Positions 1 through 64,000 of a stretch of 64,000 bases of DNA are shown one piece after another. Positions within the stretch are counted from its first letter, which is position 1. The number at the start of each line of letters is the position of its first letter. Position numbers and translations under genes: made by a program. The DNA lies in NCBI RefSeq assembly GCF_963676685.1, contig NC_092349.1, forward strand, positions 43,276,001 to 43,340,000, in the 5' to 3' direction. This DNA comes from Mytilus edulis. Taxonomy: Eukaryota. A model generated the notes under the pieces. The model did not search any database, was not told the origin of the DNA, and was given only the letters and a program-made list of their open reading frames with translations.

Positions 1-402
1 ACTATAAAATATCTGTCGGAAGGCTTAACTCAATCACAAAACGCAAATTAACACACAATAAACGAATAAGATGTTATTCGAATTGTTTTTCCGATAACGG
101 AGTCTATTATTACAAGCTAATTGCTACCATAGAGATAATAGAAGAGATATAAGAATATGTGCCATTACAACAACACTTTATAATCAGTTTCGATAACATA
201 TGGTAGGCATTTTTGAAGACAATTACAAATGTACCCTGCTACAGTTTAATCAGTTGTATGAATCAGTGAAATATATGTCAATTATAATGATAATGGTTAT
301 GTGTAATTATACGTAAAATCAGTTCTGTATTCCTTGTACAAGTAATGAAATAAGAAAAATAACACGTACTCTAAATAAAAAATCTTTCAATTGTTTTAAC
401 AG

Positions 403-3400
403 GATATACTAACCAAAGATACATTTATCAGTGACATCCGAAATGCTGGGAAAGACATGTTAGCCGTTGATGTCTTCGGTGCTGTTATAAATTATTTCAA
501 AAATCATTTGTTAAAAGACTTAACCTTACCAGGAAATCAGACTTTTGATAACGAATACGTTCATTGGGTGATCACAGTTCCAGCCATTTGGGACTATGAA
601 GCTCGACATTTCATGGCGGAAGCTGCAAAAAAGGTACTGCAAAGAATCATCTTACTTATTTCAAACGATCTTGTCTACAAATGCTTCATATTTAAATGTA
701 TGTACATTTTTGTTTAACAAGACTGCGTTGACGCAGATTTCAGTGATATTACCATTTTGTTTATGTCTAACTTCAGAAAATTTAGAACAAGGGCAGTTAC
801 CTGGATGTTCCAATGCAATTAAAAATAATAAATAAGTATTAGATTATTTTAGTATTTTATTTAGACATGGATAATAATGTGTGTAGTTTTCTAAGACCTT
901 GAGTTATACGGTTGAGTTTAAAGTAACTGGCTTCTTTGTAATGAATTTAGATTGTTTTTATACGACGTAAACACTATCTAATATAAAAAACTAAAGAATT
1001 AGGAATGCTCAATATAAAAAACAAAATTTTATAAATACATTGATGAGAATAGAGTATTATGGATAAACCCACATAAAGCTTATATAAATGGATCGATCTG
1101 CATTTTGATCCGGGTATCTATGATGAGTTTATCTACATAGTCTTATCCTAAACGAATAATAGAATTCGAAATTGTGAATTGATATAGAAAAATCAGGATT
1201 ATGATAATAGTCTTTGTAGAAATTAACTCAAATATTGGATTTATATCATTGTGTAAATCTTTAAAATGGGATTATAACCTATCGTAAAACCTTCGGAAAA
1301 ATGATGGGAAAATTTAACTGCTTGTTAAATTTGTTAAATGTAGACTGCTTATTTCTAAAGATTTATATTTAGGAGGTTTTGTCGCCATTTATGCCACTCA
1401 TTTTCTTATTTGTAATTAGTATTCGTTATTAATTTATATAATTATTGAAAAGCCTCCTGCAGTTTTGTTTTGTTTTTTTTTTGTTTGTTTTTGTTTTTGC
1501 TTTGTCTGTTTGTATTACCTTTACATCTTTTGTCAACTGCGAAGAATAAGTAAAATGCATTTCTACTATTTTTCAATTAATTACAGAAAAACAAGTGAAA
1601 CATTCTATTTAGAAAAAAAAAACTAATTTCGGGGGAGTGTTTTTTTTATGTTTAATTAAACATATTTAGAATGTTTAGAAACAGACAAGATAGTTGAACT
1701 ACATCCTGAACATGTATATCACATTCTTGTGATGTTTTTTTTTTTTTATATTTGAAAAAAAAATGACATTATTCAATCTAGATCTTATGGAAAGATACAT
1801 ATATGTAGTACAGTAGTAATATGTTATTTTTGGCCCGAACTTTGCTTCATATAGTAAAAGTAAAAATAGTCTGGAAGCTGTTGTTCAGTAACTGTTATTG
1901 TCGTTCGTCAATGTGGTTAATAAGTGTTTCTCGATCCATGTTTTTTATATAGATTCCGCCGTTGGTTTTCCTGTTTGAATAGTTTTACACTAATCATTTT
2001 AATTGCCCTTTTCTTGCTGTTCGATGTACACTAAAGCTTCGTGTTGAAAGCCGTACTTTGACCTATCATAGTTTACTGTTGTTAATTGTGACTTTGATGG
2101 AGAGTTGTCTAATAGGCGCTCATTCCATATCGTCTTATATTTATTTAGAAAGATTTGTCTATTTTACAGGTCATGTTTTTGTCACATAGCTATTTAATCT
2201 TTAGGTTCTTACACATCCTTTGCTAATACTACTTGATCTTGATAAGGAGTTAGAGGTATATATCATTTAAACATTCGAATGGTAAGCAAACAGTCTCCAA
2301 CAAGTGTATTCACTTTATATCCAGTCGTAAGTTAAAACAAAAGTGTATTTTCAGCAAGGGACCATATTCAACTGAATACGCGTTACTCTATATGCATGTC
2401 AAAAATGCATGAAAAACTCTTTTGAATATCATTGTAGGCTAATATAAAACTTGATCAGTTGACAATTGTTGCAGAACCCGAGGCCGCATCATTCTATTGT
2501 CGCACGGTACCAACTGAGGTCAAATCAACTTCATGTGGTAATAAACAAATAGCTTTAATGCAGAAAGGCTCACAGTATATCGTTTTGGATCAAGGAGGTA
2601 AGTTACAAACCGACAATACTTTATAAAAACAATGTGCACGCTTGGAGTAGGTTATGATTACTCTTGTTGATTAAGTTTGGTAAAGTTCATATTTCTTGGT
2701 TTTCTTTTAAAAAAAAAATCAATTTACCTCAATAAAAATTATTTCGATAAACAAATTGCGAATCGTTTTCTCAGTTTCAAAATTAAATATTAAGTCAGCT
2801 GAAATTCGTCGCAGTTATCGGTAGAAATAATCTAAACTATCAATCGCGCTCACTCGAGATGTAGTTTTCCACAGTCCATTCATAAATCGTCAAAACAAAA
2901 ACCACTTCTGACCTACCTTTTAAGTGATCGCACTGTAATAATTCTGACCTTCACATTTTCCAGAATGTTTTCCATTGTAATTCCGCCATTTTCGTTTCTA
3001 TGAGGATCCTTTTTTTACATATGAAATAAGTCACTTTCGGGGTTTCCAGTAATGTTCTTTTCATTTATGTGATAAAGTTTCCCGCGCTTTATGCAAATTT
3101 CATGAAATTGAACTCCACGGAAACACTTCCGGTAAAAACAATGGCGGATTCCACCATTCAAAATCGTGTTGCAAAATGTGAAGGTCAGGATTATCACAGT
3201 GCAATCACTTAAAAGTTAGGTCAGTAGTGGTTTTTCTTTTGGCAATTTATGAATGAAATGTGAAAAACTATATCACGAGTGAACGTGGTTGACAGTTTAG
3301 ATTATTTTTACCGATAACCGCTACGAATTTCAACTGACGGCGACTTTAGTGTTTAAAATTTGTTATCAATATATTTTGAGGTTTTCGTCCTGTCACTTCA

Positions 3401-4788
3401 AGTTAACACCGTGAGACTAAACTATATATTTATCAAAAGAAAATTTTCTAAACCTGGAGAAAAACAAACATATAATTGATTATTTTATTTTTTTTATTTT
3501 TACTGAACAATTTGACTCACAACGAGAAAAAAAACAAACTAATTGCACTTGTTCTGGCAGTTGTATCTAATAGATATTGACAGTTTTGTCGTATAATAAA
3601 TATATAAATATATTCTGTCAGTTTGGTCCAAGAAAAGATTTTAACAGTCATACCCTAAAGCTACTAATTGTAATCCTATAAGTGACATCATCTTTGTGTT
3701 ATATTTCTTTTGGCGTAAAAATTTGGAGTGTTGTGTATAAATAGGGGAGACGAAGCTATTAACAAATTGCATTAACTGTTGGAGGTTTTTTTTTATTGTT
3801 TAATTTGAAGGATTAATTTTGTTGGAAGGGGAGTATGTTTGGATCTCCAACTGCTCACTAATAATTTTTAATTCTACTAAAAGAGGGACGAAAGATACCA
3901 AAGGGACAGTCAAACTCATAAATCTAAAACAAACTGACAACGCCATGGCTAAAAATGAAAAAGACAAACAGAAAAACAATAGTATACATGACACAACATA
4001 GAAAACTAAAGAATAAACAACACGAACCCCACCAAAAACTAGGGGTGATCTCAGGTGCTCCGGAAGGGTAAGTCGTATGTTCCTTTGATGGTCAATATAG
4101 AACCAATTTGACGGAATTATTTTCTGAATTTTTAGGCGGAACTACAGACATTATTGTTCATGAAGTTAAAGGTCCTGATACCCTTCAAGAAATACATCAC
4201 CCTTTTGGAGGTTGTTATGGAGGAAATACAGTAAATGAACAGTTTGTTTCATTTCTTGACAAAATATTTGGTGAAGACGTTGTGCAGCATATTCGTAAAA
4301 ACTATCCATCCGAATATTTTGACTTGCTGTCAGAATTTGAAAATAAGAAGACGTCCTTCAGTGGAGAAAACAGTGATGACATTTCTGTTCGTTTACCTTT
4401 GAAATGGCTTACTTGCTTTCAGGAAAAAACAGAGAGATCAATATCCGAAGAAGTAAAAAAGCCAACATTAAAGAATAAGGTCTCTGTTAGAAATGACAAG
4501 ATGCGAATCAAACACGATGTGTTTCTGTCATTTTTTGAATATTCAATTAAGAAAGTTTTGGAAATTTTAGAAAAACTTTTAAAAAAGCCACATATTAGAA
4601 ATATTGATTTACTTCTGGCTGTAGGGGGTTACTGTGAATCGATGTTTCTAATCAATGCCATAAGACAAAGATTTCCAAAGCTTAATGTTATCCAGCCAAA
4701 GGATCCATCTCTCGCTGTATTGAAAGGTGCAGTTTTGTATGGTTTTAAATCACACACTGTTAGCCGGCTAGCATCACATTATTGTTAA
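403..4788 (+). CDS. HSPA12: Heat shock 70 kDa protein 12-like (HSPA12 family), 3' exons only; 5' part lies outside the window
   Basis: Exons 403-633, 2438-2597 and 4136-4788 have AG/GT boundaries in compatible phases. Motifs WVITVPAIW..ARHFMAEAA, EPEAASFYC, spliced VLDQG|GGTTD, GGCYGGNTVN, LAVGGYCES and LAVLKGAVLYG are typical of the HSPA12 ATPase domain. Stop at 4786-4788. Confidence 0.9.
2783..3356. mobile_element. Foldback/MITE-like element with ~175-bp imperfect inverted arms, in an HSPA12 intron
   Basis: 2794-2970 (gtcagctgaaattcgtcgcagttatcgg...ctgaccttcacatttt) is the imperfect reverse complement of ~3165-3338 (aaaatgtgaaggtcag...ccgataaccgctacgaatttcaactgac). Confidence 0.8.
3881..4072 (+). 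repeat. Dispersed repeat family B (~190 bp)
   Basis: Near-identical reverse-complement copy at ~12153-12332. Fragments at ~39480-39550, ~40790-40860 and ~51325-51450. Confidence 0.85.
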
Positions 4789-4850
4789 AAATAAATGAAA
4801 TTGATTAACTTAAATTGTAATGTCCTCCCTTGGGTGGACCAATAGACCTA

Positions 4851-6169
4851 CATATGGTAAATTCTGGAATAATCTATTAACTTTCACTTAATCTTAATTC
4901 TCAACAGATGATTTTGTGTGAAGGTCAATTTTGTAGTATCAAATCTTGACAAAAATGGTTATATTTTAATTCGCTATACGTCTTTTCAATCACATTTAGC
5001 AACGGACTTAATACTCAGGGCCATGTATGACCTTTATAGAATTTTATAGAAGTACTATAAATAAACATTCATTTGTTATCCATGAATTTAATTTATATAA
5101 TTTTTATATACTACTATTATTATCTATTATCAAGTGTTATTAATGGTTAGTTAATTTATCTTGTAACTGACACTTCCTGTCTAACTCGGAACTTAACATA
5201 GAAACTAGTATGCTGATCTTTAGCTCGTTTTATTTTTAAGGAAAAGGTTTCCATTACAAATACCTTTTGTGATTGAAAACATTCTACGGTTTGTTGACAC
5301 GAACTGGAATGTGTAAAGATGACAAAAATATAACAAAACTCTTGTATTTTGTTTCATATGATAGATATAAAAGGATGTGGTATGCGTGGCAATGAGACAA
5401 CTCTCCATCCAAGTCACAATTTGTAAAAGTAAACTATTATAGGCCAATGTCTGTATTCAATACAGAACTTTGGCTCACATCGAACAGCAATCTATATAGG
5501 GTCCCCAAAAAATACTATTGCAAAACCATTCATAACAGATCAAACGGTCTAATCTATATAAAAAAAAACGAAAGACGAGAATTACTTATGAACCACATCA
5601 ACAAACGACAACCATTGAACAATCGGTTCCTGACCTAAGTCAGATGCAAACAAATGCAGCGGGTTTAAACGTTTTTATAGTTACCAACCTTCACCCTTAT
5701 CTGAAAAGATAGTGTAACATCACAACATAAAAGGACACACTATAAAATATCAATTGAAATGGCTTAACTCAATCAAAAGACATATTAATACAAACAAGTG
5801 AATATACACTGAACAACTAAATTTGATCTAGGACAGAATGTAAAGACAAAATCAATAAAATAAAATAAAGGTTGACGCATTAAACATGTTAAATAGAAAC
5901 AGATATAAAAATGTATTACATTTTTGCCTCAAAAGACAAGAGTGTTACAAACATAAATATATGTTAGGACATAGTTGTTGGTAAAGGGGAAAGTATATGA
6001 GAATAAGAATAAGAATACTTTATTAATCCAATTATAGACCTGGAATAGAATATGGTAAATTCTGGAATAATTTATCAACTTTCACTTAATCTTAATTCTC
6101 AACAGATGATTTTGTGTGAATGTCAATTTTGTAGTATCAAACTTGACAAAAATGGTTATATTTCAATTC
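4851..6169 (+). repeat. Pair of ~120-bp direct repeats (4851-4971 and 6050-6169)
   Basis: atatggtaaattctggaataat...gacaaaaatggttatattt occurs twice with a few substitutions. Confidence 0.85.
5370..5790 (+). repeat. Dispersed repeat family A (gatgtggtatg..ccaatgagacaactctcc...aaacgacaacca)
   Basis: Related copies at ~13978-14260 (+), ~55735-55975 (+), ~1870-2140 (-), ~13670-13970 (-) and ~26320-26510 (-). Confidence 0.75.
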
Positions 6170-7595
6170 CACGGGTTTTAAATTTCATACAATGATTACA
6201 ATGATTTGTTTTATAACAATGAAATAATAAAATGAAATACATCACAATAGAATACTGAACAGTTATTGCCTGCACATGGAAGTGAAAGTAATATGGAAGA
6301 CAATCTGTTTCTTTAAGGATTATTCCCCTTTTAATAGATATGGTGTTTTGAGCTGCATAAAAATGAAATGCAGCCCCAACTGATTAGATATAAGGGTATT
6401 TTTCTCCCATGTACACACAGCACCAATTACTAGATATTTATGTATATAATTTTATTTTGTTTACAATTGCAAGAATATGATAAGCACGTTAGAGATTTGA
6501 CTGCAGTTTATTAATGCATATATAAGCATTTACATATTAATAGATGAAATATGCATACACGTAGATGGAGAAATGTGAATTTAAATTTAATTTTTTGAAT
6601 TTAAAGTATATATATATTACTTTATAATCAGTTATGGACTTCAGAAGTGAACTAACATTCAATTGTTTCCATATTTTTTGTTATCTTTCGTGAATTATTT
6701 TATGGAGGGAGGTAGTAAATAGGCATATTTAACTTGTTGATCAATTCCAAAAAGTAACGATTTTTGCTATGCAAATATCATTAAAAAAATGCAATAAAAA
6801 AAATACTGAAATGCAATTCAAGCTAGACAAAGAAGAGAAAATGTATGGCTCATTGTTTAAAGGTCTAACCAAAAGGCCGTTTAACACCTATGACAAAAAC
6901 GAAAAAAACAATAAACAAAGACATTGATTACACTAGGCAGATAATATTGTTAGACTATGAATTAAAGGTTTTTTCCCGTTAGATCCCGTTAATCAATAGA
7001 TTACTTTTATAATGTGACATACATGTTAGTAAAAATCAATAAATGAATGAAACGAGAATATTAAGGAAACTGAATATAAAGACTGTGGTTAGTAAGAACG
7101 TCACCATTATATATATAATATTGATCGTTGACTATTTATTCAGTCATTTTATATATATATATATATTGCATATATAAAACAAAAAGTTGAATGTGTTTCA
7201 TCTTATTGTGTGATGCATAGGTTTTTTGTGTTTCATCTTATTGTGTGATGCATAGGTTTTTTTTATGTACAGTCTTAATTAAAAAAAAAAGAAAATAAAC
7301 AGAGAGTGGCAATTAAGTTACAGGATAGTTTATCGTTGTATAAAGCTCATCCATTACGTTTCATCTGCAAACCTCTCGATAAAAACCACCTGCAGGAATT
7401 GAGACGGATCGATACTAGTTGTATTAACCGCGTATAGTCTCCATTCATATATGCTTTTTTTCTACAATGCAACTCGACACTCGGATCACAATTATATCAT
7501 AACAAAAAATTATCACATAACCTTCAGATTTCGTATTCAAATACAAACCTGATTGACGGCTTAAACAAACAGAAACTGCTATTGTGAATTACATA

Positions 7596-7769
7596 AGCCG
7601 TATTTGGCACAACTTTTGGGAATTTTGAATCCTCAATGCTCCTCAATGCTCTTCAATTTTGTACTTGTTTGGCTTTATAAATATTTTGATATGAGCATCA
7701 CTGATGAGTTTTATGTAGACGAAACGCGCGTCTGGCGTATTAATTATCATCCTGGTACCTTTGATAACT
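7596..7769 (+). repeat. ~170-nt hammerhead-containing dispersed repeat, copy 1
   Basis: Near-identical to 34536-34700 from agccgtatttggcacaac to ctttgataact. Confidence 0.85.
7695..7738 (+). ncRNA. Minimal type I hammerhead ribozyme with one helix I mismatch
   Basis: gcatca-CTGATGA-gttt/tatgt/agac-GAAAC-gcgc-GTC-tggcgt. Full catalytic core; predicted cleavage after 7732. Confidence 0.75.
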
Positions 7770-10700
7770 GTCACATTTCATTCAAAACTATCATAATGTA
7801 AATGCAAGCGAACTAAACTGAATGATTAGTTGCCTTTATGTACATTTACCTGCAGTCTAATATTTTGCACGTAGAAAAGCAATGCATGCAACACATAAAT
7901 GCTTTTATGAAAATACCGAAATCTAAGGTAAGACAAAGAAAGGTCTCTCATCAAACCACAAAAATTTGAAAAAAAGTATACCAAATACCGAACTCCAAGG
8001 CAAATTCCAAAAAAGGGAAATACATAAAATTAATGAAAACGAACAAAATCAAACAATATCAGTCAATAGAACAAGTAAAAAACAACTGCCAGATTTCTGA
8101 CTTGGTACTGGCATTTTCTGAACAAAATGCAGATCTAAACCCGGTTTTAATGCTCCCTAAACCGCACACTTGTATGACAGTTGGTTGTACTTCCGTTATA
8201 TTGACAACTTTAAGTGAGTAACAAAGTACACAAGCCAACATACTAGGGTAATGTGACAATAATAAACATACACCGCAAATTTGCCACACAAATGACTGAC
8301 AAATCTATACAAACATAAAAATACATCTAACAAAGACGCAAACAATAAAGGAGTAGATCGTAGCATTGGACAATTATGTAATAATGGGTTATATAGAATT
8401 TCTAGACAGCTTGATGGTTAAAGTTATGTATATATTAATACAAAGGTAAATAAAATAGAAACAACACTTTAAAAAAAATGTGCGTCCCAATCGCACCTCC
8501 GAAGACACATGCATTAAAGTTTCTTTAGTAAAAAGCCTAAACCCCGAGAATATTGATAAAGAATTGCACAAAAACTCCTTATTTTGGGGTTATTTTTTCA
8601 ATTTGATATGTGCCCTTGTTGAAAAAGTGTTTATGATTTGACTAAGAGGTTCGCTAAAATTAAGATAGCTCTGCAAATATGTATATATTGAACCGTACGA
8701 ATGTCATAACAAATGCGCAAAAAGAAGAAAACGTTCCGCTAATTATGAAATATGATTCAAATTGAGATGTGAAATTTCAAAATAGAATAGTGATTTGTTT
8801 CGATTCATATCAGATCTCTTTGATGTCCATGAAAAAAAGGCTACCTCATTTTCAAAGAGGCCGACATTGTTGAATCTAATGATTATCGATTTTTAGCTAT
8901 GAACCAACATTCGTGACAAACAAGTATGTACGATAAACATATTTTGATAATTAAGTTAATATCTTCCTTTGACTTTGACAAATCTATGAAATGTATACCT
9001 GGTTTAATTTTAAAAATCAAAAGCTTTCATCAGAGACATATATACACATTGAATTTGAAGCAGAAGTGATACAGTGGCAGTTGTGCAGATGGATACAAAA
9101 GCAAATAAATTTCTTGTGTGTTCAACTTCATTTGTCTTCTTTATGTTTACAAAGTATACATGTACATAGTTTTTACATACATGTAGTATGATTGCTAATG
9201 AGACATGATTTACATGTATGACTATCATTGGAAGGCTACTCTATAAATATATCTTTGTACATCAGGAGAATGGAAAATGCTATCTTTTGTAGCATAAAGG
9301 TAGCATAATGTAAAAAAAAGAGAAACTGTTAATTTATCCAACAACGCCCCTGTGAATATATATCTTGACAGTACTAAATAGCAAAATATTTCGTTTCACA
9401 AATTCCTTCCTCACCATGGAAAGTAACATATTTAATTGTTCACATGAAATGACAAAATGTGTAGAAAAAGAAGCAAGAAATGTTCACTCTACTACTGTAC
9501 ACTAGTCACCCACATTGGTCACCATCTATGTTTGTTTCAGTCCTTTAACAAATTGTCAATGGTGCTTATTTATATTTATCTGTTGTGTTGTGTTGTTTCA
9601 GTTTTACATGTCCTCATTCTGTAATCACTATTTCACCACTCCTGTTTAAACTTTTGAAAAAATGTTTATGCTAATATTTTCTGCAAGGCACAGATGCTAT
9701 GACTAAACTGAAATGTGAGGTTTATGTCAATGAGACAACAACACAACGACAAAAATATTCTTTGCACATCTATGAATGTTTAAGAATTCTTGTGGAGGTC
9801 AAAAGCACATAATGTGTACTTATATATCCATGACCTGGTACATGTATGTACCTATTGATGCATTCCGTCCTAAACATTATAAGTTGTGTGAAGAGACCAA
9901 GCAGTTTATATGCTTATAAAAAAAACTGATTTTATAATGAATTTCTGTATAATAAATTCCGGGAATGAGACTATTTTATTTAAAACAGATGAGATATTAG
10001 TAAAGGTTTAAACAGAAGCAGGAGATGTCTAGGGGCAATACAAAAGGTACAAGGTCGTGTAACACAGAGGAAAAAATAACAAATGAAAAGAAAGAAAAAA
10101 AAAACAACCCCCATAGCACTGCACCGAAAATTACCTTGAACAACATAAACCCACAAAAGATCAGATAAAACTTGTGCACAATTTTAAATCTTTCTAATTT
10201 CAAACTCAAGTTTCACTACCTGATAGGAAAGAGTAAAGAGAAGAATGTTGCAGTACTCCGGTGGTCTATGAAACAAAACATTAAAATTCTACAGTTCAGC
10301 AGAGCATTTTACTGTACTTATGATACAAATTGTTTTTAATCAGAGTCCGTGATATTAAGTCTTAAAAAAAAAAACTACAAATAATGACAGATTCATATTC
10401 AATATTTCATGGCAGCAAAAATAGTGATTTTGACAACACTATAATGTACGTTCATTTAGGAAATTTATGCAAAGGTTCTATAAATAATTTTATTTTAGGT
10501 CAATCAACAATTAAAAAGTATAATTAAATTAAAACAGATTTAAAATCAGTTTCTCACGAGACAAATTTCTACTCGCTACATATTTTTTTTATATATATGA
10601 AAAAGTTGCTTCATTTCTTTTCTTGTCATGTTAAATGACTATTTTTGTTTTCCTGATTGAATACTATAGTATTGTCCTGGGGTCTGTTGTTCAACTTGTC

Positions 10701-11521
10701 GTTAGGGCTAACGCGTCGTTAAAATTTCTTAATCATTCGATTAAAATTAATCATATGATTAGTGTGTTGTTCAACTTGTCGTTAATTTTAACGCTGTGTT
10801 AAAAATGCTAAAACTGTCGTTAAACTTAATCCACCTCTTTGAAGTGTATTAAATTTTAATCATATGATTAAAGCATCCAAGATGGCTGCTGTATCAATGC
10901 AAAAATTAGTTTATCCTCGAAATATGAGGCGTTTAAGAGATATTTAGCTCCGGGAAAGAGATTTCAGCCATAAAATACCTTAATATTTGAAAGAAACACA
11001 ATATAGTTGCTAGGAGTTGAGTTGAAACATAAATTGGAAAGAGATTTGACAAGATGGGGCGAAGGATCGGACGCACTCATACAATGGGCATTTGATAACA
11101 GAGAGAAATTGCACATTTCGGCTGTTTTTCGTTTGTATTTTACCGCTCAGTGACAGTGTTGATTACAAAAAACTAAACGTACGCTGAGACGGGCCACATG
11201 TTATTGTGCGGAACCATTCAGCAAATTATGACGAACAGCCTTCATAAATAAATAATGTTACCATAGCATTAATGTACAGGCCATAATTGATTTTCAAAGC
11301 AAGTCTTTGCTAATTTCCCCATTTTCGAAGTTCAAATATTAGAACTTTCAGTTTCAGTAGCGCCCTTGACCTAGTCCTAACTGTTTACGCAGGTAAATTA
11401 TGATGGGTGAATTCGTCCCCGTATATCTCGGACCTTACGATTTTTATCTTTACACGGAGTTTTTAAACAGTGTATATTGTTTTCCCATTTAGTAAAGCTT
11501 ATGAGCTATGAGGATCCAAAT

Positions 11522-11674
11522 CATGGGTGGATCCAGCCATTTTGGGGGGTTCCAACGTAGCCCAGATTAAAAGGGTTGTTTCAAACCTCACGTCGCCTTT
11601 CAAAAACTTTGATTGTCAAATAAAAGGGGGATTCAAACCCCCGGACTCCCCCTTAGGCCTAGGATCCGCAACTG
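11522..11674. mobile_element. Small MITE with imperfect ggatcc-containing inverted ends, nested in the Harbinger-like relic
   Basis: catgggtggatcc...ggatccgcaactg. The ends resemble those of 56837-56987. Confidence 0.55.
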
Positions 11675-12152
11675 CAAATATTTATAATGAAAATATACTG
11701 CCATCAGTGTTTAATATTACTGATTAGGTATTAAGAGACTGAGTCAATAAAATGTCTCATATTTTTTATCTGACACAATATACAAAAACAAGCACCTGTT
11801 AATATTAAGAATCTAGGAAATCTCATATTCGAGTGTCAGATATATTTCAAAAGAAGTATTATACCACCATTGGGAGAGAGGTACAACAATGTATGATTTA
11901 TGTGACTAGTGCTTGTTTTTCCAGATCATCACAGAATATATCTTTGATTTTTTTTAACTTCCAACTCATCTATAGATGCTTCTCTGGTTAGTCCGAGTAA
12001 GAAATGATAAGTATAAATGATCATAAATTGCATCAATATTAAAAAATAAAGAGCATGCAAATATCTCATAGAGCAAAAAACACGGATAATTTATATTGAC
12101 CATTTGTTATATGGTTGTGGTCTTCAGTGGCGACACGTACATGCAGGTCATG

Positions 12153-12332
12153 TTCCGGAGCACCTGAGATAACCCCTAGTTTTTGATGGGGTTCGTGTTG
12201 CTTATTCTTCAGTTTTCTATGTTGTGTGTGCTATTGTTGTCTGTTTGTCTTTTTCATTTTTGGCCATGGCGTTGTCAGTTTATTTTCGATTTATGAGTTT
12301 GACTGTCCCTTTGGTATCTTTCGTCCCTCTTT
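12153..12332 (-). repeat. Dispersed repeat family B, nested in the Harbinger-like relic
   Basis: Reverse complement of 3881-4065. Confidence 0.85.
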
Positions 12333-14267
12333 CATAAATTAATTTCACTTTGCAATGGATCAAATCTACGAATGGATCCAGGTAATGGGTGCAGTAGGAG
12401 GTCCACCGGAGTTTTGAGAGAGGAATTCTTGGCATGTAACAGATGGAAAATTTAGGGTCAGAATTCATAAAACAGACATGGGGCAGTGGCAAATATGGCA
12501 TGCATATTTGAACACACAGAGGGTACCCCTGGCACCGACTGTTTTCCCCCAAAAAACATAAATCTATTTCTCTTCTATGTGACTTCAGACTTTATGTTTT
12601 CAATTTTAGTTTCACTTTCTATATTCTGTATTTATTCTTATGTAAGCCCTAGGTGAAAAATAACTTGATGCAGGAATATATTAATAATAAACATCTTGGA
12701 GTTGGGCTATTTCTTTCTGTCCGGGTGGGGATCAACTTCAAGCAGACAACATGCATGCGTATAACGACACTGAAGATTTTCTTTTTTTTTTAAAATAAAG
12801 ACAGTTGTTGTCAGTCATGACGTCCTTGAATAGATCAGTTAGAAAGCAAGGTTTGTAGTTTAAGTACACAGGAAAACCTCATTTCTAGTGTTGAAAATAG
12901 AGGGAGCAAAAGTTCCACATCCAGGGAATATTTTTATATAAAGAACTTTTTATTTGAAAGGTTTATCTTTTTTCAGTTTAATTTAAAAATAAAAAAAATC
13001 GACAAATTGTGATTGGTCTTTCTTCCTTTCTTTTGTTATCTAGTGAATTATCATGTTAAAAATCCAGTGGCAAATACTTCATGCCTTTATATAACGGAGA
13101 GCAATTAGCTAAACTTTTTGCCACAAAAATAGATACATAATCATAATTCATAGTTATTTTATTCACAGTGAGCAGCCATCTTTGTTGGTCGGTTGTAGCA
13201 CAATCTCATCAAATGGTAAAAAAGACCACACAATAGGTTCAAGGACACAGTTATCGTCCTTTGGTTTTCGTTAGTTAGTCCCTACTGTGAACAGTGTATA
13301 ACTTGCATTTGTATTTGATACACTTTCACAATTTATTTCTTGATATCTAATGCATGAAATATTAAGTAGGGGGCTGTTATTACATGTTATAAAAATTTGG
13401 GTGCTGAATCTTTATGATCCTTTATGTTAAGTAGTGATTTGGTCAGTTTAAAAAAGGTCAATTTTTATTACGTCGGAAGCTGTCAGTTAGAGCTGGTAGA
13501 AGTTTCTATTAATTTGATACACTACACTGTAAAAAATCTTTTTGAGAAAGAGTAGGTGCGATTTTTTAAATTTGAATTTATTGTCTAAAAGAAATGCTCT
13601 ACGAAATAACTGTGTTCTCGGGCCAATAGGGACCAAATTAACATCTTCTACTTGTATACCGTAAATCAGCATTTCGATGTGCCTGTAATTCAGTTGTTGC
13701 ATGTCGTTTGTTGCTATATATATTATTGTTTTACGTTCTTAGTTTTGTTCATGAATATATATAAGGCCTTTAGATTTCTAGTTTGAATTGTTTTACTCTC
13801 TTGATTTGTCATATCTATAGGTCTTTTATAGCTTATGCTTCGATGTGAGTTTTGCTCGTTTGAAGGCCATACGGTGACCTATATTATATCTGTTAACTAC
13901 TACATCTTTTGGTTCCCGATAGGGAATTGTCTCTTTGACAATCATGCCACATCTTCTTGTCTTTATATTTACTATTAGCAAAGCCCATACCGTATAGTCA
14001 GCTATAAAAGGCCCCGATAAGACAATGTAGACAATTCAAACGAGAAAACTAACGGCCTTATTTATATATATATATATATATAAAAAAAATGAACGAAAAA
14101 CAAATATGGAACACATAAACAAACGACAACCACTGAATTACAGGCTCCTGACTGGGGACAGGCACATACATAAATAATGTGGCGGGGTTAAACATGTTAG
14201 CGGGATCGCAACCCTCCCCCTAACCTGGGACAGTGGTATAACAGTACAACATCAGAACTAACTATTT

Positions 14268-14412
14268 CAGAGGTGTTTTCAGGGGCCCAGGCCCCCTCCC
14301 CCTTTTGTTGAAAAAATTTGGTTGATTATATAAAGGGAATCACTGAAGCATGATTGGAGCGGGCCCCCTCTTAGGCAGTCAGTGCCCCTCCCCCTTTATG
14401 AAAATTTCTAGA
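14268..14412 (-). mobile_element. MITE copy, same family as 56837-56987
   Basis: ggaatcactgaagcatga...ttaggcagtcag...ttatgaaaatttct is the reverse complement of the core of 56837-56987. Confidence 0.6.
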
Positions 14413-16385
14413 ATTAACAATTTGTTATTTCAATTTTAAAAAACCATTGAAAAGGTTCTCGGACTGTGCCATTACACGTGCACAAGTGAATATTTAAAAT
14501 TGTCACACTGTATCTTCTTATGCCGTGTGAACTGCAATCGATTACAGTTTTGTTTTTATTACGATCTACACCATCCGTAGAAATGATCTGAAATGTTAAC
14601 TTGGCATGCCATACTTGATCAAATGCGGACGTGAAAGAAAGCACCCTTCACATACGCGTCAATGGAGATTGTTATTCCAAATTATTTCGTCATTTTTAAA
14701 ACAAAAGCGTATCTTTCGCATGTGTAGAAGGTATGACTTAACTAACAAAAACTATTTTAACAGACATTTGAAGGAATCATTATGTAAAAACAAAGACTTC
14801 AACTGAATTATCATTGCAATCACGGACACTGTCGTTGTTGTCAGACACCAAATTCCGGCATTAAAATCATGGTCATGAATGATGCATTTTGATTGAGGAC
14901 GGAAGACAATCTCTGACATTGCTTCTGAGTTAGAACAGTCACATGTTGCATGATAAGACTATTTCAACGACGATTGAATTTTTTTAATATAATTAAGAAA
15001 CAAACTGATTTCAAGTTATTCATTGAATGTTGGTTTTTCGACCACCTGTATGACCTCATCATTTCAGATACAAAGATTTATGAGCAATAACATGAAAAAC
15101 TCTGGCCCTAGTCATAATTTAAAGTGGAATGCAAATGGCTTTTGCTGATTATTACAAAATGCACCCGAAACCATTTTCATGGTAAATAAATGCATATTAC
15201 TTTTGAATTTGAGATTACTTAATCAGTCCATTCACTGAAATTATTTTTTCATTCAAGCATATTTCATTTTGAACTGGAAACATATCTAAAATATTTTTAT
15301 GTTTCCATAAGAAAAAACATGAACATGTTATAAGATATTTATTCAATAATTATTGGTACCCAAAACCTGTTTAAAAGAAGAATGTTATAATTTAATGCAT
15401 CAAAGGAAATTTTGTAGGCCCTGATTTACAATGCATTGTGGGAAACACTTGCTAACTACCCAAATTTAATCATATGATTAAAAATTAATCGGATGATTAG
15501 TAAATACAATGATTAAAATAAGTTGAACAACGCAATTTAATCATTGCATTTACTAATCATCCGATTAACTTTTAACGACTGATTAAAATTAATCATATGA
15601 TTAGTTTAATCACAAGTTGAACAACAGACCCCAGTGCTTCTGTTAAAATAAAGTTCTGGTCATGGTTAAAATAATATGTCAGAATTTGTTTAGTTTTAAA
15701 AACAATTCCCAAGTAATGTTCCATTTAGAACTTCACCTCCGGCAAAATTCCGATGATCGGAGGGCAATAAATTGCGTAATCGCACACCTGTGAATCAACA
15801 GTCACAACTCTAAGGAACTAATTACCGGAAAAATAGGACACACATAATTTCACTGTGTAAATTAAGGAGCAAACTAAAGCAAAGAAATGCGGTACAGAAA
15901 AGTTTCTGGTAATACCATTGATCATTACCAGATTTATTAAATTATATGAAATGCAGAAAAAAATATTTTTCTCAATAAATGCATAAAAATAAATATAACG
16001 ATTTCAAGTAGTTTTTTTTTTAAAATTATATGATCTGAAATAATTTCCACATTGCTTTTCTTGATTTTCTATCGAGGTTATTCATCCCTGACTTGATTAC
16101 ATGTTCTATTATTTATCGACGAGAATCTCATCCCGGGCCGCGATCTTTTACGGGATTTCACGGAGTTGCCAATCTCTGTGTATATATGTCTCTGCTTTCA
16201 TCTATTATTCATTACAATACAAATGAAGATCAATTTTTTGAAACAATACAAACATAGGTTCGTGTAGCAATTTTGGTCCATCATAATGACCTTGTTTACA
16301 CTAGATTCGCACAATACTTTTTTAACCTAGTTTACATCGTCTTTCAAAGCATATGTATCATAAACATTGTCTACCTACTAACATA

Positions 16386-16586
16386 GAGGGGTGGTAGGAG
16401 GGGTCCTGATCCCGAAATCCCGGGCTTAAAAATACGAAATCCCGAGGTCCCGAATGTAAATAAACCTAAATCCCGACATCACGAAATTCGAAAAAAAGAA
16501 TTCCCGGATCCCAAAACGGTTAATCCCGAAATCCCGAGCTTAAAAACACCCGATCCCGGAGTCCCGATTAAGGTCCTATTCCCCTC
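16386..16586. mobile_element. 201-bp non-autonomous element with short inverted ends and 6-bp TSD
   Basis: GAGGGG...CCCCTC flanked by direct aacata (16380-16385 and 16587-16592). The interior is built from repeated (a/g)tcccg units. Confidence 0.75.
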
Positions 16587-18056
16587 AACATAGTCTACAT
16601 TTGAAACTTATCAGACAATGACACTCAGTTTCACACACAGCTAGTTAAATTAAGTATGATAAAGCAAAGATAATAAACAAACAGGGTCTGTGAAATGTTT
16701 AATTAGAATATTTCTATAAGATTAATCACTTAAAGAAATACGTGACCTCACGGTTATCGCCGCCATCTTGGATAGGGGGCAAGTTGCGTAGTAACTGCGA
16801 TTGATTACTTCCGGAAATTTCGTAGCAGGAATTTTGACAACATGAAATACAAATCAACAGGAGAAAGATTTGCCGTTGATTCTGACACTGGAAAATCCTA
16901 TATGAGTTGTAAATGGTAATAATTATATTATAACTTCTGCCCTTAATTTACATTCATTAATTAATAAATCATAAAAACAAGGGGGCGTGGCACATACTTT
17001 TTTTTCATAACAGGGTGAAGAAAAACACATTTTATGAAAAATCCATCATCTTTTTATGCATAAAGTTAAAAAAAAAAACAAAAAAAAACACCCTTATGTT
17101 TAAAATACAATCACTTATACCTGAGTCCCTTGTGTTAGAGTGTTTTCATGGTGTTGAATGCAATTAATACTGGAAGAATTGAGGTAAGTCTTAGAAGAAA
17201 AAAAATATCTATATCATTTTAGAACAAATTAAGTGAGATTTCTTTAGGATAAGAGAAATCCAGTCCAAACTTGTTCTTTTCTTTTTCTTGGGGTGGTATT
17301 TTCATGGTCCTTATAAAAAAAAATCAAAAGAAATGCTAAAATACCAGGATAAACTTTCCTATTATATAAATTAAAGTGAAGCTCTTATGAAATCTGTATT
17401 AAAAAAAAACCCAAGTGTAGTCCATATAAAAAAAAAATTTAAAGAAATGTTCAAATATCATGGAGCAAAAAAGTGCAAAATATATATAAATATAATAAAG
17501 CCTTTATAAATACTTCAATTCATTCAATATAAAAAAAAAAACAAAAAAACAGTGATATGATGTAACATTTCAAAATTATGTCATGGATGTTTATTTTTTT
17601 ATTGATGAAAATAAGAACATTAGATATGATTGACAATGAGATAACTATCCACCAGATACCAAATGACCAGAATATATTTTGTAAGCAACTGAATATGTTA
17701 CCATATATATCAATCAGCAAGCTGTTATATTCATGTACACTAGGAGTTAACAAGTTTGTGTTAATAAAGATGTATTCACTTACTTTATGAGTAGCAATTA
17801 AAATTTAGTATGTTACACTGGTCTTTAAGTTTCTTAGTCGGCTTAGAAGATTTCAAGGTGATCCCTAAATATTTTATTATGACCGCCAAAAAGTAACTGC
17901 TGATAAAAAAAAGATGTGCTAACAAGTCAATTCTTTTAGGTTGTCAATGAGCCTCCAGGAGGATATTGAAATTGAATAATTGAAAAGAAAAAAATTAAAT
18001 TCTAACTTTAAGAATTTGTATTCATAATTGTAATTTATTTTACAGGTAAATTTAAA

Positions 18057-20507
18057 ATGGATAGTACAGATAATGCCTTTGAGGAGTTTTCTTCTAACAC
18101 TATAGGCAAATTAAAAGATTTCTTGTCTGCAAGAGGACTCTCATGTATGGGAAACAAGCAACAGCTAGTATCAAGATGTTTTGTTGCATGGGAGTCCAAC
18201 ATTCCATTAAGGTATTCAGAACAGGAGCAACAAAGCAAACTGAAGACAGAATATGCTAACAGATTAAAAGAGGCAAATATAGATGACCCCAGGTCTTTAA
18301 AAGATGATGACTGGTCTTCAGATGTGAAGGAGTGGCCCAAAATAGATCTTGGCAAGATATTTTCTTTTATTTTATCTAAGAAAGAACAAGATATGGACTT
18401 TATTGGACATTATAAAACCCAAAAGGCCTACTCATATTACCAGTCTGGTTTTGTTGATACTGTGTTCTGTGCAACATTAAATGGATCTCAAATAATAAAG
18501 TCCCATGTGACTCCATCACAATCCATCAGGAATAAACCACATGATGTTTGGTTGGCTGTAAACAATGAAAATGAAATCGAAGTATCTTGGTGCAGCTGTA
18601 TTGCTGGGCTTGCCCAAACTTGCAACCATGTCATTGCAGTGCTTTACAAGATTGAGTTTGCCACCAACATGGGTTACAATGACCCTTCCTGCACATCTGT
18701 TCCTTGTGGGTGGAATACCTCAACAAAGAAAAATGTACAACCATGACGTCTATCTGATTTGAATCTACGCCGAGACAACCGTAGTAAAATATCAGGTACT
18801 TGTAATAATAATTTTAATGAACACCTTTGTGAAAACAATTTTTTTAACCTGGTCAATGTTTTTGCTTTTTTTTCTTCAAAATGAAGACTTTTGAAAACAA
18901 TTTACCATCAAGAAAATGCAACTGTTTCCAGACAAATACAACAATATAAAAGTCAACGAAGGATGTCTGTTAAAAGTTTTTGTATTAGTTTTTTTGTACT
19001 GTCTTTATATAATTGTGTAATATTATACATTTAATTTAGAAGATAACAGTATATGGGAGATAACTCTAACTTATTCAGAAAGATTTTATAAAAACTGAAA
19101 ATTCAATAAACAAACAATTTTAATACATTATAACAAGGTATGACCTTAATAATTAAATAAACTAAACATACCATACATTAACAATATACTATGCAAAATT
19201 CTAAACACACACGACTAAACATTAATATTGATACAGCTTTTTTTTATATGTGGTACGTTAAACCTGTCACAATAGTAAAAACCTTTTAACCTGAATTTAT
19301 ATTTTACACCATAATTGCATTGTGATTTTCTATTTATTGAAAACTGTTTTCTTTCAGGATCTACAATGGACAATGCAGAAGTAAACTTACAGTTTAAGCT
19401 TAAGTATGACCCAAGACGAGAAGATCAAAAGTCAGTGTCAGATGGTCAAGTTGAGGGGTTATATTCATCACTTCACAGAGTAAGACCTAAAGCAGTACTT
19501 TTTACTGGTTTTCCAAATACTCAGGCTGAAACTAATTGTCCAAAATCAATGCTTGATGCAGGAGAAATTTTTGCCAAAAACAGTTCAGATACAAGCAGTT
19601 TCATAAACAGCTTAACTTTAACTCCTGATCAGTCTATCTTAATTGAAAAAAAACTCAAGGGCAGAGCAGTAACAATTTTTGGTTGGAGCAGAGAAAAGGC
19701 AGATTAACAGCATCAATCCTTCATGAAGTCTCAAAAAAATGAATGAGATTGTTAAAAACAAAATAACAAAAACCACTCCTTTAGTAGCAAAAGTTTTGGG
19801 TAAAACTTCTAACATTGACCATGTTCCAGCAATTAAATATGGCCGTGCTCATGAAAACACAGCCAGGAAAGTGTTCCTAGCTCTAGAATCACCTAAACAC
19901 CGTAACTTTAAGGTTGAACACTGTGGATTATTTGTAAAAGCAGACCGTCCTTACATTGCAGCCAGTCCAGATGGAATTGTATCATGTCTTTGCTGTACAA
20001 AACAGGTGCTTGAGATAAAATGTCCATTTTCCTTGGCAAATAAATCTGTTGTTGATGGTTGGAAAAATTTAAGATTACTTGCAAATGAATGAGAGCACTC
20101 AAAGATTACAACTTAACCAGTCTCACGGATACTACACCCAAATGCAAGCTCAAATGGCAGTGACTGGTTTGAAAATGGGACATTTTTTTGTATGGTCTCC
20201 TAAGGCATCATTCCAAACCAAAGTTCAGTTTGATCCTAAATACTGGGTAAATTTACAAGAACAACTTACAATATTTTTTAAAGCTTATGTCGTGCCATAC
20301 TTGTTATGTAACAAGCAACTTTGTGTATGTCCAAAGTGTGACAAGGTCTACTGTGAAATTGAAGAAATATCTAATCAGTTGGAGAGTAGTGTTTTATGTG
20401 AATGTTGTGATTTGTGGTACCACTGGAAGTGTGTTGGCATTAAGAGTAATCCAACTACTGAGACATGGGTTTGTTCCAGCTGTCTTTTGAATGCTCTTGA
20501 CTTGTAA
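18057..20507 (+). pseudogene. Transposon accessory gene: SAP + SWIM zinc finger + YqaJ-like PD-(D/E)xK exonuclease + PHD finger
   Basis: SAP-like KLKDFLSARGLSCMGNKQQLVSRC; SWIM CSCIAGLAQTCNH; in-frame TGA at 18744-18746; phase-1 intron 18796-19357; YqaJ motifs TQGQS..W..QRKGRLTAS, YGRAHE, GLFV..PYIAASPDG, LEIKCP, YYTQMQAQM; PHD CPKC..CECCDLWYHWKCVG..WVCSSC. Frameshifts near 19650, 19735 and 20070. Confidence 0.85.
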
Positions 20508-21742
20508 ATTTCATGTTACATCGTTTCATATTCATACATTTAGATTTGTTTTATAAGCATGAGGCAGCATACACTTTGTAGTTAACTAAATAATTTTACA
20601 TTAATGTTCAAGCTACTTAATAAGTATTTCTGTTAGTTATTTCTAAAATTCTTCCAACTTTAAATTGGTATATGATGCTTGCAATATGTATATGAATACA
20701 GAACTTCCACCAAAAAAATGTATGTTGCCTTGACAGTAGCATTAGATTATAAAATCTGTTATTATAACAGTATTAAAGTCTGATATTTTAGAAATTAAGT
20801 TTTTTTTAATATTGCGAATTAATAACATTAACAAACCCGTCTCACTTGGTAAAATGTACAAATATATGTAAAAATAAAGTCTCTGATTCTCAAAATATGT
20901 ATGAAAACAGTTTTTCATAGTTCTTTCCTGAATCATCCATATAGAAATTGCAATAAATTAAAAACCAATTATTTCTAAATATTATGGTATACAACAGTAT
21001 TATATATATTAGTAAGTCTATTCTAGCACTACAGTATTATATATATTAGTAAGTCTATTTTCACCATAAATGCATGCACTTTTAATTAACTTCCTATATT
21101 ACTATTTTTCGATATTATCATTTTTAAATCAAATTTTCTGTCAATATGGTTGTTCATCTTTATTTAATGATTTTCATTTTAAGATTAAATATGAACTACA
21201 GATATATCTTTATAAAGTACTTGTTTTTTAACATGATTTTTTTTTCTCTGAATACACTATTTTTCAATTAAAAAAAGAAAGTCCAATAATTTCAAGGAAG
21301 TGACAACAGATAAGCATGCATACATAGTATATTATTGTTAAAAGTAAGCTTTATAATATAATCTACCTATTGGACTAAATGAACAACAAAATACTGTAGT
21401 CGAGAATTGGAAGCAATCTGTTATATGTTAACAAAATTTTCAATTTATTTGCATTATTGGAAACTTGAAAAAAAGATAAAAGTTATAACTGCTACTTTGT
21501 TCTTTGTTGTTCATTCAGGGAAAGCATGGTGCTAAATTATTTCACAATCAATATCTCATGTTTCAATTTATTATACATGCAAATCTCACTGTTGAAGCCT
21601 TCAAGGAAATAGTTTAATAATATTTTTAACAGTATTTTTCAATCAAACTTTCAGCATTTATCATATCATGTATTTTTTCTCTTCAAAAAATTATTAATAC
21701 TAATGCATACAAAATGTGAGATATTTGATTTGATGAAATAAT

Positions 21743-23102
21743 TTAACCTAAGGGGTCAAGCATATTGCAAGCAGCACAACAAACAACAACAATATCATCA
21801 AACACAGGCAAACATGAAATAGGGATTTCGTTTTTAAAAAAACGAAATGTTTTGAGACGTCCAATTGCTTGCTCAACATAAATCCTAACAATTGCTATTT
21901 TGGAAGTTTCCAATACATCTCCTGAAGACATAGACAGTTTACCACAAGTGCTTGGCGGGATACCAAGTCTTGCTTAAACAACCATTAAGTCTTCTTTTAT
22001 CTTAAAACCCCTGTCAGCCATAACTTGGTCATTTGGTTCCAAGTTAAAAATAAAGGCACAGTTGTTGAAGATAAATTTGTCAGACGCTCTGCCACCGTAG
22101 CATGGAGAAACATAGGAAAACATTCCATTTGGAGTAATGGCAACAAAGAATTTAATTGTGCAGTGGTGTTTATAGTCAGACCAACACTGAGCCTGTGTGT
22201 CAAGGCTTGAAGGAGTTTCAATAAATATCTCAGTACAATCAATGATGCATCTGACATTAGGGTAAAAAGTTTTAAAGCATGATGGAAGATTTTCTTTAAT
22301 AACATTTTTTGAAGGCCAAACTATAAGATGGCATAACTCCAACCTCATCAGTTTAATCCATGTTATAAATATGGAGCTGACAAGTGCCTCTGAAATTTGT
22401 AAACGAAATGCCAAATCATGTACCAACAATCCTAACCTCAAACGCATCATCACCAACAATAACTCAATCTCTAATTTCAGTTTTCTACCAGGACCTGGTT
22501 TTACAAATAAATCTGGATCATCATCCATAGAATACCTCATTGGTGCCTCTTGTAAAGTTTGTTTTGATCCCTTCCAGTAGTGCATAACCGAGGCTTTCAT
22601 ACTTAAATGATCAAATATAGTTTTAAAAACAGTGGTATTGAGTAGACCAGTATAAAACTGCACATCCGCATCTCTGGATAACTGTACGGATGCAATAGAC
22701 AGTGTAAATGATTGATTTAAAATATTAGTACTCAATTCTGAGGAAGATTCTTTTTGTTTCTTTTTTTCGTTTTTGGTTCAGGTGTTCTTAAAGTCAGTGA
22801 GCGTTTAACAGGAGGTTTTTGGGTTTTATTGTCACTGTTTGTAAGAAAAAGTGTTGGATATGAACATCTGAATGTGCGTTCACCATCCTCAAGATGATTG
22901 GAACAAACTTTAGCATTTTTATTTTCAGTATAATCTTTTCTTCCCTGATGAATCTTGGAATGCCAGATTTGACGTATAGTTTTTCGTCTTTCGGTAAGCC
23001 ATGAAATTGAAAATTTGTAACATGTGATTTTATGACAATTTTGTCAGGATAGCGTCTGTCATTATTGCATATTTCAATGCTACACCTGTCACTTTTACCC
23101 AT
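21743..23102 (-). pseudogene. THAP + HTH + DDE (Harbinger/ISL2-type) transposase, disrupted
   Basis: THAP CSIEIC..FH.LPKD..W..VCSNH..YPTLF across a frameshift; HTH ELLLVMMRLRLGL..DLAFRLQIS; catalytic IDCTE, GRASD, MADRGF, RIYVEQAIGRLKTF. In-frame TAA at 21974-21976; frameshifts in A-runs near 22980 and 22765. Confidence 0.9.
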
Positions 23103-24277
23103 CGTTAGTAAAATACATATAAATGTTAAGGAATACTATATAGTAAAATATTATTTCCATCGATCATCGCGGTGGGAAGTCGTCAAGAACACAGTATTAT
23201 TTTATGTAGGGGGTTCACTCGATACACGCAAATTTGTATTAGTTTTAACTTCAAGGTTAATCGAGCAAATTTATTAAATAATTGATTTTTTCTTTTTTTT
23301 ACTTAACACCGAGCTCATGAGGTTCTTATATCTGATCTTATTGCTGTGTCCACAATTATTATTCTACGTATTTCACCTGTACCGGTGTGGACAATTCCAT
23401 GTTTATATCACATGACATTTCCGCGGGAAATTCTTCTATTGGGACCGTAATGAATGGAAAAAAATATCTTTTATTATTTTAAATTGTACAATTTTACTAT
23501 TATAAGGTCTATATAAATGTAAGATTCACCAAATTCATTAGGTATTTTACATTAGTATGAAATTGCTACTTATATGTCTTAATATATTACAACGGATTTA
23601 ACCAGTTTTTAGCGCATTTGATCATATTTTACTTAATTTTATCGCTTAACAATAAATGGTTTACTTTTATTCTAGACTTATATAAAGCAATAATAACAGA
23701 TTTTTAACATAAACATGAGATAAGATAGTTTTAAAAACACCCAAGTCCCTGTATATATGCCATGTAAAAAAAAAACTAAAAAAAAACACTTTCTTTCTTT
23801 TATATGCATGTGCTGTACATATTTTTAATGTGTTTACAAATTTTAATAAGACATTAAGGGTGTATACTCCATTCGGAGGTGCTCCTACTTAAAGGAGGCT
23901 TATACACAAAAGAAGAAGGATGTAAATTTGGATTAATGCATCTGTAATGTGAAATATATTGTTCTCTGTGTATATATTTTTGATGAATTGATGATAACAT
24001 TTTCTGCAACATAATTAGATGTCAGGTTTGTACACATTTAGTCTCTATTCTAGTCTATAATCAAAACTGAAGCCAGTTAACTGGTGAAGGGATACATGTG
24101 CTGCATAATCCCATCACATTTCAACCAACAAACAACTATTGAATATTTTATCAGCTGACATATCTATTTTTTATTTCATCTAATGTCAGTCAAACCAACT
24201 GACAAAATCAGCGGAAACCATGTATTCGCGAATTCTATGTCTTTCACCTGCTATGGACGATTCTGTGATTGACCTAC

Positions 24278-24435
24278 ATACACCTTATCGCTAATCCCGG
24301 CTGACCCGGCCGCTTGAACTTTTGACAACAATCACTTTTCCATTGTGGCGTCAGATATTTTGTTTTATGACGTCAACATTTTACAGGAACCTGTGTGATA
24401 TCCAGAAATGGTGGACAAATAGCGATAAGGTGTAT
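24278..24435. mobile_element. 158-bp MITE
   Basis: Perfect 16-bp inverted ends atacaccttatcgcta (24278-24293) and tagcgataaggtgtat (24420-24435). These include an AT or TA target duplication. Confidence 0.8.
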
Positions 24436-25564
24436 TACAGCCATGAAAATGGTATATCCCAATTTACTCATGGCATTTACGTGGGAATTCCGCAAATACC
24501 ATACTGCCATATCGAATTTACCAAATAGGCAATTACAAAACAAATATATACATGTACATGTATAGTCACAGAAGTTTGAAATCCTAGCAATGACGGTGTA
24601 AAGATATGACAAACTCGACTATCACAGTAGAATAAAAAAATAGGGAGGTACACCCCCACCCTTATTTTTATCTAGAATTATCTACATTTATAACATATAA
24701 TTTATTTACTGTAATTTTTTATTTACAATGACAAATTTCTACAAATCCAGTAAGTTCTTTTTGAAGTCCGACACATTTTTGATGAACGAAATTACGTCCT
24801 CCACGGATACGTGTACATACAGAATTTCTTAGTATTTCAGTTACAGTTAGCAAACTTTGCTTTTGATTATCAATTTGCGTCAAGTTATAAAGCTGTATGA
24901 AATGTATGTCTTGATATTGTTTCAGTTTCGTTTAAAACACATCCCAAGTTTTATTTTTTTTCACCATAAACAAAATTGGTCCAAAGTATAACATGTACAT
25001 GTATAATGACAGTAATAAGAGTAGGTGTGCAGTTAAATCCTTTAAAAAAGTGAAACCATTGAACTATATTTTTCGCCTTAGTTTGACAGTCACACTCCTA
25101 ATCTTGAGTAGTATCTTTAAGAACATCAAAGCCATTAATACGTAGTAAAACTGTTCAAGTTGTACACCATTTGTTGAATAATAATATTTTATTATTTATC
25201 AGTATTAAGTTACAAGTATTGTTTAGTACATATGAAAGACTGAAGCAATACAACTATAGAAGATTTAAGTTTAATCAATCTAGCGTACATTGCTGTTTTT
25301 CATGTAACAATAACGTAATGTAACCGTAGCCTCAGTAATTATTGTTACATTTGTAATTAATCGGTTCCTCACCCAACTTTGCATTCCGGCAATTAGTCTC
25401 CAATGTAACAATAATATTTTTATTATTGTTACATTTCCATGTAACCGTAGCCAGTGCCTTGTTTCTATGATAATGACACCCCCTCATTTTTGAAGGCTGT
25501 ATGGTTGCCTATAATTGCTATGTCATCTAATCCTCTTTGTCCGGTCATGCTCATTGCCAATCAT

Positions 25565-26141
25565 AAAAAAAATATGTCTGTTTACGGTTACCCAACCCAC
25601 CCTATTTCGAGTGCTGACCCTAAGTTATTTTAAGTGATTTTATCTGTCATAAAGTGAAAAATAAAATGACTCATGTCAAAAGTAACAGTAAAGATAGTGT
25701 CGCCTGTTACATCCCAAGTTCACAATCGTGAATATGATAGCTGTTTTTAGGAAATTCGCGACTCGTGTGATGAAATAACACTTTGCTGCCATATTTTCCC
25801 CCAACCAATAACAAAGGGAAATAATTTTCAAAACTACAGGTAAACTCGGACCACGACAAGATGAAACTGCATGACTCAAAATTATGTCACAAAAAGTAAA
25901 ATGAAAAAATAAAATAAAATGGGAATACCGACCTACATGTACCTACCCTATTTTTTTTAAAGTGCATGTATGTAACCTTAAACTAATTAAAAGATATTAT
26001 TTAAACTTATGTGTTTAAAATTTTGGTATAACTACAGAATTACAACTTATGACAAAACTTTGAATTTCCTACTCAAATAAGTGATTTAAAAATCACTTAT
26101 TTCAATGAATCCCCTGACTTAAAACAGACATATATTTTTTT
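25565..26141. mobile_element. Degenerate non-autonomous TIR element
   Basis: aaaaaatatgtctgttt at the left end and aaacagacatatattttt at the right end; internal acccaccctat/acctaccctat motifs. Confidence 0.45.
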
Positions 26142-26849
26142 GTTGGTTTACTCTTTGTAATTTTTATATGTATGATTCTCCACCCTAAAGAAAAGTTGTT
26201 TGGAATGAAATGAATCCCCTCCAGATCCTCCTTAATAAGTTGAAAAGGCTTTATTTACTTCTTATATACTTTAGAACTTTGTTGTGTTTTGTGGGGGGGG
26301 GGGGGGGGGTCGAACCTGTTGTTTATAAGTTGTAAATCAGGCCATTACTTTTTCTCAATTTAATTGTTACATATATTTAACATGTCTGGACTGGTTTTTT
26401 TTCTTCTCTTTTTTGAAGGCTGTATAGTTGCCTATATATTTACTTTGTTATTTGAACCTCTGTGGATAGTCGTTTCATTGGCAATCATACCACATATACT
26501 TTGTTCTATATGGATTGCATACCTGAAAAAGATGTTCAAAGTTGAATATGCTGCAAACTTCAAACAGCCTACTACAACTTATTTACCATGAAACTATTGA
26601 TCAGAATTGAACTATACATGTATACATTTATAATTGATTTCATCCCAGTCCTCATGTACATGTACCACTATAGCTATTAATCAACAGAACAAATGCAAAT
26701 ACTTACAGTTTTGATGCCATCAAAGGTTTTTTTTTATAAACCTCTAATCATAATTATATCAATATATTAACTGTATCCCAATATGAACATGTTGGGCTCT
26801 TCTACAGCAGTATACAGTATAAGGTTTTCTTATTTGTATAGGCCTGTTT

Positions 26850-27350
26850 ACAGGATGTATAATGGAATACTGTTGTCAGTCTGTCTGTCCGTCCGTTGTC
26901 AACATGTCAGACATGAACTTTAAAAGGCTTTAATGAAATTGCATAAAACTTCGGTGAATTGTTTATATCTATCGTGAGCTCCCTTTCTTTTTTTTTACAA
27001 ATTTTAGAATTTATGTTTCCGAGTTCAAAAAAAGGGGGGATATTCCAGTTTTTAAACTATAACTCAAAAATGCTTTCAGCAGTTCTCATGAAACATTGGT
27101 GAATTGTTGATATCTAGTGATGTAAGCTGCTGCCTTTAGAAAGAATCTTATGAATTTTACATTTCCAAGTTATGGGGTTTTATATATATATTAAAAAGGG
27201 GGATTTTTCAAGTTTCTGATAATGTTATCAACAATTCTCATTAAACTTTGGTGCATTGTTTATATCTATTGATGTAAACTCCCTGTTTGATTTTCATAAA
27301 TTTCTAATATGACATTGAGAAGTAATTGAACTTTATTACAAAAAAATCAT
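26850..27350 (+). mobile_element. Degenerate Helentron-associated (HINE-like) element with three ~150-bp tandem cores
   Basis: gtct/gtcc microsatellite at ~26875-26895, then units starting near 26943, 27088 and 27240 (ggtg(a/c)attgtt.atatcta). Confidence 0.55.
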
Positions 27351-27471
27351 GTGAATCCCACACTGATGTATAACATGTACAATAATCAGACATCAACCCA
27401 AGCCAACCTGGATGTAATTGAAAGACATCTAGAGGTCAATACACAGTCTTAAACAAAAGACAAAATAATTA

Positions 27472-28359
27472 AAATGTCAATTGTTCTTGAACAATTGAGA
27501 GGTCTTTCCTTTTGTAATGCAAGATACATGTTCCAATAGACGTAGAATGTATTGAAAAGCTTTAAAACACACTGAAAATCCTTTAAATAAGGTCAAAAAC
27601 ACATCATTCGTTTTATGGGACATGACCTTAACCTTTGACCTTTGTCAAGGTCATTAGTCCCAAAATGTCATTGCTGAAGACCCCATGGGTCTAGGATCTT
27701 CGGTTATATAGTAAAAGCTGATTTTCTCTTTTCAGAAACCTAAAACAGGGGTTATGCCCCTTACAGAAAGGTCAAATCTCTTCGGTCAAAATGTAACAAA
27801 GTTGCGCATTAATGACCCAAACATTTTCCACTATACAACACTTCTGAAAGTATTGAGGTTGCTGAGATTATCCGCTAACAAGGTGTTAGGTCAAAGGTCA
27901 AGGTCAAAGTCACATGAATTGATGATGAATGGTGAAGATCCTAGGTGTCTACGACTTACGGTTTCAGAGTTTTGGTGGCCAACCGACACCGGTTAATATT
28001 AATAGGGACATAACCCTACTAATGAGTCGTTGAATCTTTTCGATCCAAATGTAATGAAAAACCAAGGTCGGGTCCTGAACAAATTTCACCCTTCCTTTTT
28101 TTCTACCTCTTACGGTTACGGTGTTGGAACGATAACAAGGTTTTTGGGTTTCGAAGGGATTACTCCGAACCGACAAAATTTTTCGACTCACAGGGTGAGT
28201 TCCGGATAGGTATTCATGACACCGATACAAAGTGTGAACATGAAAGCGACACGTCTTACGGTTAACGCAGATAAATTTGTCAAAGTTTAGCGGAAGAATA
28301 ATAATAATAAACAAGAAATACAGTAAGGTTTTTCCCTTTTGAAAAAGGAAAGACCTTAA
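27472..28359 (-). mobile_element. Helentron-associated interspersed element (HINE-like)
   Basis: Terminal hairpin aaggtttttccc..ggaaagacctt (28325-28357) next to an (AAT)n microsatellite; matching subterminal aggtctttcc (27500-27509); perfect stem-loop caattgttc-tt-gaacaattg (27478-27497); internal tgacct/aggtca motifs. Confidence 0.7.
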
Positions 28360-30520
28360 TGAAAAATATAGCAAATTTTTGAGAAGAATTATTATGAAAT
28401 GTATTAGCAATATTTAGAATATATCGTTTAAAATTTAGGTTTCACCTATCATTTTAAAACTGGTATTTCGTTGTGGCTAGTCTATCAGAGGGATATATCA
28501 TGAAGTCAGATTTGAACATCGACTTGAGAAATGAAGGTGGAGTAAAGTCCGAATGTCAGTTTTAGTCTTATATACATGTATGTTTGTCAATTTCACTCTT
28601 ATATATGTTTACATATATTATTGATTCAGTGGTGATGGTAAATAGACACTCACAAGTCTAAGATAAAATTTTATAGTTTTGAATGTTTCTTCATCAGTTA
28701 ACTAAAATTAGGTGGAGATACATGTATGTTCTTATTTCCAACAGAGGGGCACTCAACCTATATCAATTTGTGCATGAAGTGATTGATAGTTGATAGATAC
28801 TGAATGCTTTTACCACAAATTTGTGAAAGTTTTAACCGGTATTTATACTTAAATTACAATAATAAAATTCATGTCTTTCACTTCAGGACTTCTAATCCAA
28901 CCATGTATACATAGTATGGCATGTTATTGAGATATGGTTTTGGTCGATGGATGTTTATGAAGGACCTGTAGAACAAAGTATATCACTGGATTGAACTCTT
29001 TGTCCAAGTGTATTATGAAAGTGCTTTGCTTTGAGCTCAGTTCATTGTTATGCAAATCATTCATTTGGAAATAAAGATTTGACAGATAACTCTCATGTAC
29101 GTACAAGGAATTATCAAAGTAGTATCCATTTTATGTACAATGTAAGTAATAGGGAGATAATAGCATTTTATTTAGATTTGAATCAAACATTTTTGTTCAT
29201 TAGCCAAATTTATAAAAAAAACACAAATTTACCAAACAACGCTACTCTAGCTACTAGCAATATGATGCCTGATTGTTATGTTACACTTTATTTTATACAT
29301 CTATACTGCCTACATGACACCGTAGTCCTGAGTGTAAATTGTCATCCAGTATGTTAAAAAAAGACCAAAATTTATAAGGTCAATTTGGCCTAATTGAATT
29401 CTAAAACTATATTTCATTGTACATGTTCAACATTTATCATTCATTTGTTTATTTCTTATTTTTTTTGTGAATTTACAGCAATTTTTAATTAATACAATAC
29501 ACTTTCATACCACAACAAAACTGCCTTACTGTATTTGTATTACCTATATTTGTATCCATATCACAAAATGAATTGCAAAGAGAATATTTTTGCAATACCT
29601 TTTTCATATTGAATACTATAACTTTTTAGATCTTTAGACATATTATGTAGATGTTCATATCCACTTGAAATTTTATCAGATGACTTCTGTAGCTGTTATA
29701 TTTTTTATGAGTCTTTGAAGCATGCTCACAAAGGTTCTTTTGATGTCGATATCATTTTCATACTGGCCAATTTTTTTTTCGCTATGACCTGCTTTTGAGG
29801 AAATATTTTCAAATAACTAATATAAAATAACACAGAAGTTTACTCTCTAGCTCATCTATATTCTAGCCCCAAGCATCATGTCCGGCATTGTCATTATTAA
29901 TGTCTTCTAAACTGAGTAAATTAATTCCTAAAAAAAAATTAAATGTCTTCTAATCTGAGAAACAATTTCGACATTAAAACGAAATCTTTTACTAATGATC
30001 ATGATGACTACACAAAGTAATATAAATAGAACCATACAAATAATAATTTTCTCAGATACCATCTCCCATATAAAAAAAAATCACATCATGAAAAAATGAA
30101 CCTGTTATGTGTTCCTCTCCTAGATTCAAAATGTATCCAAAATCAAAGATGTGGAACATATTCTATCATAATCATTTGGCAATTAATGCAATTAGGGTCT
30201 TTTCCATGCCGGTTTTGAACATAAAAAACTCAATATTAAATAAACAACTCTACCAATGCTCAGGTTGGTTGTCATATTGTGCAACACAGTTGATAATATA
30301 GAACCCTATGGAAAAAACATAGAACTTCTTTTGTCATACAAAACACTGTCAAACATCCAAACATACTATCCACACTGATTAGTGTCCACACTTGTAACAA
30401 TAGAAAAATATAGATAATTAGAAAAAAACTCGAGTATTTTATAATTTATTGAACTTTACATAATTACTACATTGTAAATCCATTTTTATATAGAGCACCA
30501 TGATGCATAAATCAACAAGT

Positions 30521-30606
30521 AATCAACTCATCAAATATAAGCCTCACATTTTTGGTACGTATACGAGTGTTTTTTTTACTTAAAACTCGTCAGTCGTGCT
30601 CTAATC
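30521..30606 (-). repeat. Degenerate antisense copy of the hammerhead-containing repeat
   Basis: Reverse complement gattagagcacgaCTGACGAgttttaagtaaaaaaaacactcgtatacgta aligns with the 59932-59983 copy. The GAAA box and palindrome are decayed. Confidence 0.55.
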
Positions 30607-30611
30607 AATAT

Positions 30612-30852
30612 AATTGAGAATAGAAATGGGGAATATGTCAAAGACACAACAACTCGACCAAATAGCAAATAAGAGTCGAAGACCACCAATGGGCCTTCAA
30701 CGCAGCAAGAAAATCCAGCACTCTGAGGTGGGACTCAGCAGGCCCCTAGATAAAATGTGAACTAGTTCAATGAAATGAAATTCAAACTGAACTCCAAACA
30801 TATAAATGAACTAAAATTTAAAAAAAAAACATACAAGACTAAAAAAGGCCAA
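30612..30852 (+). repeat. Dispersed repeat family C (aattgagaatggaaatggggaatgtgtcaaagagacaacaac...)
   Basis: Copies at ~37853-38142, ~46681-46975, ~51139-51204 (+) and ~34450-34515 (-). Confidence 0.8.
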
Positions 30853-31024
30853 AGTATATTTGTTAATATTCATTGATAGAATGATGATCCAACTGTGAAA
30901 ACTATATACACAGGAAAGCTTCATTGTTGTATAGGAGATCAGTGTCAAGTACGTTAGTAATACAATGTTTTTGCTTTTTGGATTTTTTTTGTGGGTTAAC
31001 TTGACAATAATTTTACTATTTCAG

Positions 31025-34000
31025 ATGGAACTTTACAGTCATATATTTACTTTGTTTGTTTTTTTATTGCGAACAAGTCCTGATACTATGCAAGCCTGGT
31101 ATCAAACAAGGTCAATTATTGATGAATTACAAAGTAAATGGAAAGAATGCAACCTTCTATGATGGATGTTCTACAAATCGTAAATGCAAATGTTTAGACA
31201 TATCGGACGGAATATTAGCCGACTGTTCCACATGAAATTTAATAAAATCTCCATATTTTGACGGAAGAGATGTGTCGGTAAATTTGAGATACAATTCGCG
31301 CACGTATCTCCCTGGCGATAGATATTTACCGCCGAGGCTGAAATGTTTAGACTTTGCACAAAATAAGATTTCAAAATTAAGGAATGGTAAATTGGTTCCG
31401 TTTTCTACTTCAAACAATATTATCAGCTTGAATTTAACGAGCAATTTATTGTCACTAGATGATGATACGTATTACCCTGGAGTATTTCAAAATCTAAAAT
31501 ATTTGAAATATTTAGATATTTCAAACAACTCAAACGAATATAAAAGCTATTATTGTCCAGACCAAGTATTTCAGGATCTTTCTTCACTTCAAAGTTAAAA
31601 ATATAACGTTTGGCAAGGGATTTTCTACTCTTAAACATCTCACTTCCCTGAAAATAACGGGAATCGCTGCAAAAGGTATCGTAAGCAGATAATACTTTGA
31701 CAACTTTCCCAATCTGGAACATCTCGACATATCAGCTACAACAGAATGGCGCAGAATTGATCACTTTGCTCTTACTGTTTTTGAAAAGGATGCACTACAA
31801 AAGCTAACTAAATTGCAGTATTTTGATATATTATATCATCGAAGACTTCACATGTGTGGGTTTCGAAATGTGACGAATGATCTACCATATACTTCAATTC
31901 GCATACTAAAAGCAAGTTATCTTGAATGTGAAAGATCAGTAAGTACCGTGTTATTTGTCGATGCTATCAAACCTTTGAATTCTACAAAGCTTGAGGTATT
32001 ATTTCTCGATGGAAATAATCTGGAAGAAACTGATATCCTTTTACCACGGCATCTCCCGCAGTCTCTGTGCTATTTCAGCGCTAGAGATAATAGATGGGTT
32101 GCTTCTAGATATAACAGGCTATTATTTAAACTTGGAATTATTTTTAATTATGGAATTTGCAAAATTTTCTGTGCTGGAAATTTTTAATAAATTCCATGCT
32201 TATTTGGTGTTATGATGTTTTGAGCAGTTCATAACACTTTCCATACAATGTATTTTGTATAGATAGTGTTGTGCACGGCACAGTACATTCTATTGAAAAT
32301 GTACTATCTTTTATGTAAAAGAAAGTGTTGTGCGCAGCACAGAACATTGAAGTACAGAATAAGCATGGAATTTACTAGAAATTTCAAGCACAGGAAATTA
32401 TGAAAAATCCATAATTAATAATAATTCCAAGTTTAAATAATAGCCTGTTATATGCTTATTTTGACATTGCTAGATTGACTGGTATAAAAGCTGTTGATTT
32501 GAGTTTTCAAAATAGACATCAGATGTCGCAGTCAAAACATTCCTGGTATTGTACTGAATATTTTCATGAAACTTCACACTGTATATGTGATAGACTTCCT
32601 ATTCTGGAAAATGAAAATATGTTTGACTGGAATCAAAATGAAGAAATGTCATATTTTACAAACAAAAACAAAAACAGCCATTTGGTAACAGCGTGCATTC
32701 CATACGATCCTACAAAATCCAACTTGCAATAATTCCTCCAAAAACAGAAAAGATCATTATGGAAAGTGCAAAAAAAGGAGACAGTATACCATCAATGTAT
32801 TTCAGTACACCAACAGTGAAGCATATATCATTGCGAAACAATCAGCTTTACTCTTTCACAGGCCCAATATGCAATTTGACACAGCTTGAATATCTTGATT
32901 TGTCAAATAACAGAGCTGATGATATATCAAGCTATATTTTTGGTTCCCTAGTAAACCTCCAATACTTAGGAATCGACAACAATCTACTCGGGTATTCCAA
33001 CATTTTCCATGATCACAGTTCTGTTTTTATTTTTGAAAATCAAACAAATTTGAAGTTTCTTAACATGTCATCGAATCGAATATCGATTTTATTTCAGAAT
33101 TTTCTGTTCAAAGCATCTGAACTGAAAACTCTTCTATTAGACCACAATTTACTGACGGATTGGAATATTTCTATTAATCATATGAAAGATCTCAACTTTA
33201 TTGATATAAGATGGAATCAGATATTATATCTATCTAGTGAGGGAATGAATTTACTTGAAAAAGCCTCTCATTTGAATATCACAATAGATATGTCCAATAA
33301 CCTATTTGAGTGTTCATGCGATTCAATGATTTTCTTGAAATGGCTTGCGATGCATAGACAGTACTTTAAAGGATTTGGTAATTATTCATGTATATATTTG
33401 CGTAAATCAATTAATATATTTGAAGCAAACTTGCATTTAAAAAAGAATTGTTATTCATATGTTGGAGTGATTGTTTCGGTGACAATCGGAATTATTATCT
33501 TTCTCGGAAGTATTTGTTCTATGATTATTTACCGATACCGATGGAAATTGCGATACTTTTATTACATTTTAAAAGGAGAATATGGTATAGATCACGATAA
33601 GACTGATGGCAATTTTCAATTCGACGCTTTCGTTTCTTATTCCGAAAATGATAGGTGGTTCCCGAAAGATTATATGATAGACTTTCTCGAGAAACAGAAA
33701 GGATTGCGCTTATGCATTCACCACAGGGACTTTATTGCAGGAAGTGCCATTGCTGAGAATATAACAAATGCTATTCACAATAGTAGAAAATGTGTTTGCA
33801 TTCTAACAAATAATTTTCTCGGGTCAAAATGGTGTATGTATGAATTTAATATAGCGCTTGAGGATATAGTGGTCTCAAGACAAGGAAGAAATAGCATAAT
33901 AATTGTTCAATTACTGAGAACTGATATTAGAAATATTCCTCGCGAAATGAAGTATGTAATGAACGATGACACATACCTTGATTATCCAGAAAACGAAGAA

Positions 34001-34048
34001 GACAGGATTATTTTTTGGGAAAGTTTTGAGAGCGATTTGAAATACTAG
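31025..34048 (+). pseudogene. Toll-like receptor with a disrupted N-terminal ectodomain and an open C-terminal LRR-LRRCT-TM-TIR frame (32693-34048)
   Basis: Signal-peptide-like MELYSHIFTLFVFLL; LRRNT CKC..ADCS; LRRs LKYLKYLDISNN, LEYLDLSNN, LKFLNMSSNRI; LRRCT NLFECSCD; TM GVIVSVTIGIIIFLGSICSMII followed by YRYRW; TIR FDAFVSYS, LCIHHRDFIAG, SKWCMYE, FW. Stops near 31233, 31597 and 31690; frameshifts near 31157, 31605 and 32725; MITE at 32112-32450. Confidence 0.88.
32112..32450. mobile_element. MITE inserted in the TLR coding sequence
   Basis: ~43-bp TIRs taacaggctattatttaaacttggaattatttttaattatgga and tccataattaataataattccaagtttaaataatagcctgtta (1 mismatch); TA or ATAT TSD. Removal rejoins ...ASRY|AYFDIARLTG... 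in frame. Confidence 0.9.
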
Positions 34049-34535
34049 TTCTAAACAGACATTGTTGGGAGTAGCGAATCCGAATCAGTGTCTGTAGTAT
34101 CGTTTAAGATTCATAAAATTAGTATCATAGTATCATACTTAATCCCTAACGGGGGGGATTGTGTTTGATTTTTATAGGATGAAGACATAATCTTTCATTC
34201 AGTTTATTTGAGGTCTGGTGCTGGCATGCTAGTAACTACTAGTAGTCCTTTGTTAATTTATGTATTATTATAATTTGGATTAGTTTCTTTTGTTACCTAT
34301 TCTGACATCGTACTCGGACTTCTTTTTAACAGAGTTTTACTCTGCATATTGCTGTGTGTGTTGTTTTTTTTTTACACTAGCTAGAGATTTTGGTTGAGGA
34401 TGAGATCTCACTTTACATGTTTTACCCTGTTAGTTTTGTTAATCCTTCGGCTATTTTCTGCTATATGGTCGAGTTGTTGTCCCTTTGACACATTCCCAAT
34501 TACCATTCTCAAATTTATTATCCCGTTCTTACCTT

Positions 34536-34700
34536 AGCCGTATTTGGCACAACTTTTTGAAATTTTGTATCCTCAATGCTCTTCAACTTTGTACCTGTTT
34601 GGCTTTATAAATATTTTGATTTGAGCGTCACTGATGAGTCTTATGTAGACGAAACGCGCGTCTGGCGTACTAAATTATAACCCTGGTACCTTTGATAACT
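34536..34700 (+). repeat. ~170-nt hammerhead-containing dispersed repeat, copy 2
   Basis: Near-identical to 7596-7769. Confidence 0.85.
34625..34668 (+). ncRNA. Minimal type I hammerhead ribozyme, intact
   Basis: Helix I gcgtca/tggcgt; CTGATGA 34631-34637; helix II gtct-tatgt-agac; GAAAC 34651-34655; palindromic helix III region acgcgcgt; GUC triplet with predicted cleavage after 34662. Confidence 0.8.
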
Positions 34701-35785
34701 ATCAATAGATTAAAATGAACTTAAGACACTAGTAAATAAGTAACTTTGTAATAAATTATTTTACACCATAGTTTAAACACTTTCAAAATTGACTGATATT
34801 TATCTTAACAACAAAATTTTATTGAAAGGCCTTTAAATGTCCATTATATTTTCGTCAATAATAATCAAAACAATATATACAGCATTCCGAAAACCCCGTA
34901 AAAAATGTATCATAATGTAGACATTTTGATTTTATTATATTAACGTGACACTTCAATGGTATCTTAAACATAAATTTTACATATCAATCCTGGTATTTGC
35001 GATTGTTTGATTTACATGTAGTTGAAATGCTTTACAAAAAGATATAGATCAATGTAATTAAAAGAAATGTCTAACATACAATTTACAAGTGAGAGGTTTA
35101 GCTAGCTATAAAAATATGTTTAATCCATCATTTTCTACGTAAGAAAACGGTCTGCAAAGTAAGTGTCCTTTGATAAGGGCAGAAAGTTCATATGTAAAAA
35201 TGGATGACGTGGAGTGGTATATACATAAGAAGAGTTGTATTCACATAAGAAGGTCAGTATTTGGAATTGAACAAAATTGTACGACCAATACCGAAAGGTC
35301 AACTTTGAAAACAATTTGTTTAAATTCAGATCTGTAGTAACTAGCTCACTCGTCGAAGCTCATATTAGCATAACAAAAACACATATCTACATATTAATTA
35401 GATTGATTTGAAAGACACTCGAAGTAACTGATGCCCTTGCATAGGACATTTTCATCTTGAATACCCTTGATTGGGAACACCCACGGTTTAAACTTTGGAA
35501 AAGTAGTATAACATAACGCTGCAAAGCCGTGATTAAAACATAAAGACTTTAGATTTTAGAATTGCATGTTACTGACATGTGCGTGTTTTATGGTGAATCA
35601 GTTGTATTTTAGTTTTATTCAAATGCGTAATTATTATTCCATGTTTGGTTTCCGTTTGAATAAAATATATTTGGATTCATTGTGTTATGTGTTGTTTCCG
35701 TTTACGATTTGAATTAATAAGTCGTTGTCACCTACAGTTCATCATAATACAGAAAACAGGCATATAATTTTACAACTGGTACTAC

Positions 35786-35877
35786 CCGAATAATTCAGTT
35801 CCTCCCCATGATCGATTCTTTCATTTGCAAGATGTGGCCTCCGTAGGACAGGTGGATAAAGCGACTGAATTATTCGG
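35786..35877. mobile_element. 92-bp mini-MITE
   Basis: Perfect 14-bp inverted ends ccgaataattcagt and actgaattattcgg. Confidence 0.65.
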
Positions 35878-35914
35878 TTTAAACTTTGCAGGATTTTTTA
35901 GTTTACATTTCTTG

Positions 35915-37223
35915 TTAGCTCACCTGGCCCAGAGGGCCAAGTGAGCTTTTCTCATCACTTTGCGTCCGTCGTCGTCGTCGGTCGTCATCGTCGTCTGTTA
36001 ACTTTTACAAAAATCTTCTCCTCTGAAACTACGGGGTCAATTTTTATAAAACTTGGCCACAATCATCATTGGGGTATCTAGTTTAAAAAATTGTGTCCGG
36101 TGAACCGGCCAACCAACCAAGATGGCAGCCATAGCTAAAAATAGAACATAAGGGTAAAATGTAGATTTTGGCTTATTACTCTGAAACCAAAACATTTAGA
36201 GCAAATCTGACATTGCAATATTGTTAATTTAGTGAAGACCTATCTGCCCTAAAATTGTCAGATGAATCCGACAACCGGTTGTTGGGTTGCTGCCCCTGAA
36301 TTGGTAATGTTAAGGAAATTTTGCTGTTTTTGGTTATTATCTTGAATATTATTATAGATAGAGATAAACTGTAAACAGCAATAATGTTTAGCTAAGTTAG
36401 ATGTACAAATAAGTCAACATGACCAAAATGGTCAGTTGACCCCATTAAGGAGTTATTGCCCTTTATAGTCAATTTTTAACCATTTTTCTAAAATTTTAGT
36501 TATCTTTTACAAAAATCTTCTTCTCTGAAACTACTTGGCCAAATTTAACCAAACTTGGCCATAATCATCATTAGGGTATTAAGTTTAAAAAATGTGTGTG
36601 GTGACCCAGCCAACCAACTAAGATGGCTGCCATGGCTAAACAAAGAACATAGGGGTAAAAGGTAGATTTCGGCTTACAACTCTGAAACCAAAGCATTTAG
36701 AGCAAATCTGACATGGGGTTAAATTGTTTATCAAGTCAATATCTATCTTGCATGAAATTTTCAGATGAATTGGACAACTGGTTGTTGGGTTGCTGCCCCC
36801 AATTGGTAATCTTTAAAGAATTTTGTTTTTGTTTTGTTTTTATCTTGAATACTTTAATAGATAGAGATAAACTGTAAACAACAATAATGTTCAGCAAAGT
36901 AAGATCGAAAAATAAGTCAACGTGACCAAAATTGTCAGTTGATCCCTTAAGGAGTTATTGCCCTTTAGAGTCAATTTTTAACAATTTTCATTAATTTGGT
37001 AATTTTTTTTAAATTTTTACAAAATGTTTTCCTCTGTATCTAAAGGGCCAAGTTTATTATAGATAGAGAAAATTGTAAGTAGCAAATATGTTCAGTACTA
37101 TAGTAAGATCTACAAACACATCAACATCACCAAAACACAATTTTTGTCATGAATCCATCTGTGTCCTTTGTTTAATATGCACATAGACCAAGGTGAGCGA
37201 CACAGGCTCTTTAGTGCCTCTAG
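35915..37223 (+). mobile_element. Helentron-associated interspersed element (HINE-like) with two ~500-bp tandem cores
   Basis: 5' hairpin agctcacctggccc-agag-ggccaagtgagct; (GTC)n microsatellite; cores start near 36003 and 36505 with a partial third near 37015; 3' subTIR aggtgagc plus stem-loop aggctctttagtgcct; T-rich flanks. Confidence 0.8.
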
Positions 37224-37489
37224 TTTTTCCTGTCATCGATATCCTAACCGAGGTTTGCTCCCAGAAATTTGTTACACAACTAATAGGGTTATTATGGAAT
37301 CTCCAGTTGTCAACACCACGTCTTCATAATAATCAAGTCACTGCGCATGCGAGAATGTAATGAGATGGTATTCTGTATTATTGGGTCGCTTGTACTTGTT
37401 TTGCTATGGTTAACTATTACATTCGATAGTATTAAGGACATTTTGTTCAGGCTTTGATCAATAACAAAATAGGGATATTGAAGAGGATG

Positions 37490-37760
37490 GTGATAGATTA
37501 CTTCTTTAAGTTCAGTGGCAAATCCAAAGGCATATTTAGGACGAGAAAAAAAGTAAATGATACATGAATATTAACCCTTCTTTGTTGAACCACGCAAGGA
37601 GTCGAAAGTTAAATGTGCCATCACTTACTTGTCAATGCCACGTGCTTAACATATAAAGCAGCAAAAACAAATTTTGAATTGTGTCTTTATACTTGGCCGG
37701 GGTTCGAACCAAGATCTTTTGCACTCCAGGCAAACACATTCATGCGACTGCTAAAATGGT
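37490..37760 (-). mobile_element. Degenerate tRNA-derived SINE
   Basis: Minus-strand B-box GGTTCGAACCCC (37699-37710). The body shares cagtggcaaat..catg..caggacga with ~41525-41565 and ~13065. Confidence 0.5.
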
Positions 37761-40056
37761 TGGAAGATTTAAGCTTTTATAATCTCTACCATGTCCTACT
37801 CAGTGCTACATTGACTGTCTTACGTTATATCCTTTTATTTAGAAACTTTTAGAATTGAGAATGGAAAGGGAGAATGTGTCAAAGAGACAACAACCCGGTC
37901 AAAGAGCAGATAACAAACGAAGGCCACCAATGAGTCTGCAATGCAGCGAGAAAATCCCGCACCCGAAGGAGTGCTTCAGCTGGCCTCTAACAAAAATGTA
38001 TACTAGTTCAGTGATAATTGACGTCATACTAAACTCCGAAATATATAAAAGAAACTAAAATTAAAAATCTTACAAGACTAACAAAAGCCAGAGGCTCCTG
38101 ACTTGGGACAGGCGCAAAAATGCGACGGGGTTAAACATGTTTTGCATCGGTGACTGGTCATTAATTTTGTCTGTCAGACGTCTTCAAAACTCTAAACGAT
38201 TCTATTGAGATTGAAGCATATTGTAAAATCATCGTCTTTTGTACATGTATGTACACATAGACCATGCAATTTGACCTCAAAGTTAGCTGAGGAACATTTT
38301 GTTTTTACCCAAAATCAATTTTGAGAATAAAATATGACTTTTACAAATTCAAAAGAGGGGATTCTGGCATACATGTATAAACATTAGACAATAGGAGCAC
38401 TAAGGCTTTTATGTAGAATAAGAATCGAATTCTTGAAGGAATTATTAAAATATCTGACAAATAGATATCTGGAGGGATAGAACTCGAAATATTCATATTA
38501 TTTATGGATTTCTAAATGTACTGGGCGTTAAATGTTTTTAATAAATCTAAAACGTAGTTTAGGTTCATTGCATTTATGTGTCAAATAATCTGTTACAGTA
38601 ATTATACCAATGAACAATAATTACCATTAATTGATAAATTACTTTAAAATTTGTCATTTTGAATATAATAAAATTATTATATCATATTCAATATCTGTAT
38701 TTAGTAAACCTTTTCATGTTCGTAATTTTTTGTTTTTGACATGCATTCGACATCAAAGGAAGATAGTCTGGCGCCACTGCAGGGTTGTGATTTTATCATT
38801 TTAGGTATCTGTATAATTTCTGAATAAAGTCAACAGTAGTATACCGCTGTTTAAAAGTCATAAATCGATTGAGAGAATACTGCGGTATCAGCTGTAAATA
38901 AATCTTTAGCTTTTTAGACAAAGTTGGAGTCCTTGTTCTATATATCTATCTATCATTGTTTGCAAGATTATTAGCAAAATTAGTAAAAAATGATAAAAAT
39001 CATCATATACGAAAAGGGGGTTATATGTAGCTACAATAAAGAATAAGTGATGATTTTTGCATTTCTCTTGTTGGTAGATCTTGTCTTACTGCATAATCTT
39101 TTTTTTTCTTTTTAAATTAATCTTAGAAAAAACGAAAGCAAAATGTTAAAAATCAACTATTTCTCCAATGAGAAAAACGTTTCAATCTATCATAGTTGTG
39201 TAATAAGTTAATTCTCCAACATGAACTTTGCGAAAATAATCTGCTGTTCCTAAAGAGTAAGAAGTTCCTCCATTTACACTGGTTGTATTGCTGATAATAA
39301 GTAGAACTCAATAAGCAAGCCAACACTCAGCGATTGTTCATGACCAGGAAATATTGATTTTGATATGGCAGTTTATTAGAGTTATACTACTTAGCAAAAT
39401 TACTGGGCCAGTGAGAGTAAGTCTGTTGTTTCTATAATCTGTTTGGAGAACTTACAAAATGTATTTGTGATTTCGTCATTTTTCGTTTTTGTTTCTTTTT
39501 GTCATGGCGTTGACAAGTTCGTTTTGAATGTCCCCTTGGTATCAACTGTCTTTTTTTTTTTACAGTGAATATGAATGAAACCCAAAAAGAAATACAAAAT
39601 CGAAATATCAAATATGATCTTGTTTAATTTACCAACGTTTTTTTGCAACGGCAATGCAAACGTGACAGTTATTGCAATGAATTGTGATTTATTCAAATTA
39701 TTTACAGGAACATAAATAACCAACACTGTTACGCTAAGTTTTCTCGTACCCAAACATTAAGAAAGTAAAACATAAGCATTCACTTAAACGTAATTTATAG
39801 ACTGAAGAAAACTCAAAAGCCAAGCTATAAAAATGTTATTCTTTTTTCCACATATTCTTGCAAGATATCAAGTATTTGACTCGTCATTCAAGTTTAAAAA
39901 TTACGCCTGACAAAAATATCACATCACAGCAACTTTCAAACTCAAGCCAAGGAAACAGTCGGTACTTCAGTGTGTGAAATGGAGCATGCAACGACCAAAT
40001 GTTCAGTTGTTTGCCCTTGACTGGCAAATTTAAATAAAACACATAAGAAGAAACAT

Positions 40057-42777
40057 TTATTTCAATTTGAAAATTGTGACACAGGAATGAGGATTTCCAT
40101 ACACGTACATTTGGTTTGCAGCCTTGATGACGATAGTATCTCCGGCCTCGAGATGTGCAGCCTGTACAGAAGTTCCGGTAGCGTAATGACTTCTGGCGCC
40201 AAATGCGTCACTTCCTTTTATGTAGACATGCGTGAGTTGTTTTTCATTTTTAAGAATGTAGAATGATGCAAACTGGGAATAAGACATAATGTAGACGGAA
40301 ACAAAATATAATCCCGGAATCTCACAGGTGTAAACTCCACTACTTGAGAACGTACTCAAGCTAGAAATTCCTGCTGAACTAATAGTATGTGGGAAGTGAA
40401 TTACGTCTCCTTGTGAGTAACTGCCATTAGCTGCACACGAGCTCAATGCAACTGAAAAATACGCATTTTTAGAAAAAAAAAGTTTCTAGAAAATTTTATG
40501 TTATATTGTTTGTCTATTCATAATAAATTAAAATTGTATTTTGGAAAAAAAAACATTAAAAGAAAAAAATTGATTGACAAGATTAAAATATTAATTCACC
40601 GTGTTGCTTCTTTCGTCGGTCATATTTTGATGTTAATTTGCTTTTATTTATACTCATATCTTTTTTTTAAATTCTTAAACGCTTTTATATTTTTTTTTCA
40701 TTGTGAACAAGACAATAACAATCAAAACCAAGGAGTAATCGAAGACTCACAAAACCAAGGGACATTTACATCAGCAGCTATAAATAATAATAGAAAGAAA
40801 CAACACGAACTCCACTAAAAACCGAGAGTGAAATCAGGTGCTCCGGAAAGGTAAGCATTTTATGCACCTTATACGACACCCGTCTTGTTAGTTCTTTGTT
40901 CATCTCGGTAATGATGGAAGGTTATTATGACTGAGGAAGAATACCAGATATGATTTCTGACACACTTTTGTCATAATGGTCAATCAGCTCATGATGGCGA
41001 CTTTAAAATTTCTTGAGTGATGACCTTAATTTGATTGATACAATTTACATTACTTTAACTGTGTACGATACTCCAATTTTAGAATGAAGCAATTCAATAT
41101 ATTGTCACCTAATATTATTTTGTTTGTTTTTCGATCGTGTAATTGCTTTATAGACGTCAAAGTCGTGAAATCCTCCCGTCGACGTTTCCTGTTTTCGCTT
41201 TTATTTGCAGGGAAGCAGTACCAATCTTTCTGCTAATATGATCACTACAAACCTGTATGATTTAACTCTGCAATCTCGTTTTCAATATGATCTGTAGTCT
41301 CGTTTTGGAGTTTGGTGAGGTTCCCTACTCTTGATTCAATACCTGGTATTGTAGATTTTATGATGTTACTGTTATCTTGGACTAAAAATAAATAGGTGCT
41401 TACATAAAAATGGTATTCTTAATTTTAAATATCTTTTGAGATTGTATATACGAGTCATAAATCTTCCGTGATATCATTTGCAATACATATGACTATTTCA
41501 AATACGATTGATTGTGAGTTGCTTAACGTCCAGTGGCAAATATTTCATGCATGTTCAGGACGATTTTCATATACGAAGTTAAGAAATAAATTGTGAAAGT
41601 TTATGAACATATGAATGTTTATTAACATGTGAATGCTGATTCCAAACTATTGCAAAACAAAATTGGTCCCAAGCGTTCTTAGTAAAGTATATATAACTCA
41701 GAGTTTGTGTGGGCCTAAGGAGATGGGGAGGTTTTTTATTATCTAGCAAGGTTTAAACCACAGCCTTTACATAGATAAAAATAAATGTATTTGAATTGAC
41801 GGAATAATTTGACGGACTCACAGACTAGAATATATATAACAAAATACTCAGAGACTTTATCAGAACACACAACAAGCCAATTTTAACAGAAGAATTCCAG
41901 AATTTAAAGCTTCATGACTAGCTTTCTGGAATGTTTTCACTGACACTGATAATTTTATTGTTTTCTTGTTAAAACTTCACAAATTAAAACTTAATACGCA
42001 AAACAAATTAGAGAAGTACAATACTGGTAGAATTATTTCAATATTTTTAAATGACGATCATTTACCCTGAAAATTAAACGACCAATGTGAGTAAAGTATA
42101 CTCATACAGTACATACCAGTAACGTTTAAAATCTTAATCTGATCTTCAATGAAATGGTACGCTGAGCGTGGAAATAATTGATCGTCGCTGCAACTCTTAT
42201 TCAGCTCATTTATACGTGTGTTAGCCGCTTTTATCTCAGCCTGTAAATTTGTCACATATATGCTACTGTTTTTGATATGATCTACCAATGGTGCAATTTT
42301 TGACGCGACTACGGTAACCTCGTTCTGAAGATGTCCGACGGTAACTAAGTTCATCATACTGTCTGAATGTTTCAAAACAATTAAGTCGTCGTTTACTTTT
42401 TGAGTTGCATTTTGGCATGCACCAAGGTCAGATCGAAGCTGTCTATTTTCTGCACGTATGTCGTAAATTTCTTCTTTAAGTGTCATCAAAATCTGTTTAA
42501 AAACGGCGGATTCACTTCTTAGGTTCTGCATCTCTTGCTCGCGTTTAATATCCATCCGCTTTGTAATCTGTATTTCGTTTTTCAAAACGGCAAATTCATT
42601 ATCAAGATTTAGTAAATATCTTTCCAGATGAATCCTTGTTGTATTTTCTTCGGAAATAATATCCGTTATCGAAAAATCATGCGTACGCTTTAACTTGGTT
42701 GAATGCATTGACAAATCTCCATTTAAAAATGAAAAACATGCTAAAATTAACAATGCTATAACACTTTCTGAAGTCAT
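40057..42777 (-). CDS. Secreted C1q-domain-containing protein with N-terminal coiled coil (~394 aa)
   Basis: Exons 42777-42117, 41381-41253 and 40451-40057, joined by two phase-1 GT/AG introns, total 1185 nt in frame. Signal peptide MTSESVIALLILACFSFLNG; heptad-rich stalk; gC1q motifs VALSSC, GDVIHFP, SGVYTCEIPGLYFVS, HLEAGDTI, HSCVTIFKL. Confidence 0.9.
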
Positions 42778-43877
42778 AACGCATAAATATTCGTACAAAA
42801 AAATGATGTCCTTACGAAATTAAATTTCACTTGTGGTTTAATTTATAGAATATATTCTTATCAAAATAAGGAAACTGCAGCAAAATTCAAAAGAAGCACG
42901 TCAACTACTTTTGATTGGTCTATTTTTTAATCTTCCGTGACATGTTCCAGTTATGTCAAACTGATATATTCACACGCCCTATATACAACATAATATAGCT
43001 TTATCTAATTTTTGTATATGGTGTACTCACCTGAATAAAAGTCGAAAAATGAATAATGGACCAGTACTTCAGTGTTGTATAAAAGTCACTGTGGTTAATA
43101 TACTTCGAAAGAGTGAGACTTATAATTCTCTATTCTTAAAAACTTGTGTGAGTGTGTGAATTTAAATTAATTTGTTTTTGTGTTTGTGTGTGCATAATTA
43201 TTAAATAAGATTATCATTGACTTTGTTCTGAAAGTTGTAACATAACTTTTGTACTGACAGATCTGGTGTTTTTCTTTTTTTACACTTTTACTAAGAAGAA
43301 AATAAAACAAAATTGAGATATTGTTCTGTTGTACAAGTCGTAATTCTTTCCATAAATTTCTTGATGCATGCGTTTAGCGTATTACATCTTTCCTACTTAG
43401 ACTAAGATGTCATGTATAATTATAGTAATATATCTTGTTGTTTGTTGTTGTAATTATACTGAGTTTTCTCCTGTAGCTGTTATAACATTGCTGGGACTGG
43501 TTTATATGATAATTTTTCTATGAACAATCAATGTGTGATCCAGGAATGAAAGAACGTCTGCTTGACAAGTTGTATCATTGATACAACCAAAGGTTGACTT
43601 TTTTTTTTACTTAGGTATACGGATAAGGCCAACGTTCTCCCTACTGGCATTACCATGTAGGCTAAGAAACGGTCGGTGCGTTATGCGGTGTGTTTAATTT
43701 TCAGAGCTAGTTTAACTTTTGAAAGTTTAATGGCGGTTGTATTATTGGCATAGCTATAAAACTTGTTTATTTTGCTTTCTTTTAAATGGTTCAAATATTT
43801 TCCATTGGACGTCCAGCAAACAGCAGTCAAGCAAACGATATTACATTAAACTCACAATAAATAAACATCGGTATATA

Positions 43878-45282
43878 TGTCGTGTACATTTTATTATTTT
43901 GTACAGGTTATTACTTGTACAAAATTTTCATACAAGTAATTACTTGTATGACCCCATCATACAGGTTATTACTTGTATAAATATAATTGTACAAGTAATA
44001 ACCTGTACAAATTTTGTGGAGAAAAAGATAATAACTTGTACAACTCATTATCTTTCGTATTTTTTGAAATTTATATTGTGTTTGTTTTTTTGTTTATCAG
44101 TATTATTGTTGAAATGTTAGAAGTTTACAGATGAACGAAGGACGCAAAGTAATGACATAAGCTCATGTGACATCTTATGCAAATTTAGCTAAACAGCTAG
44201 ATTCCACGTCAATACGGACTTCTGGTGCAAAGTGACATGGTCGTTAAACGCAAAAATAAATTGGTACCCTTCATTCATTTATTTCAGCTCTGGCCAAATG
44301 AGTTTAACATGTTTAAGTTCTGTAATTACAATAGCCGTAAATTCCCTTCCATTATCACTTTGCAGTATATGTGGAGATCCCATAAGTAGAAAAAAGTGGC
44401 CCTGGTAGTGCATGATCCACTTGTATTCTCCATTTGGAAATGACTGATAGTCAACAAGGTCTACTTGACAACGGGAATTAAAGTCTGTAGAAGTGATAGG
44501 ACGAACAACTAATTTTGTGGTTGCAGTACGACTTTTCTTCAAAATACATTGTTCACACATCTGAATGAAAATTCTGATAAATTCTCTGCTGATATTGGCA
44601 AATTGTTTTATTAACTCCTTGTATGTCTTGTGGATGCCTCCATGGCCAATTCCAGAATGTGCAGTTCTAATGTTAATGGATAAAGTTCATCTACTGTACA
44701 ATAGTAAAAAAAAAATGTCGCCTTTGCGAATGAGTTTTTCAATGCCTGCTACACTCAAAATATCATATTGCCTTAAGAAATATCTTTGAAGAGCAGTCTT
44801 TTTGGAACTTAATTTTGCTTTCTTTACATTCCCAATAGTCTCTCTGTATCTTTCACGTGTAAATAATGAATTATTAGAAGAATTATTATTGTCATCACAC
44901 AATTTAATTATTTCATCATTAAATTTCTTTTCTATACTGTTTTCCATCTCTGCACTTTAGTTTTGACTACTTAAATGAACAGTTTTGCTCATATACTTGA
45001 TATGTTAAATGTACTCACATATTGAGAGTTTATAACTTTAGGCAAAGTAATGAATTATATGTTAAAAGGGAAACAATTTGTTGTGAACTTCAAATAGGCC
45101 AATATAAAATAATGATTTGTACAAGTTATTATCTTTTTCTCCACAAAATTTGTACAGGTTATTACTTGTACAATTATATTTATACAAGTAATAACCTGTA
45201 TGATGGCATCATACAAGTAATTACTTGTATGAAAATTTTGTACAAGTAATAACCTGTACAAAATAATAACATGTACACGACA
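43878..45282 (-). mobile_element. Ginger2/TDD-like integrase DNA transposon (KRBA2/SCAND3-like), internally deleted
   Basis: TGT...ACA termini; ~170-bp near-perfect TIRs (43878-44050 and 45110-45282); TATA TSD (43874-43877 and 45283-45286); integrase remnants inside. Confidence 0.88.
44279..44947 (-). pseudogene. Integrase-like transposase remnant (HHCC zinc finger + partial rve core)
   Basis: HSGIGHGG..CEQC, PITSTDFNSRCQVDLVD, YKWIMHYQGHF, PHILQSDNGREF, IWPELK. Frameshifted, missing the segment between the first two catalytic blocks and the C-terminus. Confidence 0.85.
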
Positions 45283-47763
45283 TATACATTTAATTTTGTT
45301 TGCTAAATCCACTGGCATATATGTCTGGCATATCTATGTCAATTGGTGTATATAAATAGAAAGTGAAGTCGAACCAAACACAGTCACCAACAATTTACAA
45401 TGTCACGTGTTAATTTTCACTGCAACTGAAGTCGGCATATTGAATCAAGCATATAGAAAATGTAAACTTTGAGAAGAGAAGTAATTGTAGCCCTCGTTTT
45501 CACTTTTATAAGGTTTCAACATCCAATTGGTATGCAACATTCATTCGGTCATGACAAAAGCTGTAAGATTGACACCAGCTGTGTCATAGTTCTTATTATA
45601 TTATCAAAGAGGTCGTCCTTGTATTCATATGCAAGACATTCAGGTCAGGACATATAGTTTCATATTGTCATAAAACAAGTGCAGGTCAGTATATCGGTAT
45701 TCTATGTAAGGCCGTATCAGACTGTTATAATAGGGAACGAATAATCATGGTATCACTGTAAATTTGCACAAACTAACAAAAAAATTACGATGCAATGAAA
45801 AAGGGGTCAATAAGACAACAATCCAACGACAGAAAAACAAAAGATGTATATTGTGGTTAGCAAAACTGATATGGTTTTCAAATTATAGTCATGTGTCTTA
45901 AAATGCTCGAAAAGGGTGGCTATAATCTTGATTGCCATGGCTGCTCAAAATGGCTGCCAGCTTGAGTCTGTGTTTATGTTTTATAAATCGACATGGAACT
46001 GAATATAGGTAGGAATGAATTATGCAGACACCATTCTCTAAATAATTAAACTAAATGCTAACTTTGAATGCGCATGAAGATGGTAACCATTCAAACCCTA
46101 CCCATTTTAAATTCGTTTGTGGACTTACAAAAGGGTACAAAAAAGGATAAACGATAGAATCAGTTCAGAAAAAAACAAACATACGTACGTGTATTATAAA
46201 TGTATGACAAAAAAACCCAAGTACACATAAAACAGTAATAAATAATGCCATGCAATGTAGCAACGAATAGCACAGTTTCTCAAAGCAATCAATTGTAATG
46301 CTTATTCTAGACGAATTAACAAACTTAGTACCATTAAGCATGACATGACCATATTTTTAAAATGCGTATCATGTTCATAATTTCATTTCAGCTTTTCAGT
46401 AAAGTATTTTAAAACTCTCTCATAAATAACTATATTAGCAGTAATTATACCTGTAATATTCCAAGTTTTATATAAAAAAAAAGACGATTTGGTACAATTG
46501 CCAATGCAACAACTCTGCGATCATCGGTCTTATGGCTACCGTTAACCTATTCCCAAGCCTGTAAAAATTTCGGTGGAACAAGTCATTTATTCTACTTTTT
46601 TCCAGAGTTTGTTCTTTGTTATTTTTTATTAACAAGTTAAGCTTAATCCAATAGACGGCACTGAATTATACCTTTCTAAAAATTGAGATTGGAAATGATG
46701 AATATGTCAAAGAGACAACAACCTGACCATAGAGCAGACAACAGCCGAAGGCCACCAATGGGTCTTCAATGCAGCGAGAAACACCCGCACCCGGAGGAGT
46801 CCTCCAGCTGTATATAACAAATATTATATGTAAACTAGTTCAGTGATAATAGCCGTCATACTTAACTCCGAATTATACACAAGAAACTAAAATTAAAAAT
46901 AATACAAGACTAACAAAGGGCAGAGGCTCCTGAGTTTGGACAGGCGCAAAAATTCGGCAGGGTTAAACATGTTTAGAAATTTAAAATGTTATACTCTCGT
47001 GACAAATACAATGGTACGGACCAGCTAGAATTAAAGTATGCTAAGCTTTTTTATATAGTATATACTGTATATTATGGAACAGCTTAAAAGGCACAAAACC
47101 ACGTACATTGCTATAATATCAATACAAGCCGGCATTCTTATCAGTATATCATCGATGAAAGGCTTCAAGTAAAAGTTTATCCATTAATCTGGACTAAAGT
47201 GATAATCTGTAATTAAAAAATAAAGATGTTTTTTACCATTATACTAGTTTGTTTTGGGTGGTTGCTGCAAACAGTTCAATTGTTCCGTGTTGTTATTTTT
47301 ATTTAATTATTTTTTTACATTTCATCTCAATAATTATCTATCTTATTTTTCACATCCCTGTAAGATCACAACAAGTGCATATCATGTGCAAATACTAAAA
47401 CACAGTAGGTAGCAGTTTACCCTACTTTAACGGAAGCCATATACACCTTTATCACGAAGGTCATTGATCTTCAATGAACTGGCAAGAACCCGTTGTCTTT
47501 ATAAGTGGTACTTATCTCAATAAATTCTATCACGTGATTAAAAGTACTTATGTCAAGGATACTAACAGCTTGACTTATGTTAGTTAAAGTAAGATTACTG
47601 ATATGCACTTGTAAACAGGATAAGAAATGGAGAGATGGAAAAATATCTCGAAAGAGAAATTTGAAAAAAGTTTCAGATGTGAAAATGTATTTTTAACTTC
47701 TATTACATTTGGTCTCTGTTGGAGAGTTGTCTAATTTTCAACCACACTTTCTCGTTTATATAT

Positions 47764-47930
47764 GTCGAGTGGTTTAGGGCGACCGACACGGTGCAGGAGT
47801 AGTCTTAGAGCGTTAGACAGTGTTTTCCTCGATACCATAACAGCATGAGTTCGAATACTGTCGAGGGAAAACACACATTTACTTTGGCAAATTTGCAGAT
47901 TTAACATTGGTGTGCTGATATTTAGAGTAA
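47764..47930 (+). mobile_element. Degenerate tRNA-derived SINE
   Basis: A-box-like gtcgagtggtttag / gagtagtcttagagcg and B-box-like gagttcgaatac; no cloverleaf. Confidence 0.45.
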
Positions 47931-49336
47931 TTATGAATATAATAAAATATATTGTTAACTTATTTTAAAATATCCTTTAGTAAAACAAAAGAAAACACTA
48001 GGTAAAATTTAGCAAATTTGATATGTTCAGAAAAATATTCAACACCTAAAATAATTTTAAACTAAAAATATAAAACATACCGCTTAGTGATTCAGATGCT
48101 ATTTTCACTTTTTAAAAAGTTACACACAATATTTGATAATCATGAAAATAAACGGTAATATATAAGTACATCTTCTTGCGTGAGCAACGTGAAAGGATTG
48201 GCTTATACCCTAAGGCTTTCGGATTTTCTGAGAATTCTTTGATTTGCTTTTTTTTTTTTGCTTCATAGTTTAAGGTATGAATAATCAAACTAAAAATCGA
48301 AATTACAGTATATATTTATTGAATAAGTCAGTGTCATCATACAAAAATCATGTGCCGGGTAATGCACAGAAAAGTGACGAAAACACTATAACCCCAAACG
48401 TTTATAAGATTGATAAAAAAATTCTGAAAAGATTTAGGTTTCAATAATAAAAATCGTTCAATGAACACGAAAAACACAATGCATGTAATTCATCAACTAA
48501 TGATATATTATAAATGCTTAAAATATGTGTACATTTTAGTTTACAACATAAAATGTATGTCAAAGGTCATATGGAACTAGCTGTGACTTTGCATAAACAT
48601 GTACGGTGGAGGTTTAATCACACGCTGCATAAAAAAACTATACCACGTGGCTCCTGTAATGCATAATATTATGGGTATATAAAAAACATCATAGAGTATT
48701 CAACACAGTGACTGTAATCCTAATTTACTTACATTTATTTTGCACCTACTGAGATAAATGAGCTTTTGATTAAGTGGATATTTTTTTAGCATTCGAAGAA
48801 CTCTTATCATGTTATGTATGCAAGTACATTTGTAACACTACAGTTTTGGTCAGATTGTGACAGTTCTGTCGTAATTTATTTCGCTTTTAAAAGCTACAAG
48901 AGGATCGCATATTAAGCAGCTAGTAGTCTTTCAGGGAATTTCAAACTTTTAATTTAATTTGCTTTATCTATAAGTCAATGTCACATATTCTTTTTATATA
49001 TGTTTAAATTTGGAATTTGAAAGCTATTCGGATCTTTAGTTTTCTTTCGTGGAGAGCAGACACACAACAATCTGTCCGCGGACGCGACAGCAACAGACAG
49101 TGTTAGTCCTGTATTTGTAGGGCTGTAAAAATGAGCTAACTAACGGTGCTTGTTCGGCAATAATTATGTAATAAAAATCAACAACAGCTTATCCGATTTT
49201 TCATGACCTACTGTGTTGGATTTAAAATACAAATTTCAATACACTATCAACATGCGATATTGATAAGCACAAAGAGTTGAACTATTGACCGCATTTGTGC
49301 CAGTTAATTTAATTCAATACACGTGTTTTGTTAAAA

Positions 49337-52300
49337 ATGATACGAGAAAAAGTGGCGTGGTTCTTACGAAATTTATGGGCAGTGAGGAATATTATCATCG
49401 TTTTTATTGCATTCGTTGCACCAATAAATTTGGCAATCGGAGACAGCAAGGTTAGTCATTTCACTATTATATATCCTTTGATTTTTGATACCTTCGAGCT
49501 CAGTTAAATTATTTGTTTAGTAAACAAAGGGTTGTCTGTATTCAAATTTTAAAACGGATATGGCAAATGTGAGAATAGTTATCAGAGAGTAAGTATATTC
49601 TATACTGTTTAGTGTTGCAACTTATAAATTTCGTTTTCAGCAAACTCATTTGAAAAAATAAAAGACGATGTTTATAATTCAAAATTATTTAATCACAAAC
49701 GTGATAGGATTCAATATCAGATCGATACATTTGCAGTTAAGATGAACTGTTCGAGTTTGTTTACTCGGTGACGTCCAGTTTAATTTATTGTTTGTTTAGA
49801 TGAAGAAAAAAAGTACAGCTGTTTTACTTCTTGTCGTTTTTTTTATTTGTTTACTTTGAGTTATAATTAATAAAAGGCATCTGCTTTCAATTTACAAAAA
49901 GTTGATTTTCAAACATAAACTAGCTATGATATGGATATTTATGTACGTTACAGTATTCTCGTCCTAGTATTTATGAAATCTTTGTCTCTGGATGCAAATT
50001 TACCAGCAATCAATAACAAAACATAAATGTTGTTTGTTTATACCATGTATACTAGAAACTTTGTATACCATTGATTGTATGTAAACATAGAAGGTCATAC
50101 AGCATGTGTTGCCAAACATAATCATTATGATTGAATGGCCTGTAACATTTGTTCTTTATGAAACAATGATCTTATGATATGAGGTATTTATAGATCATAT
50201 ATAACATAAGTAATGCCATCTACATTTCTTAAGCATATCCAAAGATCCATGCATATAATCATGATANNNNNNNNNNNNNNNNNNNNNNNNNNNNNNNNNN
50301 NNNNNNNNNNNNNNNNNNNNNNNNNNNNNNNNNNNNNNNNNNNNNNNNNNNNNNNNNNNNNNNNNNGTCTATGGGTTCGTCCTTTTGGCGCAATTTTCTT
50401 TTTCCTCTTCTGTCTATGTATGAATGAATATCAAATAAAAGCGATTTAACATTGTATGAACAATTAAATCGGATTCAACAATATAAATTTGCACATGATG
50501 GATGGTGAATAACTGCGTCCGTGCCCAAAATACACGTGCAATAAAAATGCATTAAAAGTACCCAATGCTACCCTCTTTTGAGATTACGTATACATAACCC
50601 TAGATTTTTAACCCCTTACACAAGGATAACGCAGATAGTTGTCTTATCACCAGCTTCATTACAATTAATGTCAAGATCTTTTCTGCGTTATTGTTCTGTA
50701 TGATATATTTGTGTCATCTTTTATATGCATCTACATGTAATTGTATGTCAGCGATGCATGTCAGGTTTATAACCTTCGCCGATTTACTTGCACCTGTTTG
50801 GTACAGTATGCTCTTCATGTGCGAATAACTCCGTCAAGCGATTGTCCAAGAATGTTGAATTGCGCCTTTTATTTGATGTCGTGTCCACAAAACGTCTTGG
50901 GGTTAATTGCATCAAAAACGAAGTCGATGACTCCGTATTTATTTGATACATGTATTAATCTAGCGAAAATATATACAGCAGCACCTTTTGAACTTTTTCT
51001 ACTGCAAATTTATGGATATCACAATTTGAAGATAAATGCAGGAACAAATTACACCGATTTTACCGTGCATTCTATACGAATGCGCATCTGTCTTAAAAAA
51101 ACATTCTATTATATTTCCGAAAAAAATTAAATAAAATTTAGAATGGAAATGGGGAATGTGTCAAAGCGACAACAACCCGACCATAGAGCAGACAACAGCC
51201 GAAGAAATGCACAATTTCAAAAAGATCTGCGAGTTTGAGATGACCTTTACTTTAATTTGACCTTAAACGAATGAAATTAAAAAAACTCAACACAACAACG
51301 CAACTAGTGAAGCAGAAATCTGATCAGTTCCGGAGCAGTTGAGATCATACCCAGTTTTTCGAAGATTTGATCATGTTGTCTTATCTTAAGTTTGTGATAA
51401 TGTTTTGATGACTGTAGTTTGTTCGTTCCTTTTTTGTCTGTCTTTTGTTGTTTTTTAATACCATATAGTATTACCGTAACTTTTCAGTATGAATGCGCAA
51501 ATCAAATTTTTGAGAAGTCACGGGATTTTATAATGTTGAGAATGTTTTTATTTGCTAGCCAAATGGTGTTGTTAAGAGCTTATTTCACTTTGAGAGATTT
51601 ATAACAGTTCACTAAAAAATTAAGAAGAAAGCACGCAGTAGAAAATGCATATATAAACACCTGAATAGTTAACTGATTGCTTTTTCATTTGAATTCATTT
51701 TGAAAACGGAAACGGGAAAGGCGCAAAAATGTGGCGGGGTTAAAAATGTTTTGTGCTCTTTTTTGCGCATTTCATAAAATTTGAACCTGAGTGTGTTAAT
51801 GCAAAAGAATAACAAGAACTTTGTATCGTTGACTTATAGCTGTTTACGATATAACAGCGACAATTATGTGCGCAACTGAGGTTCTGATCAACGACTTCTC
51901 AAGTATAAGCATGTCATTAATTACGTTGATATAATAAGAACTGCAAAAAACAACAGTAACAAAGAGTGCTAAGGTCAATGTATCTTATTATACATCTAGA
52001 TCACTAATCTTTATCTTTTGTTCTACATTAATTAAGCGTCAACACAGAATTCATGCAATTTTCACAAACATGCACATTTGTCGCATCAAGTTATCAGAAA
52101 TAGATACTTGCTTGATTCGTAACTTTTTAAAAAAAAATTCCTCTATCTTGCAAACATCATCGCTAGAACAAGTCTCAAAACTAATGCCTCTAGGCTAGCT
52201 GGAAAAGGTATTTTGAAAAGAAAACTTTTTTAGGTTTCATTATCACTATGCTGCGAACGGTTTATAGAACAGAAACCAGCAGAATAAATGTATACTTTCT

Positions 52301-55300
52301 CCAATATAGATTGTTATTTGTCGATAAATGATATAAAAGCTGACTTTATAAAATCTTTGTATTATAGAAGTACCATAGTGTTTCTGAATTTTACAAATAA
52401 ATTGCGAAGATGAACATAGTTTTTAACCCTGTCTATGAATAAACAAGTACAACAAAGAAAAAAAAGTAAAAAGTTTCTAGAACATATACATGTACATATT
52501 GAACCTATAAATAAAAAGAGACGTCTGGTTGACATCGACGAAACAGCTACCTATCACCCTATAAATAAAACAAAAAACGACGATTGAAGTCCTCAATCAA
52601 AAGACCAATGAATTGAAATATAATGAGCTTTAAATTTAATGGACGTGAGCCTCAAGTAAGGTACATCTTGTTAAAAAAAATGTAACAAAAAAACAAATAG
52701 TCATTGTTAAATGATTCCAAGAGCCAAAATTATATCTAAGATTGAGGATTGAGAAGGCTATTAAAAAAAATCTTTTTTCTTTTTACACTTTAATGTAATT
52801 CTTTTAATCTTTTAAACAGGAGACAAAATGTGCCTACGGTTTGATAGTTATGGCAATCCTATGGCTAACAGAGGCCTTTCCAATACCGGTAACGGCGTTG
52901 CTTCCAACGGTTATCTTTCCTTTGTTGGGTGTATCCACAGCAAGAGCTATATGTTCAAAATATATTAATGTAAGTTGAAACTATTTATACTTTATTTTAC
53001 AAATTGGTTAGTTTTATTTTCCAATATTGCAAAGAATAATGTAATGCAAATAATTTCAATAATATACATACATGTGTATTTTTTAGTATTTTTACTGAAT
53101 GACTACCACGAATATAACAGCTATTACACAGGTTAATCAATATGAAAATAACTGAATATATTTAGTGCATTCGAAACACTCTTTCGTATTGAAACAATTT
53201 TATCTTAACATGGTACCTCAACACCACTTTAATGAATCCAGAGATTTATATATACTACGAGTGCCACTGAAATGCCACAAGGTACTTACAAAAAAAAAAT
53301 CAAAAAAACACCAGAAAACCTATTTTAGGTAATCTTGAAAGGAGTTGAACTTTGCAAAAATCATATGAGCATATCTTGCCTTTATCATTATTTAACCCAT
53401 TAAAAAAACTGTTTTTACTTTTTGTGGTGGAAGTTACGGTTTTACTTGTCAATAACAATTATGATTGGCAACTTGACATTTGAAAAAAAGAAGCATAAAA
53501 ACATAAAATAAATAAGAAATTTCAATGTTTTAGGACACGACCGTATTGTTCTTAGGTGGTCTAGTAGTTGCTGTTGCTGTAGAGGAAGTAGGATTACACA
53601 CGAGGATAGCCATGGGTATAATATCTGTATTGGGATCGAATCCAAATATGTAAGTAACCATATTTCTTGTTTTTACAACATACGATTTTCATACGACTAA
53701 AAAGAAAGCATTCTTTAACTCTTTAACTCTTTAATGTCAAAAATAAGCAGTTGACGAATTAGTAATGGAGCATACATGGTATGATGGTTTTTGGGTAAGT
53801 AGAAAACATTGAATGAAATACAAGATACTTTGTAAAAATGTACAAAACGAGGGGAATTGTAAAAATAAAAATCAGACATACTGAGCTCTAGATTTAACTG
53901 TATGAGAGATGATGTATAATTTGTGGATTATTTTCTTAAAGTATTGGTTGTATTTGGTCACTTCCAATTAATTTAAGCTCAAGCTCACTTCCTTCATGTT
54001 TAATGATACCCTATACAGGAATTGGTAATATAGTTATGTACTAAATCTTATCAGTGAATTTAAAAAGGTTTCTAGAAGATGTTTACCTTGAAAAAAATTA
54101 CATTTATCCCTTTCATCATTGTGCATTACAGTCATGCAGCAATTCGTTCAATATGCGAACCTCAAGGTGTTTAGCTATGCTTGATTATTAACCTGTGTTT
54201 TATTGACTTTTATCTTTTATTTTGGTGTAAGGTTAATGTTGGGACTGATGTTACCAACATGGTTTCTGTCGATGTGGATCAGTAATACAGCAGCGACATC
54301 TATGATGATTCCGATCATCCAGGCAGTTATGACTCAGATTAGAGAGGCTAACAGAATAAGGCTAGAAGGAGCAAAAGGTATGCACGTAGTCATGTGCCTT
54401 TTATACACAATCATTTTTAAAGTTTGATTATGAAAACTAACGAGACGGTTTGCGTTTGTAGGATGAAGCGCATTGTGCTGCAGATGTCTGCGTCGAAAAC
54501 AGTTTACATACGCTCTATTTCCCCGCGATTTCGCGGGTGTGTTCTAGTTATAGATAATAATAAGTAGATAAAGTTTAGGTGTAAAAATAAAGATATCTTT
54601 ATATCATATTAGGATTTAAAAAATACGTTGGTTAAAATTATTTTTTGCAATTTCGAGCTGAAACTTTATGCTTTCTCATATATCCACTGATATCATGACA
54701 CGGCTTTGGATGTGTTGTATATTATTTGCCTTTCAAATACATTTTTCAAAAAATTATAAAAAACAACAACGAAAAAATCAACCAAAGAGCAGACTTGAAT
54801 TGACATCTTTGATTAGTTACAATACAGTCTCCAAATGGATCATACAAATAACAAGTTCTATCTAAAACCTGAAAAACACTTATCGTATACAAAATTATCA
54901 TACAAAATGTTACTAGAATCAAAAAATAGTTCTGCAAATCACGCAAAGACTCAGTATGTTTAAGTTTGATACATTATGATTTACAATAAATCTGAGGTGC
55001 ATAAAAAAGGGGGGACTCAATGATCATGTTGTCCAGAAGACCTTGAAAGTCATCGGTTTTTGAAATCTGTTCTGATGTGCTCATTTCAATTTTTAGAACA
55101 GGGACTGTTACTGGAAGGTAAGAAAATGGTGGATGGGTGTTAAAACTTTATCTGTTATTATTTAACCACTTTTAATTATTATTTCTTTTTTTTTAATTTC
55201 TCTATTATATATATAATGTCTACACTGTATGTTTAAACCTCTTCATCTTTCTCCTAGAAAAAAAAAATATAATTTTTCTGTATATAACTGTATAAACTAA

Positions 55301-58300
55301 TACATACTAATATTATTTTTTTTTCGTGTTCATGATCCACTTTTCATGATCCTTGTTTAGCTTTGGCTAACCTTTTTTCTGAATATACTGTCTTAATCAA
55401 TATAGGAACATGATAGACTGACTTAACTTCTTGGTTACGTTTTTAACACTTTGGCTTTTATTGGATCTTAGATATCTATTTTTTTTATGTCTTACGTTGT
55501 TTACCTTGTCATTTTGCATCAGTTTTTGTTATGTACAAAACAAAACTGAAAAAGCTGAACACATCTATTCCCGGTACAGTAAAAATAAAGTGTTATACGA
55601 AAGCGTCAAATGAATAGTCGCAGGATTAATGTGCTTTTGAAGCATTTAAACTCGTATGCTTCTTTGAACAAGTACCATCCGGTCCAATTCTGACAAATTG
55701 AAAAGAAAGACCAATTGAATAATTTAGTAGATAGTGAGTGCCAATGAGACAACTCTCGATCCAAATAACAATTTATAAAAGTAAACCATTATAGGTCAAT
55801 GTAAGGTCTTCAACACGGAGCCTAGGCTTACACCGAACAACAAGCTATAAAGGGCCCCAAAATTACTAGTGTAAACCATTCAAACGGGAAAACCAACGCT
55901 CTAATTATATAAAAAACGAGTAACTAGAAACACGTATAAATTACATAAACAAACGACAACTACTGTATATCAGCTCTTTTATTAGAAATCAATATCACAA
56001 CACTTTTTTATTCAGCAAAATGTAGAATAATTTTATACCTTACCTGACTTCGCATTTGATTTTTTTCCAACGCTTTTGGGTACCTATATCTGGTGGGTTC
56101 GAACACTTATGGTTTGGTAGATTAGTTTACATTATACCCTTTCTTTCTATTTGTTTTAACTTTATATCACTATATATTTTCCTTTACTCATTACAAGCAA
56201 ACTTTTAATGTGAATACACATGTATATGTGGGCTCCGAGAAATTGTCTTATAAATTTATTTTCTTTTTATAAAATTTATTTTGTCAATGGTGTAAATTTC
56301 CCGTCACTCGCGAATAAACTAAATATATATTGTGAAATTTGTCAGACAGATTCTTATCCTTTTTATAGATGCTTCAGACGAGTCAGAGAATCCAACGATA
56401 CAAACCAGTGATTCGATATCGGTGAATCAGATCGAGGGGAAAATCAAAAATGGCGCGATGCTGTCTGTACCAACAGACACACAAATTTCTCTCGGCAACG
56501 ACTCTGCAGCATGGTAATAATTATGTAAAATCAAATATGAAATTAGTAGTATTTTTTTATGGCAATGTGTATCTATGACGAAAAAAAAATATTGATAAAG
56601 TAAAATAATTTGCTTTATTTATTAAAGCAATGGGTAAATGAGCTTTACATACTTTTGCAGTCTTCCATTATAAGTTTGGTTTTTATCTGGTAAAAGATTC
56701 ATAAATTCTATCTGATCTGTTGGGACACAATGTAATTTGAATCAAATGATAAAATAGATTTACAGCAAACGTAAGTATTGTAATTGTAATACAAAGAAAA
56801 AAATAATACGCAGCATTGATGACACTTATGAAATTCAGTGGCGGATCCAGAACTTTTCATAAGGTGGGGGCTGACTGACCTAAAACGGGGGCGATCCCGT
56901 CATGATTCAGTGATTCCTTATAAAAGCAACCAAATTTCCCCCATAAAAGTTGCGGCCCGGGTCCGAGGCTCCCTGGATCCGCTTATGTAAATGTATGACA
57001 GACAGTAGCCAAACAATTTTTAAAAAAGCCCACCAGAAATCTGTATTCAGTTTCACATCAAATATTACGAATAAAGTTGATTGGTTGTCATGAACAGTTT
57101 AGTATACTTACGATCAACTACTATAGTCATAAGATATTATATGGAACCTATAACAGGACTGCAAGACTCATGAGATTAGACATTCAAGACAAATAGTCCG
57201 TTTTGCTCAATCCCAGCAATCAATATTAGACTTAATAATCTATGACAATGAATTTTATAAAGAAAAGAAAATATGAATTATACGTCAATGATACAACATG
57301 TAAACAATGAAATAAATACAGATGCATCAGTGACAACTATTGGCAATTGTCTAATACAGATGCATCAGTGGCAACTATTGGCAATTGTCTGTCTATCACA
57401 AATAGACAACATGTACAACAAGCAACTTCGAACCCTTTGGTTTTATAAGGAACTCTATTTTTAGTATGTTAGAAGACGAGAAAAGTACAGAAAATAGTGA
57501 ACTGAGACTGTTTGGAAAAGGACTGGCACTTGGCGTTGCTTATGGTGCAAATGCAGGAGGCATTGCTACACTGACTGGTACTCCACCAAACCTGATATTG
57601 CAGGGACAAGCTAATGAGTAAGTTAGATAAGTGTGCTCTTTCCATTGTGTGGTCCAAACATGACTTAGATGAGGTCTTAGATATGATCGATGGCAAATGA
57701 ATTAGAGGTCCTATAGTACGGTGTTAATCTGGTGCTTAAAACCTAAACAAACTGTTAAAATACGTCTTTAAGTAAATATACGATTACTCGCGATGAACCT
57801 TAATTTGACATGGATTTAAGCAATTGATTAATTGTGTGTGCTCTACGCCAGAGCAGAAACATATTGATTATATATAGTTTGAAAATAAGTAGGATTGGCA
57901 TGAAAAAGGGTTCCGTGCTGCTGTGGATTTTTTTTAACTTGATGTCCGAAATCTCCTAAAAATGGCTACGAACTTAATGCATCTTGCAAACTAGAACACA
58001 TATTAAAATATTACACGCTCATCTCTGAAACAGCTCAGTAAATGTGAAATATAATGGGCAGGAATGATGTGAAGAAGGACTTCTACAAACTGTCCTTACT
58101 TTTTTTCCTGATCTCACTTATATTGTGGCCATTAAAAACAATAATATGTTTGTTATTGGAGTATTCTGAAAATACTGTCCTCTGAAACTGAAGTGAAAAT
58201 TGTTTTGAAAACCAACAGGATATTTGATTGGACTACCCTCTACTAGAAACTCCTATTACTGCTGTTTTCTTATTTTTCAACCAAAAAACAAAGTTATGTC

Positions 58301-61300
58301 GAGCGATTCTGGCAAGTTGATTCTTTTTTATTTTAGAATCTTCGATAAAAGATCACCCGGGTCAGACTCTGGTATTACATTTGCTAATTGGATGGGATTT
58401 GCATTTCCGCTGTCGATCGTTATATTGCTGATGAGCTGGATATGGTTACAGTTAATTTTCCTGCGATCATTGTGAGTATAATATTGTAGTATACAATTGC
58501 AATATACAGTTGTTATCCATTCGTTTGATGTGTTTGGACTTTTGATTTTGCCTTTTGATTTTGGACTTTCCTTCTTGAATTTTCCTCGGAGTTCAGTATT
58601 TTTGTGTTTTTACTTTTTGCAAGACAAGGATGGACATTACAAGGTTTAAACTCAATAAAAAAAACCTTGTTATCGTTGCTTTACATGAATTTTGACAACT
58701 TATACATCCCATGGCATGTAGGTTGAAGAAAAGATGCATACTAGTATATTTATTATGATAATCAAGACTTTCGTTTTTATGGGTGTATACACCATTAAGA
58801 GAGGTGAGCCACAAGATCAGTAGTAAGTTTTTATCAGGCTAATTATGAACCATAATTAAAATAATCTGTTTAATAGAGGCTTAAAATCTATACTATACAA
58901 AAGATTGAAAATACGAACCAGTGGTTTTTAAGAGTTATTTCCCTTGACCAAGTTCTACCTCCTTAATGTTAAGGTTAACAATATCTATCTGAGTTACATT
59001 TGCGAGCCTTCAAATAATATAATACAATATATAAAAGAGGACAACAACAACCATGCACACTTTTGGAGATATATCAATCAGTTTTACGTGAGCACAAATT
59101 AACACTTTTGCCTTTCTAAAGCATATGCAATTTAAGTAAACACATATTAAAATTCATGCAGTCGAACAGGGTATATCTGTTTTTGATCAGAAACAAATTT
59201 TCAAATGGGTTTCAAGAAGTGTCCTTGTATAAAAATTTATAAATTTTGTTACTCATTTTGAAAAGCCGTTGCATCTATAGATGTTGAGCCTTGCTTACGT
59301 TTTCAATATAAAACACAATGAAAATTATTATCCTTATGTATATAAATGATTTACTAAGGACAAAAGATGAGAAAAGAGACTCATCACACGTACCAGTCTT
59401 ATTATTTGGAAACATAGTCAGCAGTGATTTTTTATTATCCAGGTGTATACGAAAAACCGACGCAGTGAGGACAGCAGCAATTCAGTCGGCTATCAAACAT
59501 GAACGCAAGAAACTTGGAAGAGTGACGTAAGTTTGATTTCCGGAGACCTCACGATTAACGACTACATAGGTCAAACAATAAAGTTCTTACAGAGCATAAA
59601 AAAAACAATAAATCCAAAAGGCTGTGCTAAATCTGGCAAGCGGTCACACATTACTGAGGGTAGAAAAAAAAGTTTTTACGAAGGATTTACAGAAAAATTA
59701 TATTCATGTCAGCAAAGTATTTCTAACAGCTCTCAGTGATTCAATGTTGTCTAAGACTGATATGGTATTGACCCAGTGGTTGAAAAATGTAAAAACGCAA
59801 AATAACACACGCTACTCGGTTACTTTTAACAGAATGAATTGATTGATATGCAAAAGATTACAAAAACCTTGAAAACATGTGCAAAGTTTGATCTTTAACT
59901 TCGTACTTTATTTGGCCTTTTAACTTTTTTGGATTCGAGCGTCACTGATGAGTCTTATGTAGACAAAACGCGCGTCTGGCGTATATACAAAATTTAGTCC
60001 TGGTATCTATGATGAGTTTATTTACAGGAAAACATTCTTTTCGTTCGCCTCAATTTTTTTTAATGACAGATTTCCTTACCTAAGCATAAAACATCAAGTA
60101 AGTTCGTTTTTACTATCTAAATTAGATTAGGTGAACAACTGAGAAATTAAAACCTTTGGTCAAGGTTTTTTCTTGTGTAAATTAGAAGGTTTAAAAACAT
60201 GTAGATGATGTGTAACAACTAAAGTACCATATTTATAATATATAGATATTGAAAATTACAAATAAGATATGGTGTGTTTCATTTAAATATATCTGAATTG
60301 TCTATCTTTTATCATTCTCTAACATTCCAGACTAAGTTGTTAATAGACCTCAATCATGGACAATGTCAGCTAATTTTAGTATAATAAATCCTTATGAACA
60401 TGTACAGTTTTATTTATTTTACAATACACTTTTTTCAGGTTTGGGGAAGTTGTTGTTTTGATTTGTTTTATATGCTTAGCTATGTTGTGGATATTCAGAG
60501 ATATTCCAGGAATGGGAGGATGGGCATACCTGTTTCATCTCGATAAAGAGTAAGCTAACAATATGTATTTATGTAATCGATAGAAAATAATTAAGAAAAA
60601 TGTTGAATATTGTCTTCAACTACACCATTAATATAATCTTAAAGCAACGAGGATTAAGCACATTAGATAATTACTTGTCTTTCTTTATAAGAAGCAATAT
60701 ATTTGAAATACAAGTAAGTGTATGGTGTTCGTCATTAAAACAGAACCAAACTTTATAAAAATATAAAAATATATATGTTTAAAAACTTTTAATGCCTTTA
60801 TCATTCCAAGTCCCATGTCTTTAGAAGCAGCGACGGCTTTATGCATTAAATAGAAACAATATCATATAAAGGACACAGTAATATACTGGTGTTCAAAATT
60901 CATAAATCGATTGAGAACAAAAGAAATCCGGGTAACAAAACAAATTTGGACAACAAACGATACGACATAACACACTATTCAAACGAAACCATAAACAATC
61001 AACAACACATTTCTATATATATAAAAGAAAAAACATAATTTAAGGCAAAGATAGTAACTGACGATTTTTTAATTTTAAACATATCCATAATCCACAAGGG
61101 AGCTAAAAACTCAGTTTCTAATTAAATTGTAACGATACAGACTTGAATATTTGAAATTATGTATTACAAAAAGGAACATAAATAAATATCAGTTTGTATT
61201 TTAAATTTTTTCAGCAGTGAATTTTAGATCGGTATATTATAAGAAGTTGTATTTTAAGGATAATTATTTTAATATCAGTCATTTATATGAGTTGTTTTTA

Positions 61301-63508
61301 TATCTATAGCACAGTTATTTTAGTTTCAAGGAAGTGTTTTTCTGCTAAATGTATTGATTGTATGTACTTTTCTAGGTACAAATCGTCCAAATGCGTCTTT
61401 GACCGGCTGTGAATCTAAAAACAAACACTTTGGCATTCATTTTATATATTATTGCCGGTTGAACTTGATTTTTTTTAATAATAGAGTATTTTTATATCAG
61501 ACTTTATAAAAAAAATCACTGTTTTGCAGTAGCGTTAAAATATCAATTAATTGGACTATGATATTATATCTACCGATCGACTTTAAACTTAATGAGGAAA
61601 ACAGTTACAACTGAGAATTTAAAAATGCTTTATACATGTATTTCTATATCAAAGATCTCCAAACAAACTAGTTCAACCCTGCTGCAAGTGCATGTGCCTG
61701 TGTTACTGGTTGTCTTATTGTGTTATACCTTAAATATTTTGTTTAGCATTTGAAGTAGAATCTTAGAAAATTTCTGTTCAGTTGATGTACTATTCAGAGT
61801 TTTTCATATCTAAAAGACACCTGTCTGTTGTGTTGAAGACTTTGTATTACCTTCTAGAATTCCTGGTTGTTTCTGTCGATGAGTCACTTTCTCGTAGGTA
61901 AATTCGAAGTATCCCATAATACCTTTAAACACGCAGATGTGTAAATTATTATCTAAAATAATCCAATTTACCGGGAATAAAAAATGAACACATTAACTTT
62001 TTGAGTAGAATGTATTAAGTAACACATGAACAGTTCATCTCAGTAGAAATATTTTCCAAATGTGTCTTCTTATTGCTATGAATTTAAAGGAAACTAACAA
62101 ATATCGTTCTGTATATTATTGAAATTATCATTAAAATTTCTGTAAGTAATGAAACATTTTGATATAATGATGTATATCTAACCGTCCATTACAGCTTTCC
62201 ATTTTTCCTTTATGAAAGGTAAGCTCTATGTATCTACTAGTATATGATTTTATGTTGACATTTCTTTCAACAGTGGTAAACCCTTTGCTAGAGATTCCAC
62301 AGCAGCGATGTTGATTGCTATATGTCTTTTTGTATTACCAAAATCAGTGCCTAATATATTCTGTTTCATAAAATCTGAAGGTAAATAATGAATTCTGATT
62401 TCTTTTTAATTATCTGTAACGTGCATGTTATACTTATGTTTATAATAATATCGCAGGTTCAAAATTTTGACAGTCTTTAATTAATACAAAATTGTCGAAA
62501 TCTATGGCGTATAAAACATATGGAGTTTGCTCAAGTAAAACAGAAACGTGTTGTATTTTTTAAACAATTTTATTGTTTTTGTTTATTTGTATATATTTAT
62601 CATGTTTATATCATAGTTTGTGCAAGTATATTTATCATATATATCTCCTACTGCCTTGCAGATGTAAAACCGTCCTACACACCCATTCTGAATTGGGATA
62701 CAGTTGTACATAAATTACCTTGGGGTGTGATTGTTCTTCTTGGAGGAGGCTTTGCTTTAGCAGACGCAAGTTCTGTAAGTTTTATTAAGGTTCTAAACAA
62801 TTCACAACAAATAACAAAGGGTATTTTTTTACCGATTTTTCATTAGATCATTCTAACCTTTATTTTTTTTAACACGAGTGATCAAAATAACGATAATGAA
62901 ACATATCAAGACTGGTACCTACAAAATGAACACACATATATTAACCAACGGAAAAGATATCGTCAGTTTTCCTAGTGATAATATTTTTCGTCTGAAAGGT
63001 ATGTAGCACAATTCAAGTAGGACCTGCAGAGGTAGCATATATATATATATATATCTCACTCAAAATATGATATTCTAGACGGTCTTTTTCGCTAATTTTA
63101 AATTTAAACATGTTTCTTTTTTATACACCCTGGCCTTCAAATAGTTGGTAATGAAGTTTAAGAATAATTTTTTTCTTATGCTTTCATATATTTTGTTTTG
63201 ATAGTTCCTGATGACGGTAAATCTAGAAAAGCGCTTTCATCGCATACAATTTGTGAAGAGTTTTGATAGTTCCTGATGACGATAAATCTAGAAAAACGCT
63301 TTGATCGCATACAATTTGTGAAGAGTTCTTTTCATTTTTGTTTTAGAGTTCAGGTCTATCAAAGATGGTTGGTTGTAGCCTGAGGGTATTTAGTCACATG
63401 GATATATGGGTAATGAATCTCATCATTTGTTTGATTGTGGCGGGAGCTACAGAGATCACAAGCAACAGTGCAACAGCTACTTTACTGATGCCAATCATGG
63501 CCGAACTG
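49337..63508 (+). CDS. SLC13: Solute carrier family 13 Na+/dicarboxylate-citrate cotransporter (SLC13A2/A5, INDY-like); 3' end beyond the window
   Basis: Phase-compatible exons 49337-49450, 52820-52969, 53534-53649, 54232-54377, 55097-55117 (putative), 56369-56513, 57465-57617, 58337-58471, 59443-59526, 60439-60549, 62274-62380, 62662-62774, 63347-63508. Motifs WLTEAFPIPVTALLP, LFLGGL, GLHTRIA, FLSMWISNTAATSMM, GGIATLTGTPPNL, PWGVIVLLGGGFALA, TEITSNSATATLLMP. Confidence 0.93.
50267..50366. other. Assembly gap (100 N)
   Basis: Run of Ns in SLC13 intron 1. Confidence 1.
54430..54547 (+). mobile_element. Helitron 3' terminus; 5' boundary uncertain
   Basis: GC-rich hairpin cccgcga-tt-tcgcggg (54522-54537), then 6 nt, then CTAG followed by T. 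Confidence 0.65.
56837..56987. mobile_element. MITE with cagtggcggatccag...ctggatccgc ends
   Basis: Inverted gcggatccag/ctggatccgc; related copy at 14268-14412. Confidence 0.65.
57315..57390 (+). repeat. Tandem duplication, 2 x 38 bp
   Basis: aatacagatgcatcagtg(a/g)caactattggcaattgtct twice. Confidence 0.85.
59939..59982 (+). ncRNA. Hammerhead ribozyme copy with G12-to-A core substitution, probably inactive
   Basis: gcgtca-CTGATGA-gtcttatgtagac-AAAAC-gcgc-GTC-tggcgt, sense strand, in an SLC13 intron. Confidence 0.7.
63195..63327 (+). repeat. Tandem 2 x 65-bp repeat, each unit with a degenerate hammerhead-like core
   Basis: Units start at 63195 and 63260. CTGATGA at 63208 and 63273, then 11 nt, then GAAA; palindrome aaagcgcttt in unit 1. 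Confidence 0.7.
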
Positions 63509-64000
63509 GTATATATTTATTATGATTCAATAATCTAAAGTAAACTATTTGAGTAGATTATACATGACAAACATCAATATGTATTGCCAATATTTCCCCT
63601 GTCGAAGATTTGAATACCAACACTCGGACTTTATTTTGTCAAAGCATATTCCGAAGATCAAGAGGAGAATAGAGTTCAGAAATTTAAACATTATGAATTC
63701 GTGAACGCTATTGCTATATATGTATTTTGTTTTGTTAATAGTTATTTTTTCGTTAACCTAGATCTAAAAGAAACGCTATATAAAATACTTATTTCAATCA
63801 AACTCCAACCAGAATATCAGAAAGCTTTCTTCTTTTTTGGAATTTGGAAAGCTAATAAAAAAAAAATGTAAATTAATTTAGATTTGAATATGTGACCGAA
63901 CATATTACTTGCGGGATATTGTTGGCGACTACTTCTGGAATCTGCACTTTTTCTTTGATGTTTAATAAGCATCTTCCCATATTCCCTGAAATTTATGAGA

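What the first reader, a model, noticed from the sequence alone, without database searches (positions are those of the whole stretch)
34625..34668. Intact dimer-type hammerhead ribozyme in sense orientation in the likely TLR 3' UTR
Seen: a complete type I hammerhead (helix I gcgtca/tggcgt, CUGAUGA, 4-bp helix II, GAAAC, GUC). Its helix III has only 2 bp and lies within the palindrome ACGCGCGU. It is ~580 nt after the TLR stop on the same strand, and by eye the first AATAAA after the stop (34750-34755) is downstream of it. Established: minimal type I hammerheads with palindromic helix III are associated with Penelope-like retroelements and retrozymes and cleave as dimers. Inference: a TLR transcript could include the ribozyme and be cut from its poly(A) tail only when it pairs with another RNA carrying the repeat. 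That would be a concentration-dependent RNA switch on an immune-receptor locus.
Basis: partly seen in the sequence, partly recalled or inferred. Interest (0 to 1): 0.8.

Follow-up and report, generated by a model that had tools for sequence, protein, structure and literature searches.

The report
Truncated mussel retrozyme hammerhead copy
The hammerhead ribozyme motif is real, but it is one of more than 8,000 copies of an already published mussel "retrozyme" jumping element, here a dead half-length copy lying behind a Toll-like receptor gene that is itself broken, so it is ordinary rather than an immune-gene switch.

Summary
Window 34625-34668(+) is a complete type I hammerhead (Rfam Hammerhead_1, 33.0 bits against a gathering score of 34; E 2.4e-4 window-wide). 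It starts 577 nt after a TIR-domain ORF stop, and the first AATAAA lies downstream of it.

It is not a locus-specific device. It sits in a 174-nt, 5'-truncated solo copy (34529-34702, 97% identical) of the 355-nt Mytilus non-LTR retrozyme of Cervera & de la Peña 2020. The exact 32-nt core occurs 8,302 times in this genome. All copies examined share one 3' end and have scattered 5' ends. The 44-nt motif differs by one loop base from the published Mg353 ribozyme, which self-cleaves in a one-ribozyme construct, so dimer-only cleavage is not established.

The TLR is a pseudogene in this haplotype: two in-frame stops, two frameshifts and a 338-nt MITE. One RNA-seq run gave no reads on its unique parts, and reads over the hammerhead continue into other retrozyme copies. 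In 19 other TLR paralogs surveyed, no sense copy lies within 1.5 kb after the stop. Contigs of one run hint at a less-broken, possibly transcribed allele; this is unresolved.

This scan has reported the same retrozyme family elsewhere in this genome. Verdict: already known, low interest.

The parts
34625..34668 (+). Type I hammerhead ribozyme motif. The predicted cleavage is 3' of C at 34662.
   Evidence: Read directly from the sequence. Rfam RF00163, 33.0 bits, full length 1-45. It differs at one position (loop 2) from the HHR of the published construct Mg353 (compared by eye).
34529..34702 (+). 5'-truncated solo copy (0.49 unit) of the 355-nt mussel non-LTR retrozyme. It corresponds to monomer positions 182-355.
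   Evidence: blastn of a natural monomer from L003 against the window gives 97.1% over 174 nt. The copy has the family's fixed 3' end ...GATAACTAT.
34123..34528 (-). Unnamed high-copy repeat in inverted orientation, abutting the retrozyme head-to-head. Its 75-nt head (34444-34519) is shared with other window repeats.
   Evidence: The block 34123-34702 is homologous to L064 at 75-89%. The head matches 30607-30681, 37855-37923, 46679-46751 and 51130-51204. DNA word depth is very high.
31011..34048 (+). TLR pseudogene in this haplotype. It carries LRR, TM and TIR regions and aligns to an intact 908-aa single-ORF paralog in four pieces in three frames.
   Evidence: tblastn of the L032 ORF. Three-frame reading. 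Pfam TIR and LRR_8. In-frame TGA at 31233-31235 and TAA at 31690-31692. A frameshift near 31592 and another near 32717, where X1 contigs carry 17 nt and 1 nt more.
32113..32450 (.). 338-nt palindromic MITE inserted in the TLR coding sequence.
   Evidence: It fills the gap in the alignment to the paralog. It has terminal inverted repeats ACAGGCTATTATTT.../...AAATAATAGCCTGT with TA-rich flanks. There are at least 801 first-look candidates genome-wide, and it matches itself on both strands.
34750..34755 (+). First canonical AATAAA after the TLR stop, 88 nt downstream of the cleavage site.
   Evidence: Pattern scan of 34049-35300.
7588..7769 (+). Second 5'-truncated retrozyme copy (monomer 181-353, 89%). 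Its hammerhead is weakened by a helix I mismatch and a helix II wobble.
   Evidence: Rfam Hammerhead_1 26.1 bits, E 0.045.
59889..60013 (+). Third retrozyme piece, of the Mg353-like subfamily, with an inactivating G12-to-A change (GACAAAAC).
   Evidence: Only a weak Rfam match. The flank resembles the published Mg353 sequence.

Best explanation
The hammerhead belongs to a dead-on-arrival, 5'-truncated half-copy of the Mytilus non-LTR retrozyme. This is a non-coding, roughly 355-nt retroelement that normally sits in head-to-tail arrays. In that element's life cycle the ribozyme cuts multimeric transcripts into unit-length RNAs, which are circularised and copied back into DNA by a Penelope-like reverse transcriptase (the mechanism comes from the literature). 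Here only 174 nt with a single ribozyme were inserted. They abut another repeat head-to-head, about 480 nt behind a TLR gene that is itself a pseudogene in this haplotype. With one cleavage site and no second unit, this copy cannot release a retrozyme RNA. Its position behind the TLR is most likely incidental. If a read-through transcript exists, the ribozyme could cut it in cis, but nothing indicates a selected regulatory role.
For: A 355-nt tandem unit exists elsewhere in the genome (L003, 3.0 copies, 98% matches). The window copy is 97% identical to monomer positions 182-355. In the 29 fetched loci other than the window's own, every insertion ends at monomer position about 355. Their 5' ends scatter from 1 to 313 and they hold up to eight tandem or partial units, the signature of target-primed reverse transcription described for PLEs (PMC8557442). 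The exact 32-nt core occurs 8,302 times, 4,289 forward and 4,013 reverse, with 0 for the reversed control. Published description: about 5,000 type I HHRs in M. galloprovincialis in repeats of 350-390 bp, abundant circRNAs, and kobs about 0.1/min (PMC7229834). The Mg353 construct carries the same ribozyme apart from one loop base. RNA-seq reads over the element continue into retrozyme sequence on both sides (loose ends at 34529 and 34702), so they come from full-length, head-to-tail or circular copies, not from this locus. Monomer GC is 38%, within the family's under-45% range. The TLR is broken and has zero RNA-seq depth on its unique parts. No enrichment was found behind other TLR genes.
Against: The Rfam score is 1 bit under the curated threshold. 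Self-cleavage of this copy was not tested. No empty site or clear target-site duplication was found for this insertion. Run X1 contigs (about 92% identical, RNA status only guessed) cover the TLR and its flank up to 34515 and again 34831-34984, but nothing at 35242-35575. That pattern looks like a transcript of a less-broken allele reaching past the element. Three of four TLR paralogs in this cluster carry a sense retrozyme piece within 1.5 kb of the stop.
Confidence: 0.93

Rival explanations
1. The ribozyme lies in the TLR 3' UTR and cuts the mRNA from its poly(A) tail only when it dimerises with another RNA carrying the repeat, giving a concentration-dependent switch on an immune receptor.
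For: There is no canonical poly(A) signal between the stop and the ribozyme. The homodimer MFE is exactly the double-hammerhead, at -29.5 kcal/mol against 2 x -9.2. The monomer catalytic fold (-5.7) is less stable than the MFE, and 6-9 kcal/mol worse than the MFE in local context. Retrozyme RNA is abundant in mussel tissues and in run X24. X1 contigs hint at a transcribed allele reaching past the site.
Against: The TLR is a pseudogene here. RNA-seq depth is zero on unique TLR sequence and on 34741-34907. An almost identical ribozyme cleaves in a single-hammerhead construct, and the paper assigns the need for dimers to amphibian, not invertebrate, HHRs. The copy is young (97% to the unit) and is one of thousands. 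Paralog flanks are not homologous, the paralogs' own copies have decayed cores, and 0 of 19 other TLRs has a sense copy within 1.5 kb.
Confidence: 0.02
2. An incidental but real cis effect. In haplotypes with an intact allele, read-through TLR transcripts are constitutively cut by the ribozyme acting alone, lowering mRNA stability as proposed for the Clec2 3'-UTR hammerhead, without any switch.
For: All core nucleotides are intact. A near-identical HHR is active co-transcriptionally. The X1 coverage pattern drops from about 7-11 upstream to about 3.7 downstream of the element and to 0 at 35242-35575. A precedent exists in Clec2 (PMC6155905).
Against: X1 is only guessed to be RNA. Its contigs break at the repeat, so neither the presence of the insertion in that allele nor continuity across it is shown. 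No pile-up of read ends at 34662/34663 was seen in X24 (table 6). In local context the catalytic fold is disfavoured.
Confidence: 0.05
3. The roughly 170-nt stretch is a short mobile unit of its own, not a truncated retrozyme. This is the reading of another first-stage note on copy A.
For: Copies A and B start at almost the same monomer position (181 and 182), and L064 starts at 177. Five of the roughly 35 insertions examined begin between positions 177 and 193.
Against: 5' ends form a continuum from 1 to 313 with one common 3' end. The 174 nt are co-linear with, and 97% identical to, the right half of the 355-nt unit. Upstream flanks differ between copies.
Confidence: 0.03
4. A chance resemblance to a hammerhead in AT-rich DNA.
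For: The Rfam score is just below the gathering score. The single-strand fold has z = 0.17.
Against: There are 8,302 exact copies of the core against 0 for the reversed control. The match to Rfam is end to end with E 2.4e-4. It is near-identical to an experimentally cleaving ribozyme.
Confidence: 0.005

Closest known systems
Mytilus galloprovincialis non-LTR retrozyme (Cervera & de la Peña, NAR 2020, PMC7229834; construct Mg353)
   Same: The ribozyme is the same apart from one loop-2 base. The repeat family has a unit of 350-390 bp (355 bp here), low GC, tandem arrays, thousands of copies, and head-to-tail RNA in RNA-seq.
   Different: This copy is a solo 0.49-unit fragment with a single ribozyme. 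It belongs to the sister subfamily of Mg353 (window copy C is the Mg353-like one). It cannot give a unit-length or circular RNA.
Penelope-like elements (PLEs, including Naiad) and their non-autonomous dependants (PMC8557442)
   Same: Fixed 3' end, heavy 5' truncation, partial tandems and head-to-head inverted neighbours. Hammerheads are associated with canonical PLEs.
   Different: There is no ORF here. Which reverse transcriptase mobilises the retrozyme was not tested. Naiads themselves lack canonical HHRs according to that paper.
Newt satellite 2 / axolotl retrozyme hammerheads, which act as dimers (Forster et al. 1988, cited in PMC6155905; PMC7229834)
   Same: Type I topology, a short helix III with a palindromic centre, and a predicted double-hammerhead that is much more stable than two monomers.
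   Different: The amphibian HHR_Amex1 has a 1-bp helix III and is nearly inactive alone. The mussel motif has 2 bp plus a tetraloop, and its near-twin cleaves at about 0.1/min in a one-ribozyme transcript.
Discontinuous hammerhead in the 3' UTR of rodent Clec2 genes (reviewed in PMC6155905)
   Same: A hammerhead downstream of the stop codon of an immune-related receptor gene, upstream of a poly(A) signal.
   Different: The Clec2 motif is a type III discontinuous HHR conserved among orthologues in functional genes. This one is a young repeat copy behind a pseudogene, with no conservation among paralogs.

Membership tests
Hammerhead ribozyme type I (Rfam RF00163) | Conserved catalytic core: CUGAUGA, GAAA, and a cleavage triplet GUC (NUH) | tested here: met
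   All are present at 34631-34637, 34651-34654 and 34660-34662 and align to the model consensus.
Hammerhead ribozyme type I (Rfam RF00163) | Three helices around the core, with helix I open (type I) | tested here: met
   Helix I is 6 bp (GCGUCA/UGGCGU, two G-U). Helix II is 4 bp with a 5-nt loop. Helix III is 2 bp plus a tetraloop, or 8 bp in the dimer.
Hammerhead ribozyme type I (Rfam RF00163) | Score at or above Rfam's curated gathering score | tested here: inconclusive
   33.0 bits against 34. E is 2.4e-4 window-wide. This is a threshold, not a structural feature.
Hammerhead ribozyme type I (Rfam RF00163) | Self-cleavage | not testable with these tools
   Only indirect evidence: the published Mg353 HHR, differing by one loop base, cleaves co-transcriptionally at about 0.1/min.
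Metazoan non-LTR retrozyme (Mytilus family) | Homology to the roughly 350-390-bp HHR-bearing repeat unit | tested here: met
   97.1% over 174 nt to a natural 355-nt unit from L003.
Metazoan non-LTR retrozyme (Mytilus family) | Head-to-tail tandem arrangement, dimer or larger, so that two ribozymes flank one unit | tested here: not met
   This locus holds 0.49 unit and one HHR. The family does form arrays elsewhere. The copy is therefore a fragment of the family, not a functional retrozyme.
Metazoan non-LTR retrozyme (Mytilus family) | Low GC (under 45%), no ORF, no LTR/PBS/PPT | tested here: met
   GC is 38% for the unit and 37% for this copy. No ORF of 100 aa or more overlaps it.
Metazoan non-LTR retrozyme (Mytilus family) | Expression as unit-length linear or circular RNA | tested here: inconclusive
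   RNA-seq reads cross the head-to-tail junction (loose ends at 34702 and 34529), so family RNA exists. Circularity cannot be shown, and this copy is not the source.
Regulatory 3'-UTR hammerhead (Clec2-like) | Lies in the 3' UTR of an intact, expressed gene | tested here: not met
   The gene is broken in this haplotype. Depth on unique TLR sequence is zero in RNA-seq run X24. Other alleles remain unresolved (X1).
Regulatory 3'-UTR hammerhead (Clec2-like) | Conserved at the homologous position in related genes | tested here: not met
   Paralog homology ends at the stop codon. The paralogs' retrozyme pieces differ in position and truncation, share no derived changes, and have mutated cores. None of 19 other TLRs has a sense copy within 1.5 kb. 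Orthologues in other species were not tested.
Dimer-obligate hammerhead (newt / ASBVd type) | Helix III too weak for the monomer; the double-hammerhead is favoured | tested here: met
   In silico only. The monomer HHR fold is -5.7 against an MFE of -9.2. The dimer MFE is the double-hammerhead at -29.5 kcal/mol.
Dimer-obligate hammerhead (newt / ASBVd type) | Little or no cleavage as a single motif | not testable with these tools
   The literature argues against it. The one-HHR Mg353 transcript self-cleaves, and the paper ascribes the dimer requirement to amphibian motifs. Trans-dimers forming in the test tube cannot be excluded.

The most novel reading that the evidence does not exclude
In mussels that carry an intact allele of this TLR (hinted at by the X1 contigs), the mRNA reads through the composite transposon block. 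It is then cut at 34662, either in cis or as a double-hammerhead with the very abundant retrozyme RNA. TLR mRNA stability would then be coupled to retrozyme RNA level.
Probability: 0.03. Interest if true: 0.65.

Novelty: already known. Interest (0 to 1): 0.12.

Why it matters
As it stands the finding matters little. It adds one more decayed insertion to a published, very abundant mussel retroelement family, next to a pseudogenised member of a greatly expanded TLR family. It is useful as annotation: most of the apparent "3' UTR", 34123-34702, is transposon sequence. It is also a caution that intact hammerheads near genes in bivalve genomes are expected by chance at this copy number. If the novel case were true, it would be a second natural example, after Clec2, of a hammerhead acting on an immune-receptor mRNA, and the first in which a mobile element's RNA level feeds into it.

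Tried and rejected
- The Rfam gathering-threshold scan of the whole window found nothing. The motif appears only with E-value thresholds.
- The single-strand fold of 66 nt gave a non-hammerhead MFE and z = 0.17. This is uninformative for a ribozyme with this short a helix III.
- I looked for an empty site in the TLR paralogs. Homology stops at the stop codon, so no empty site is available.
- I looked for a target-site duplication around 34529/34702 and around the whole block 34123/34702. Only a weak TATCA(T/A)AG resemblance was found, and I make no claim from it.
- Shared ancestry of the three retrozyme pieces behind cluster paralogs was considered and rejected. Truncation points and distances differ and there are no shared derived changes.
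- General enrichment of sense retrozymes behind TLR genes was tested and rejected: 0 of 19 outside the cluster, P(>=3 of 23) about 0.12-0.17.
- The RNA status of X1 could not be controlled on a silent stretch, and table 3 was truncated before showing whether X1 lacks the two stop codons.
- A look-up of the repeat head in earlier findings by sequence was blank, which means nothing here.
- The costly protein searches were not used, because Pfam and the paralog comparison settled the gene's identity.

Full report
**1. Is the motif there?**

Yes. Window 34625-34668(+) reads GCGUCA-CUGAUGA-GUCU(UAUGU)AGAC-GAA-ACGCGCGU-C-UGGCGU. All invariant hammerhead core positions are present.
- Helix I has 6 bp, two of them G-U.
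- Helix II has 4 bp.
- Helix III can form only A-U and C-G closed by a GCGC tetraloop, and lies in the palindrome ACGCGCGU (34654-34661).
- The cleavage site is 3' of C34662.

Rfam's Hammerhead_1 model matches end to end at 33.0 bits. That is one bit under the gathering score of 34, which is why the default scan lists nothing. The E-value is 2.6e-6 in a local scan and 2.4e-4 for the whole window. The ORF upstream ends with TAG at 34046-34048, 577 nt before the motif. The first AATAAA is at 34750 and an ATTAAA at 34709, both behind the ribozyme.

**2. What is it part of?**

The core pattern occurs a second time in the window, at 7701, and a diverged third copy lies at about 59.9 kb.

The window is one 64-kb stretch of a 1.37-Gb assembly with at least 14 chromosome-scale contigs, which looks like a mussel. 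A search of that assembly with the 164 nt around the motif gave over 2,000 first-look candidates. Many hits were spaced about 355 nt apart. Locus L003 holds three head-to-tail units of 355 nt at 98% identity.

I used one natural unit from L003 as a ruler:
- Copy B, the finding, is 34529-34702 and equals unit positions 182-355 at 97.1%.
- Copy A is 7588-7769 (positions 181-353, 89%).
- Copy C is 59889-60013 (positions 230-349, 82%).

In the 29 fetched loci other than the window's own, every insertion ends at unit position about 355 (...GATAACTAT). Their 5' ends scatter between positions 1 and 313, and they hold up to eight tandem or partial units. A fixed 3' end, heavy 5' truncation and partial tandems are the insertion signature described for Penelope-like retroelements and their dependants (PMC8557442).

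The exact 32-nt ribozyme core occurs 8,302 times in the genome (4,289 forward, 4,013 reverse). The reversed-pattern control gives 0.

**3. Is it known?**

Yes. Cervera & de la Peña (NAR 2020, PMC7229834) described about 5,000 type I hammerheads in Mytilus galloprovincialis. These lie inside repeats of 350-390 bp, which they named non-LTR retrozymes. The repeats are expressed as abundant circular RNAs, and a cloned genomic repeat self-cleaved co-transcriptionally at about 0.1/min.

The sequence of their construct Mg353 is given in the supplement. Compared by eye, its 44-nt hammerhead differs from the window's at one loop-2 base. Its flanks resemble window copy C, so copies A and B belong to the sister subfamily; the paper reports two HHR consensus types.

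The same scan has already filed this family several times on other DNA of this genome. My searches confirm independently the "one fixed end, scattered starts" statement of one of those notes.

**4. Dimer or monomer?**

In silico the monomeric catalytic fold (-5.7 kcal/mol) loses to a non-catalytic MFE (-9.2). It costs 6-9 kcal/mol in local context. The MFE of two copies is exactly the double-hammerhead with an 8-bp intermolecular helix III (-29.5 kcal/mol).

However, Mg353 carries a single hammerhead and still cleaves. [quoted passage not shown] "Cut only when paired with another RNA" is therefore not established, and I could not test it.

**5. Is it in a TLR 3' UTR?**

The 451-aa ORF ending at 34048 has LRR and TIR domains, but it is only the tail of a gene. 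Two paralogs about 130-145 kb away have single open frames of 908 and 905 aa. Aligned to the first of these, the window gene falls into four pieces:
- 31011-31595, frame 3
- 31594-32112, frame 1
- 32451-32729, frame 3
- 32654-34045, frame 2

The disruptions are:
- In-frame TGA at 31233-31235 and TAA at 31690-31692, each in the middle of conserved motifs.
- Two frameshifts, near 31592 and near 32717.
- A 338-nt palindromic MITE at 32113-32450, with at least 801 relatives in the genome.

In this haplotype the TLR is a pseudogene.

The stretch between the stop and the ribozyme is itself transposon sequence. 34123-34528 is another high-copy repeat in inverted orientation, abutting the truncated retrozyme head-to-head. 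The same junction recurs at three or more other loci, for example L064.

**6. RNA evidence (one call allowed)**

Run X24 is raw RNA-seq with the same species label; 12.4 million reads were read. Depth is zero over all unique TLR sequence (30900-32068 and 32570-34072) and over the unique flank 34741-34907. Depth is about 240-260 in each read orientation over the retrozyme piece.

Of 1,666 laid reads, 1,578 fit only partly. The loose ends at 34529 continue into retrozyme positions before 182. Those at 34702 continue into the start of the next unit. Those at 34669 continue into the other subfamily. These reads therefore come from full-length, head-to-tail or circular retrozyme RNA made elsewhere.

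No pile-up of molecule ends was reported at 34662/34663.

Run X1 (Logan contigs; "RNA" is only a guess) behaves differently. Contigs about 91-93% identical to the window cover 31022-31958, 32635-33331, 33443-34293, 34300-34515 and 34831-34984, with no coverage at 35242-35575. These contigs carry 17 extra nt at 31592 and one extra T at 32717, exactly where the window is frameshifted. One of two X15 contigs also has the extra T.

This looks like a divergent, less-broken allele that may be transcribed to beyond the element. Three limits apply. The contigs break at the repeats. The run's nature is unproven. I could not see whether the two stop codons or the insertion are present in that allele.

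**7. Is there any sign of selection for a hammerhead behind TLR genes?**

Homology between the window gene and its cluster paralogs stops at the stop codon. Two paralogs also carry sense, 5'-truncated retrozyme pieces, 17 nt and about 1,380 nt after their stops. These differ in truncation point (unit positions 263 and 207), share no derived substitutions, and have mutated cores. They are independent, older insertions.

I fetched 6 kb from each of 20 further TLR paralogs. In the 19 where a stop could be located, no sense copy lies within 1.5 kb of the stop. Fragment density in these flanks is about one locus per 12-14 kb. That gives P(>=3 of 4) of about 6e-4 to 9e-4 for the cluster taken post hoc, but P(>=3 of 23) of about 0.12-0.17 for the family. 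I record the cluster coincidence as unexplained but weak.

**8. Verdict**

The hammerhead is real, and it is the ribozyme of a published mussel retrozyme. This copy is a solo half-unit that cannot produce retrozyme RNA. It lies in a block of transposon sequence behind a TLR pseudogene.

The mechanism I commit to is incidental insertion by target-primed reverse transcription with 5' truncation. The insertion pattern is shown; the enzyme is inferred from the literature. The ribozyme's function belongs to the element's own life cycle. The immune-switch model has no support beyond geometry.

Noticed in passing
window 32113-32450: A 338-nt palindromic MITE splits the TLR coding sequence. Its terminal inverted repeats are ACAGGCTATTATTT.../...AAATAATAGCCTGT, with TA-rich flanks. 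There are at least 801 first-look relatives genome-wide at 89-97% identity, and it matches itself on both strands at 76%.
   Followed up: partly
window 34123-34702; L064 228-980; also G000 C11:44143884 and C6:18690207: The truncated retrozyme is joined head-to-head to an inverted copy of another high-copy repeat, and the same junction (retrozyme starting at unit position about 177-182) recurs at several loci. The repeat parts are 75-89% alike while the retrozyme parts are about 96-97% identical to the unit. This suggests recurrent joining (a PLE-style inverted insertion, or microhomology) rather than one duplicated composite.
   Followed up: partly
L041 1617-1765; L043 3232-3324; window 34529-34702: Three of the four TLR paralogs of the C6:43.17-43.31 Mb cluster carry an independent, sense-oriented, 5'-truncated retrozyme piece within 1.5 kb after the stop codon (about 1,380, 17 and 480 nt). 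In 19 other TLR paralogs no such sense copy lies within 1.5 kb. Post hoc P is about 6e-4 to 9e-4 for the cluster and 0.12-0.17 for all 23.
   Followed up: yes
window 31022-34984 as seen in run X1, and 32717 in X15: A roughly 92%-identical version of the TLR locus exists in other data. It has 17 nt more at 31592 and one T more at 32717, so it lacks both frameshifts. One of two contigs of the best DNA holder also has the extra T. This suggests a pseudogene allele and a less-broken allele segregating.
   Followed up: partly
window 30607-30741, 37851-38142, 46679-46974, 51130-51204, 34444-34519(-): A 75-nt head (AAAATTGAGAATGGAAATGGGGAATGTGTCAAAGAGACAACAACC...) is shared by several repeat families with different bodies. 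It has extremely high word depth in DNA runs.
   Followed up: no
window 40057-40446(-) and 42058-42798(-): These ORFs look like a C1q-domain exon and a coiled-coil exon of a mussel C1q-domain-containing gene on the minus strand. The region is immune-gene rich (a TLR cluster plus a C1qDC gene).
   Followed up: no
window 43898-44011, 45149-45262, 15481-15572: Palindromic repeats give sub-threshold Rfam matches on both strands to plant microRNA precursor families (mir-5014 at 44-49 bits against a gathering score of 101; MIR774 at 43-45 against 80). They are most likely MITE-like hairpins, not microRNA genes.
   Followed up: no
window 35997-36946 and 63195-63324: There are two copies of a unit of about 500 nt (80-87% identical) just downstream of the locus, and a 65-nt tandem duplication (95%) near the window's end.
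   Followed up: no
RNA-seq run X24 on window 34529-34702: Retrozyme RNA of both subfamilies is abundant, and reads cross the head-to-tail unit junction. No excess of molecule ends at the cleavage site was reported. This fits the mainly circular or multimeric RNA reported for mussels.
   Followed up: partly
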